Both the position numbers and the translations under genes were made by a program. From Guillardia theta CCMP2712 (Eukaryota > Protista > Cryptophyta): 64,000 nt of DNA. Below the pieces are notes generated by a model. It saw nothing but the letters and a program-made list of their open reading frames with translations. It was not told the origin of the DNA and ran no database searches. Positions 1 to 64,000 of the stretch are shown one piece after another. The stretch covers positions 83,252 to 147,251 of the forward strand of contig NW_005434662.1 in NCBI RefSeq assembly GCF_000315625.1. Reading direction: 5' to 3'. How positions within the stretch are numbered: the first letter of the stretch is position 1; the number at the start of each line of letters is the position of its first letter.

Positions 1-699
1 TTCCTGTTGTTTGACTTGTTCGGACCTGTCATCTCATCAGTTCTTTGACACGTGGACCCACTTCAAAGTTGAACTTGTGTTGTTGTTTTATTCTTTGCCT
101 TCAACACCATCGCCTCCAGCATCATCTCCATCTCCTTCATCATCTTCATCATCTCCTCCCCCTCCTCATCATCATCATCATCTCTCGTGTTTGTCTCATT
201 CTCGTTTTCCTCCGCATCTTTCATCTCATTTCTCTTCTCAGAGGCCACGCATGGTCAGCCTCCCAACCTGTCCAGCGAAGACAAGGTACCATCCCGCCCT
301 CGCCCTCGCCCTCGCCCTTGTTGTCGTCCGCCTCATCCTTGTGCTGCTGCTGCTGCTGCCTTACCTCTCACGTGCTTGCAGAAGTTTTCGCGTGCTGGTC
401 TCAATCGAGCCCTGATGAGGAAGAGCGTGCGGGTGAGAACCTTCTCCTTCCCTGTTCCTCTCCTCGTCCTCTCCTCCTCCCCTGCTCCGCTCACCCGTTG
501 CCGCAGATCAAGGTCTCCTCTGCAACTCCCACCCTCCTCCCCAGCCTCAACTGAGACCAAGCTCCGCCGCCAGCTCCTCCTCCTGCGCTTGCCCTACTTG
601 TTTGCTATGAATGTGTGTCGTACAATAAATCTCCTTGTTTGGTATGAATCCAGCTGAACTGACGGCACGTATGCTCTCCTCCTAACTTTCTCGTTTCTT

Positions 700-2185
700 C
701 CCCTCTACCTGCCGTGCTCTTGCCGTGCGATTTCCTGATCTCCCTGGACCCAGCCGTGATCCCGCAATATATTCCACTCCCCCAATCTCCCTCCTCTCCG
801 CTCCCTCTCTCCTCTCCTCGCTTCGCCAGTACTGTTTCCCCATGGCTGCTCCTCCTATGCTTGCCCTCCCCAGCATCCCTCCTCCTCCTCTCCCTGCCCG
901 AATTTCATCCGCGCACTTGGTTGGGTTCCCCGGGATTTCAAAACCATACTCCAAAAGGAGCTCCTGCTATTCTGTCACTTCTCTCCTCCCTCCTCTCCTT
1001 CCGTTCATCCTACCCCCATTATCTTCACAGCTCCTTCCCCTCCTCCTCCTCTCCCTCCCCTCCTTCTCTTCTACCCTTCCACTCCCGCCCTTCCCCTCCC
1101 CCCCACTCCCCCCCACTCCCCCCTCCTCCTCTCCTCACCAAGTTGCACTTGTTCCCATAGGAGACGAACACTTGCTCTCCCGGGCGGTACGACACGTCGC
1201 TCACAACCTCGAGGTGCGGACGACGCTGACTCCCCCACCTGATGTGTCCTGCTCCCTCTTCAGCTCTCTGCCAGCGTCCCTTTCTTCCTCCCTCAGTCCT
1301 CAGCCTCTCGCCTCCCCTCTTCCACCCCGGCTCTTCTCCCTCTCCCTCTCCCACTCTCCTTCCCCTCTTCACCTTCTTCACCTCCCTCCTTTCCCTCTCC
1401 CTCCACCATCCCTCTTCTCATTCTTCCTCTCCCTCCTCACCGGCACGAGGCTTGTGGTTCAGCAGCTCAGCAACTGGCGCCATCACCCACTTTGCTGGTC
1501 CGATCCACGTGCCATTTGGATAAAACTCGGGCTCCTCGAATCTCCGCATCAGCCACATCCTCGACAGGACAGCAGCGATGGCCCACAGGTAGTTGGAGTA
1601 ACCTGTGTCTTGCTGCGAGAAGATGTGCGGAAATTTGCGCGGCAATGGCGCGACTTCCGTCCTCCACAGCCTCTTATACATACTCCTCCTGTTCTCAACG
1701 AAGGAGCAGAGGGAGGAGTACTCCTCTCGCTCGCACGTCTCGTTCAACTTCTTGGGGCTCCACAGCACGGCTGGCCCGAGCTCATTCATCCCCGGGATGC
1801 CGCAGAGGAAGAAGTCCCAGCGCGAGCGGACCTTGGAGGAGAAGTAGAGGAGGAGGAGCGTGAGGCGGTCCAGCTCCTGCATGTCCTTCGTCCTCTTCCA
1901 CACGTCTTTGAGCGCTCCTCCGGCCGTCTCATAGGAGAAGAGGAGGGAGGGGGGCACGGAAACAATGACTTCTCCTCTGTCGATCTTCTTGGTCGCATAC
2001 ATGCCTCGCACGCCTCCTTCCCTCCTGACTTCCAGCTTGGGGAACTTGACCCCGGCCATCCTCGCTGCTGTGATGATCTCTTCATCCTTGCACCTCCTCT
2101 CTGACGTTGCTCGCGCTCTCCTCGACCCTATCACTGCTTGTTCTCCATCCCCTCCAAGCAAGTTCGACGTCACAACGAGCAGCAC
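700..2185 (-). CDS. SET-domain protein lysine/histidine methyltransferase (SETD3/Rubisco-LSMT class), multi-exon; both ends uncertain, may run to near position 30
   Basis: Exon 1418-2185 has RGMYATKKIDRGEVIVSVP, YLWAIAAVLSR and MAPVAELLNH. The next exons give YRPGEQVFVSYGNK (~1142-1240) and ELLLEYGF (~940-965). These are the motifs of the SETD3/LSMT class. Confidence 0.85.
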
Positions 2186-2617
2186 AACGAAGGCGACGAG
2201 GGACTGCAGAAAGTCCGCGTAAGAAGAGTGAAGGAGCGATGAGGAGAGGGAGTGATGCTGAGATAGAACGGGAGATGGAGACTAGAACAGGAGGGAATGA
2301 GCAGTAGGGTAAACATGGCATGGATCCTGTTGCATCTACGTCTCTTCCCTGGTATCGACATCATCGAACACCCACCGTCCAGCACTTTTTCACCTCTCTC
2401 CACTTGGAGCATATGTAAAGTTATGTTTCTCCCACCACTGCTTGCTCTTTGTCGCTCAGATCCAGTACCTTGTAATACACTGCTTCCTGGTGTTCCTAAT
2501 TTCTCCCTGTTTTTTGCTCTCCACTTCTTCTGACTCGTCATGGCATACATTGTAATTTATTCCCCTCCGCCCTCCCTCTCCCTTCTCCCTCCCCTCCCCT
2601 CCCCTCCCCTCCCCTCC

Positions 2618-2684
2618 CCTCTGCTCTGCTCTGCTCTGCTCTGCTCTGCTCTGCTCTGCTCTGCTCTGCTCTGCTCTGCTCTGC
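2618..2684. repeat. (CTCTG)n microsatellite preceded by (CTCCC)n
   Basis: Direct tandem pentanucleotide repeat, about 13 copies. Confidence 0.95.
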
Positions 2685-2794
2685 TTGTTCATCTCACCGC
2701 CATCATCGGCCATGTCGGCTGTCGGCGCCTCCCGAACTTCATTTTCTCATACAGATGGTTCTGCAACGGTTTGTAACCGCCAATCAATAAGCTT

Positions 2795-3745
2795 GACTCG
2801 TTGCTCACTGCCGTACTGCGCCGCGGCGGCCCGGGCCCGGTCCGAGCACTGCGCGCGCCACGCGGCCCGCGGTCGGATCGGACTCCCGGTGACCCGGGCG
2901 TCCCCGGAGTCCGACAGTCACCGTGTCACATCATGCCGGGCGCGGCCCCACTCCGGGCGCGGGAGCGGGGCCTCCCCCCGGGCCCCGGGACTCGCCGGAG
3001 GGCGGGCGGGCGCTCCCGAGCATGCCAGCCTGGCCCAGTACCCCGGAACTGGGCCCGGCCCGGCACCGGGGCTTCAACTGGCCCCCCGGCGGCGCGACTT
3101 GGCCCGTTGAAGCTCCGACTCGACTCGGCGCCGTGACGGTTCGGACCGTACGGTGCCAGGGCATTTACTCAAATCATTGCCATCGGAATGGACTCGAATA
3201 CCGTTTACGTTTGCCAAATTCAGGCCCCGGCGCCATGGCATAGTAGGCGGCGCATGCCAGCCTGAACCACTGAGCCGCGCCTCGGCCCCGAGTTAGTGCC
3301 GCAGTGCCGTCACGTCCGAGTCTTTGAACCGTTCGGATGCCAGTGAGCAAATTGGTTGTGGCAGCCCGGCAATGAGCCACTGCTAAAGAGACCGGCCGCA
3401 TCATGGTGCACGGTGCCTGCGGCACCCCAGCCGGGCGCGCCCGCCCTGCCCGCCCTGCCCGCCCTGCCGCATCATGGCAGGCCGTACTCGCCGGTAGTAC
3501 GGTCGGCGTATCACCGTTCGGTCGCCCCCGCGGTGACTCGCTGGGATCGGCACTGATGATGTCGGACCGTGCGGGCGAGCTTCTTCAGGAGCCTGACCGG
3601 GTACCTCCGAGATTTCATGAGCAGCGATGATCCGATTGTCGGACGGTTCGCACTTCGGAATGCCGCTTAGCCTGACTCCGACTGAGCCTCGGAGGCCGCG
3701 CTCGGAGGCCGCGCTCGGAGGCTCTTTCACTCAGGCCGCTGTCAC
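2795..3745. repeat. GC/palindrome-rich intergenic island 1
   Basis: Very high GC, dense CCGG/GGCC/GTAC/TGACTC words, local duplications (GCCCGCCCT x3, GGCCGCGCTCGGA x2), no credible ORF. Confidence 0.6.
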
Positions 3746-3792
3746 AGTGTTGAACATCGACTGCCAGTTTCCCTGGCTGATGCCATATGACT

Positions 3793-4527
3793 TCAAGAGC
3801 ACTGAGAAATGAATTGTGCATACTGACGAAGAAATCTTGTACGACTCTTGACTTGAAAGACAGTGAACAGAAATATGCAGAACACGTACAATATTGTTGA
3901 GAAGGTCAAACCTTCGAGCTCAGTTGCCCACGACTGAGGATTCTTATGTATCACGATCCTCGAAAAGTGACCGGCATATGCCAAGACACCGATGAGAATC
4001 ATCTGCTCCTTATACGAGTCCAAGGTCACAGAGAAAGCGAACGTGAGGATCAAAGAGCTAATCTTCGCACGTTCAATGTGCATATCCATGAATATCAGTT
4101 CCGCCAAGAAGAACAAGAATCTGATGTGTATAGCCCTCCTGACAAAGACTGCTACCCGAATTCTTTGCTTCTCCGACATACGAGAAGACATGGAGAGCAC
4201 TACCCATAGGCCGATCAGAACTGACAGACGTAGAATGAACATGTAGTCGTCAAAGTTGCTGATGCCTTTCTCGTGGTGCCGCACTATCAAAACACCAAGA
4301 TGGTATGCTGTCGATATGCCCAGAGTCATGGTCGAACCTACATTGTCGATGCAAATAATGGATTGAAGGAAATGCTCGTGGTACTTCTTTTCGACCGCCG
4401 GCTGTCTGAAAGGCGCTGCATCTTGTAGCGTGCTTGTGATGAGATCTACCGCCTTTAGCCATGGTTGGCCAAGTGTTTGTTCTTTGTTGCCAAGTGTTTG
4501 TTCTTTGTTGTTTTCCTTCATGTCCAT
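3793..4527 (-). CDS. Uncharacterised multi-pass membrane protein, apparently intronless
   Basis: Open frame with about 5-6 hydrophobic segments. First ATG at 4527 (MDMKENN). A 21-bp tandem duplication encodes NKEQTLG twice. Confidence 0.65.
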   Translation of the reverse strand: MDMKENNKEQTLGNKEQTLGQPWLKAVDLITSTLQDAAPFRQPAVEKKYHEHFLQSIICIDNVGSTMTLGISTAYHLGVLIVRHHEKGISNFDDYMFILRLSVLIGLWVVLSMSSRMSEKQRIRVAVFVRRAIHIRFLFFLAELIFMDMHIERAKISSLILTFAFSVTLDSYKEQMILIGVLAYAGHFSRIVIHKNPQSWATELEGLTFSTILYVFCIFLFTVFQVKSRTRFLRQYAQFISQCS

Positions 4528-4869
4528 GTAAAACGATGAACAGGCCAAAACAGGAATCCCTTCAGAGGGTCATCTTGGCAACTAGCGTCAGATATTCTTT
4601 CTCTCTCTTCAGGTCGCCGTGTCCACTTCACCGCCTGCTATCGGAATGATCGCTGAGCAACTCAATGACGCTCCTGATATCGGATGATTCGCTGCAGCAA
4701 CCTGCTCCTCTCCTAGCAATACTCGCACATGCCTGGATGCTTGTCGCTCCTCGTCTTCTACAGATCTCTGACCATCCTCGTCCCCGGAGCCGATCACGTT
4801 ACCGCTCACGTCACCCCAACAACCCCACCACCGTCTATTCCAGCCTTAACCACCCGGGGTGTGACCTAA

Positions 4870-5415
4870 TGGCCATGACTCGATGACTAGGTTTAACGGT
4901 CACGAGGAGTCCGGCGTGCTGATCTGATGGCCACCGTCCGTCGGTGACTAGCCGGAAGGAAAAACTCAGGACAATCGCCGGTCCGACTCGACCTTCATCA
5001 TGGAACTTCCCGGAACTTAGCCCATGCCGTGCTCCGCCACCCCGGGCGCGGCCCGGCCAGCCTCCCGGCACTGATTGATCCGCTGACTCAGCAGTGCCAC
5101 TGCGGCCGGCGGGGCCGGGGGTCACTGTCGGCACTGTGGGTCGGGACCGTCCGGGCCGACGGTACGGTCACCGGGTCCGAGTCCGAGCCGGCCGCGCGCC
5201 GATCGGGATGATCCGCGGCCGGGCCGCGCCGACCGTCGGCGCCGGGCGGCGGCCCAGCCGCAGTCACGCCGCCGAGCAGAGTCAGTCCGACACGGCCGAG
5301 CAGAGTCAGTCACGGCCACGCCGCCGCCGCCGGGTTCCGAGTTCAAGCCCGCGGCCGTCAGCGGCCAGGGCCCGGGGCCCGGGCCGGGCAGCCGGCGGGC
5401 GGCCGCAGTACCGTG
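4870..5415. repeat. GC/palindrome-rich intergenic island 2
   Basis: Same vocabulary as island 1; GCCGAGCAGAGTCAGTC duplicated at ~5271 and ~5295. Confidence 0.6.
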
Positions 5416-5416
5416 A

Positions 5417-5470
5417 TAACTTAACTTTGAGGCGTAGTAAAAGATGACAGTATTACTCAAAGTTAAGTTA
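5417..5470. repeat. Perfect 15-bp inverted repeat with 24-nt spacer
   Basis: TAACTTAACTTTGAG (5417-5431) is the exact reverse complement of CTCAAAGTTAAGTTA (5456-5470). Confidence 0.9.
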
Positions 5471-5539
5471 AAGAACAGTACCGAGGACTATACGTCACAG
5501 GGAGAAGACGAGGCCGCGGGAAGCGACTTTCGATCCAAG

Positions 5540-5960
5540 TGGTAGGTAGGGTGGTCAAGTTGGGTTATGAGCCCGTAGTTGACAGGAATATTACGGGGTG
5601 GGGTACTTTTTGCAAGACCCCCCAACGGCGGAGGTGTTTGGTACCATACCTGAGTGAAGGTCGGAAGAAGTTTAGAGGTAGGGGTATGTGCATGACTGAC
5701 AAATGAGGGGTACTAAGTAGTTTCGGAAAGGGTGGCTTCCTACTTCTGAAAGGGTCAGAAAGATTTTCAGGGTAGGGGTGGATATGCATAGCCAAAGGCG
5801 GTATGGGTGGGGTGTTGGGGAAAGGGGGTAGTAGGGCATTGGTAAGGAATATCGCGGGGTGGTAGGGTTGGAGCGTTTGATCCACCCTGTCGGTGTGAAA
5901 GAGGCAGAGGGACCGGTGGTGATGACCATGCTGGGGTGGGTTTATTCTAGGGGTGGGTTT
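5540..5960 (+). other. GGGT-polarised intergenic tract
   Basis: About 15 (A/G)GGGT words on the + strand separated by unique spacers; upstream of the kinase gene. Confidence 0.6.
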
Positions 5961-6365
5961 CATGAAGATAGAGTCGATTTCCTCGTTTGGATATGTCCGA
6001 GAACAAGGGTAGAAAAGAAGAGAAGGAGAGCGGAAGAGAACGTAAGGAGAGCAGAAGAGAAGGAGGAGGAGGAGAGAGGTAGAGCGAGAGAGGAGAGGAG
6101 AGGAGGAGAAGGAGGGACCACCAGAACGAGGGTGGGAGGGAATACTGGGTCGCTACAGGTTAAACCATGAAAATAGAACCAGATGAACTTATTTGATGTC
6201 AGTTTATCAGTAGAAAGAGAACAATACAGATATAGTCGGGAGCGGGGCCGGCAGGGGGCAGGTGGTGGACAAGCATAAATAAGAAAATTCTCATCGGCGA
6301 ATTGGAATTCTCCTGAGTAACAGGGTGGAAAAGAGAGCAGAGGGATCGTTCTGTGCTCTGGCAGC

Positions 6366-7986
6366 ATGACAGGATACGAAGAGCGAAGTGCATCCAACTC
6401 GATTTCAAGTTCACATTCAATGCCATCGCAGCATCATACGCCAGCTGTTGATGAGTACAAGCACATACAGATGTTGTTCAAGGACCAAGACACAACTGAA
6501 GGCTCAGTGAAAAGCGAGAGGGACCTGGAAATAAGTATCAGACAAGATACTCCTGTTGGACCGCAGGCCACTGAAATCACGGAGACATGTTCTCAGGAGC
6601 AGAGAATCCCTTCTCTGCAGGGGACGGACTTGTCTGGCTCAGGCCATCCACTGCGTGCTTATCCCTTACATCATGTGAAGCAAATAATCCCCCCATCAAA
6701 GCAGACTGCTGCTGCCTTGCAAGTAAGCTCATCCTGGTCGTCGAATCCCGGTCGCAACACTGCGGGGTTGGCCAATGGCAACTCGTTTGTGAGCTCAGGA
6801 AGCTCGAAGGGGAGATCCGTGCAGGGGTACGCGTTTGAGGACATGTCGTTTGACAGGTATTCCACCAAGTCCACGTCGAACTGCTTCTCGGCATTTCTAT
6901 TCAGGAGGAAACAAAACACTTCAAGATTGAACCTCGGGTTGTCGGCACCTCCCAGACACAGTGTTTCGCTTCACGGTGCTGTTCATGAATCATTCGATGA
7001 TGGAGCTTCGGATGCGGGCACGCTCGAATTGTATTCTAACGACATCAATTGGATATGCAGAACACGATCTGTGGGGGTGAGCTTCTTTTGCTGGTGTTGT
7101 ACATATGCTTGTCTGACATTGTATTCTGCAGCTTTGTGAAGTGCATCGAGTTATTGTCAAAGGGCAACAAATGATTGCCAAAGTGCCAAAAGCGAGGCTC
7201 CCTTTTGAGCTTTCATTGCGCGCACAGGCAGACATTCACAACGAAGCCAAGCTCATCTCGACAATCCCTCCCCACAGAAACATCGTACAATTCCAAGGGT
7301 TCATTAACGACGAGTTGGCAGGGCAGCGTCCAGTTGTCCTCACAGAGATGGTTTCGATGACAAGTCTTGCAGACTTCCTGCAGGAGCGACAGACCCTCTA
7401 CGGCGAAGGTCAATGGAGGCCCAATCGAATGGTCTCTCTGGGATGGTGTATCGGGATGGAAAAGGGCCTTGCATTCTTGCACAGTCGCCAGCCCCCTTTG
7501 ATCCACAGTGATCTGAAACCAGCAAATCTGATCCTCTCTGAAGACCTGACCAACATCAAGATCGCCGACTTTGGCCTCGGCTCATCGGTAGATCACTCGG
7601 AAGCTCGGGATCCCAGTGTGTGGGAGAGACAGCGAAACTTTGGCACGGGGACGTACCGTTACATGGCACCTGAGCTTGCCGATCGCGCTTGTGCTCCCAA
7701 TGAGCAGACAGACGTGTACAGCAGTGCGATCATCATGTGGGAGATCTGCACGGGCATGATGGCGTTCTCTCATGCCATCCACCTGCTGGCCGATGAGAAT
7801 GTGAGGAAATTTCTTCGACCTCCTGTTGATAGGATTGGATGGGTGCCGCTGATCAACGTGATTGAAGCTGCTTGGCATCAGGAGCCCTCTCGACGTCCGA
7901 CAGCCTCAATGATTTGCGATCAACTTCAAGGGCTGATCAAGCAAAGCCAGACTCGCTTTCAGAGGTTTCGATCTTGTTTCTTGTAA
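6366..7986 (+). CDS. Tyrosine-kinase-like (TKL) protein kinase, two exons (intron 7077-7131)
   Basis: IAKVPK, HNEAKLISTIPPHRNIVQF, HSDLKPAN, IKIADFG, GTYRYMAPE, DVYS, RRPTA. A phase-0 GT-AG intron joins ORFs 6366 and 7141 in frame. Confidence 0.9.
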
Positions 7987-8133
7987 ATCGGCAGGTATCT
8001 TCTGATGAGTAGCGGTGTATTCCTGTCTGTGCGTTATCTTTTTTGTCCAAGCCAGGAAGTTTGTAGATTAGTACAGCGAAAAAAAAGTGACTTTTCATCG
8101 TCTGTATTGTTACACGCACACTAGTTTAAAAAT

Positions 8134-8685
8134 TCACGCTCTCCAAAACTTGTTCATGTACTTACGTGCCCTCATGAAAATCTCCACTCTCCGAGATGGA
8201 GCAAAGTCTCGCAGATACAAAGCTGTCCCCTTCTGCGAGAGCGCTACAGGTATCGCTCTGTCAGACAGCCCTTCCTCATCCCACGCGTCGCAACTGCAAC
8301 AACATGTGAATGTCCAAAATTCAGGGCAAGCCTTCGTACCATGCTTGTGATGTACAGCAAGGCAACGGCACAAGTTGACAGCAGAAAGTTCCCTCCACAG
8401 GCTGATATGGTTCCTGTAGGGCTGGATCTGGTGACAAAACCTACAGAAAAAGTCAGGTGTAACATACAAAGCTTGCGAGTCTGTGGTGAAAACAGTGGTG
8501 CATGGCACCCCGGACAAGTCACCCCATACATATGCCTGTTGCGCAACAGCGATTGGCTCTTTGTCATTTCTTCTCACCTGAAGTTTCTCTCCTCGTCCTC
8601 CTCTCCAAGTTACAACCGTAATAGCCATCATCAGTGCCACCGCCAATGTCGCTGCCACCATCGTCGCTCCGTATTTCGCCTTCAT
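8134..8685 (-). CDS. Small uncharacterised protein with N-terminal signal anchor
   Basis: MKAKYGATMVAATLAVALMMAITVVTW hydrophobic N-terminus; frame open to 8134; probable short in-frame introns. Confidence 0.5.
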   Translation of the reverse strand: MKAKYGATMVAATLAVALMMAITVVTWRGGRGEKLQVRRNDKEPIAVAQQAYVWGDLSGVPCTTVFTTDSQALYVTPDFFCRFCHQIQPYRNHISLWRELSAVNLCRCLAVHHKHGTKACPEFWTFTCCCSCDAWDEEGLSDRAIPVALSQKGTALYLRDFAPSRRVEIFMRARKYMNKFWRA

Positions 8686-8889
8686 CTCGCCCCTTCGCAC
8701 TCGCCGTCTAGAGTGCTTTCCGGCAATTGCAACGGTTACAACATCGTTGAATGTCCGCCTTTGACGGACTTCTCTCTGGTACCCACCCCTGGAAATGTAG
8801 GACAAACTACCCCTTTGAAATCGTTCTCGCACCACCCACCCACAGCCAAAGCTCAGAGGCTGATGGTGAAAACTCAGAAGGAGGTGTAG

Positions 8890-9360
8890 CCGAGCTGGGG
8901 GGGTAGGGGGGTCTTTGCGGAATCACGAATATGGGTAGGGTGATCAAACTGCTTTTCGAACTGGGGGTACTTTAAAAGAATTTGAGATGATATACACACC
9001 GGTCATCGTGCTATCTGAGGGGTGGACAAAATACATGAGGGACATACGGTAGGGTAGCCTTCAAATAGGGGTTGATGATGTCAACCAGTAAGGGTGGGGT
9101 TATCTTTCAATTGTGGGGTAATAACAAAAGAGCTCACAATGACTGAGGGGGTAGGGTAGAGTGGTTCAGGGTGGTGGAGTGAGAGAGGGTAGGGTACTTG
9201 TACAAGGCGAGGTGCCTCGGGAGTGTGGGTCTGATAGGGGAGTGCCCTCACTGCAGGGGGTGAACAACGATGAGGGTGGGGTGGAAAGAACCCCTCATGG
9301 TAACCAAGTAATCTCTTTGTGATGGGGGTAGGGTATTTTAGAAGGGGTGGGTGGGTCTCC
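8890..9360 (+). other. GGGT-polarised intergenic tract between divergent genes
   Basis: Dense GGGGT/AGGGT words on +; ACCC words immediately to the left (8780-8845). Confidence 0.6.
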
Positions 9361-9411
9361 TTGCGCGCTAGTTCCACACAGCTCATGCACAGCATCAGTT
9401 ATGTATCGTTA

Positions 9412-9412
9412 T

Positions 9413-9454
<42 letters not shown>

Positions 9455-9457
9455 CAA
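9412..9457. repeat. (CAG)n(CAA)n microsatellite
   Basis: Direct tandem repeat. Confidence 0.9.
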
Positions 9458-10025
9458 TTCTTCTTCATTGTTATGAATCCTCCTCCTCTTTCCCCATCCC
9501 TGTTGTCCTTCTCCCTCTCTTGATTGCCCTCTTCTATCACGCAGATTGTCAAATTTTCTCGTCCATTCGGGCGGCGGTCGGTTCTCGTCCCTTCCTATCC
9601 TCTGTGCTGTTCTTCCCACCCTCCTCCACATTTCACATAAAGTTGAAAGATCCCTCTTCCTCGATGCTTGTATAATGGCACGGCTCAAAATTTTGCGATA
9701 TTGCGCTCGCCCCAGGATGTTTCTTCTAATTTTCGCTCGCTTCGAATACAGCAGAAGTTTCTGACTGCGTCAGCTTTTAATCTTGATCTTCACTGATGCT
9801 TATGAGATTTTCCTTCACTCGTTGTGTTTGAGACGAGAATCATAGATACGCTCTCATTTTTTAGCCACAAGAATGGTTGCATGATAATGCATACTGCACA
9901 TTTTCATCAACCTGACATGTTCACGGTTGAGCATCACACTTTAGTTCTCCTCCTTCACAAACCGTCTTGAGGCCCATATGCTCAACAGAGGGTCTTGCTG
10001 ATTGCTCACCAATTTCTGCAGGACG

Positions 10026-10859
10026 ATGTCGGCGGCATTCTTTCCTCCAGTGACGGAAGCGTGGAAGAAGGCGCAGGTGAAGGACGGAGACGTACCTTGC
10101 ACAGCCTTCCTTGAGGCAGCTGAAGCCTTCATTCCCCTGTTTGGTGAGCAACTTTGATCAGCGTCCTCCTCGCTTCCTGGTCTCATCGTCGGTCGTGCTT
10201 TGTAGATCGTCTCGGAACTGTATTCAGCCCCGTCAAGAGCGATGTGGGAGGAAACGTTACCAAGCTCAAGGCGGCGCACGCCAAGAATCCCACGGCAAGC
10301 CTGAACAAGCTCATCTTGGACGAGGTTGCGGCGGGAAAGACCAAGGACAAGACCTCTGCCTCGATCGCTCTCCTCTGGTTCAAGAGGTACCTCCAAAGAT
10401 TCCCCGCCCCTCTACCTCTTGTTCTGCACTTCTTACATCTTGTTCTGGACTTCTTACTTTCGCATCCCCCTATCTGCTTGCGGCTGGTTTGCTTGTGATG
10501 TCGCTGTGCAGGGCGATGCAGTTCATCTTCTCCATGTTGAAGAAGGTTTCTGCTGGAGAGGACGCTAACAAGGCGGCGAAGAGTGCCTACGACGAGACTC
10601 TGTCGCACTATCATGGCTTCCTCGTCAAGAAGAGCTTCCAGGTGGCCCTCATGGCTGCTCCTGGCTCAGACTCTATGCTGAAGGCGCTCGGCAACGACAA
10701 GGTGGGCTGACGATGCTGCTGTGTGAGGACGGTGACGGTGAAGAGCAGGATCAGACTATGCGAGAGATGCAGGAATGGGTGTCCGCCGCCTCTCCCATCC
10801 TCGACTTCATCCACGAGTTTCTCGACAAAAACAATTTGGATGACAAATCGAAGGTTTAA
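10026..10859 (+). CDS. GLTP: Glycolipid transfer protein (GLTP-domain), 4 exons
   Basis: Spliced translation contains FLEAAEAFIPLFDRLGTVFSPVKSDVGGNVTKL, ALLWFKRAMQF, AYDETLSHYHGFLVKKSFQVAL and ends NLDDKSKV*. The sugar-recognition residues (D, N, K, W, H) are retained. Confidence 0.92.
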
Positions 10860-11177
10860 GTCTTGAAGGAGGAGAAGCGAAGCAGCATGCTGCTTCACTC
10901 CTGCCATGACGGTGATGGCGCTATGGGAAGGGAGGGGGCAGCAGACTCTTGCTTGGCCGGGACAGACTCTCCCCGAATGGCCTCTCTGTAATTTCATGTT
11001 TCTCTGTCAACAGCCCTTGGTGCAGATGATGCGCAAAAACAAAATTCTCTAGTCTTCAAGATAATCAAAAAGTTATGAATCCAAATTGTTCGAGGATCTC
11101 GTTATCTTCGCTTGTCTACTGTACAGTATAGTGAGGTTGAGGAAGTTAAGTTTCATCTATTCCAGCCTCATGTCCTG

Positions 11178-12615
11178 CTAGTCATCCACAGTTAAACCCT
11201 GTCAGCTCTCCTGACTCTCCAACACAGCACAACAGGTTCAATCGACAGCAATCAAAATGCAGACCGGAAGGTCGTGTAGGTAATCATCAGTCCATGAACT
11301 TGATTCGCCCTCCTACACTTTTCGTCAGCCCTTGTGAACATAACACTGCACGCCTCATCTTCACCTGCGCGTTGCTCGTTCCGCGTACACTTGCCGCGAT
11401 CGGGGGGTTCTAGCAAGGACGCGGACATGAGGGAGAGGACAACGGATGGACAAGTAGCAAGAAAGAGCCTCGGAAGCAAAATCACCTGCTGCTGTGGCTG
11501 CTGGCTGTGATGGTTGTGGTTGTGGTTTTGGTTTTGGTTAGGCTGGTTGTTCTTGGGAGGAAGAGTGACGATGATGGTGTGTTGAGGGGATACTTGGCTG
11601 GGAACTTCAAAGAAGAAGGAGGAGCCGTCGGGTGCGAGGGCCTACGACACACGGTAAGAGGAGAAGGCAGCCGCTGCGGCTCTGACCTGCAGCCGCTGCC
11701 CAGGTTTGGCATCTGGTGGGATCACAACTGACAGTTGACCACCCGCCATGCTCTCAGCGCTCTGCTGCTGCTCCGGCAGCATCACGAAGATGGTTCCGCC
11801 CGCTGTTGCTCCCGTAAGTTCGCTGATTTGATCGGGAGGAGGAGCATGCCTACTGCTGCGTTGGGCACGTAGCACTTGAACTTCATCCCGTTGGGGGCAA
11901 AGCCCTGGTGACTTGAGCATGAGTGGGGGAGAAGAGGAAGGAGAAGAGGGAGAGGAAGGCAGGCTGGAGAGAGATCTCGAGGGAGGGAGACTGGCAGGGC
12001 GAGGAAGGGGAGGGAACGGGAGGAGTTGGAAGGAGGGGAGAGTGTAAGGAGGGAGCGACGCGATAGATGGATCCGTGAGGAGCAGAGGTCACCTGGATCT
12101 CTTGGCCAGCTATGACACCTTCAGGGACCTTCACCTGCCCGAAGAAGCTGAGATGCAAGCGGGCGAGGAGCAAGACCGGGAGCAGGAGCGCAAGAAGGAG
12201 CAGGAGAATTACATTTCACCTGGATCAATCTCCTCTGCTGCTGGAGCGCTTGAGGGATCTCAACTTGGATCAGCCCGCCTGGTCCAACACCAGCAGGCAC
12301 CTGAGGCAAGATGAGAATGGAGAAGCGGGTACGTTCCTCCCTCACTTGAAACGCAAAGTTGAATCCCTCAGGACTGGTCGCCTGCCCACCCGCTCTCACC
12401 ATTTCCTCGACGATAGACTATACCTCACCTGCATCGTTTGGCCGGGCACTGCGCCCTCTGGTATGCTCACGATCACATGCTGCTTCCCGTCCTGCCAAAG
12501 TGTGTCAGCACAAGGCATCTGCAGAGATAGAGAGTCAGACTGCTGAAGCGGTGGATCCTGCGGTTGCTCCTTGACCCTCCTCCTGTAGGGCATTGGGTCT
12601 GATCCTTGATGGCAT
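11178..12615 (-). CDS. Uncharacterised protein built of tandem VxIPxGxxPGQ beta-repeats, multi-exon
   Basis: Exons encode VSIPEGAVPGQTMQ, VPAGVGPGGLIQVEIP, VKVPEGVIAGQEIQ, GATAGGTIFVMLP, VVIPPDAKPGQRLQ and EVPSQVSPQHTIIVTLP, then an N/Q/H-rich tail; GT-AG junctions. Confidence 0.7.
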
Positions 12616-12715
12616 CTCGCTATTGCCTTCACCCCAATCTGATACCATCAAGCATGCACAGAGCAAGATCAGCTTGTGGGAAGCGGAGCAGGAGTAGGAG
12701 GATCAGGGAGGAAAG

Positions 12716-12820
12716 GATGATCAGCAGGATCAGGATCAGGAGGAGGAGGAGGAGGAGGAGGAGGAGGAGGAGGAGGAGGAGGTGGTGGTGGTGGTGGTGG
12801 TGGATCAGGAGGAGGAGGAA
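12716..12820. repeat. Compound (CAGGAT)/(GGA)n/(GGT)n microsatellite
   Basis: Direct tandem repeats. Confidence 0.9.
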
Positions 12821-12919
12821 GAGGAGTTCTGTAGACGAGGAGGATCACCATGGCTGGAGGTGTGCGCTGCGAGGTCTGCCATTGAATTAAATCGGCTTGA
12901 TCCGAATCAATTCTATTGC

Positions 12920-13135
12920 TGCCCACCCGTTCAATTTAATATCAACCCCACAAATGTAGGGGTGTGAAGTGTGTCTGGTGAGAAGTGGGTAGGTAGATGT
13001 TTAGAATACCCCTATTGGAGGGGATATTATGAGTATGTCATGAGGGGTGCTATCATTGGAGGGTGGGTACAAAAATTTATATGATTCATGTTGATAGGGT
13101 GGGTATCGGTTGAAGAGGGTGGGGTAGGGACTGCG
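12920..13135 (+). other. ACCC-then-GGGT tract between divergent genes
   Basis: CCCACCC/AACCCC at 12920-12950, followed by repeated GGGT words. Confidence 0.55.
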
Positions 13136-13548
13136 AATGCAGAGGGCGGGCTAACCATGAACACGGGAGGAAGAGAGTAGAGGGAGGAGGTGGAGGAGAG
13201 GAGGAGGAAACGATGAAATGAGATGAGAAAAGGAGGAGAGGGAGAGATCGAAAGGTTAGATCACATGAGCGAACGGAGAATGTCCAGGAGGAAGGGAGAA
13301 TACAATAAGAAGAGGCAGGGCTGTTGAACAAGATTGTGGAAACATTGATGCGAAGAAGATTGATGCTCGATAAAGATAAACGGGATTACACCAACGAGAA
13401 GCTGAACGAGAATGGAAATTCATGAATGGATCTACGAGTCGTGTGGAAAAGGGAAGTTATAAGTCATCAATCGAAATGGATGAGAGTTCTTAGACTGGCA
13501 ATATTTATGTTGAATTAGACGAACATTAATCCTAGCGTTGTACCGTGC

Positions 13549-16500
13549 CATGGCATTTCCATACAGCCGTCACACGATGGAAGATATCAGGAAGGGCAGG
13601 TCTGCAAGGGAGCTAGGGACTTCATCGTGTTTGCTTTTCATGTTTACAAGAGAAGGAGACGGGGATGAAGATGAGTATGACCTGCGTCACAGTATAGGCA
13701 TCCATGACCAGCTCATCGTCCGACAGCGAAGACGAGGTATGTTTGGCTGCAAGAGCTCGTGCACTTGGAGTGAAAATGGTGGCAGGCCAAGGACACCAAG
13801 CAATCGCCAACTGGTAGTATTTCTATCCTCATACTTGGTCATATGCATCGTTGTAACGATCTTGTTTTGCTGCAATTCTTTCTGCTTCTTTGCACTACCT
13901 GGTCACTCAAGAAGAGGTATGCCCGCCAGGTCCAGCGCAGAGACGTCTGACCATGATCAACTTCAGGCGCCTCGTCCCACATCAGGAGGAAAAACGCTCA
14001 GCAAAGGTGAGAACAGTGAGCTTTGACTTCCTGCTCGTGAGCTCACCTTGTTCTTCCTCGACAGAGGGGCAGAGACCGGCCGTGGTGAGCGAGCGAGAGG
14101 TCAGAGAGACGCAGGGCTGATGCGATGGAGCAGGAGAACGACAGCTCGTCCGACAGCAATGATGACGATGAAGAGAGCAAGCCAACAAGTGAGATGATGG
14201 TGATTCTTGTATCTCTCTGACTGACAGCTGTGTTCTCCGTCCTCCCTCGAGCAGAGAGGAAAGTTGCTGAGTCGTCTGAATCGGAAGCGGAAGATTCTGG
14301 AAAAGCGGGCAAAGATAGCCATGCTGACGACTCGCGGGATGCGGCATCGAACGAGGACGAGCGGCAAGATGGTCGAACTGGATTGAGCAGCGAATCAGAA
14401 TCTGAAGACGATGGAGGAAAGAAGGATGAAGAGGCTGAGAGGCAAGGCATGACCACCAAGAGCTCGAAATCAGATCGACACAAGCTCAGCGATGATGAAA
14501 GCGACCATGAGGAAATGAAACGCTCGGAGAGGTGACCCCTCCAAATTTGATGCTGCCGATGCGTTCCCTCCCCTCCCTTGTTTCAAGCATCTCTATTATA
14601 CTGAGAACGGATTCTCTCAGGGCCAATGACGATGACGCTGGAAAGGCGTCTGAGGCCTCCAAGGGACATTACGGTCGTTCGGGCCTCAGCGATTCTGATT
14701 CTGATGAGGAGGAGGTGAGCGCGAGACTTGATTGGAACTGGTGAGGCAGCTGCGACCTGACGGATGAAACAGGCGAAAGGGAAGGGAGACGTGGAGATGG
14801 GGGAACGGGGTGAGCGATTAAGGTGAGGAGGTTGTCAGGCTGACAGACCGGCAGCGAAAGTCAGCATGAAAGATGTGTTCGGTAACGGTGCGCAACCGAA
14901 TTATTGATCACCCTCTACCCTTCTTGACTTGGCAGCAGATGAGTCGGATGAGGAGGAGGAATCTTCGAACAAGGTCCTCCCCCCTCCTCCTCCCTCCTCC
15001 TCGTTATCCTCCTTCTCCTCCTCCTCCTCGTCCTTCTCTTCGTTATCCTCCTCGTCGTCGCCCTTCTCCGGCTCTTCCTCCTGCTCCTCGCCTCGTCGAG
15101 TCTCTCTGTCTCTTGTCTGATTCGCACCTGGGCAGATGAAGGGGCAGCGAGTGATGCTGAACAAGGAGACGGGAAAGCTGGAGCGCGGGCCAACGGTGAG
15201 GACGGAGGAGGAGGAGGACGAGGGGAGAGCAGAATGTTGCTCATAGTGACTCAGGTTGATGCTCCCGAGCATGCCATGAGGAACATGGGAGACTCGATGA
15301 GAGAGGTCTAGTCTGTCCTCTCCCTCGCCTGTGCTCTTACCGCAAACCCTTGCTTCAGTCGTCTAGCGCTCTTCCTTCCCTGCGAGACCTTCACGCGACG
15401 ATGCCTGGTAGTACTTTGGCCGTTGGGTGACTGACTGAAGGAGCTCGCAGAACTTCCTCGCCCTGATGACGGGGCTGTCTTGTACTACATGAGGGTCTCC
15501 AAGCATCTCCAGTTTGAGGTCTCTCGCCCGCCCCTCCCCCCCCCCCTGAAGCTGCTGCAGCCATACGCGTTCGGCTCCGTCGAGTCAGAGGAAGTGAGGA
15601 TCAGGGAGAGGAAGGACAACGTCAGGTTAGATGAGAGCCTATCTCCTTGCGCTTTCCTGTCTGTTCCAACTTTGTCATCCGCATCCTCTTGCTTTCCCTC
15701 CTCCGCTTCTCCTGCCTCTTCTGATTTTCTTTGTGCAGCGAAAACATGGTGAGGTGGCGGAGTGTCGCATCCGATGGCGACGAGAAACGGGAGGCAGCGA
15801 AGGTGACACTTGTCGCTCCCAACTGTTGCTCACGGCTTGCAGGAGTCAAACGCGCGATTCGTACAATGGTCGGATGGTTCCCTGACGCTTCATGGTAGGC
15901 ACGAAGAATAAGATGCCATAGAGACGAGAATGATGAGATGGTGATGGTGATGGTGACGATGATGATGTGAGATAATTATGATGATGATAGAGATGATTCA
16001 GATGATAGAGCATGGAATGCCGTAAAAGTCGATGATGAGAATGCGAACGACAGTGGTTAGAATATTTTCGCTGACATTTCCGATCAGTCGGAGAGACTGT
16101 CTTGCAAGTGAAGAAGGAGCCGTTGAAACAAGTTGGTCTAGTTCGGAACATTTTTGCGCACCTGACAACAACCGGTAGAATATGCATCACCTCTTTGTCA
16201 AGCACGAAGCTGCTCGAGAAACAGAAACAGACGAGCGACTTGCCATCGGTGAGGAGCGCAGGATCGAGGAGGAGGAGGAGGAGGAGGAGGAGACAAAGGT
16301 TGTGATGCTTTGCTTGCAGTCGAGGCTCACGGAGTGATGCAAAATCGACTTGTCTGCGTTCCGTTTACCAAATCAGCGGCAACGAAACAGGTGAAAGAGG
16401 AGGAAGGAGGAATCGAGAAACGAGGGCGTGGAGGATGAAGGAGAGAGGGAGAGGAAGAACGACGGAAGCTGATCAGCTGGTGTTGTGTACAGATCTTTCG

Positions 16501-17423
16501 CAGTCTTTCCAAGATGGCGAACGTGAAGGTTGGGAGGCGTCAAGGGAGAGAAGACGTAGTTGACTACGAGGTTTTAGGTCGACAAGTCGGACCTCTTGAT
16601 CAAGAAGCAGGTGAGAGCAGGTTGCTTGGCCCTCGTGCAGTCCTGAGACTTATGGCAGATCGACGAGAACGAGCAGAAAGCTCTGCTCGGGCAGAAGGAG
16701 ACGATGCGTATCCGCCAGCAGGTGAGCTCGAGCTCTTTTCTGCTACCTCCTTGTGACCTGTGACTGCAGTCGAGGAGAGAAGGCCTGAACCGACGGTCCC
16801 CCCTCCCCCCCCCCTCCCTCCTCCTTACTGTTATCCCCAGACGCGGAGCGAACGCGGAGATGACTGAAGAGTTCCTGGAGTCCGAGGACGTGGGAGGTGA
16901 CGCCCTGCCTCTGTGCTAGGAGGAGCAGAGCTCTCATCGCTTCGCAGGAATGGTCCGCGCGTTCCGAAGCAACAAGAGGAAGGCAACGAACCCGGAGGTG
17001 CGCGAAGAGGACGAGGAGGAGCAGGAGGAGAGGAAGACAGATAGCTGAATTGTTGTTTTTCAGGCGCTACAGCGTGCGAAAGCTAGCTCGAGCAAGCGAG
17101 CTCGCTCGGATTCTGAATCAGAGGTAACGGCAGCTGCGGCTGCAGCCGCCAGGTAGTGACGAGGATGATTAGGAGAGCATGAGCAGTAGCAGCTCGAGCT
17201 CCAGCGACGGCGCTCGAGGACGCGCCGCCCCCTCCTCTTCCTCCTCCTCCAGCGGTGAGTCTTGCTGTTGCGAGCTGCGACTGTGAACGAAGCGCCATGC
17301 AGACGAGGAGCCGGTAGCAGTGAAGAAGACAAGCGCGTCGGTGAGTGGGAGGAGGAAGATGCGTCAGCCTTGACACGAAGCTCGCAGAAGAAGAGCCTCG
17401 AGGACAGTGAGGATAGCTCTTGA
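13549..17423 (+). CDS. LEO1: RNA polymerase II-associated protein LEO1 (Paf1 complex), multi-exon; ends approximate
   Basis: Long S/D/E-rich N-terminus, then LYYMRVSKHLQFE (~15480), ENMVRWR (~15740) and ESNARFVQWSDGSLTLH (15843-15893), which matches the Leo1 signature SNARxVxWSDGSxSL; acidic tail. Confidence 0.85.
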
Positions 17424-17802
17424 ACTGCTCCTTCCTCATCAAAGTCGGCGTGTCCTCAACGCCGATCGGTTCCTCCTCCAATCCAGCCTCCCCCCCGCCT
17501 CCTCCCGCCTCCCGCCTCTCCTTCAGCCTTGCTGCTGCTTTCGCGTGGACGCTACAGTCATGCGGCCATTCTACTATAACGCATGGGGGAAGGGAAGGAG
17601 GGCGTCAAGGAGGGTTGAGCGAGGAGCAGCAAGTTGATCCACTCGAGGTTATACGAGGATGAGAGTGGGCAAGAGGGGGGGGGTGCAGAAGAGGTGGAAA
17701 ATGCTCTTGTACTACACAGAGAACCATGTGAGGGGTAGGAAGGAAGAGAAGAGAAGAGAAGAGAGCATCAGGACAGGGCAGGGGAGAGGAGGAGGGTGGA
17801 CG

Positions 17803-20424
17803 TCACAATTCATCCAGGGGCCTCGAGCTAGTCGGGCTCGACGTTGCTATCCAGTACCTGAGAGGGGAAGAGGAGAGGAGGATCAGTGAAGAGAAGTGAT
17901 AAGGCGAGGAAGGGCTACCGGTCTTTAGAGGAGATCTCAGGTGGGAGCGTCAAGATTTTTGAAGTTACCTTCATCCTCATCCTCCTCTTTTCCGCCTGAT
18001 TGTCCGTCACCACCACCAGCCCTTCTCTTCTCTCCCCTCGCTCCTCCCCCCAACCTCCAAAGTACCTCCTCGCTCCTTTTCTCCTCTTTCCCCCTCTTAC
18101 CTCATCCTCATCTCCCCCTTTCTCAAAACATTCCAAGTACCTCCACCTCCTCTCTTCCCCTTTCCTCCTCCTCCCATGATCCTCCCAACGAGTTCACCTC
18201 GAAGTCTCTCCTCGCCTCTTCCACGAACTCGTCGTTGTCGATCCCTCCCCACGTCACATGAAAACTGCAGGTGGAGAATGAGAGGAGCATGAGGTGGAAG
18301 TCTCACCCGAGCATGACGGAGGAAAAGAGCGGGAGGAGGGTGCGGAGAGGATCTCTCGATTCCCTTGGAGCCTCGGCAAGCGACCACATACCGATGAAGC
18401 AGGAGCGAACCGCCTGACACGCACACGCTCACCTCACCCCCAACCCTCGCCGCTCCTCCTTCACCTGCTCCTCCAGCTCTCTTAGCGCGTCCGCGAGATC
18501 GCGAGGGTTCACTGCGATGTAGACCCCCTGCACCCCTAGAGGAGGAGAAGAAACGAGGTTAGGGGCGGGGAAAGAAAGTTGAGGAGGCCAGCGGGGAACG
18601 GAGGGAAGGAGAGAGGACGGGAGCGACAATAGGAGGAGGGAGATGGGGAGACAGGCGGGAAGACAGGAGGGAGAACGGGAGCAGAAGAAGGAGAGGGAGT
18701 GCGAAAGGGCCTGGCAGCATGGAGAGCTGGGAAGCGGAATGCTCGGATTTCACCCTGGGAGAACTTGGAGAGCTGCTCAGGGAGCATGCGAACTTCATCT
18801 GGAGAGGAGCAGTGACTTCAAGCAGAGCAGTCGCGCCGCCTCCCTCACGTCCATGAGCTTGCAAGTAGAAGGTCTGCACGCGAGCGAAGACCGGGAGGTC
18901 GAAGATTAGGTACCTGCCCTTGAAACCCGCTGATAGGAGGAGGAGGCAGAGGCCTGGAGGAACTTCAGCAACGGTCGGAGGAAAGACTCCTCGGGCACAT
19001 CCGTATCCTGCTCCGAACTCCACGATGAGATCTGAATCCTGCCGGCCAAAACGGTAAGAGGACGAGTTATGAGCTCGGAGGAAGAGGAGGGAGACGAGGA
19101 GGAGAAGGAGAAGGACAGGAGGAGGAGAATCGAGTAGTCGGCGTCTCACCTGCCAGAGGTATTTTTCAGCGATCATGTGGAAGAGATAAAGATGAAACGT
19201 CTGATGAACCTGCTCAGCTCACACGGTCAGGTGAAACTACGAGGATAGAGAGAAAGACCAAGTTCGACGAGGTTATGACGCCGCTGGAAGTGCAGAGTGA
19301 GACGGGAAGGAGGGGGTGAGAGATAGATCGACGGAGGGACAAAGAGACATCAGTCAGTCAGTCCTGCCTACCCCAACCATGTCGTTCTTCACCTCTCGTC
19401 CAGCTGGCAGGTCGGGGGGCTACCAACAGGACTCTCAGTGAGGAGCCACTGCCAGACCTGAGCCTGCCGTGAGGGACGGGAGGAGAGGAGAAGGAGAGAG
19501 ACGGACGTCATTCCATGCCGACGAGGACGCAAGGTATGCTACTTCCATCCCAAAGGTGTACGGCCACGAGGAAAACATACCCTAACAGTAGATGAGAAGA
19601 GGAGAGGAGAGGAGAGGAGAGGAGAGGAGAGGAGAGGAGAGGAGAGGGGAGGGGGATTCGGAAAGTGTGTCGACCTGATGGATCCAAGGAGAGACAAGAG
19701 GATCGAGGAAGTTCCTCAAGAGTCTTCAGTCAGTCGCATCGAGATGCAATGCCACCATGAAACACCAGGAGCTGTGCGAGCTGAGGGACATGGCGGCACT
19801 GCCATAGCGAAGCATCAGCGCAAAAGCGCAAGAGGAGCGTTGTTGGATACCTCTGCGAGAAAGAATACCAGAGGTCTGTCGACAACCTCTTCTCCTCCGA
19901 GCCGTCGCTCAAGAAAGCGTAACTGTGACCAGCCTCATCACGAGCCCGCCCCTCTCGTCATACTCGCACGCTTCTCCCGTACGATGGATCTTGAGCACGC
20001 CATCATGAAGCATCTTGGCAAGCACATGGTTGTTGTCTGAAGAGAGCTCTGGTTGAGTCAGCAAACAGGCGACTAGAAACAAACCTGAGAGATCCTGAGC
20101 TTGGAAGAAAAGGTCATCGTCGACCTTAATCCTCAATTGCCTCGCCTCCATAACCTGCAAGATATCAAGGCAAGGGACACACTCTGACAAAGCGTGCAAG
20201 CATAACAGGCGCAAAATCAACCTCTTCGCTGTTGTATTCTCGGTTGCATCTGATGAAGTTGTCTTGGAATTTCTACACAAACAGCTTCAGCGGTTCTTCA
20301 CTGGCAACTTGAGCTCACTCGTAGGAGCTGCTCGTCCACGCTTCCCAGATGATCGAAGAGGCTCTGTTCAGAGAGACGCTGCCTACTGCTGCGAGCTGCC
20401 TCCTCCTCTCCCCAGGAGGAGCAG

Positions 20425-20457
<33 letters not shown>

Positions 20458-20471
20458 TTACCACTCAACAT
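17803..20471 (-). CDS. Secretory-pathway SAM-dependent methyltransferase (putative sugar O-methyltransferase-like), multi-exon
   Basis: Signal peptide MLSGKLLLLLLLLLLFCSSWG; motif I LIVEFGAGYG; GFKGRYLIFDLPVFARVQTFYL; FIGMWSLAEAP; GIDNDEFV. The last exon splices in phase to RYWIATSSPTSSRPLDEL*. Confidence 0.75.
19597..19646. repeat. (GGAGA)n intronic microsatellite
   Basis: Direct tandem repeat. Confidence 0.9.
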
Positions 20472-20972
20472 GGCGGACCATGTTTCAATTTCTTTTTACC
20501 TTTTACAGTGGGCATGATCCGTTCCCAATGAAAATACAACACACGGCGACGCCGCGCCAACAAGTTAAATCAAGAAGCGGGGACGAGGGGCAAAGTTGAG
20601 TAATACAGAACCAAGGACAGCTGTCAGGCAGGAATGCAGACAAGAGATGGGGAGGGCAGGAAGAATGCAGGGGCGAGAAGAAATGAAGAGGATGAACATG
20701 CAGTGAAGCAGAGACTGAGATGAGTAAGAGCTGCGACAAACGATTCGAAGGCTTGAAAGAGGGATGAGGTTTGAGGGATGTTGATAGCATCTCCGAATTC
20801 TGAATTGGTAAAATCGGATTTCTATTGCCCGTTGGGCATGCATTGCATTTCAGAGACAATAATGAATGATCGATATTGCTAATTTGGAAGATAATTAAGA
20901 GTGATGTGTATTTTACGGTAACCTAGAAGCAATCTTGACTGTTCTTTGTTCTCTTCAGGCTGGTTGGTTGCT

Positions 20973-23267
<2,295 letters not shown>

Positions 23268-23567
23268 ATGGATGTCGTTGTTTAGACGAGGTCTCTCACG
23301 TATAAGAAAACATTGTCAAATCAGATGTGATTGACTTCCCTTCGACAATGTCACTTCAGTTCTACTCCCCTTCTCTTGACATGTCGCACTTCTAGCACCC
23401 GTACATGATTGTTTCATGCTCATTCCCTGACATGGCTCGAAAGTGCAAGCAGGCATTTGTTCCTGTCAGCGGAAAACAGACAGGCAACGCCTTGCAGGGC
23501 TCTTTACGGAAGTTTTGAGCCCTGTCGGGCAATTAGGCCCGGAGCCAAACTCCATTAGCTCTCAGAA

Positions 23568-26500
23568 ATGGCAGGAGCAGGAGGGAGGCGCAAGGGCTCG
23601 ACGAGCTCGCTACCACAGCTTCAGGAAGAAGGCTTGTCGCCCGATCCGTCCATGTACACCACCTTCACTTCCGATGTCTCCCGGCACTCCAAAACTCTCA
23701 GCGTGTCCAACTTGTCTGCTATCAGCAGCCCTTCCAGCGCTCGTTCCATCAACGTCTTCCGATACTTCATGTCTCCTCGCCCAGACTCTCCCAAGGTCTT
23801 GAGCATGCGCCATGACGAGGAACTGACGCCCCTGCAGGCCATGGGCAGCGCGTTCATAGGCGACGATTTCGAGGCCTCTAAGAGGCAGCAGAGGTTGAAG
23901 CTGCTGCTGCTCATCCAGTGCTGACGCTACGGCAGCACCAGCGAGGTCGGGGGGGACTGGGTTCAGCCGACCCCCAGCAACCCACGAGACTTGTTCGACA
24001 TCAGCAAGACGCAGACGCAGTCGATGCTGGGCAAGGAGAGGCGGTCTAAGGTCAGCCGGGGATCCAATGGGAGGAGAGGAAGAGGATGATTCTCATGCAG
24101 TTCCCCGTCTACAACAAGCAAAGGGCATCCACACCCTTCATGCCCAAAGGTGCGCCTGCTTCTCACTCTGTCTCGTCTCATCTTGCCTCTTGTGTCAGCT
24201 CGGAAGCCGTTGAACCTCATGGAAGGAACTCTCAGGCGAGGTGACGGGAGCACCATGCGAGCCAGCCAATCGTAAGCGACTCGCTCCCCTCCTGTGCCTT
24301 CAGCTCCTGACAGCTCGTCAGGGTCATCAAGCCTTCGCATCACAGGGAGCAGGCAGGTAAGCAACTCGACCGACTCGTTGCCCTGCCAACCTGGTGCTGC
24401 AGAGGCTCTCAGCTCAAGGAGGGAAGAGACTCATCGCTCGCTCCCCTACATCGTCGTGGATCCGATCGCCAACAAGAAGGCTGACCGGATCCTAAGGGCC
24501 ATCAGGCATCATGACTACATCGTCCAAAGCCCGCAGCACAGCAAGGTGCCCACACGTGGAGATGCGCGAGCTGAGACTAGAACATGCAGGCTTACGCTAT
24601 CAGCGAGCGAGGTTATGTCGAGAAGCATGACAGAGGGCTTGCAGAGTTTGAAAGCTTGTCTGACCTGGGCTTCAACATGACATTGTATTCCCTTGCTTGC
24701 AAGGTGAGATTCATGTTTGCGAGAGATGTCTCTGCTCCATGTGACAGGAGACATCTCAGTTGCCATTATTTCGTCACTTCAAAGAATACAAAGCCTTTCG
24801 CTGGTGGGATAGAGCTCTGAGGAAGAGAAAGTTTCGAGATCGAATGGTAGCCCGCAATGATGAGGAGCATGAAGCGCTGATGTGCGGCAGAGGCGAATAG
24901 AGAAGCTCTTCCTGCAGTCTCGTCGAGAGTATCTTGCATGCATGCAGCTAGTCAACGACGAGTGTGTCAAGGTCACTCTCGACCTGTCCGTCGCTCTCTC
25001 ACTCGCTTCTTGCAGCTCAGCTTCAGCCTTCTTGACGAGGGGCCGCTGGTGCCTCACGCAGGTGCTGCTGCTGCTGCTCTCTAGCGAGGCTGATGCGAGG
25101 CAGGTCTGTCGCTAGAGAGCCTGACAGAGGAAGTGGGTCAAAGGCGGGAGACGGTAGAGGAAGCGGTTGAGAACCTCCGACTGAAACTCTCAGGTGACGC
25201 TCTTGCCCTTGTCTGTCCTGACCTGCGGCCTCAGACTACCTCGAGAGCTTCTTCACCTCCATCTCCAGTCAGTTCGCCATCTCAAAGCTGCGAGAAGTGT
25301 ACAAGAGGAACAGGCGAGGCGACATCGAAGAGGCTATCAGCATCGCTTCCGAAGACATGCACTGCTTGGGCAGATTGTACGCGCTTGTCGAAAACATTCT
25401 CTGTGAAAACGTCATTCGAATGAACATCAATGAGATCCAACGAATTGTCAAGCTGTTTCACAACCAAGATGGAGTGCTGCAGATGGATGCTTTCATGAAA
25501 CTGGACCAGGAGATTGAAGTTGGTGACATCTCTGCTCTGCTTGTTGGGAAGCAACCAGCTGACTGTGTTGAGCTTGTAACCATTCCATCTCTTGACCATG
25601 TAACAGAGAACTTGACGAAAGCACTTGATAGTTTGCACTTGAGTCTTTCCTATTCCATGAGGCCTTGCATACTTGACGATATAGACAGATTCATTGCAGA
25701 GGAGATATTCAGCAATTATTCCATGTACAAACCTTCTTTCGGCTCGACTGTCGTCAATTCCGTCGATTTCCTTTCGAGTCGTCAGGAGCTTTCGGATATT
25801 CTTGAGTTGTCTATGAAGCAAGTGTTTGCAAGCTGTCAGCAGATAGTTGGAGAGTTCAAACCGATCTTCGCCTTCCTCCTTCATCTCGATGCGGCCACTG
25901 CAAAGTTCCAGGAGAAGGTGGAGACGTTCGAGGTAGAAGTGGAGCACATCGTGCGATGGATCACCACCATCACCCGGCTCATCTCCTCCGACGTCCCGTG
26001 CGGGTCCATAAGGCTCAAGTTTCGAAGGCTCAAGAGCTACTTGCAAGAGAAAGTGCAGAGAGACGTGATGGACAAGCGCTTCGACATCTTCTACAAGTTT
26101 GTTTGTGACTCCATCACCGAGTTGAAGCTGGTTGGAGGGAAGTTCACGCAGAGGCTGGACGTCAACGTGAAGAAGTTCGAAGACGTGGTGGACCTGTTGA
26201 GAGCAATGGAGGAAGTGGACGGAACGATGGAGGAGTACATCTCCCGGGTGTACTCCATCACGAGGATGCGGGAGACTGTGCTGACTCACTTCAACTTCAC
26301 CTCCAAGGCTCTTGAGGATCAGAGCGGGAGGATCAACGTGCCGGTGCTGCAGGTAGCAGTGGCAGAGAAGATTCGAGAGGAGAGGCTGCAGGCGCAGTCG
26401 CGGTTCATGAACCGAAGAGACGCGTACGTCGAGCTGGTGCAGCAGGAGGTGAAGAGATTCCACAAGGCCTGCTCCGCTCTCCTCCAGAGTCTCAAGGCAC

Positions 26501-29500
26501 CAGAGTTTCACGACCTCAAGTCTGCAGCTGAAAGCATCGCCAAGCAACTTGAAGCCAAGAGCAGTCAGGCTAAGGAGCTGCTGGCTCGCAGAGAGATGAT
26601 CTTGTTTGCGGTGCGACACCTCAAGCTTTCAGTCTCTGACGACCAGGCTTCTCTCGAAGACGCTGAGAGCTGGATCGCTGCTCTGACGGCAGTCTGGAAG
26701 GTCTTGGCGAGTTGGAATGAGACGATGGAGAGGGTGATGAACACAAGCATCATGGAGCTGCAGGAGACGCTACAAGTCTCCTCCGTCGAGAGCCTCGTGG
26801 CGCAGGCTGAGCATGTCACCTCCTCCCACCCGTTTCTGCCAGTCACCATCAGGTTCACCCACGAGATCAGGTCCTTCCAAGCTCGATGGCAGGCGTTGAA
26901 GCCGCTGCTGGACTCGGCGATCACGAGCGACAGCCTGGAGTCGATCTTGCAGGGGAAGGGAGTGCGGATGTTGATGCCGACCAACCGGCTGACGTTTGCC
27001 ATGCTCATGGAGAAGAAACTGCTGGAGGACGACGAGCAGATCAGCAGCATCCTCAGCGCTGCGAGGAAGAAGGGGGACTACTCCTCCAAGCTCGACCTCC
27101 TGCGCAAGTCCGTCAAGACCTGCAAGCTTCAGCTGTGCCGGGGCCAGGGAAACCTGTGGGTCAAAGACGCAGAGCGAGTGAGGACGCTGCTGCAAGACAA
27201 TCAGAGCTTCTTCCGGTGGGTCAGCGAGATGAAACGCGGGGAGAAAGACCAGCTGTCAAACGTCTCTGAGCAGAACCTCGAGTCTCTCGCTTCCCTCACC
27301 CTCATCCACAAGTGCCAGGACCTCTGGTGCTGCTTCCGCATCCTCCGCCACGTCAAGAGCGACGAGCTGGAGCCCTTCCTCGAGGCTTTCCTGGGAGTGG
27401 AGGCTCTGTGGACGTCTTGCCTGGAGGATCTGGGGCACAAGACAGACATCATCTGGCTATCGGAAGTGAAGTTGGAAGATCACCTGCGGATTCAAGAGAT
27501 CGAGCAGAAGTTCCAGACCCTCCGGCCCTGCCTCGACATCCTCCACCGCATCATCTGCAAGCACTTCAGCAGACTTGTCACGCTCAAGCCGAGAGAGGCA
27601 GTCAGCCTTTACGCCTTCTTCCTTGAGCCTGGTCCCTCCCTCCCTCCCTCCCTCTGCCGCAAATGCTTTCCGAACTTGACGGGGATCGAACTGAAGGATG
27701 ACTTGCAACCAGCGCGAGTGCATTGCGAAGACGATGAAGTCTTGGTCTTGGATGAAAGCACATGTCAACTCAACACGACAGATGTCAAGATAAGCAACTT
27801 CTACCACCAACTCAAACATGCCGTCAAGGTTGCAATCTTCCAGGCGGTAGAATCAATCTTACATTCATCCAATGTAGATGATCTTTTCACAAATCACACA
27901 TTGCAAAGCATCATGATAGCCATGAGGCTAAATTTAACGGAACATTACCGTACGAGTGGGAAAGAGGAACTAGAAAGTCACATTCTTGATACCATGAAAG
28001 GTTTGGCGACATATCAGTCTGATGGCGAGGTGAGGAGAAGTTCGAGAAGAAAGGTTGCAAACTGCATGATGTTGCTGATGGAATGGAGGGACATGGAGTA
28101 TCAAGACATAGCGGATCATCAGTTTCTCTATGGAATTGTTGACCAGCAGATTTCTGTGTCTTGCGGCAAGTACACCATCAAGTATTCTTTCAACTACGTC
28201 AACGAGCATGTCGAGGTCTTGCTCACCGCGAGCACCAAGAGGATCCTGCAGAAGATGTTTGCGAGCCTCAGCTCTCCCTCCCTCCTCTCCCTCGGCAGGG
28301 CAGCAGAGGGTGAGCGGCTGATCAGACGAGTAGCTTCCATGTGCGGGTGTAACAGTCACGTGTACGACTGCATCATGCACGCCAAGACAGAAGAGCTGCT
28401 GGCCTGCGTGCGAGGGTCGATGGAGATGGAGGAGCTGGTGTGCCTGAAGCACGCGCACTTCCTCCCCTCTCCTTCCCTCGCAGCTCTGGCCAAGACGATC
28501 TTCCAAACATTGACATCTCCGTTGCAGACCCCAGAACCCTTCTCTCACCACGTGCGACCGCAGGTCTACCTGCTCTCTGACCAGCCACTCTCCTCGTCAG
28601 CCTTGCCGATCGAGATGCGGGAGACGCTGAGGCCTGTGGACGGAGTCTGCTGGAGGCAGGACAAAAGGTTTCTCTTCCACCTCTTCCTCAAGTCGTCAAA
28701 CCCGCGCGTGCCCGACGTGGTGGTCAGCAAGATCGAGCAAGCTCACAGCCTGGTGCAGCTCCTGGCGATGGAGCAGGAGCGGCAACGAGTCAACATCAGA
28801 TTCGTGAGAGTCTTGTGCGATGCAGTCGCCGCCAAGTGCCTCGAAGGCGCGACATCGCCGAGCTCAGAGGAGGGTCAGGTCGAGCTGGCGTTGAAGGCTT
28901 TCTTGCAGAGCTTGAGGCTCTTGTTGAGCACACAATCCTACGAGCGATGCTGCCTTGGCATTGAAGCAGCGATGAACTACTCCATACCCGAGTCCAGCGA
29001 TGCGGGGCTGTACGAGGGTATCAGGACATTGAGTGTAGAGGAGCCGTTTGCCTTCACAGAGACGTTTGTTGAGCGATGCGTCAGCTTATACCACTGCGTC
29101 ACGTCGGATGTCAGGATGACTCTGCTCTCTGGGGCGACCAAGGCAGGCAAGACGACGAGCATGGAGGTGGTGAAGAAGATGATGCTCTCGATGAGTCAGA
29201 CCAATGACCGCAAGAGCTACGGGGGCTGCATCAGCACCACCGTCATGCCCTTCTCCTTCCCCTATCAAAGTCAATACTTCTCCCCCAGCTGCGGGCCACC
29301 TGGAGGGATCGAGAGCATGGAGGTGCTGCACGATTACATCAGTCGCTTTCTCGATCGCCCGGTGGACGAGAACTTTCCTATCGAGAGCAGGTGGATGATC
29401 ATCGATATGCCTTCAACGCTGCAGCTGGAGGTGTTGGCCGACGGTCTAGACCAGCACTGCTTCAGCAGAGACTTCGCGGGAGGGGGCATGAGACCGAAGC

Positions 29501-32500
29501 TGCTGGTGGAGACGGATGAGATGGGAAGCGCCTCCCCCGCCACCATCAGCCTGCTCAACGTGCTGCACTACGAGGAAGGAGTGGTGGGCTGGAGAGAGTA
29601 CTTCCACCAGTGGATGAAGACGGTACAGAAGCAGCTGGATGACAAGGTTGTCAATGAGCTGAACCACCTGGTGGAAAGCCTCTTCCCTGAGATCGAGACG
29701 TTCATACGGCATAACTGCCAGCTCTACTTGTACATGTCCACCGTCAACGTCTGCAGATGCTTCTGCAGTATCCTTCACTACCACATCTTCCTCGGCAAGG
29801 CTGTGCCCTACAAGCGGTCCATCTCCTTCTGCCGCTCCTGCTTCATCTTCGCCGTTGCATGGTCGTGGGGCAGTTTGCTTCAGGTCCAGTCTCGCGGGAA
29901 GTTCGCCGCCACCATCAAGCAGATGGTTCTCGAGCACGACCTGCTTTCCGACGCCGAGAGCGGGCTGGTTGACGAGCTGTGGAACGTGTACGTGTCGTTT
30001 GAGACGATGAAGCTGAGAAAGTTCGACGAGATGGGAGAAGACATCGTAGCAGAAGAGAAGATCTCGTACGAGCGAGACACTGCTCTTATCATCCGAACCC
30101 CCGTCTTGCGAGTCTGCGACTACCTGTGGAACATGTTCAGGTTCCAGCAAGACAGCGTCTTCATCTACGGGGCTGAGAGCGAAGGCAAGACAACTCTGAT
30201 GACCTTCATGGCGTCCAACAGGAGGAGGTACGAGGCGGACTCGCAGGTGTCAGGGACCAGGTTGACGTCCTCCACCACCCCTCTAGAGTTCTGCAAGTGG
30301 GTCGAGAGCGAGGCGAGCCCGAGCTTCGCGGTGTCGAAGAAGATCCTGCTGGTCATCGACGACGTGCATGTGTCTCTAGAGCGCTGCGGGGAGACGTCGT
30401 ACATCTCCGAGATGCTGAGGAGCGTCCAGCTGTCGCGAGCGTTCTTCAAGGCTGACTCGTTCGAGGATGAGAAGAGGTTTCAAGCCGTTTGCACCACCCT
30501 CATCGGCGACCTCCGCTCGCTCACCCGCAAATCCGATCGCCTGCTCACGAGCTTCTTCCACCTCGAGATTCGATTTGCGTCCCTTCCCAACCTCCATGGC
30601 ATCCTCTCGCAGAAGGTGTCACAAGCTGAGATCTGGAGGTTCCCCAAGCTCAGGCCATACCTGGACAAGTTCACGTTCGCGCTCATGTACGTCTTGAACG
30701 CAGCCGAGCAGACCTTCACCTCGGGCCTGAGCTCGTCAAAGCGTGTGCTGCTGACGTGGAACGTGGACCAGGTTGTCACCGTCATGCAGTCCTTCAACAA
30801 CCTCAAGCTGAGGAGCGACAAGGACATTGAGTTCGGCCTGCAGTACCTCTGGCACGAAGCGTCTCGAGTCTTCCTCGATCGGCTGCTGGGCTCAGAGGTG
30901 GAGCAGGAAGTGGGACTTCGGGTGAGGGAGTGCTTTGTCAAGGCGCTGGGGAGTCAGAACAAGCGGAACATTCGGATCGCCTGCGAGGCTCAAGTCTACT
31001 TCGTGACTCTCCCCGAGCTCAAAGTCAAGGACACCGGCGACTCCAACCGTCGGGCTTCCACCAAAGTCGTGTCGAGGAGCTGGGAAACGTTGGAGCTGAC
31101 GGGAAGAGACATGTTGACAAGAGCTGAGAACACGCTGACGTGCTCGCGTGATTGCTCGCACCTGCTCTTCCTTGACAACCTTGTCAAGCACCTCAGTCAC
31201 GTCCTGCGCGTCCTCCGGCCGGACTCGAGGATGCGATGCTGCGTCATGGCTGGACCCAGAGAGGCGGGGAAGGAGGAGGTGCTGCGGATGGCCGCGAGGA
31301 TGTGCCACTACGAGATCTGCTTCGAGACAGACAGCAACGGGCTTGACGTACTGCAGGAGCTCAAGGTTTCCCTGCACCACCGCGAGCACAAGCTCTTCGT
31401 GCTGCAAAGCGACGGGCTCTTGCTTCAGAGCGTGCACGGAGAGTACGTGAGCAAGCTGATCAAGGGACAAGGGCTGGAGCGATGGGAGGCCCTCGGCAGC
31501 CGCCACGTTCGCATCGCCATCACGATGAACTTTGTGGAGAGTGAGGAGGTGGTCCGGGTGCCCGAGCAGCTGGTCAAGGTGCTGCCGTTCGCCTCGGTCT
31601 CGTGGTGCAGAGGCTGGTCGGACGAGTCGCTGCGATCCTTTGCTAGCCAGCAGACCCTGAAGGTGTCGAGTACGTGCAGCACACCTGAGGTGATTCACGA
31701 CCTGCATAAGATCTTTCAGCGAGCTACGATGCGCAAATTCTCGTTGAGCTCGAAGCAGCTGTCGTGCCTCGACCCCCTAATGTTCACCTTGGTACACGTG
31801 TTCAAGTACATCTTCTCAGCGCTGCAGGAGAGGTTCGCGTCGAGAAAGACCACCATCAGGCAGGCGCTGGAGACCTACCAGAAGCTTCAGGAGCTTCAGA
31901 GCAGCGTGGAAATGGAGTATGACAACCAGAAGAAGATTGTCAAGCAGACGTCTGCCGCTCAGAGCAAGTGGCGAGATGATACAATGCAGTTCAGAAAGAT
32001 TGTCCAACGAGCTCGCAAGATAGCCGAGGACGAAGAGATCGAGATGCTGCGATCTGTGCTGGAGGGCGATGCGCCGGGCCCCGAGCTGTCAAGAGAGTTC
32101 TATCAAGCTCAGATCCAGCTGCAGGCAGCTACAAAGGCTGTCGCCAACTTATCAGAGGCGCACTACATGCAGCTGGAGCTGGTGCAGGGCCATGAGGAGC
32201 TGCTGGAGTTGCTGCATGAGGCCTTGTGTGCCTGCCTCAGAATCCCCTACGAGCCCTTTGAGAGCGACCGGCTGAACCACCTCAAGTCGCTGTGCCCCCA
32301 GCTGTCGGAGAAGATCAGCAGCTTCGAGCTGCAGGCGATGAGCATGCATGACCTGCAGAGGCTGCGCAAACTGTCGTCAAACAAGCGCTTCATCCCCGAG
32401 AAGTTCTTCGTCATCAACAAGGCGGCCGGCGCTCTCGTGCACTGGGTGAGATCCGTCGAGCTGTTGGGGCGGCTCAACGAGTGGATGAATCCGAACTCGC

Positions 32501-35500
32501 ACACCAACCAGCATCAGTCCCTGGATCAAGTGCAGCGCATGGCGCGACTGCCGCTCATGACCATGAACCAGGTCGAGTCGGAAGTTGAGAACGCGCGGGC
32601 GACGCATCTGAATGCGATCAGAGAAGAGTCGGAGGCGAAGGAGAAGATGCAGAAGCTGCGGAGAGTGTTGGAGTCTTGCAGCCTTGTCCTGGAGATTCTA
32701 GCGGATGACCAGAACTATTGGAAAGAGGAGGAGGAGGAGTTGAGCAGGGAGGAGCAGAACAGCTTTGGAGATGCCCTGCTCTACGCTTGTTTCCATACTT
32801 ACTTGGGTCTCTTTGACTTCCAGGGCCGACAGAGGCTGTTGGATGAGCTCAAGCAGCATCTGCTCCAGAGCCGAATCGAAGTTTCGAGTGAGTTCAGCAT
32901 CGATAACTTGTTGAAGCATATGGTTGCTATCTCCGAGTCCTTCGTCAAGTTTCCGCAGAAGAGCAGCTCGGTGAAAGAGCTTGTCTTCACCGTTTTCAAC
33001 TCCCCCAAGATACCTCTGTTCGTCGATGCCTCCGGCCTCATGTGGTACTTCATGTCGACCTACTGCCGCGCTTCAGTCTTTCGCGGCAACGACGCGTCCC
33101 TCGAAGACTTCTTGACGCTCGCCAAGGACAAGGCCGAGCTCGTCCTGCTGTCTGACGTGGAGGTGGAGAGAAGGACCCTGCTGTCGCTGCTTGAGCGAAG
33201 ACCAGACCTGCGACCAGAAGCGTTTGGGCTGGGGGAGAAGCAGTACGCCCTCTTCTTCTTCTCACGGCTTGACCTCCGGTCACTCGACTGGCGCAAGGAC
33301 CTGACGCACTTCACCGTGTGCTGCTGTGAGTTTGACCAAGAGGCGACTGAGGAGCTCATGTCGGACCTCGTCCTCGAGACGCTGGACCCCTCGGCCAAGA
33401 GGGGATGGATGGACTATCACCGCCAGCTGTCCGTCCTGCAGAATCAGCTGCGAGGGAAGATCGAGGCGATCCGAGACCTCATCTGCCACTCGGACTTCAT
33501 CGCTGACATTCAGGAGGCTGAGTCAAGCGCAACCCTCGACCTCTGCCAGTCCGTCAAGCACCTCCGAAAGCAGATGCAGGACTACGTGGTGGCGAGTGCG
33601 GAGAAGCTCAAGAACCGAGACTACTTGTCAGCTTTCTCTCGCAACTGCTCCAGCCTCCTCCGCGCAGCGCCAGAGACGAGTAGGATAACAGGTAAGACTT
33701 GGAGTCACTAGAGGAGTTGCTTGACTGTTGCCTTCAGGTGTCTTCGACTCGTCCATCCATCAGCTTAGACAAGCCTTGGGGTTGATGGACAGTGTGGATT
33801 CTATGGAGTACGGCACCAAACACTTCTCCGACGTAATGAGCAAGCAGACAGATGAGATCGTAGCCGCCTGGCTGTCCCTCACCTTCCTCGCTCTCCCCGA
33901 CTCTCAGTTCGGTCTCGTCTCCCTCGTCTGCCTCGCCCACGTGCATGGCCGTCCCTTCAACAAGGTTTGGGCCCTGTGGCAGGCGGCGACTCGAGCGCTC
34001 CACGAGGCGGGCGAGGCGGACCTGTGCTCCCTGGGCCAGAGGGAGTGCGGACCCCAGCAGATGTTCAGCAGGGTTGGATGGAGGGTCTTGCGGGAGATGA
34101 AAGAACAGCTGGGGGTGCATTATGACGCGTTGGTGATGAGCATAGAGCACGACCCTGGCAGGTGGAGGCGATACGTAGAGAGCCAAGCTCTCTCCCTCGA
34201 CTCCTTCCCCTTCAAGTCCTCCGGCTCCATCTCGATGCCTCTGGAGAAGGTGGTGGTGTGCGCCATGGCTCTCATGCCGCACAGGCTCAACGAGCTGCTT
34301 GACGTCTTGACGGGGGAGACTCAGACGAGGGTGTGGAGGTTCATGGAGGACAATCGGGTGAAGTTGAGCCAGTACATGGCCAGACTTGATCTCAACGTCT
34401 CCACCTTTCGTCATGGGGCATCTGCTCTTGCCTATACTCGCATCATTGCTCAACAGCTGCACAGCCTTGACCCGACAAGCTCCTCGCCTGCTCGCCTTGA
34501 GCTCCAGCATGAGGGCGACACCGACGGGGGCAGCAGGAAGGAGGAGGGCAAGCACGACCGTTGGGTGGTCACCGAAGCTCCGGATGCGACTTGGAAAGGA
34601 GAGGGAGGCTCAGGGCGGGTGAAACTTGTGCGGGTATGGGACTATACGACCTCGGCCTCGTTCAAGCAGCTCAAGAACTCCATGACGCTGAGCGACGGGA
34701 TGATGCTTCTACCCCCTGCTCTCCTGCAAGCCATGGTCCATCAGTCCTGGGCTCGACGAAGCGATGCTCCCTTCTGGAGGTTCGCCGTTGGACTCTCTTA
34801 CTTCCTGTCTCTGCTTCTACAAACATGCGGAAAGATGCAAGCTCAACATCTGTTCGACATGGTGCCGATCAAGCATGTGCATGTCACGTTGCTGTGTGAG
34901 CGCATGGCTGAATGGCAGGGCGACAAGGTGAGGCTTGTGATGCCGAAGCTCATCGGGAGTCACTTGAGGCATCAGGTCGAGGAGCTTGCTGACAGCATCC
35001 TCCTCCATGTCGTGAACTTCTTGGGCGACGTGGCCATGACGTGGCAGGCTCAGCAGCTCGAGGGTCTCTACCGCAGCATCATATGCGAGAAGCTCTTCGG
35101 AGAGAGTGAGAGCTTGACGGTGATGCTTGCGTCCTCGTGCGCGCCCTGTGATGCCTTGAAGCAGGTGCTGGACAACAAGATCGCAGCTCCAGACGCACAT
35201 GTCGCCTCTCAGTCTGCGATGATAGCCTATGCTCTCACCTTACCTCCGTTGCACCCTCGGACGTTGGACAGTCTCACGATCAAGGTAAGGTCGGTGCTTC
35301 AGCCCGCTCCTCACACTGCTGGTCAGTATGAGTGGAGCACGGAAGAAGCCATCCTCCGAGCCCTCCCGACGCCTCTCGTCCATCTCGCCAACCTCAACAT
35401 CTCGCGTGTCTTGTCCAAGCTGGACACACTCGTCATGCCCAACCCGCTGGTCGGTCTTGCCTCCCTCTTGTCGTCCCTCATGTCCTTCCTTCAGACTCAA

Positions 35501-36817
35501 GGCCGCATCCGGGTGCTCGGGAGGGAGGTAGAGGTGGGGCCCAGCTAGGATCGAGCTGACTCGCGTGAAGGGTGGGGGATTGCAGAGCAGAACAGCGCTG
35601 CTCATGTACGAGGCCTTCGTGGGAGACGAGATGCTGGCGCACAACACAGTCGTGGAGACCATCACCGTATCAACCGTATCAATGTCATGTCGCTCCGCTT
35701 GACTCAATGCATGCAGGAGAGGATCAAAGCCTGCAAGCTGCTGCTGTCCGGACGAGTCTGACAAGCCTGAGCTTGACAGTCTTCACTGTTGACGAGAGTT
35801 GCAGGCAAAGTTGAGTGAGAGCAGCGGCTTGGTACAAGCCCTTGCTCGAGAGAGGTGCCTCCTGACCCGTCTTGTCCCTCTTGACTTTGTGGGGATGGCA
35901 GGGTTCCGGCGAGTTGGGATGTAGGGGCGAACAAAGTTGGCATGCCTATCAGCAGGTTTCTGGAGCAAGTGAAGGAACGAGGAGGCTGGCTTCAAACTTG
36001 CATCAGCAACCTCAACCAAGCGGTGAGAGCTGCTCAAGTCGCTCTAAAGTGAAACCTCTTCTCAGAGCATACACGCCAACTCACCTGCAGTCCCCTTGCA
36101 CCTGCACTATGAGCCGGGGCACCTCTTTGACATGTTGCTCGCCCTCAATCACAACTCCGACAGGTCGAGGTCAAGTTTCATGGTTGCTACTGACACCTTG
36201 CGCTAGAAGCGACGCCGCGGAGTCCGACATCTCGCTCATGGTCCTTCCTGCCTTGGCCTCTTTCTGCTCGCTCACGCCTAGCAGTTGTATCCCCTCAAGG
36301 ACCTCGATGATCTAGCTCGGTCGTGGCCGCAGGCTTGCGTGCTTGCTCTAGTGTACTTCAGGTGCTGTGACGGCTCTCTGCTTGCAGATTGACGAAGAAA
36401 CAGGCGGACCAAGTTCGATGCTGACGAAGGAGTGCTGCGAAGTGTTGTTAACGAGCAAGACGCTTCATTGCATCCTGCCGAGAGAGTTTGCGTCATGGTT
36501 TGCTCGCCTTGAGCTCGCTGGATGTGACAGGCATGTCTCAGGTCTGCAAGAGAAGCTCGATGCCTTTAAGGAGGCAGATGAAGAAGGAAGGGCTGAGCTG
36601 GTGCAGCATCAGGCTCTATCGCTACCCGCTCCACCCGCGGGTATGCCTCCTGCTTTCCTTGCATCTGGTGACAGTGCGGCAGCTCTACGGGCATGCTTCT
36701 TTGCAGTACGTGTGCAACCTTGTCGTGAGGACGGACTTGCATCCCTCTCGCGTCGATGAGCTCGGAGTCTGCGCCTTCCTGTCGTCGACCATGCATGCAG
36801 GTGATGGGCTACAGTGA
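23568..36817 (+). CDS. Highly divergent dynein heavy chain (about 4000 aa); giant exon 25235-33691, next exon from 33738; outer ends approximate
   Basis: Dynein landmarks in the correct order: linker (ICKHFSRLVTL, CRKCFPNL, YSFNY..VLLTASTKR), degenerate AAA1, AAA2 GATKAGKT and ETDEMGSASPATIS, AAA3 GAESEGKT/VIDDVH, AAA4 GPREAGKE, coiled-coil stalk with AAGALVHWVRSV, GDALLYACFHTYLGLF, AAA5 IPLFVDASG. Confidence 0.88.
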
Positions 36818-36849
36818 CTGAGACCGTGTCCGCCGTCGCTACCTGAGTG

Positions 36850-37880
36850 CGCTCCTGTAACCAAGCTGATAATGGCACGTAGTCTGAGTCACTGATTGGC
36901 CCCGGACTTGAAGTCTAGCCGAGTTAGTCACTAGTAGACGGTCACTGCTAGCCTTTGAAACCGGGCCGCCGTCCACGGTCACCCTCGTCAAGTGCCATGA
37001 TCGGATGTCGCGGCCGCCAGCCGCAGCCGCGAGTATAGGTGCCACAACTTCGCAAGGCCCCCGTGTCAGGCTGAGTCAGTAGTGGCACCTGGCTCGTAGA
37101 GTCTACGGTCGGAGTGGTCCCTACCCGGGCCGCGCCTAGTGACTACTACCGGGCCGTACGGCGCAGTCATGATGGACTCCGGGAAGCACTACACCACTAG
37201 CTAGACTACGAGTGTAGAATTGAATACCCGGGATGCCTCATCGGAGCCTCCCGGTACGGTATCTCATCATAGTAGAAGCCGCCCTACCGTACACCTACTA
37301 GGGTCCGAGTCACTATCCGGCGGAGTCGGAAGCCCTACCCCCGGTACCGTACGGTAGACCGTACTACCCGTACACTACCCGCCCCGGTAGTACCGGCCGG
37401 CGGAGTATCATGACCGTACTACGGAAGCCGCCGCGCCCGGAGGTATAGCGCCGCGATCGGACCGTACCGGCGGTCTCAGTGACTCCCGCGCGCCGCACGC
37501 CGGCCCGGCCGGTCGGACCGCCCGCGTGGCGCGGCCCCGCGCCGCACGGTGACAGTGCTGGCCCGCCCGTCGGGCCGGCCGGCGCCCGTCAAGTACGGTT
37601 GTCCGGGCCGAGTCCGGGCCGCCCGACTCCCGGGGGCCCCGACCCGGGGGGTAGTGCCCCTGAGTAGGCTATCGGAAGCTAGACTGAGTTAACTTTCGGA
37701 GGCTACGGTAAAGACTGAGAAGGTAGCCCCCGCCGACTTCCGCGATCACGGTGCAGCGGCCCGGCCTTCAAGCGGAGGCTTCAAGCCGCGGTGAGCTGCA
37801 CGAGCACTTGAGGGGAGGGTCAAGGGAGGATACAAGCCTGATGTCCCTTCCTCACGGGCCTCCAGAAGTACGTCGGGACC
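36850..37880. repeat. GC/palindrome-rich intergenic island 3
   Basis: CCGG, GTAC, TACGG/CCGTA and GAGTC-rich; hairpin at 37687-37732. Confidence 0.6.
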
Positions 37881-37889
37881 GTACTACGG

Positions 37890-38815
37890 TACCCCCCACC
37901 CACCTACGTACTGCACCCACTGAATGCTTCAGATACTGCTTGCTGCTGTGTGAACCTGGTATGGGTAGACCCCTCCTCTAGGCATTAAACCACCCCCTAC
38001 TTTCAAGGTTTACTTATCTCGAAGCGTCCCTTCCTCAACCTCTTGGGACGGCACGCACTTGCCCCCTATTAAAACCACCCCTACCTCCTCATCCAGTGAC
38101 CCTACCCCCTGTCTTTCTCAATATCCCATCGTTTCATGCCCCTACATCCCCGCTCTCCACCCCTACCCATGATAGATCAGCACGTCTATTGAGAAAAGAA
38201 GGGGTAATACCAGACTCACCCCTTCAAATCAGTTCAAATTCAACAACCCCCACCCCCCCCTAACAAACTTTTGATCACCCCACCCACATGTCCTTCTATC
38301 AAGCAATCTTTGTGTTGCACCCAAAAGGACCCTAGCTTGTAAGAGTACCCCCACCTATTAACTCGAATATTCGCAAAGCTCATCTGACCAACATACCTTA
38401 TTGACATACCTTATATGAATGAGGATAATTTATCTATAAATGACACTATGATATTTTCCTATAGTAGGGAACATTGCATACTAAGGCACCTACCAGTGAC
38501 ATGTGGACCCATTCTGGTTGCTACTCGCTCGACTACCCCTCATGTTTGGACCCTGACCCCCCAATTAACACAGGATCTTTCACATACCCCCTTTTCCTTT
38601 TTTTTTTTACTACCCACCCCGAGATCCCTCCACATCTACCCACCCTGTTTTCTTTGCTATGACCATGGAGGTCTGACCCATACATTTACCAATCCTACCC
38701 CTCCATTTGACCATACAGGATTGGTGTTTGAACCACCCACCCCTGTAATCTAGTTGTCAAAGGACCCATACACCTAGAGTATCTTTACCACCTCAGTACC
38801 CCAAACGCCCCCCCT
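37890..38815 (-). other. Long ACCC-polarised tract (GGGT on the minus strand)
   Basis: Many ACCC/TACCCC words with unique AT-richer spacers. Confidence 0.6.
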
Positions 38816-38911
38816 TTTAAGTCTCATCGACATTGGCATAAGAGCACGCGCAGTTGCTGGTGATGAAGCATCTCATTATCTAACACCTTATCCTCTCCAT
38901 CACAGCTCAGC

Positions 38912-39121
38912 GCTCTGTCTCTGTCTGTTCTTGCTCTGTCTCTGTCTGTTCTTGCTCTGTCTCTGCCTGTTCTTGCTCTGTCTCTATCTGTTCTTGCTCT
39001 GTCTCTGTCTGTTCTTGCTCTGTCTCTGTCTGTTCTTGCTCTGTCTCTGCCTGTTCTTGCTCTGTCTCTATCTGTTCTTGCTCTGTCTCTGTCTGTTCTT
39101 GCTCTGTCTCTGTCTGTTCTT
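38912..39121. repeat. 21-bp minisatellite x10 (GCTCTGTCTCTGTCTGTTCTT) with an 84-bp higher-order period
   Basis: Variant units recur at copies 3 and 7 (GCC) and copies 4 and 8 (ATC). Confidence 0.95.
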
Positions 39122-39419
39122 GCTATGTTTCTCTGTCTCTCCGTCTATGCCTCACCTGCTCTCTACACTATCTTCTACTGATAGATCTCAACATGAATTT
39201 CTTGTTGATGTCCTCCTTGAGAATTCCTGGCGTTATGTCTTGCTCATGTGGAAGTAGTGGAATGTCCGAACATTCGAAGGAAATTTGTTGTGTACTAGAC
39301 AGCACAGTGGTCGCTCCGAAATCATCTTTCTCACTAACCCTCACTCATTTTTTGTCGAAAACATCAGTTTCTCACTATGTTTTGCAGATAAACCGGCAAG
39401 TGAAACAGCGATTGTAGGG

Positions 39420-41030
39420 ATGTTTGCACGTACATTTCTCCGAGCAGTCCCTGCTCGCGCTTTCTCTGCTGCTTCGCAGTTTGCAAGCAAGAGCATGAGC
39501 AAAAAGTGGTCCTGGAAGGCAAGAGCTGCTGTTTTGGCTGCAGGTGGCTTCACAACTTATGCTGTTGTGGACTATGGCCTTCATCCCCGTCCCTCTAGCG
39601 AGGTTGTGGATGATCTTCTCCTCACTAAGCCCGCAACTGAGAGGAAGGAGCGTCTGATTGTGCTCGGATCTGGCTGGGGTGCAGTCGCTCTGCTTGACAA
39701 GATCGACCCGTTCAAGTACGAGGTCATCTGTATCTCTCCTCGCAACCACTTCGTCATGACGCCGCTCCTGCCCTCTGTCACCGTGGGAACCATCGAGACC
39801 CGCACTGTCGTTGAGTCTATCCGTTCCATCTGCCCCCACGTCAAGTTTATCGAGGCCGAGTGCACTGGACTGAACCCGCAGGGCAAGACTTTGACCTTCA
39901 CCTCTTCCAAGCGCCCCAGCAGCAGCAGGGAGGTGCAGGACAGCGCCAAGACTCGTCCTGAGTTTCAGATGGCGTATGACAAGCTCGTGGTGGCGGTCGG
40001 AGCTGAGAACAACACCTTCAACACCCCCGGAGTTGAGCAGCACGCTCACTTCCTCAAGGAGATCATCGACGCCCGCAGAATCCGTGCTGCTATCGTCGAT
40101 GCCTTCGAGAGCGCTTGTAACCCGGCTCAGACCGAGGAGGAGAGGAAGCGTCTCCTCAACTTCGTTGTCGTTGGTGGAGGGCCCACTGGCGTTGAGTTTG
40201 CCGCCGAGCTCGCTGATCTCCTTCACGAGGATTTGACCAAGTCTTTCCCTAAGCTGAAGAACGATGTCAAGATCCGCCTCATCGAGGCCACCGACAAGGT
40301 TCTCGGCATGTTCGACTCCAAGGTTTCCGCCTTCACCGCGCAGACTTTTGAGAAGGAGGGTATTGAGGTTCTGGCGAATACTTTTGTCAAGGAGGTGAAG
40401 CAGAAGGAAGTTCTCGTGCAGAAGAAGGGAAGCAAGGAGATCGAGTCCATCCCCTCGAGCGTTGTCGTGTGGGCAACCGGCATCAGGAGCAGGCCCATCA
40501 CCAATAAGATCAGGGAGTGCATCGGCGTGAAGGAGCAGACCAACCCCCGCGCTCTCCTTACCGACGGATTCCTCCGTGTTAGGGGGGCTGACGGCGTCTA
40601 TGCTATGGGCGATTGCGCGACCATCGACGGCAAGCCCCTGCCTGCGACTGCTCAGGTGGCGTCACAGGAGGGCAAGTACCTCTCCAAGTACCTCAATGGC
40701 CTTCCTACCGCTCACGAGGACTCGTCTGTCTTGAACGCCGTGCGCAAGATGTACTGGAAGGTGGCCGGCGGCTTTACCTCCGAGCCCTTTGAGTATGCTC
40801 ACCGTGGCTCTCTTGCTTACACTGGCGGGGACTCAGCGGCTGCTGACTTCAAAGGCGCTATGAACGGCTTCTTTGACTCCATTGGCATGTCTGTGATGAC
40901 TGGCAAGGCCACCAACATCCTCTGGCGCAGCTTCTACATGAGCGAGCAGCTGTCGATGCGCACCAAGGCGCTCCTGGCTGTCGACTGGGCCAAGGCCAAG
41001 GTGTTCGGGCGTGACTTCAGCCGCTATTAA
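39420..41030 (+). CDS. Mitochondrial type II (alternative) NADH dehydrogenase, intronless CDS
   Basis: Mitochondrial presequence MFARTFLRAVPARAFSAA; LIVLGSGWG, FVMTPLLPS, YDKLVVAVGA, VVVGGGPTGVEFAAE, VYAMGDCA, LPATAQVASQEG, FGRDFSRY; no EF-hand insert. Confidence 0.95.
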   Translation: MFARTFLRAVPARAFSAASQFASKSMSKKWSWKARAAVLAAGGFTTYAVVDYGLHPRPSSEVVDDLLLTKPATERKERLIVLGSGWGAVALLDKIDPFKYEVICISPRNHFVMTPLLPSVTVGTIETRTVVESIRSICPHVKFIEAECTGLNPQGKTLTFTSSKRPSSSREVQDSAKTRPEFQMAYDKLVVAVGAENNTFNTPGVEQHAHFLKEIIDARRIRAAIVDAFESACNPAQTEEERKRLLNFVVVGGGPTGVEFAAELADLLHEDLTKSFPKLKNDVKIRLIEATDKVLGMFDSKVSAFTAQTFEKEGIEVLANTFVKEVKQKEVLVQKKGSKEIESIPSSVVVWATGIRSRPITNKIRECIGVKEQTNPRALLTDGFLRVRGADGVYAMGDCATIDGKPLPATAQVASQEGKYLSKYLNGLPTAHEDSSVLNAVRKMYWKVAGGFTSEPFEYAHRGSLAYTGGDSAAADFKGAMNGFFDSIGMSVMTGKATNILWRSFYMSEQLSMRTKALLAVDWAKAKVFGRDFSRY

Positions 41031-41339
41031 ACGTGTGAATATGTGTAGTCTAGTGAACTTGTTGCTTCTGCTAGTTTCTAGTTTCGTCAAGATTTTTTTA
41101 AAGTGATAAAGATGATCCAGCTGAACTGGGATGCAAAATTATGAATTAAGACTATCTAACTTCTGGTGCTTGTGTTTCATTAATGTACATAACTTTATCA
41201 TTCAGACTGTTGCGAACCAGATGCAAAAAAAACTCAATACTGTGATCAACTGGACCCATCAAACATCAGTTTTGGGACTCAAATCTGCAAAGCTCACCAC
41301 GACACCCACATCCTGCCTGTTGACATTTGCTATTGATGT

Positions 41340-42560
41340 ACAAGCAGACTCGTATTGGGAAGGATTAACCAAACATTCCGTGCTGAGATGACAAGACGTG
41401 AGACGTCAAAGAGTTAACTGGAACATAACAACCTTCTGTCCTTGGCACAAGAACTGAGACAATCGTTGCAAGTTTCGCGGCATGTCTCGAAAAGAAACGA
41501 CCCCTTCAAGGCCCATCAGCAGCAGCAGGCCAACATTTCTTGGATCCTCACCTGCGCTGACTCGTTGAGATAGAAGCACCTCGGAAACAAGTTGGCGCAG
41601 ATGTATCCCTGGGGTTACGATAAGTCTCAGTGTGACAGTGAGTGAGTTCAAACAACTGGCAATCACCTTGCAAGCTTCCGAGCCGCATCCATCGTTCTTG
41701 GTCAACTTCTCCCATTCTGCTTTTGCAGCCTGACGAATGCAAGTCAAATAACAGATCTTGCCTCTCTCTGAGTTTTGCATATCACACTTATAGTCACTCT
41801 TAGTTTGTCATATTAAAAATCTTGCATTAATGTTTTTGAGCATTTCATCATAGTCCCTCTCACCACGTCAAGTTTGGCTGCAAGCATCTTGTCCCAGTTT
41901 TCAGTCACCCGCACCTGCACAAACACAATCAGTCTAGATTTCATGCTTTCATTTGAAGTACGGGATATTCAATCTTGCAGAAACTGTTGGTCAGACTGCC
42001 GAGGTAGTTGGAAGTCATGTCGGAGGATATGCAGCATCTAAAATGAGATAAGGAGTCATTGACAGCGCTGTTGCCAGTCATGTTGCTTACGGTGATGCTG
42101 TTGTACAATTCTGCAAATCAAAAGTCTTGATTGATAAAGTGAACTTGGCCGAACAGCAAAGGAGAAGAAGATATAGCTTCTTCATGTTCAAGTGTGATAA
42201 CTGTGGAAGCACATCGCTGGTAAGTAAAAATCTACAAGAATTGTTTGCAGACACGACTTTGTCTGCCTGCTGCACTATCATGGACCAGCTATTGCGACAG
42301 TTAATTTGGACTCTCCTACCGACTCTCAATCAACTGCTTCCATCCACATTGTGACTGTAGAAATAAGACTCTTCCACTCTCCAACACCTCATTCTTGAAT
42401 CAACTCTTGTCTGTGATAATACATCATCGCAATGACTGCCGCTGTGCTCTTCTCGCCGCCGAATAATCTGCGGGCTTTGCGCATCGAGCACATCTCTGCG
42501 GCTGTGCTAGCAAAGAGCATGTCTCTACAGGACATACACCATCGAGAGACTCTCTCATCA
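41340..42560 (-). CDS. Probable multi-exon gene, unknown product
   Basis: Coding-like blocks bounded by minus-strand splice signals (e.g. VRVTENWDKMLAAKL, AAKAEWEKLTKNDGCGSEACK); structure not resolved. Confidence 0.35.
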
Positions 42561-42889
42561 GCAGCATTCCGTTGCTACTCGTTCTTCAGCCTGCCCGTTC
42601 AATGGCGTTCTGACCGGCGGGCCGATAAGTTCCTCAACTTTCCTTTAAAACCCATCAGACTTGATTTTAAATCAGTACCACTGATTTTCTTGCTGTAGTC
42701 AAGGGTACCTATAAAAATGAATTAAACTATATTTGGATTCATAAAAAGAATTTTAGAAAGGAGGCAGTACAATCCATTTGGTCTCATCTACAATAATTTT
42801 AATTTCAATTACCAAGAACAGGCCTGCCTCGTTTTGATATATATGAATATTGCAGGGCAGCAGAACATATTTGCAGTCTTTCTACCTCG

Positions 42890-43075
42890 CAGTGGGGCAA
42901 CTTCAATTACCCATGACCCCTGTTTACTACCGAGATCCACCCAACCTTGGTGACATACAAAGGACCCCTCTATTCACTACCAGCAAATATACCCCCCCAA
43001 TTTACAGTAACAGATTATACCCTAGTGTGATACGTATTACGAAAGTTGTTTTGAACTCTGTGACCCACGCACCTC
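42890..43075 (-). other. Short ACCC-polarised tract
   Basis: TACCC, GACCCC, CACCC and TACCCCCC words at roughly 20-35 bp intervals. Confidence 0.5.
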
Positions 43076-43433
43076 TTTGAAAATTGAATATTTATCAATG
43101 ATATTTGAAATTTGTCATTTATTTTCAGAGTTCTAGGTGTAAGGGGCGCAGGGAGCAAGGGGGCACCGGCAAGCTCGCACCAGAGCCAGATAGCCGTCAG
43201 GTGTGGAGCAGAACAAATCAGTTAGGACAAACACGGCGAGCAGAGCAAAGCAGCAACGACCCAAGGAGTCCTTTCGCTGTACCCAACTGGCCATCGTCAG
43301 CCGCAGGCGCAGAGGTAAAGCTTCCCTTGCTCGGCCAGACAAGGCGAGGCTGACGGGCCCTGTCCTCCCCTCAATCGTAAGAGGCTAGCATCAAGCATTC
43401 CTACGACAGTAATCTCCAGCCTCATTCAGTGAC

Positions 43434-44375
43434 AATGAGCAGCTGCTGTAACTATATTTGTAGTTCGCTTTCAAAAGATTCCTGCATTACAAAGTTGAGT
43501 TGTGCGTACCAGAAGTCTACCCAATGCTGTAAGCAATTCTTGTTGTGCATGCCCCTCTTTGTCTCAAACTTGCTGTAGGCAGCATCGATTGCTATTGTCG
43601 CTGGTCAGCGGCAGGTGAGATTTTTCTCTGCAACACTGGGTGGTCTGACAGGACAATCGTTGTTGTTTGTTAGGGTCTTGTGCACCGGTCACACGTGTGT
43701 CTGGAACATTGATTATCATGCGTGCATGGCCTTATCTACTGGCTTTTCTTCTCCTCAGCTTCATATGTTGTTGCCTTAGGTAGGAATACCACCAAGATGT
43801 TTTTGTTGAAATCATGACCTCTGATGCTTATTTTCTTCCAGCCGAAAATTGCTTACGATGGAGGATGCAGAAAACAGAGCTCGTTCGTCAAATAATGTGT
43901 TTATTGCTTCATTGAGTACTTCTGTTCAAGACACTCTGGAACATGACTCGATAGAAATGCAATTGGAAGAGATTCTTAGCACAACTGGAAGTTGTAGTCG
44001 AATACTCAGGTTCGTTTGCCACGTTGAATCTAGCTTCGAAGCTCAAGATTTTATGCTGTTGTAACAGGGCAAAAATCCATTACAGCCTTCACACAAGGGG
44101 AAAGGTGCTACAACGGATGACTTCGTTTTGCGAATACTCATTCAAAATCTGCAGATTCTCAAAAGATCCAAGTACGTCTTTCACAATTATGTTTCGATTT
44201 CGATGTCGCCCTTTTTCACACAGCTTCTTGTAGTGTTGTTTACAACGAAACTATGCCAGAACCATTGCTGGAAACGAACAATGCGCAGAACCAACTTTTT
44301 CATGTACGTTGAAGCTCCATCTGATCCTGATAGACACCTCCATCATTGTTGCCATTGGCAATTTCCCAGGTACTA
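43434..44375 (+). CDS. Possible small multi-exon gene, unknown product
   Basis: Series of GT..AG segments of about 50 nt and short open frames; no recognisable motif. Confidence 0.3.
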
Positions 44376-44394
44376 AAATGATCTGTGCAGGTTG

Positions 44395-45100
44395 AAGCGG
44401 CCGCGCCTCGCGCTTAGGTACCGTACAATCATCGTGATTGGCCGGTGGCACTCGACTCAGCGGCAGTGCCACCGTGCCGATCATATGATCGGATGATGAT
44501 CAGCGCGCCCGGCCGCGACGGTCGGACAGCCGCCCGGCCGTCTAGCAAAGCGGAGCGGCCGGGCTCACAAGATTCCGGAATGATTCCGATGATCGGACGG
44601 CGGCACCGCCCGGCCGGCGGCCGCTGATGAACGGTTTCAAGCAAGTTTAAGGGTTGATGTTGTTTCACAAGGTAGTAGCTTTCAAGGTATATACAGTATA
44701 TGTCACTGAGTCACTGTCACATTGAAGACGGTCACCACGGTGACCCGGTTCAAGTCAGTGATCATCGCCGGGGCAGGACTCGTCCGATCCGTACGCGGCC
44801 CGGTCCGAGTGTCGGGTGACGGCGACGACCGTCTACGGGTACGGTACTACTTAACTCTGAGTAAAGGCACAGTACTCCGTAGCACGGTACGGTCGAACGG
44901 TCGTGCCCCTTTTTACTCAACGGTCACTCACCGTCACTGCTCAGCCGGAGCCTCTGAGTGCCGCGGCGGCCGGGCGCCGGCGGCCGGGCGGCTCAGTAGT
45001 GCCTCTTCCCCGCTCAGTCCCCTCTCGCGCAGGGCGGCAGGAGGGGCGGCAGAGGGCAGGCAGGAGGGCAGGTCCAACCAAGCCTGGGACAGGCAAGAGG
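44395..45100. repeat. GC/palindrome-rich intergenic island 4
   Basis: Same word set as the other islands; imperfect hairpin at 44849-44920. Confidence 0.6.
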
Positions 45101-45423
45101 GCAGGCAGTTGAGGGAGGTAGAGACTGTTGGTGATCCCTCGTCGTAGCAGCTCTGCGTTTGCTTGGGATCCCTTCCTCTCTCCGCTTCTTCCGACCGTCC
45201 TTGATAACTTGCGCCACATCCTAGTTTGTTACGACACTTAATTTCTCGGCTCTTCGCTCCCCTGAGGTGCATCAAGAGTCTCGTCGGTACTGCTGGTCCA
45301 GCCCCTCTTTTCGTAGCTCTTCACCTCCTATCTGAGATCTTCTTGCATTGTCTTGTTTGTTGCTTGCGGGGATTTGAATCGCTTCCTGTCAGAACTAGGA
45401 GGCAACCATAGCGGGTCCTGAAC

Positions 45424-46164
45424 ATGAGGACGAGGCACCTCATCGTCGCTATCATGTTTGCTCACCTACTGGCTTGTCATACAGCCAAGAATAATCTCAA
45501 AGACCCGGAGGATGACCCGGCAGCTGAGTATGATGAAATGGCGCATGAGTCGGAAGGGGCTGCAACGCATGCCGACTCGGCTTTCGAGCAATACACAGAA
45601 CGGCTGCAGCAACAGTTAGAGTCTCTGAGGAAAGAGCACGACGAGATATTTGGCAGAGCAGACACGAACAAAGATGGCATCATGGACAAAGCCGAGTACA
45701 TTGCCTTGCATCGAGAGGCAGAGAACGTAGAGAAATCGGATCGCTACAATCAAACGGAACTAGACGAGGGGTATGCGAGTCTGGACAAGGATCAGAACAA
45801 CCTTTTGAGCCTTGAGGAGTGGCGGAGACCATTCGAAGAACACACTGACTCATGGTTGCACATAACAGACGCAGAGGCACAGCACGAAGCGCACATCGCT
45901 CGATACAAGGAAGTCTTCAATCAAATCGACAGGATGAGGGACGGAGAACTTGACTTGTACGAGCTGCAGATAGAAGTTGAAAACCTTCACGCACGGAGAA
46001 AAGCCATGGAAGAAGATGAAGACGAGGAGGAGTCTATCTCAGGTACCAAGGACCGAGTTGTGAAAATATCTGGATCAGATATGCTGCTGATGATGGATAT
46101 CGACAAGAACGGAAAAGTTTCTTTTGAAGAATATTTGATTGGAAGCGAACTGATGAACGAATAA
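45424..46164 (+). CDS. Secreted/lumenal EF-hand Ca2+-binding protein (CREC/calumenin-like), intronless
   Basis: Signal peptide; EF loops DTNKDGIMDKAE, DKDQNNLLSLEE, DRMRDGELDLYE, DIDKNGKVSFEE. Confidence 0.88.
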   Translation: MRTRHLIVAIMFAHLLACHTAKNNLKDPEDDPAAEYDEMAHESEGAATHADSAFEQYTERLQQQLESLRKEHDEIFGRADTNKDGIMDKAEYIALHREAENVEKSDRYNQTELDEGYASLDKDQNNLLSLEEWRRPFEEHTDSWLHITDAEAQHEAHIARYKEVFNQIDRMRDGELDLYELQIEVENLHARRKAMEEDEDEEESISGTKDRVVKISGSDMLLMMDIDKNGKVSFEEYLIGSELMNE

Positions 46165-46354
46165 GTGGATTAGCTTCTAGGTTCATCATCAGCATTTTTC
46201 TCTTCCTGTTTGCCAGTGATAGAGATTACCGTGACTGACTCAAAGTGACTCTTGAAGCATCAAGTTTCAAGTGTGCAAAGTTTTCAAACCCCCGAGCCGA
46301 AGAGAGCACTTTGTTTCAATAATCTCGTATTAGAGTTTCAATATTTTCGTAAAG

Positions 46355-47325
46355 ACTCGAAAGTCAGAAGCCCGGCGGCTCGCTCAGGCTCGGACTCGCC
46401 GACCGGGGACCGCGCCGCCGCTCGCCGGGCGCCGCGGCCGCCGCGGCCCGGCCCGTCGCAGGACGGTCCGACGACCGTGCAATGCGGCCCACCGTGACTG
46501 GCGGCTGGGCGGCTCAAGGTTCAAATCAACAGGTCCGAAGTTGGCACCCGGTCAGTGCTAGCCTAGTATGCCAGGTCCGAGGCTGGCACATTTCAAGTTT
46601 GTGACTCGGCACGGTCCCGGCCCGGCCGGCCGGGGCCCGGCCGGGGCGGCCCGCCGGGCCGGGGGCCCGGGCGGCCGGGGCCCGGGCCACTGCCCGCAGT
46701 CGCCGTGCCGGTTCGACCGTCGGACGGCCGCTGAACGGCCCCCCGCCGTCAGTACGGTACTGAGGCCGACTTGCCAGGGGCATCCGGTGGGCGCGGCGGC
46801 GCGGCGGGCCGCGACGCGCCCCCGCCCGCGCTCGCGGACCGCCCGCGCGGCCGCCGGGCCCGGCCTGCCAGTGCCAGGGCGCCCGGTGACGGCGCGCCGC
46901 CGGCGGCCCTCAGCAGTCGGACGGCTTTTTCAAACCGGCCGGGCCGGGCGCCGGGCCGCCGGCGGCGCGGCGGCCGCCGGGCGGCCGAGTCAGGCGCACC
47001 GTACTGCGGCATGCCATCATGACGCCGTGAGTGATGCCATCATTCATTACTGATAGTAATGACTCCGAGTCCGGACCGCCGTGCAGCCTTGAGTCACTGT
47101 GACTGGCTCCTCAGTGGCAGCTCGGCATGATTGGTCCGACTGCCGCACCGCGGCCGCCCGGCCGGGTACGGTGGGTATCCGGGCCGGCCCCGGCGGCCGG
47201 GCTAGCCGATCCGATCGGATCACTGTCACCGATCACGGCGGATCCCGGCCCGGCCGCCGCACTGCAGGCCGCCGAGGCTCAGCTGCCAGCTGAGTGATCC
47301 GGGCCACCGAAGGACCGGAGTACGG
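46355..47325. repeat. GC/palindrome-rich intergenic island 5
   Basis: Extreme CCGG/GGCC density with TGACT/AGTCA words. Confidence 0.6.
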
Positions 47326-47564
47326 TACCTTTGAGTAAGGTAATCCCACTGTCCGAACTGTCTTTATGCGTGCAATCCGCAGGTAGTACAATTTTTTGGT
47401 CCCCAGAGGTTGCAGCTGCTGACGTGGCGAAAACATTCCGAACCACAACCGAAGGGGAGTCCTTTCGACGACGGATCCAGGTGGCAGAGGTTTGTAAGGT
47501 GCTTGCTGACTGTTCTCGATCCTTCTGTAGCTGTTCTAAGGTATTCGCGAGATTTCTATTGTTA

Positions 47565-48140
47565 AATACCCCCACCATCCACTCACTACCCCTTTCTTCC
47601 TCTGGGCGGATGAGCATGACGTGTGACCCTATCGCACCCTCCCGTTCCCTGGTTACTCACACAGGGCCCACTGACAAGCTAATTTCCTCACCTCTTATGG
47701 GTCGGCAGTCCATAACCCCCACCCTCCTCGTTTACTTGAGTTTTACGGGTGATGTGGAACTGATCCTAAAACCCTTTTTAAACAGCTATTTTACCACAGA
47801 CCCCTGACAGCTACCCTACCACATGAATAGAGTCCGGATGAGTGTTGATAAGGGGTGGTCACTATGCAAAGGTATAAAAAGATCCATTTAAATATCCCTT
47901 ATGCGTTACGTCAGCTCAAAAATACTTTTGGCGTAAAATATTTTTAAAGGGGGGCAAGGGTAATGCTACCCTACCACCTATTTCATAGAGATTCGCAGGG
48001 GTACCTCGACTGTTGGGTACCCCCTTACCATCCTGTTCCTCACATGTCCTCTTACCCCACCCCCTTCTTTGAGCCGTTTTGGACCCACGTGCAGTGGCTC
48101 CATCGCACATGCGCCTCACCCCACCCCACCTACCCCTTAG
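47565..48140. other. ACCC/GGGT tract upstream of the HSF gene
   Basis: ACCC words dominate, with a GGGT sub-block at ~47850-48020. Confidence 0.55.
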
Positions 48141-48740
48141 CCGCTCTCACGTCCACTCGCAAATCAAAGTTCACAGGCGGTCAATGCACATATAGAGCCA
48201 TGTCCTCGCCCTCTCCTCTGCTCCAGTCTCCTGTTCCAGCCCCCTCCACTTCCCTCCTTCCCTCCTTCCCTCCTTCAGGCTGTTGCTGGCATCTTGTTGT
48301 GCTCCTAGCCCATTCCTTTCTCGATGTTCCAGTTCTTGCCTCTACTGCCCTCACAGTCTGTTTGTCTTTGGCAACTGCCAGTCCTTGACGAGCAATCATG
48401 CCAACACCTGTTGGCATAACTACTTGACCATCTTTACAATTTCATTATCTCACTTCATAATACTGACTTTGTCCCTCCGATCTCTTTCTAAAGGAGCTGA
48501 GAAACTGGGAACACTATGTCTTGTTGTACACCACAACATCCTAGTTCTAGTTCAGTTTCTGGAACAAAAAAGAATGCAGTGCTTGATGAGCGAAGACATC
48601 AGTGAAACTCTCATGTTTTTGTAACCGTCACATCTTGTCATTTTTCACTTGCTACTTCTTGTTGGCCCTTGAATGTTTTTGAATGCAAGTGGTCCACAAA
48701 TTTCATGTCGCTTACACAGTGTGCAGGTTCATAGTGGAGG

Positions 48741-50466
48741 ATGGAGGACAACCAATCCACTCTCTCATCGTTCATCGTCAAGCTCACCCTCATGCTCAAG
48801 GATGCTACAGCATACCCTTACATCTCGTGGTCTCACTCCGGGGAGAGCATAGTCGTCACAGACCCAACTGCGTTTGCCATAAAAGTTCTGCCGAGGTAAG
48901 CAAATACCCGGACCCCCCGCTTCCTCCTCATGCTTGTTCTCATCTGGTCTGTGGCAGGTATTTCAAACATGGAAATTTTGCTTCTTTCGTCAGGCAGCTC
49001 AATCTCTACGGATTTCACAAGACTTCGCAAGAGGCAACAGCTTGCGAATTCACCAACCCCCTGTTTCGGTATGAAGAGGCGGCAAGGTGAAATGAAGCGA
49101 TGACGTGGAGTGTAGGAGGGGAGACGAGCACCTGCTGAAAGCTATCAGGAGGAAGGTACCGAAAGACCCGCAAGACAAGGAGCTCTTCAACGTTGCGTGC
49201 GAGAGCGAGAGGCTGATGAAAGACTTTGCTGACTTGAGGTGAGGGAGGAGGAGGGGGGGGGGGGTGACGGTGAGTGACCGGGTTGCGATGGATCAGATCC
49301 AAGTATGAGAAGCTTGAAAGTGCACTGCAGCAGAAGGAGGCTGAGAAGCAGATGATCGTCAACGAGCTCATGCAGAGCAAGCAGCGACAAGAGGTTGGGG
49401 AAGAGGGAGGCAGCGTGAGCAGCTGACGGCATGTCAGGTCTTTGAAGCCCGTCTTGACAAGATGGTTCAAGTCTTGATGAAAGCTTGCTCTTCTGTCGGA
49501 ATATCTCCCCTGCCCTGCTCGGGCAGCAAGCGGCAGATCATGGACTTGGACGGCAAGAGCAGCGTCAAGCGCCCTTGCCTGCTGGTAAGGATGCAGGATG
49601 TGAGGGAGGAGGAGGCTAACGAGTCGAGTAGGAGGGGATTGACGGAGAGATGGCGGGCGGGAGGATCGACCATGTGAAGATGGACGAGTGGCTTGACTCT
49701 CTTCTTACTGATACTCTTGGGGATGCCAAGAATGCACTAAAGGTTCGCCATAACCTCCTCCTCCTCCTCCTCCTCCTCTTCAACCAACCCCTACCCTCCC
49801 CCTTCCTGTCCCCATTCCCCTTCCTCCTCTGCAAGTTTCGCCTACTCTTGTCTCCTGCTCCCCGTCGCAGTCTGATTGTTGCTCAGTCCCAAGAATGGAC
49901 GGCAGGGCGCGAGCCTCTCAAGCTCACCAACGGGAAGCAGAGCAGCCGGAAAGATAGCATGGAGGAAGCAGCGAAGCAGCAAGACAGGTGACCTTGCCGT
50001 TCGTTGCTCCTCCTCCATTGACCATTGTTGTGTCAGCATCGTCCTCGCTCTGGACGAGCCGCTAGAGGAGGTGCTGTTCGAGCAACATGCTCCTCTCGAG
50101 ATTGGCGACGGCCCTGCTGCAGACCTGTCAGAGAACATGGTAGCCAGCATCGCACAGCCAGCAGCGATGCCGTTGGAGGAGGCACCAGCACAGGTCCTTG
50201 CCATCTTCCTCCTCCTACCCTGCTTACCATCCCACATCACTGCTTCCCGCCTGTCTTGTCCTTTTGTCTTCACCTCCTCCTCCATTTCCTCGCTAACGAT
50301 CGCGACAGCTCGAGAGCGTGCGGCTCGATAGTCAGACCCTCGATCTCGACAACTTGCTGGGCATTTCGGAGCAGGAGAACGACTTGGAATCACTGATGGG
50401 TGCTCAGCAGTCAGTTGGGATGCGGGCGGGATCGTTACTGTTGCCTCGGACGGAGATCGCAAGTAA
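48741..50466 (+). CDS. HSF: Heat shock transcription factor, multi-exon
   Basis: [67 protein letters not shown]; heptad region; acidic MDEWLDSLL activator-like motif. Confidence 0.93.
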
Positions 50467-50559
50467 AGTGTGAAGAAGGTTGTACAAACAAAGTGAAGGC
50501 CTGTTGGCTCGGTGATGTAATGAATGTATTTTACTTACAATGTTGATACGCTACTGCTG

Positions 50560-52800
50560 CTGCTCCTGCTGCCCTCATTGTCCTCTCCTCACCCCTAGCG
50601 TGAGTTATCTTCGTCGTGCCTCCTGCCTCCACCTTCACTGTTTGGTCGATGGCAACCTTCCTTCTCTCCCACCCCTTTATCATGTCAGTTGAACCCCCTC
50701 ACCTCCTCTCTCCTCTAGCTCCCTCCTCTCCTCCCTTCCCCTCTCGATCCCCGGAGCTTCTCCTCGTCTCCTCCCACCTGATTCGGCGCAGAGGAGTGTT
50801 GGCGTCTGCGTTCTTGAGAACCTTCAGGGGGCGTGAGCCGCCGGAGGGAGGGAGAGACGAAGTAGAGGAGCGAAGAGCGAGGGGATGGGGGGAGGACAGA
50901 AACTTGAGAGAAGTGCGGGAAGGAGGAAGACTGGGAAGTGGATGGGGGAGGCTGAGGGCAGGGAAGGAGGAGGGAGGGGGAAGGAGGAGGTAGAGGGCAG
51001 ACAAGGAGAGAGGAGGGAGGAGGGAGGAGGGAGGAGGGAGGAGGGAGGAGGGAGGAGGGAGGAGGGAGGAGGGAGAGGAGAGCCTCGGACCTTGGGCGCT
51101 CGCATGTGATCCAACATGGTTTTTGACTTGGCTCTTGCAACCTGAACCTCTTCAGCCCACATCACATCCTCCTCTTGCTCCTCTTGCTCGTCCTCCCTCG
51201 CCTTCTTCCAACAGCTCCCACTCCTTCCTCCTTCACCTGGAGCGTCTGGTCTGAGTGTAAGAGGACGATATTCCTGCATGCCTGAGTGAGAAGGACAGGA
51301 ACAAGACGGAAAGAGGAGGAACAAGGGAGCCTTGACGTCCACAACAAGGAGGATGGAGGAAGAAGGTGGGGGGCTGAGAGGGGTGGAGAGGGAGCGTAAG
51401 GATAGATGGAGGGATTTACCTCAACTCGTTGGTTGAAAGATTGCAGCCATAGTGAGGATAAGATCTGCGAAGCGATGAGAGTAGGCGAAGAGGAAGCGAG
51501 CGCGAAAGAGGAAGGGAGGNNNNNNNNNNNNNNNNNNNNNNNNNNNNNNNNNNNNNNNNNNNNNNNNNNNNNNNNNNNNNNNNNNNNNNNNNNNNNNNNN
51601 NNNNNNNNNNNNNNNNNNNTTGGTCTTGGAGAACCAGTGGAGGATGTGGAGGATGACTCGCTCACGGCTGAGGCCGCAGGGGACCTGAGGGGAGGGAAGA
51701 GAGTCAGGGAGCTAGAGATCCAATATGAAGCGAAAGAGGAGAAGGAGAAGGGGAGGAGGAGGGGGAGCGGGAGGCAGAGGAGGAGAAAACCTCAATGTAA
51801 TCGTCTCCTCCCCCTGCTATTGTCAGAAAGTCGTCCACCGATTGCCACTTTCCCTCCCAGAGGAGAGCAACCAGTGCTTCTGACCGGCCAACACAGCAAT
51901 CCTGCCGAATGCGTCAGGTAGGAGGTGGAGGAGGAGGAGGAGGAGGAGGAGACCTGTGCTGAGCAGAAGACCACGCTGACAGCAGGGAGACCTCCGAAGA
52001 GATTGAGAGCTTGCGTGCGACTTTGCACTGTGTTGCCTCCGATGATCTGGAAGGGAGAGATGGTGAGCGGCGGAGAAGGGAGCAGGGGAAGGAAGAGGAC
52101 ACAAACAGCTGGATAAGGGAGGAGGGGGAAGGAGACGGAAAAGCAAGGGTAACGACGAGGGGAAAGAGCGTGTGGGAGGAGGAGAGCAGGGGGAGGGAGG
52201 GAAGAGCAGGTTCAAGTTCACCAAGGGAGCAACGTGCTGCCTGCTGACGGTCTGTGTAGTTCCGCACTGCCAGCACCTGACATCGCAGCCCTCGCAGACA
52301 TCCTCGGGAATTTCCTTTCCTGTCCACTGGTGAGGACGAGGAGGAGACGGGGAGAGAGGGAGTGTGTGGAGATGATGATGATGGTGATGATGATGAGGGG
52401 AAGGGAGGGAGAGAGGTGGAAGGAGATCGATGCTGTAAGGAGAGGAGAGGAAGGGAAGAGATCGGGCAGAACGATGAGGAAACGATGGACATCTACCAGT
52501 GAATCCTGTGAGAAAGAAAGCAGAGGGGATGGGGATGTGTTGAGGAGGAGATTCCAAGAGTTCCAGGTGAGGAGGAGCAGAGCTGCAAGGAGGTCGTCTC
52601 GGAGTTGAAACCTGCAAGACCCTCAGGCTTGAGTACGAGGAGAGGAGCAAGCAAGCAAGCAAACGGACCGTCTCTCCTCTACTCTCCTTCTCCCTCGCCT
52701 CCCGCAAGCTCTGCTCCTCTCTTGCAAGCTTCGATGCTTTGCTGATCCTCTTGCTCTCCACCTCCTCATCCGTCAACGCCGCTCGTCCTCCCCACCCCTG
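50560..52800 (-). CDS. Uncharacterised multi-exon protein with a Cys-rich segment (possible zinc finger), interrupted by an assembly gap
   Basis: Exon-like blocks MTDEEVESKRISKASKLAREEQSLRE, IPEDVCEGCDVRCWQCGTTQT, VVFCSAQ and WAEEVQVARAK between GA/CT-rich introns. Confidence 0.45.
51011..51075. repeat. (GGAGGGA)n intronic heptanucleotide repeat
   Basis: Direct tandem repeat. Confidence 0.85.
51520..51619. other. Assembly gap (100 N)
   Basis: Run of N flanked by GA-rich sequence. Confidence 0.99.
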
Positions 52801-52895
52801 AATCGATCGTGCTGCTCCTTCACTCCTCCTGCTGCAAGATCAACACAGGTGCAGACAAGTTGCGTCGGAGGCGAGTAGGATGAAGAAGTCTAGAA

Positions 52896-53019
52896 GGAGA
52901 GAGAAAGAGAGAGAGAGCGCGCGCGAGCGAGCGAGAGAGAGAGGGAGAGGGAGGGAGGGAGGGAGGGAGGGAGGGAGAGGGAGGGAGGGAGCGGAGAGAG
53001 AGGAGGAGGAGGAGGGAGG

Positions 53020-53060
<41 letters not shown>

Positions 53061-53128
53061 GGGAGAGGGAGAGGGAGAGGGAGAGGGAGAGGGAGAGGGA
53101 GAGGGAGAGGGAGAGGGAGAGGGAGAAG
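52896..53128. repeat. Compound purine microsatellite (GA)n/(GGGA)n/(GAGGGA)n
   Basis: About 230 bp of almost pure purine on +. Confidence 0.95.
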
Positions 53129-53289
53129 GACAGGAGGAGAGGCAACGACCAAGCTCCTGAGTTTTTCTTTTCCTCTTCTCGTTTCCCAGAAATGTTCCCG
53201 TTGCAGGAGATATTCTCGGTGTTTGCCCTTTGGTCGCAAGCTCTTCCTGCTCCTGCTTTCTCTCCCTCGCTCTGCGTTTCCCTTCCTGC

Positions 53290-54700
53290 CTTCCCGGCGC
53301 ATATGCGATCCTCAAGGATCTGAGAGCATAAACGAGGAAAAGAGCACTCAATCTCACGTCATGAATAAATTCTGCCATACACCTCTTCTCTCGTCCCCTC
53401 CTCCCCTTCCCACACCTTCCCTCCCCCCTGCTCTCAAGGTTCCCTTCTCTCAAAAGTCCTCCCCTCCCCAACACCACCATCACATCCCCATCTCGTCTCT
53501 TCACCTTGCGGCAGACGTTCAGGTCCATGTGCTTGTCCAGGATGTGCCTGGCGAGCTCTCAGCAAGAGGTTCTAGACCTCCTCCCTCCTCCTTCCTCACC
53601 TGATCTGAGAGCGAGAAAGAGCTGCAGGAAACTCAGCAACCAGCCGCGCTGTCCACCTGCTCTCAGTGCCATCACGTTGCATGTCTGCGGGGCAGAGCTG
53701 ATCTCGTTTTACCTTTCTCGAACGTTCTTGCATGAATCGCAAACCCCGTCATTCTGCGAGAGGGAGAATGCAGATCCCTGGCTCGACGGTTACACATGAT
53801 GACTCAGTCCACTAGTAACACCTTGCACTTCCTCTTCGAAGATGGAGATTGGTTCCATCGGCATCTTCAACATGTATCAGAGGTCTTACAAGACCGACTG
53901 GACTATCACCTGTTGTGAAAACTGATCTTCGAGCTCTCCGCCGCTCTTCCTGCTGCAAAAACGATCACCATCGATGGTCAAGGATGAAGTTGGATCAACC
54001 ACCATCAGACGAGCTTGTTTCCAGTCGAGCACTTGCTTGAGCCTTGTGAAAGTGCGACGTCTCGTCTTCTGATGAGTCGGAGAACGAAAACTCTCTCAGG
54101 ATAGAGCTGGCTACTGTAGAAAGGATCAACAAGTAATCCCTCCCTTCCCCCTCCCCCGTTCTCCCCCCTCCTCCTTCTCTGCCTCCAAGGAACCTGAGTC
54201 TGCTGTCAAGCTCTTGAGACCTGCGGCAGGAAGAGGTGAGCACAACACAAGGACCGCGATACATTCTCACCATCCTTCCTTCCAATCGAAGAATGGCTCC
54301 TGCTTGCATCATAGTTAGCGAACCTTTCAAGAGCTCTAGGTCAGACCTGGCTGCACCTCCCCCTGCTCTTCGTCTCCCTGCAGCTTCTCGCTCAGAGCAG
54401 CATGCCTCATGACGAGCATGCTCACCTGATAGTCCACCGGAGGAGGAGGAGGCAGAGAAAGGTCCATGATACATGATATCGTGCCTCTGAAACACACGAG
54501 GAGAGGCTGTCGGGAAAATGCCAAGTTGGAGAGCCTGGTTTTAGTTCCTGAATCCTTGGAGCATTCCAATGATAGCAAGGAGATACGGGATCTCAACTCT
54601 CTTCGCGAGATGTCCCCGCTACAGTCACCTGCTAGCCTGCTCGCCACGTCGGATTCAACGTACTGCCCGGATCCTCGCCAAGAGAAGGAGCAGGAGGGGA
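53290..54700 (-). CDS. Probable multi-exon gene, unknown product
   Basis: Coding-like blocks (SDLELLKGSLTMMQAGAILRLE, ELARHILDKHMDLNVCRK) with minus-strand splice signals. Confidence 0.35.
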
Positions 54701-54977
54701 CGTGGAGGTTACGAGCGAGAAAGAGAGTTGGCAAGGGAGAATGAAAGAGAAGATGGTTGTAAGGAAAGGCAACCTGTTTGTACAAGTCTGCTGTCACAAG
54801 TCGAAACTGTCGCGGTTGTGTTTGTTTTTTTCCTTGTTTTTTCCTTCACTGTAGCCAACGGCCTTCAGCAGGACATCTCAGGCTGAAATCAAAAGATTGG
54901 CAAGTAAAACGAAACGGGATGTATTGTAATTTTGATATTAGGAAAAATATTTCAAAAACTTCTGAAATGAGTTTTTC

Positions 54978-55325
54978 ACACCCCACCCTGTCAATTCCTT
55001 GGATTTCCTGTAGTTTGATGGGTACTATCCGTACCCCTACCCTCTTTGAGCCTTTTTGCGAAACCACAGATGATGGATAACCGTCCTTTGCGACCTGGAA
55101 GGTCAGAAAGCAGGGTGGGTGGGACATGGACCGGAGGTCTTCAAAAACAAGGGGTATGAGGTAAAGGGGGTTCAGTCTGGAACTTCTTGGGTGGGGGGAT
55201 ACAACATACTAAAATAGGGGTTTGAAAGTGGAAGTAGGGGTGGTATAAGGAATCAGGGACTGAAGGAGGGGTACTCTAGCGATGCGATGCGGATAGTCAC
55301 AGCTTTGGTGGGGGGTGGGTAGCAA
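54978..55325. other. ACCC-to-GGGT polarity-switch tract between divergent genes
   Basis: CACCCCACCC/TACCCCTACCC left of ~55090, GGGT words to the right. Confidence 0.6.
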
Positions 55326-55620
55326 TGATGATGATGAGGATTGATCGGAATGCACAGCAGGGAATGGAAGGACAGGAAGGAGAGGAGGAGCAACGCGAAG
55401 GGAGGGCAGGAGAGGAAGGAGGAGAAGAAGAGAACGTAGGGGGGAAAGCAAACGAAGACAACTTGGTCGATGTGGAGTGTGCATGAAAGAAAGGAACGCG
55501 CGGAGATATTGATATCCGTTTGATCGCCCCCCTTGCTGTTGTGGAACTGATATTCGTCGCGCAGATAATGCAGACAGTGTCATTCCATTGAAGTGAAGTG
55601 AATCTGCCGGTTGATACGAC

Positions 55621-58600
55621 ATGTCGAGTTTGTTCCAAGACTTTGCCAAGAAGGGTGAGGACTTTGACATGAACACAACTTCCTCACTTGTTCTCTACCA
55701 GCTACCATCTCTGCCAGCGCATGGAAAGACTCGCTGAAGCCCAACTTGAGCTCCTTGAAGCCCAACCTGGTGGCCTTCAAGGAGAAGGTGGGACACCATG
55801 GTGGTCGGCATGCAAACTAACGCAGCTCGCCTCAGTTCGGGGAGTTTGTTGCTGATGTACAAGAAGAATTAGGACGGGGCGATGACTTACGATACGAGTG
55901 GAACCGTCTGCAGGTGACCCCTTGCCGTCTTTCTTCTTCTCCTACTGCTCCATTCCCACGTCCTCCTCCCCTCCTCCTGCTGCTCCATCGCCGCGTCCTT
56001 CTTCTCGTGCCCTCCAGCTTGCTGTCTACTTTTGGGTTCCGCCTATACTTTCTCCTCTTTCCATCCTGCCACGCCTTCTTATCCCTGTCGACCTGTCACT
56101 GCCTTTCCATCCCCTTCCTCACAGCATCTGTCCCTTCCTCCTCCTACTTGCCTCACAAACTGCCAGACGTTCGTCGATTGGCCCCTAGACAAGCCGAGGC
56201 CGGCAGAGCTTGCGAAGGTGGGATAGGAAGACGAAGAGGATAGAGGGAAAAGGGGGAAGGGAGGGAGGAAGGGGAGAGGGGAGTTGGTTAAAGTTAGAGG
56301 GAGCAACTGAAGGCAAGGTGGTGCAGGCAGGATTTTTCTTCGTTCCTGCAGCAGACGCTCCTGATCGCTGCGCACACTTCTGCGCGGACAAGGTGGGAGA
56401 GGAAGGGAGAGGCGGCAGCCATTGACCTGCTGCTAGTTCTTCGCCTCCTGGGAGCCCGAAGATGATCCCTGGGAGGTAAGAGCGTCCGACTCGTCTGCTC
56501 CCTGTGAATCGGTTGCTGCTCAGGTCCTCTGCGCAAACTGCCCGGACTGTCCCTTCATTCATGGAGCGAGGTAATAGACGGGAGGGAAGGGTATCTGAGG
56601 GAGAAGGAGAGGGAAAGAGATGGACATCTGGGGAAAGAGGAGCACAAGGGAAGGGGAGGAGGTTGATGCCGGCATGATAAGAGGTTGTGTCAGTGGCAAC
56701 GTGCCCCTCCCCTCTGCGTACTCGAACTCAACGCAAGAAGGAGAGGAACCGCACAAGCGCAACGCCGTCGCGGAGTTGACAAGTTACCTATCGATGGCAC
56801 TGGAGGTAAGGGGCTGTGCGTGAGGGAAGCAGTATGTCTCTTGCAGTCCTTGCTGCCCTTTTCCCCTCTCCTCCCCTCCTCCCTCCTCCTCCTCATCGGG
56901 TCCATGCAGTGATCCTTTCGTCTCATCCTCGCGCTCCTCTACTTGCTTGTTGCCTGCGATTGTGTGATGCTGATCAGTGCGAGTAGAGGGCTGCCAAAGT
57001 TCAGACGAGCAAGGGAGAAGACACTGCTGAGGAGGAGGAGGAGGAGGAGCGAAGAGACCGCGCAGCTGTACGTCAGGTAAGGACGGCACTCCCTCTCAAG
57101 CTTCCTCACACGTGCTGGAAGTCGCCGAGGAGCAACCAGGCAGAGGAGACGCAGGGGATGGAGGCAGGTAGCCTTCAAGTGAAGAGCAAGGTGAGGGAGG
57201 GAGGAGGCGGAAGGAGGGGGGGGAGGGGAGGTAAGGCTGAGAAGGAGGTTGCAGGTGAAGCGCAAGACGAAGAAGTCGGGGAAAGCAAAGAGCTCTGATG
57301 CCGCTGAAGAGTTCCCGTCTGCCGTGCTGGGGACAGGAGAGGAGAGCGAAGGCGACACAACTCCCAGGACGATCCTGTCGAAGGAGGTGAAGTCTGAGAG
57401 CTTTTGCTGAGTCGTTCTGGACTCAATCATCCTTCTGCACACTATCAACTCGATCGTCTCCGCACCGTCTTCCTCGTTCTCCTCCACTGTCTCCTCCTTG
57501 CTCTTCGCTTTCAGCTTGTAGATATCCTGATGGTCTCTGGCAGGAATGGAATCATTTCAACATTCTCCTCTCCAACGCCGTCAAGTCGATGCAGTCTCGA
57601 TGGAACTCACAGATGACAACAGCAGACAACAAGCTTGACAACCTTAAAATCAAAGTCTCTGCCCCTTCTCTCTTTTCCCTTGCTCCACCTTCCCGCTTGC
57701 CGCTCCTTCTCTTCTGTCCCCTCTCATTCTCCTTGTTTTCAATTGCCCGGTTCTTCATTCATTCTAATGTGTTCCCCTCTTCCACCCTCCAGTCACTTGA
57801 CAGTCCTACAATCTTTGATACTTGAATTCGCTCCTCTGTCTTCTCCACGTCTCCCTTTGCTCGTCCCTTGACTTTGACGCTGCAGGTCCAATCGCTACAG
57901 AATCGCACAAGACTTGTTGCACGAGGCGACTGGCTGGAACCCAAGAGGAAGGAGGTTCTACTTCTCTGACCAGTGCTCCCTCCCCTCCTCCCTCCTGCCC
58001 TTCTCCCTCCTCCTTTCCTCTCCCTTCTGCATGTTTCCAGGCCTTATGTTGGATGCTGCAGGTCGAGGCGATTGATCGTGAGTGTGAGGAGAAGCGCAAA
58101 GTCTCTTCATCATTGCAGGAGGAGATCGAAGGGCTGCAGCGACAGGCATGCGAAGTCTACTCCTCCCTCCCTCCCTCCCTCCTCCTCCTCCTGCTCTCTT
58201 GCCTCCCCCCCTCCCCCACATCTCTCCTCCCCCCCTCCCTTCAGTGATGCTCTCGCAGGCGGAAGAGAATCGTAGGGAGCTCGAGCTTCTGAAGAACCAA
58301 GAGGCTCTCAAGGACGAATGGGACCGAAAGGTGATTGATCTCTCTCCGTCTCTCACCTCCTACCCTGCCTCCTCTCTTGCTTCCTTGCCCTTTCTTTCTT
58401 TGATTGCCTCCTCCTCTCGTCTTCCTGATTTACTTGAACACAGGTCCGAGAGGCTGTCGAGGAGGTGGAAGAGCTTCAGGACACCAAGGTTTCCCTTCTC
58501 CCTCCCTCGTCCTTCCCTCTTCCCGCTTGTTCATCAGCCAGCAGAGTCGATTGGAAGGAGAGATCTCCGAGCTCGAGGATCACAAGCAGGAGATGGTCGA

Positions 58601-60098
58601 CCAGGTGCTGCTAACGCACAACAAGTCCCGCTACCTCCTGATCCCTATCCTCTTCTACCTCTTTCCTTTATCTTGAAATATTCATATCTCGTACGTGCCA
58701 CTACCACCACCTCCTCTTCCTCCTCGACCTCTCCTTTCTCTCCCTCTTCCTTCCCTTCCCCCCCCCCCTATCCTTTTCCACTCACTCCTCCCACGCCTCT
58801 GCTCTCTCGATGTCTTTCGCCTGAATGCCCTCATGATCGTCACTGCAGGCTGAGTCGGACAAGGAGAGGATCCGCCAGGTAGCCTTCAGCTGAGCTGAGA
58901 AATATGTGACCTAGCGCAGGACATCACCAGCCTGAAAGCCTCGAAGAAGGAGGTTGAGGTAGGCAATGCGCACAGGAGATTAGCAGAAGGCAGAGGAGGA
59001 AGGACAAGAGGGGGAAGGATGAGGAGGAAGAAGAGGAGGGGAGGAAGAGGAGGAGAACCGGGGATGGGGGGGGCGGGGGGGCCGATGACGCGAGGAGGGC
59101 GAGTGACCTGGCGACAGAATCAGATGGTGGAGTTGGAGGAATCGATCCAGAGGAGGACCAAGGTGAGTCCGCCTCATCGTTTAGGCCGGAGGTGAACAGC
59201 TGGGCAGGAGCTGGAGATGTACGAGCAGAAGCTGCAGGACATCGGGAGGAGAGAGGTAACCCCTCCAGCTCGAGGCGTCGAGACGCTGAGAGACTGGCAG
59301 CAATCCGCGATATCCAAACAGACTGAGCTGGAGGAGAGGGAGAAGAGCGTGATGGCCAAGGAAGCAGACCTGCAGGCGAGGAGACTTCCACCTCCTCTAC
59401 CTCCACTACCTTCTCTACCTCCTCCTCTTCCTCCTCTACCTTCTCTACCTCCTCCTCTTCCTCCTCACCTTCTCTACCTCCTCCTCTTCCTCCTCTACCT
59501 CATCATCATCCTTTCTTCTCCTTACGAACTCATGCAGAGCCGAGAGCAGTGGGTGTTACAGAAGGAAGGTGAACAGCGAGCGGCCAAAGGCAAGAAATGA
59601 AGCAGATGATGAAGAAACAGAGATGGAGGAGGAGAGAGGGGAGAAGAGGAAAGGAGAAAAGAAACTACTTGCAAGCAGAATGGCACAAGAAAGGCGGTGT
59701 GCATTGTTAACCTTCCTATCTTGATTCATTTATCATTATTAAAGAGGAAACTTTTTCCAGCACAAGCAAAACTCGAAGCTGAAAGGAGAAGTTGGTACAT
59801 GTCAGGCGATGTATGCCTTGACAGCGAGGATGAAGTTGGTGAAGGTGAATCGTCCGTTCTGAGGCAGGTCAACTCGGCATCTGGCAACTTATCTTTCTCA
59901 CCTCATCCGCAAATTTCTTGCTCAGTTGCTGCACCTGGTCAACTACTCAGACACGGGAACTTGGTCTCAGACTCTTACTCGGCTGCTGTCGATCTTCTTC
60001 ACGCTGTCTATCTGAGCAAGAGCAAGATCGAGCGGGAACTCCTGAACCATAATGATACGAGTCGAAGTCAAGAAAGGAGACCTGCTTGTAGTCGTTGA
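55621..60098 (+). CDS. Long coiled-coil protein (golgin-like), multi-exon
   Basis: MSSLFQDFAKKA start; many short E/K/L/Q heptad exons (VEAIDRECEEKRKVSSSLQEEIEGLQRQ, SRLEGEISELEDHKQEMVDQ). Confidence 0.6.
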
Positions 60099-60149
60099 CT
60101 ATCTTGGTGTAAAGCGACCTTGTTCGCCGTGAGAGGTGCTGTGCTGAAA

Positions 60150-61552
60150 AAAAACGCACCTCAGATCATCTTGATCTTCTGCATCGTAGGAGAGCTGTAG
60201 ATGTCGTCATTCAACAACAACAGCAATGGATAGTTCTCAACCTTGATAACTGTCGGAGCTTTCTGTGACTCAAAATAAACAAATCAATGTCATAACACGC
60301 GAGTCAATACAGGCGTGTCTCACATTTTCGTTTGACTTGGTGGTTCCTTCCATCTTTTTCTTCTTGTCTGCCACAGCGAGATCCGCCTTGTCCCCGCATC
60401 AACAACGCCAGAAGAAGATTGGAACTCAACTCACAACAGCTGTTGTCAGCATCAGCCCAGCTGCACTTGCAAGCGCGACGTCGGTGAGATCCGCTGCATT
60501 CACATTCAGCGACATTGGACAAGCCAAGAAAACAAGATGCGAGCTAAGGGACAAGCAGCAGCATGGTGGGTCACCTGCAGCTGCAACTGCTCCCACAGCA
60601 AGGATGCCCGGCATGATTTTCCTCCCCTTCGTCAGCTGTCACCGGGTTGATTTTAAGAGAGCATTCCCTCTTACTTGCTCTACGATGGACTTTCCCTCTT
60701 CCATCACAGTTGTGGCGACTGATCGTGAAGCTTTGGTACAACTTCAGGATTAAGTGGACTACTTCGATGGGATACCTTGATATGTTCTGTTGGCAACGAT
60801 TTTTGCAAAGTCGAAACCCAGCTCAATCATTTCCTGCCTCGCACATGAACATGATGGTCTATGGAGCAGGATCGCCAAACAACCTGTGCTGGGTCCTTTT
60901 TGTCCACTGTCATAGGTTCCATGACGGCAATCGTGGAGTTCTGACCTTTGAAGTTGCTCAACCAGCGATTGCTTCTCTCTAACCAACATGCAGAAGCCCG
61001 ATCAGAATGTTGGAAGATCGACCGATTCTCACCATGCAGGCTGTCATACGCCTTTTTGCCTAGCAGCCGAGCATTTTCGTAGTGGGTTGTAAACGTTGCC
61101 AGCATTGTGCTGAGAAAGATTGTGATGGAATGCTTGATAAAAACCACGAAGCTTTCGATGGATGTAGTCAAAAATTTCAGGTTGATAGATACTCGTTCTG
61201 GATTTATCTGTAGGGTCAGGAAAACGCGTAAACCGTTTGAGAGTGGGACCGGAAGGAGAGACCTGGTCACTGACAATCTTTGCAAGCGAGATGTTTGAAA
61301 CAAGAGCTCTGGTTTTGCCTCTGAGATTCTCTACTACCCTGCGAAAGTCTTTCTTGAAGGACACGCTCGCCGAGCTCGACGCCTCTCTCTCCCTGATCCT
61401 CGTCATGACGTCATCCATGACATCCGGGAAATCTTCATCTGCGCATTCTCAGCTGTGAAGCAGCAGCTCTGGTCAGGAGGTTCGACCTTGCACGTATGAG
61501 TTTCTCGTGGCTTCAAGACTCCTGAAAGTTGATCTCGATGGCCTCCAGCATG
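60150..61552 (-). CDS. Probable multi-exon gene, unknown product
   Basis: Overlapping minus-strand ORFs 61044-61418 and 60827-61303 can be joined by an intron; further exon-like blocks to ~60150. Confidence 0.4.
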
Positions 61553-62154
61553 TCGCTCTTCCCGCCGGCGATCGTCCAACATGATGAAACAGACGCATGC
61601 CGGGAGAGGTGAAACTGCAAAGAGAGCTTCAGATGGATGAGGAACAGCAAAGACTGACTCGAAGATGATTCTAATGTGACAAGTTTATCTAACAGTGTAT
61701 CTCCTTCAGCGCATCACATGCAAACGGCTAGGAAACACTTTCATGTGACGTGTGCAAAGTTTTGTTGTACTCTTGTTCCATCACACGAAATATCAAGGGT
61801 CAAGTGCGATCTAATGAGATGAAAATAAAAAATCCAGTGTTCGACCAAGATGGCAGGAATGATTTGCATGAGGGTGGAAGGCGAGCAGGAATCAGCAATT
61901 CTGAGAATCGGTGGGAGCATACCACGAGCATCTTGTGAAGAGGCTTGTCATGGCTACCGCCATCATCATCGTCATCGTCGCCATTGCACTCTTGCTCTCC
62001 TTCATCTTCATCGCATCGTCGCAATTCGCCCCTTCAACTCCGAACACTGTCGGACGGTCACCACACCCTACTAGTACGCTACTCTTCACCCCTGTTCCTC
62101 ACCCTTCTAGTACCCCTCCCGACGAAACTCCCGCGCTGGGGCCCTACAAACATG

Positions 62155-62675
62155 ATGGGCCGCCGGCATCGGAAGCCTCCGAATGCCTCAGTGTGACTCC
62201 GGCGACCGTACTCGGAGTCACTGAGTCACAACTTAGTTCCGGCGCCCGGCCGGGCCCTGACTCGGCCCCGGAGGCCGCGCGAAGTTCCGAGTCACCGGGA
62301 GTCCCGGAGTGACTGTCACTGAGCCTACCGGCGTACCGTCGCTTCCGAAGTTCCGGAGAGGGGGCTTTCCTAGCCGTCTTGCTGATAGTAAGGTCCTCTC
62401 ATGTCAGGATGCTTGGGTTTCACTGACACGGTCAACATCAAGTCACTGAGCATACGCCACTGAGTCTGAGAGTCTATCTCTCATCATGTGTGCTCCTCGT
62501 ATCTGCGTGACTTTGGCACAGCCTGCAGTACAAGTCTAACAAACTTGTGCTCCGAGGCTCCGTCAGGCGACCACTCCTGCAGTGCCGCATTCACTCGCGG
62601 CGGCCAGGCCCGCCGCCCCGACGGGCCCGGGCCCGGCGGCCCACACTGCACTTGAACTGTTCGAGTGGTGGTGAC
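62155..62675. repeat. GC/palindrome-rich intergenic island 6
   Basis: CCGG, GAGTCA and CACTGAG words as in the other islands. Confidence 0.55.
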
Positions 62676-62678
62676 TGA

Positions 62679-63058
62679 GGGCCGTTTCCCGCCGGCTCCC
62701 AGATTCCAGATTTTTGACTTTATTCAAAATGATTTGAAATTTACCCCGAAATATTCACCGGTGCTTTCAATACATACTGACAGGGGGTGGGTCCACTGCC
62801 TGTTCATATTTCATGCTCCCAGCGTACCCTGCCTACCTTCTAACAATTTTTCTCGATTGAGCTAATAGTATATTTCCATATAGTGCCTGCCCATTCGAAA
62901 AGCAAAATCTGGGAAAGTCAACCGCATCGTTTCATTCTCAAATTAAAATGACTTATAGTTGAGTTCTCCAAAACATTTGGAGGAAAAAAAAGAAATTGAC
63001 TTATATTTGTATGAAAAAATCTGGAATCTGGAATCTGGGAGCCGGCGGGAAACGGGCC
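62679..63058. mobile_element. 380-bp non-autonomous DNA transposon (PIF/Harbinger, Tourist-like MITE)
   Basis: Left TIR GGGCCGTTTCCCGCCGGCTCCCAGATTCCAGATT; right TIR reverse complement GGCCCGTTTCCCGCCGGCTCCCAGATTCCAGATT; 3-bp TSD TGA at 62676-62678 and 63059-63061; AT-rich non-coding interior. Confidence 0.88.
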
Positions 63059-63254
63059 TGACTCTTGACGGTTGCCGCAGTTCTGACTCCTTGTTTTAAA
63101 GACATCGTGTTTTAAAATAGGTACGGAGGCTGACTTACAAAGTTTTAGAAATGCATATTCGGGACAAAGTTCAGTTTAAAAACAAATTTTGTTAGTGATC
63201 TGTACGGGACTAACTTTCTGCTATAAATTGTTGTATCTCAACTTTTAGTTGACA

Positions 63255-63865
63255 GACCAGGGGTATATGGCCTCCGTGATCAGCTCACAGGGGATCGGAG
63301 AACGAGGAGGGACGGGTGGTTGATAGTCTTGATGAAATTGAAAGGGTGGGGTGGGTCCGGGACTTGAAGGGATGTGAGTTTGATGCTGCCTCAAATCGCT
63401 GACGCAAGGGTGGGTAAAGGATACAGTGCTGATTGACGGAATGGAGGCCATATTCAAATATCAATATTTGAAATTTTAAAGTTTAGAAGAAAAAGTATGT
63501 GGAGCCTCAAATTCTAATTCTGAGAGCCTCATATTGAAGAAGGCAGTGGAAGTTTTTTGGTTACATATCCTAAGGGTGGTGGGGGGAGCCACGGGTCCTT
63601 CTGTGTTTTTCAGGGGGTACTGAGTCATATTCAACACTGATTCTGTCCCAAGGGGTGGTCATTTGCGGTAGTATCATTTGCTGTTGACGTGGGTAGGGTG
63701 TTGCTGTGGTAGGGTAGTAATTTGGTCATCAGGCGATGGAGGGGTGTTTAGATAAGAAATTTAGCTCAAAGTAGAACCGGTACCATCATTTTGTGGGGGT
63801 AGGGGTGAAATTACTGAAGGAAGGGCTGAATTATGGAGGGGAGGTGGGAGGGTGGGTGGGTAAAA
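63255..63865 (+). other. GGGT-polarised intergenic tract
   Basis: Many GGGT/GGGGT words on +. Confidence 0.6.
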
Positions 63866-64000
63866 CGTACTGCTATGCAGCGTTGATAGAACACATTTGT
63901 ATCGAGAGGTGGAGAATGTGAGAGTGAAGAGGAGGAGCGGAGAGAAGAGGAATGTAAAGAAGAGAAGAAAAGATGTGTACACGACAAGACGAGCAGATTA

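What the first reader, a model, noticed from the sequence alone, without database searches (positions are those of the whole stretch)
23568..36817. Apparently full-length dynein heavy chain with degenerate AAA1 catalytic motifs (candidate pseudo-motor)
Seen: every dynein module is present in order, but the AAA1 Walker A position reads LGRAAEGERLIR (~28291-28326) instead of GPAGTGKT, and Walker B reads CLKHAHF (~28441) instead of CFDEFNR. Flanking AAA1 landmarks survive (CGCNSHVYDC, LPIEMRETLRPV). The P-loops of AAA2 (GATKAGKT, ~29131), AAA3 (GAESEGKT, ~30169) and AAA4 (GPREAGKE) keep their lysine, and the stalk/MTBD-like segment remains. Established: AAA1 is the essential hydrolysis site for dynein motility. 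Inference: the 2800-codon uninterrupted frame argues for selection, so this may be a non-motile structural, tethering or brake dynein of the flagellum or cytoskeleton, or a lineage-specific dynein class.
Basis: partly seen in the sequence, partly recalled or inferred. Interest (0 to 1): 0.85.

Follow-up and report, generated by a model that had tools for sequence, protein, structure and literature searches.

The report
Catalytically dead dynein heavy chain, Guillardia
This is a real, expressed and conserved gene of the alga Guillardia theta for a dynein motor protein whose main ATP-burning site has been completely lost, so it most likely serves as a non-motile flagellar component, a kind of protein only recently recognised in animals.

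Summary
The window is from Guillardia theta CCMP2712. The gene is GUITHDRAFT_102984: 4034 aa, 26 exons, 23568-36817 on the + strand.

Against canonical dyneins, the AAA1 P-loop is deleted. The Walker B box, the invariant Arg after it, sensor I and the AAA2 arginine finger are all replaced. AAA2 and AAA3 keep their P-loops, AAA4 keeps its lysine, and the linker, stalk and microtubule-binding domain fold are kept.

It is not a pseudogene. Two independent runs hold about 12.5-kb contigs that splice out all 12 N-terminal introns. Collinear orthologues on environmental contigs share the AAA1 loss. pN/pS between two close orthologues is 0.29 (p = 5e-10).

Conservation is inverted relative to normal dyneins. 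The tail and linker are the best conserved parts and AAA1-AAA2 among the worst. The tail resembles single-headed inner-arm dyneins, with DNAH6 the best named match. Motor-domain phylogeny is unstable.

The most likely role is a non-motile axonemal scaffold or regulator. Orphan dyneins of G. theta were catalogued in 2016, and non-motile dyneins (DNAHX, DNHD1) are known. I therefore rate this a new member of a known kind, of moderate interest.

The parts
23568..36817 (+). Whole coding region of GUITHDRAFT_102984 (4034 aa, 26 exons, introns 41-58 nt)
   Evidence: Exact exon-by-exon match of P0001 to the window; identity of P0001
23568..25192 (+). Exons 1-12 (N-terminal tail); all 12 introns between them and the giant exon are confirmed as spliced
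   Evidence: Contigs of runs X1 and X3 skip 12 GT..AG intervals of 41-56 nt that equal the predicted introns; the DNA run X7 keeps them
25234..33693 (+). Giant exon 13 (residues 373-3192), uninterrupted frame
23568..26655 (+). Tail (residues 1-846), the best conserved part of the family; resembles tails of single-headed inner-arm dyneins
   Evidence: 31-47% identity to L001/L002; family tail/linker profile (residues 1-1000) hits almost only single-headed inner-arm chains in PDB, at collinear positions; its one two-headed-size hit (8glv_Cn, 4625 aa) is weak (18.8 bits) and lies in the linker part
26656..27831 (+). Linker (Pfam DHC_N2, residues 847-1238)
   Evidence: DHC_N2 47 bits, above the cut-off
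28108..29037 (+). AAA1 module (residues ~1331-1640): fold kept, catalytic motifs lost; Pfam AAA_6 is not detected in G. theta but is detected in the orthologues
   Evidence: Alignments; AlphaFold model matches only dynein motor domains, E 1e-21; AAA_6 hits in L002 and P0059
28291..28326 (+). Walker A position of AAA1: LGRAAEGERLIR, with the P-loop GPAGTGKT deleted (6-residue gap, no GK[ST])
   Evidence: in the model only one residue lies between strand 1 and the following helix
28441..28461 (+). Walker B position of AAA1: CLKHAHF in place of CFDEFNR (Asp to Lys, Glu to His, invariant Arg to Phe)
   Evidence: role of the motif from PMC10835030
28570..28638 (+). Sensor-I region of AAA1: LLSDQPLSSSALP in place of ITMNPGYAGRxELP, followed by the surviving landmark IEMRETLRPV
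29131..29154 (+). AAA2 Walker A GATKAGKT, conserved as GxxxxGK[ST] in all family members
29533..29556 (+). AAA2 motif SPATISLL in place of SPATVSRC: the arginine finger that reaches into the AAA1 site is Leu
   Evidence: identity of the PATVSR arginine finger from PMC10835030
29659..30021 (+). Dynein AAA lid domain (residues 1848-1968)
   Evidence: Pfam PF17852, 40.5 bits
30169..30192 (+). AAA3 Walker A GAESEGKT
30346..30372 (+). AAA3 Walker B LLVIDDVHV (DD[VI]H conserved in the family)
31252..31275 (+). AAA4 P-loop GPREAGKE (GPxGxGK in the family; a non-Ser/Thr residue after Lys also occurs in canonical axonemal dyneins)
   Evidence: PMC10835030 quotes GVGGSGKQ for an inner-arm chain
31771..32757 (+). 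Stalk: coiled coil 1, microtubule-binding domain, coiled coil 2 (residues ~2552-2880)
   Evidence: Gap-free alignment of both coils; model with helices of about 100 and 83 residues around a small helical bundle; Foldseek hits are dynein stalks, E 1e-10
32152..32508 (+). Microtubule-binding domain core (residues 2679-2797): AAGALVHWV helix and flanking Pro kept; helix-1 motif KSxxxPP replaced by an acidic helix; net charge -1
33692..33737 (+). Intron 13 (46 nt, GT..AG) that joins the two long open frames
   Evidence: Sequence read directly; exon mapping; not covered by the stretch laid with reads
33295..36817 (+). C-terminal ~975 residues (rest of AAA5, presumed AAA6 and C-sequence), exons 13-26; very diverged
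   Evidence: Only Dynein_C at 21.6 bits, below the cut-off; family profile finds no dynein in PDB; nearest Atlas clusters are Dynein_heavy/AAA_lid_11/Dynein_C at 0.89, a lead only

Best explanation
GUITHDRAFT_102984 is a functional, transcribed gene of Guillardia theta. It encodes a full-length dynein heavy chain paralogue whose main ATPase site (AAA1) has been completely dismantled.

**Shown**
- The AAA1 P-loop is deleted.
- Walker B Asp-Glu, the invariant Arg after it, the sensor-I Asn and the AAA2 arginine finger are all replaced.
- The same losses occur in collinear orthologues from uncultured relatives, so the inactivation is old and has been kept under purifying selection.
- The ring, linker, stalk and MTBD folds persist.
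- AAA2 and AAA3 keep nucleotide-binding motifs.
- The tail and linker, not AAA1, are the most conserved parts.

**Inferred**
- The protein cannot run the AAA1-driven powerstroke cycle and is therefore non-motile.
- It descends from a single-headed inner-arm dynein.
- It docks in the axoneme, or on axonemal dynein partners, through its conserved tail.
- Its ring serves as a static, possibly nucleotide-stabilised (AAA2/AAA3) structural or regulatory module, not as a force generator. Its microtubule affinity is probably weakened.
For: - **Identity and gene model:**
- **Dynein homology:** Pfam DHC_N2 and AAA_lid. PDB best hits are DNAH6 at 113 bits, then DNAH1 and DNAH12. The AlphaFold model of AAA1-AAA2 matches only dynein motors at E 1e-21. 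The stalk model matches dynein stalks.
- **AAA1 loss:**. The arginine finger PATVSR reads PATISL. The roles of these residues are taken from PMC10835030.
- **AAA2/AAA3 motifs:** conserved across the family.
- **Expression:** runs X1 (2018) and X3 (2014) hold contigs of 12,539 and 12,465 nt. These splice out all 12 N-terminal introns and show no difference from the window through AAA1. The DNA run X7 keeps the introns.
- **Family:** an exhaustive search finds 23-29% identical fragments that score far above canonical dyneins. L001 and L002 are collinear with residues 196-4023 and 196-3032.
- **Selection:** pN/pS is 0.29 over 3084 codons between L002 and L004, binomial p 5e-10.
- **Inverted conservation:** within the family, tail and linker are 47-69% identical and AAA1-AAA2 36-45%. 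In canonical pairs the tail is 22-28% and AAA1 62-75%.
- **Tail type:** the tail/linker profile hits almost only single-headed inner-arm chains, collinearly. The length of 4034 aa fits that type.
- **Flagellar context:** the genome holds more than 17 canonical heavy chains.
Against: - No localisation, proteomic or biochemical data exist. 'Non-motile' and 'axonemal' are inferences.
- The motor-domain tree is model-dependent. With 45 rows and C20-PMSF the family sits inside the DNAH6/DNAH14 clade (SH-aLRT 98). With 23 rows and LG+G4 it sits outside all inner-arm dyneins. The AU test did not finish.
- The tail matches are weak (11-35 bits per stretch).
- AAA3 keeps GKT and DD, so hydrolysis at another site is not excluded.
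- pN/pS was measured on environmental orthologues, not on G. theta itself. It is highest (0.42) among the long segments in the AAA1-AAA3 one.
- The C-terminal quarter is not verifiably dynein-like by sequence.
- The organisms that carry the orthologues are unnamed.
Confidence: 0.6

Rival explanations
1. It is still an ATP-driven motor, but another site (most plausibly AAA3, which keeps GKT and DD) has taken over as the driving ATPase. AAA1 then serves only as a structural spacer.
For: AAA3 Walker A and Walker B are conserved in all family members, and AAA2 Walker A as well. The linker, stalk length and MTBD fold are preserved. That preservation would be unnecessary for a pure scaffold.
Against: In every studied dynein, AAA1 hydrolysis drives linker remodelling; AAA3 and AAA4 are regulatory (established knowledge; DNAHX paper). 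The AAA1-AAA2 region and the C-terminal part are the least conserved. The MTBD has lost its basic character. One family member has CKS instead of GKS at AAA3.
Confidence: 0.12
2. It is a non-motile dynein-fold protein that works outside the axoneme, for example in cytoplasmic pre-assembly or transport of axonemal dyneins, or on another microtubular structure of the cryptophyte cell.
For: DNAHX is proposed to pair with single-headed dyneins as an inhibited 'phi' partner during transport, not to sit in the arm (PMC11785096). There is no localisation evidence here. The weakly charged MTBD fits a role off the doublet.
Against: The conserved tail resembles tails that dock inner-arm dyneins. Kollmar 2016 argues that orphan dyneins with class-like tails are axonemal.
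Confidence: 0.18
3. It is a decaying 'ghost gene' or pseudogene that merely has not yet acquired stops.
For: The motor is extremely diverged: a stem branch of 4.7 changes per site and Pfam AAA_6 not detected. DNHD1 was once viewed this way (PMC8754002).
Against: The gene has a 4034-codon spliced frame, with a 2820-codon exon free of stops. Full-length spliced transcripts occur in two studies. Intact collinear orthologues exist at 21-30% identity. pN/pS is 0.29, p 5e-10.
Confidence: 0.03
4. The degenerate motifs are an assembly or annotation artefact.
For: None found.
Against: RNA-derived contigs from two studies and DNA contigs from a third agree with the window, with no differences across 23400-29399. 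Four independent orthologous sequences show the same losses.
Confidence: 0.01

Closest known systems
DNAHX, non-motile dynein heavy chain of sea urchin sperm and other externally fertilising animals (Chai et al. 2025, PMC11785096)
   Same: It is a full-length dynein heavy chain with degenerate AAA1 motifs. It is conserved as a subfamily, inferred to be non-motile, and has altered microtubule binding.
   Different: [quoted passage not shown] It is ~5272 aa, with many insertions. It keeps a Walker B box and holds ATP at AAA1. The Guillardia protein is 4034 aa without large insertions. It has an inner-arm-like tail. It lacks the P-loop altogether, so it probably cannot even bind nucleotide at AAA1.
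DNHD1 (Kollmar class 11), the 'orphan/ghost' heavy chain of metazoans
   Same: It is an aberrant heavy chain with a poorly conserved AAA1 that lacks catalytic Walker B residues. It was once suspected to be a pseudogene and is now linked to ciliary function.
   Different: Class 11 is reported to be metazoan-specific. None appeared among the hits of either search.
Orphan dynein heavy chains of protists catalogued by Kollmar 2016 (PMC5100056), including Guillardia theta orphans
   Same: The pattern he describes generally is the same: the tail is alignable to one of the nine classical classes while the motor is strongly diverged. The species was included in his survey.
   Different: That study states that ATP-hydrolysis and microtubule-binding sites were not analysed. 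The G. theta orphans he mentions group near classes 12 and 13, which have outer-arm-like tails, whereas this gene has an inner-arm-like tail. Whether this locus is one of his orphans could not be checked, because the supplements are not held.
Single-headed inner-arm dyneins, DNAH6/DNAH14 group (IAD-5; Chlamydomonas dynein g type)
   Same: They give the best sequence matches in PDB for both motor and tail, have a similar length, and are the placement in the mixture-model tree.
   Different: They have fully intact AAA1 sites with AAA1 as their best conserved part, and basic MTBDs. The tree placement is not robust.

Membership tests
Dynein heavy chain superfamily | Linker domain (DHC_N2) N-terminal to the ring | tested here: met
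   PF08393 at 47 bits, residues 847-1238; also present in the orthologues
Dynein heavy chain superfamily | AAA1-AAA5 modules in canonical order | tested here: met
   Collinear alignments with canonical chains. Pfam AAA_6, AAA_7, AAA_8 and AAA_9 are found in the orthologues. The fold of AAA1-AAA2 matches dynein motors.
Dynein heavy chain superfamily | Antiparallel coiled-coil stalk with a microtubule-binding domain between AAA4 and AAA5 | tested here: met
   The surface chemistry is altered.
Dynein heavy chain superfamily | AAA6 and C-terminal sequence | tested here: inconclusive
   Dynein_C at 21.6 bits, below the cut-off. The family profile finds no dynein in PDB. There is only an Atlas feature lead.
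Motile (catalytically competent) dyneins | AAA1 Walker A GPAGTGKT, Walker B CFDEFNR, sensor-I Asn, and the arginine finger PATVSR from AAA2 | tested here: not met
   All four are absent in G. theta and in four orthologous sequences
Single-headed inner-arm dyneins (IAD-3/4/5) | Tail homologous to that class and a length near 4000-4200 aa | tested here: met
   The tail/linker profile hits almost only single-headed chains, collinearly, though weakly; the one two-headed-size hit is weak and lies in the linker part. The length is 4034 aa.
Single-headed inner-arm dyneins (IAD-3/4/5) | Motor domain nested within the class in a phylogeny | tested here: inconclusive
   It lies inside the DNAH6/14 clade under C20-PMSF and outside it under LG+G4 with fewer rows. 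The AU test was unfinished.
DNAHX subfamily | Derived from the outer-arm alpha chain, >5000 aa with insertions, AAA1 still binds ATP, animals only | tested here: not met
   4034 aa, inner-arm-like tail, P-loop deleted, cryptophyte (definition)
DNHD1 / class 11 | Orthology to metazoan DNHD1 | not tested
   No DNHD1 sequence was obtainable with the tools. The literature calls the class metazoan-specific.
Pseudogene | Disrupted frame, no spliced transcript, neutral evolution | tested here: not met

The most novel reading that the evidence does not exclude
This gene and its environmental relatives form a previously undescribed, protist-lineage class of pseudo-dyneins. The class arose from a single-headed inner-arm dynein, independently of animal DNAHX and DNHD1. 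It lost every AAA1 catalytic element yet kept AAA2/AAA3 nucleotide sites and a conserved tail. Together with at least seven further AAA1-degenerate heavy-chain genes in the same genome, this would mean that non-motile dynein-fold subunits are a recurrent and substantial part of flagellar architecture, not an animal oddity.
Probability: 0.45. Interest if true: 0.65.

Novelty: new member of a known kind. Interest (0 to 1): 0.5.

Why it matters
Dynein heavy chains are normally defined by AAA1-driven motility. Only recently (DNAHX, DNHD1) has it become clear that some conserved family members are non-motile.

This case comes from a cryptophyte and derives from a different ancestral class. It has an even more complete loss at AAA1, including no P-loop. 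That suggests convergent evolution of 'pseudo-motors'.

It also offers a clean natural experiment on what a dynein ring does without its engine: scaffold, assembly template or regulator. The inverted conservation pattern (tail above AAA1) is a simple signature that could be used to find more such proteins.

Tried and rejected
- **Rfam scan of the window:** nothing found.
- **The search of earlier findings near the locus:** nothing found.
- **Close paralogue in the genome:** none. The best hit is a canonical heavy chain at 67 bits.
- **Named full-length orthologues:** word-based searches with the motor and with the better conserved tail returned only the protein itself plus canonical dyneins.
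- **P0059 contig:** no DNA was available for it.
- **AU test:** the test of whether the family can lie outside the single-headed inner-arm clade did not finish in two 300-s runs. A reduced LG+G4 tree moved the family to the axonemal base. I therefore do not claim a class from the motor tree.
- **dN/dS at other divergences:** between G. theta and its orthologues, or between L001, L002 and L003, it is unusable because of saturation (45-65% or lower amino-acid identity). L001 versus L005 are nearly identical and uninformative.
- **C-terminal family profile against PDB:** no dynein hit.
- **Atlas feature searches:** they say only 'dynein'.
- **Long hits without a canonical AAA1 motif:** these proved to be fragments or unrelated aberrant dyneins, not DNHD1.
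- **Locus tag in the literature:** it appears in no paper of the held library.
Full report
**1. What is there**

The window is part of contig 12 of the Guillardia theta CCMP2712 nuclear assembly. A 2804-codon open frame at 25297-33711 on the + strand is the giant 13th exon (25234-33693) of a 26-exon gene. The gene spans 23568-36817, and its conceptual product matches the public protein GUITHDRAFT_102984 exactly. That protein is 4034 aa and is annotated only as 'hypothetical protein'. Introns are 41-58 nt with GT..AG ends.

**2. The observation**

Every quoted string is present at the quoted position. A MAFFT alignment with 14 canonical heavy chains of all main classes anchors them as follows.

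| Element | Canonical | This protein |
|---|---|---|
| AAA1 upstream landmark | LVITPLTDRCY | VLLTASTKRIL |
| AAA1 Walker A | GGAPxGPAGTGKTETxKD | LGRAAEG------ERLIRR (P-loop deleted) |
| AAA1 landmark | VFNCS | VYDCI |
| AAA1 Walker B | CFDEFNR | CLKHAHF |
| AAA1 sensor I | ITMNPGYAGRxELP | LLSDQPLS-SSALP |
| AAA1 downstream landmark | LFRPVAM | TLRPVDG |

The invariant Arg that closes the Walker B motif is Phe. The invariant arginine finger that AAA2 sends into the AAA1 site (PATVSR) reads PATISL. The roles of both residues are taken from PMC10835030.
- The protein has only two GK[ST] strings (AAA2, AAA3) and no hhhhD[DE] string anywhere near AAA1. The refutation 'an intact site elsewhere' therefore fails.
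- Pfam does not detect AAA_6 at all in this protein.
- An AlphaFold2 model of residues 1322-1995 has mean pLDDT 76.5. It keeps the AAA+ fold, with only one residue between strand 1 and the following helix where the P-loop should be. Its Foldseek matches are exclusively dynein motor domains, at E about 1e-21.

**3. The rest of the motor**

- The linker is detected (DHC_N2, 47 bits), as is the AAA lid (40 bits).
- AAA2 keeps GATKAGKT and the Walker B Asp.
- AAA3 keeps GAESEGKT and LLVIDDVHV.
- AAA4 reads GPREAGKE. A non-Ser/Thr residue after that Lys is normal for axonemal chains.
- Both stalk coils align without gaps. The MTBD keeps its helix-6 motif (AAGALVHWV) and the flanking prolines.
- The stalk model shows helices of about 100 and 83 residues around a small bundle. 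It matches dynein stalks at E about 1e-10.
- The MTBD helix-1 motif KSxxxPP is replaced by an acidic helix. The net charge of the domain is -1 to -2 in the family, against +4 to +7 in all canonical chains compared except DNAH5 (-2).
- The last ~975 residues have the right length for the rest of AAA5, AAA6 and the C-sequence. They are recognised only marginally.

**4. Real gene or relic?**

- *Transcription.* Two runs from different studies (2018 and 2014) hold contigs of 12,539 and 12,465 nt. These lie on the gene, skip exactly the 12 predicted N-terminal introns and show no base difference through the AAA1 region. A DNA run keeps the introns. The contig length fits the 12,105-nt coding sequence plus short untranslated ends.
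- *Orthologues.* An exhaustive HMMER search of 1.84 billion representatives with residues 1241-2440 found nine fragments at 23-36% identity and 60-325 bits. Canonical dyneins score below 66 bits. All are gene calls on metagenomic or Logan contigs.
  - Five contigs were fetched (L001-L005).
  - L001 is collinear with residues 196-4023 and L002 with residues 196-3032.
  - All of them, together with P0059, lack the AAA1 Walker A, Walker B, sensor I and arginine finger. All keep the AAA2 and AAA3 motifs.
  - The inactivation therefore predates a divergence deep enough to leave 21-30% motor identity.
- *Selection.* L002 and L004 differ by 53 synonymous and 55 non-synonymous changes over 3084 codons. 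That gives pN/pS 0.29, binomial p 5e-10. By segment it is tail 0.19, AAA1-AAA3 0.42 and AAA4-stalk 0.18.
- The pseudogene and artefact readings are rejected.

**5. An inverted conservation profile**

| Comparison | Tail / linker | AAA1 region |
|---|---|---|
| L001 vs L002, within the family | 47-69% | AAA1-AAA2: 36-45% |
| G. theta vs the others | tail: 31-47% | residues 913-1765 (linker-AAA2): ~21% |
| Canonical pairs of similar depth | tail: 22-28% | AAA1: 62-75% |

The C-terminal part is 40% identical between L001 and L002. Constraint has moved from the catalytic core to the docking part.

**6. Where it comes from**

- PDB sequence matches are best to DNAH6 (113, 106 and 104 bits). Next come DNAH1 (77) and the Chlamydomonas DNAH6-like chain 8glv_Fm (71). 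Cytoplasmic dynein scores only 32 bits.
- A profile of the family tail and linker hits almost only single-headed inner-arm chains, at collinear positions. One weak hit (18.8 bits) is to a two-headed-size chain, in the linker part. The length of 4034 aa fits that type.
- A 45-row tree of AAA2-AAA5 under LG+C20 PMSF makes the family monophyletic (100) on a stem of 4.7 changes per site. It lies inside the DNAH6/DNAH14 clade (SH-aLRT 98).
- A 23-row LG+G4 tree moves the family to the base of the axonemal dyneins, and the AU test did not finish.
- I conclude that an origin from a single-headed inner-arm dynein is likely but not proven. Kollmar 2016 met the same difficulty with orphan motors and relied on tails.

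**7. How it most likely works**

- *Shown.* No element needed to bind or hydrolyse ATP at AAA1 remains. The fold, stalk and AAA2/AAA3 sites remain. The tail is the most constrained part. The gene is expressed and under purifying selection.
- *Inferred.* AAA1 hydrolysis is the step that drives linker remodelling and motility in all studied dyneins (established knowledge). The protein therefore cannot be a conventional motor. It most likely docks through its inner-arm-type tail and contributes a static ring, perhaps stabilised by nucleotide at AAA2/AAA3. It would act as a structural or regulatory element of the flagellum, or as a partner that holds other single-headed dyneins during assembly, as proposed for DNAHX.
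- The acidic MTBD argues against a strong tether or brake.
- The rivals are listed separately: an AAA3-driven motor, a non-axonemal role, a pseudogene and an artefact.

**8. Comparison with the literature**

- Kollmar 2016 surveyed G. theta and lists orphan heavy chains there. He argues that orphans keep class-like tails and are axonemal, but he states that ATP and microtubule sites were not analysed.
- DNAHX (2025) is a non-motile, outer-arm-alpha-derived, animal-only chain that still binds ATP at AAA1. DNHD1 lacks Walker B residues.
- The locus tag appears in no paper of the held library.
- The present gene is therefore a new, more extreme and independently derived member of a known kind.

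**9. Context in the same genome**

Besides more than 17 canonical AAA1 modules (over 400 bits), the genome has at least seven further weak AAA_6 matches on long open frames. Six were read through the Walker motifs. All six have a degenerate AAA1 Walker B, and all but one a degenerate Walker A. The fetched stretch of the seventh does not reach the Walker A position. None is a close paralogue of this gene.

**10. Verdict**

Interest is moderate.

Noticed in passing
G000 contigs C93:135890-136891, C1:346981-347979, C11:65207-66208, C11:130715-131677, C21:288937-289908, C69:99739-100677, C69:420302-421282 (loci L006-L012): At least seven further divergent dynein heavy-chain-like genes lie in the same genome (AAA_6 scores 51-185 bits against >400 for canonical ones, several on open frames of 2600-3900 codons). 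All six read through the motifs have a degenerate AAA1 Walker B (for example CLLHIDK, CYENFHS, LLLEGFI). Five of these six also have a Walker A without Ser/Thr after the Lys, or no P-loop at all. The fetched stretch of the seventh (L012) does not reach the Walker A position. None is a close paralogue of the gene studied.
   Followed up: partly
window 23796-25233 and 33692-36682: All 25 introns of the gene are very short (41-58 nt). They cluster at the two ends of the gene and leave one exon of 8460 nt in the middle.
   Followed up: partly
window 38912-39138: A tandem array of a 21-nt unit (10.7 copies, 94% matches) lies in the spacer between the dynein gene and the next gene.
   Followed up: no
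window 39285-41030 (+) and 7141-7986 (+): The neighbouring open frames encode a type II NADH dehydrogenase (Pyr_redox_2 plus NDH2_C) downstream and a protein kinase domain upstream. Neither has an evident link to the dynein gene.
   Followed up: no
window 25282-26619 (-): A 445-codon open frame lies antisense to the dynein exon. It is most likely a by-product of the composition of the sense frame and was not examined further.
   Followed up: no
P0145 / P0232 (Aphanomyces invadans, 3561 and 4666 aa): P0145, an oomycete heavy chain among the weak hits, lacks the canonical AAA1 P-loop and Walker B strings (its cluster member P0232 was not examined). It may belong to the oomycete-specific classes 14-16 of Kollmar 2016.
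   Followed up: no
L001 21383-22351 (-): A neighbouring gene on the environmental contig that carries the orthologue is 58-78% identical, exon by exon, to a G. theta gene (G000:C32:653031-654141). This is weak evidence that the contig comes from a related organism, possibly a cryptophyte.
   Followed up: partly
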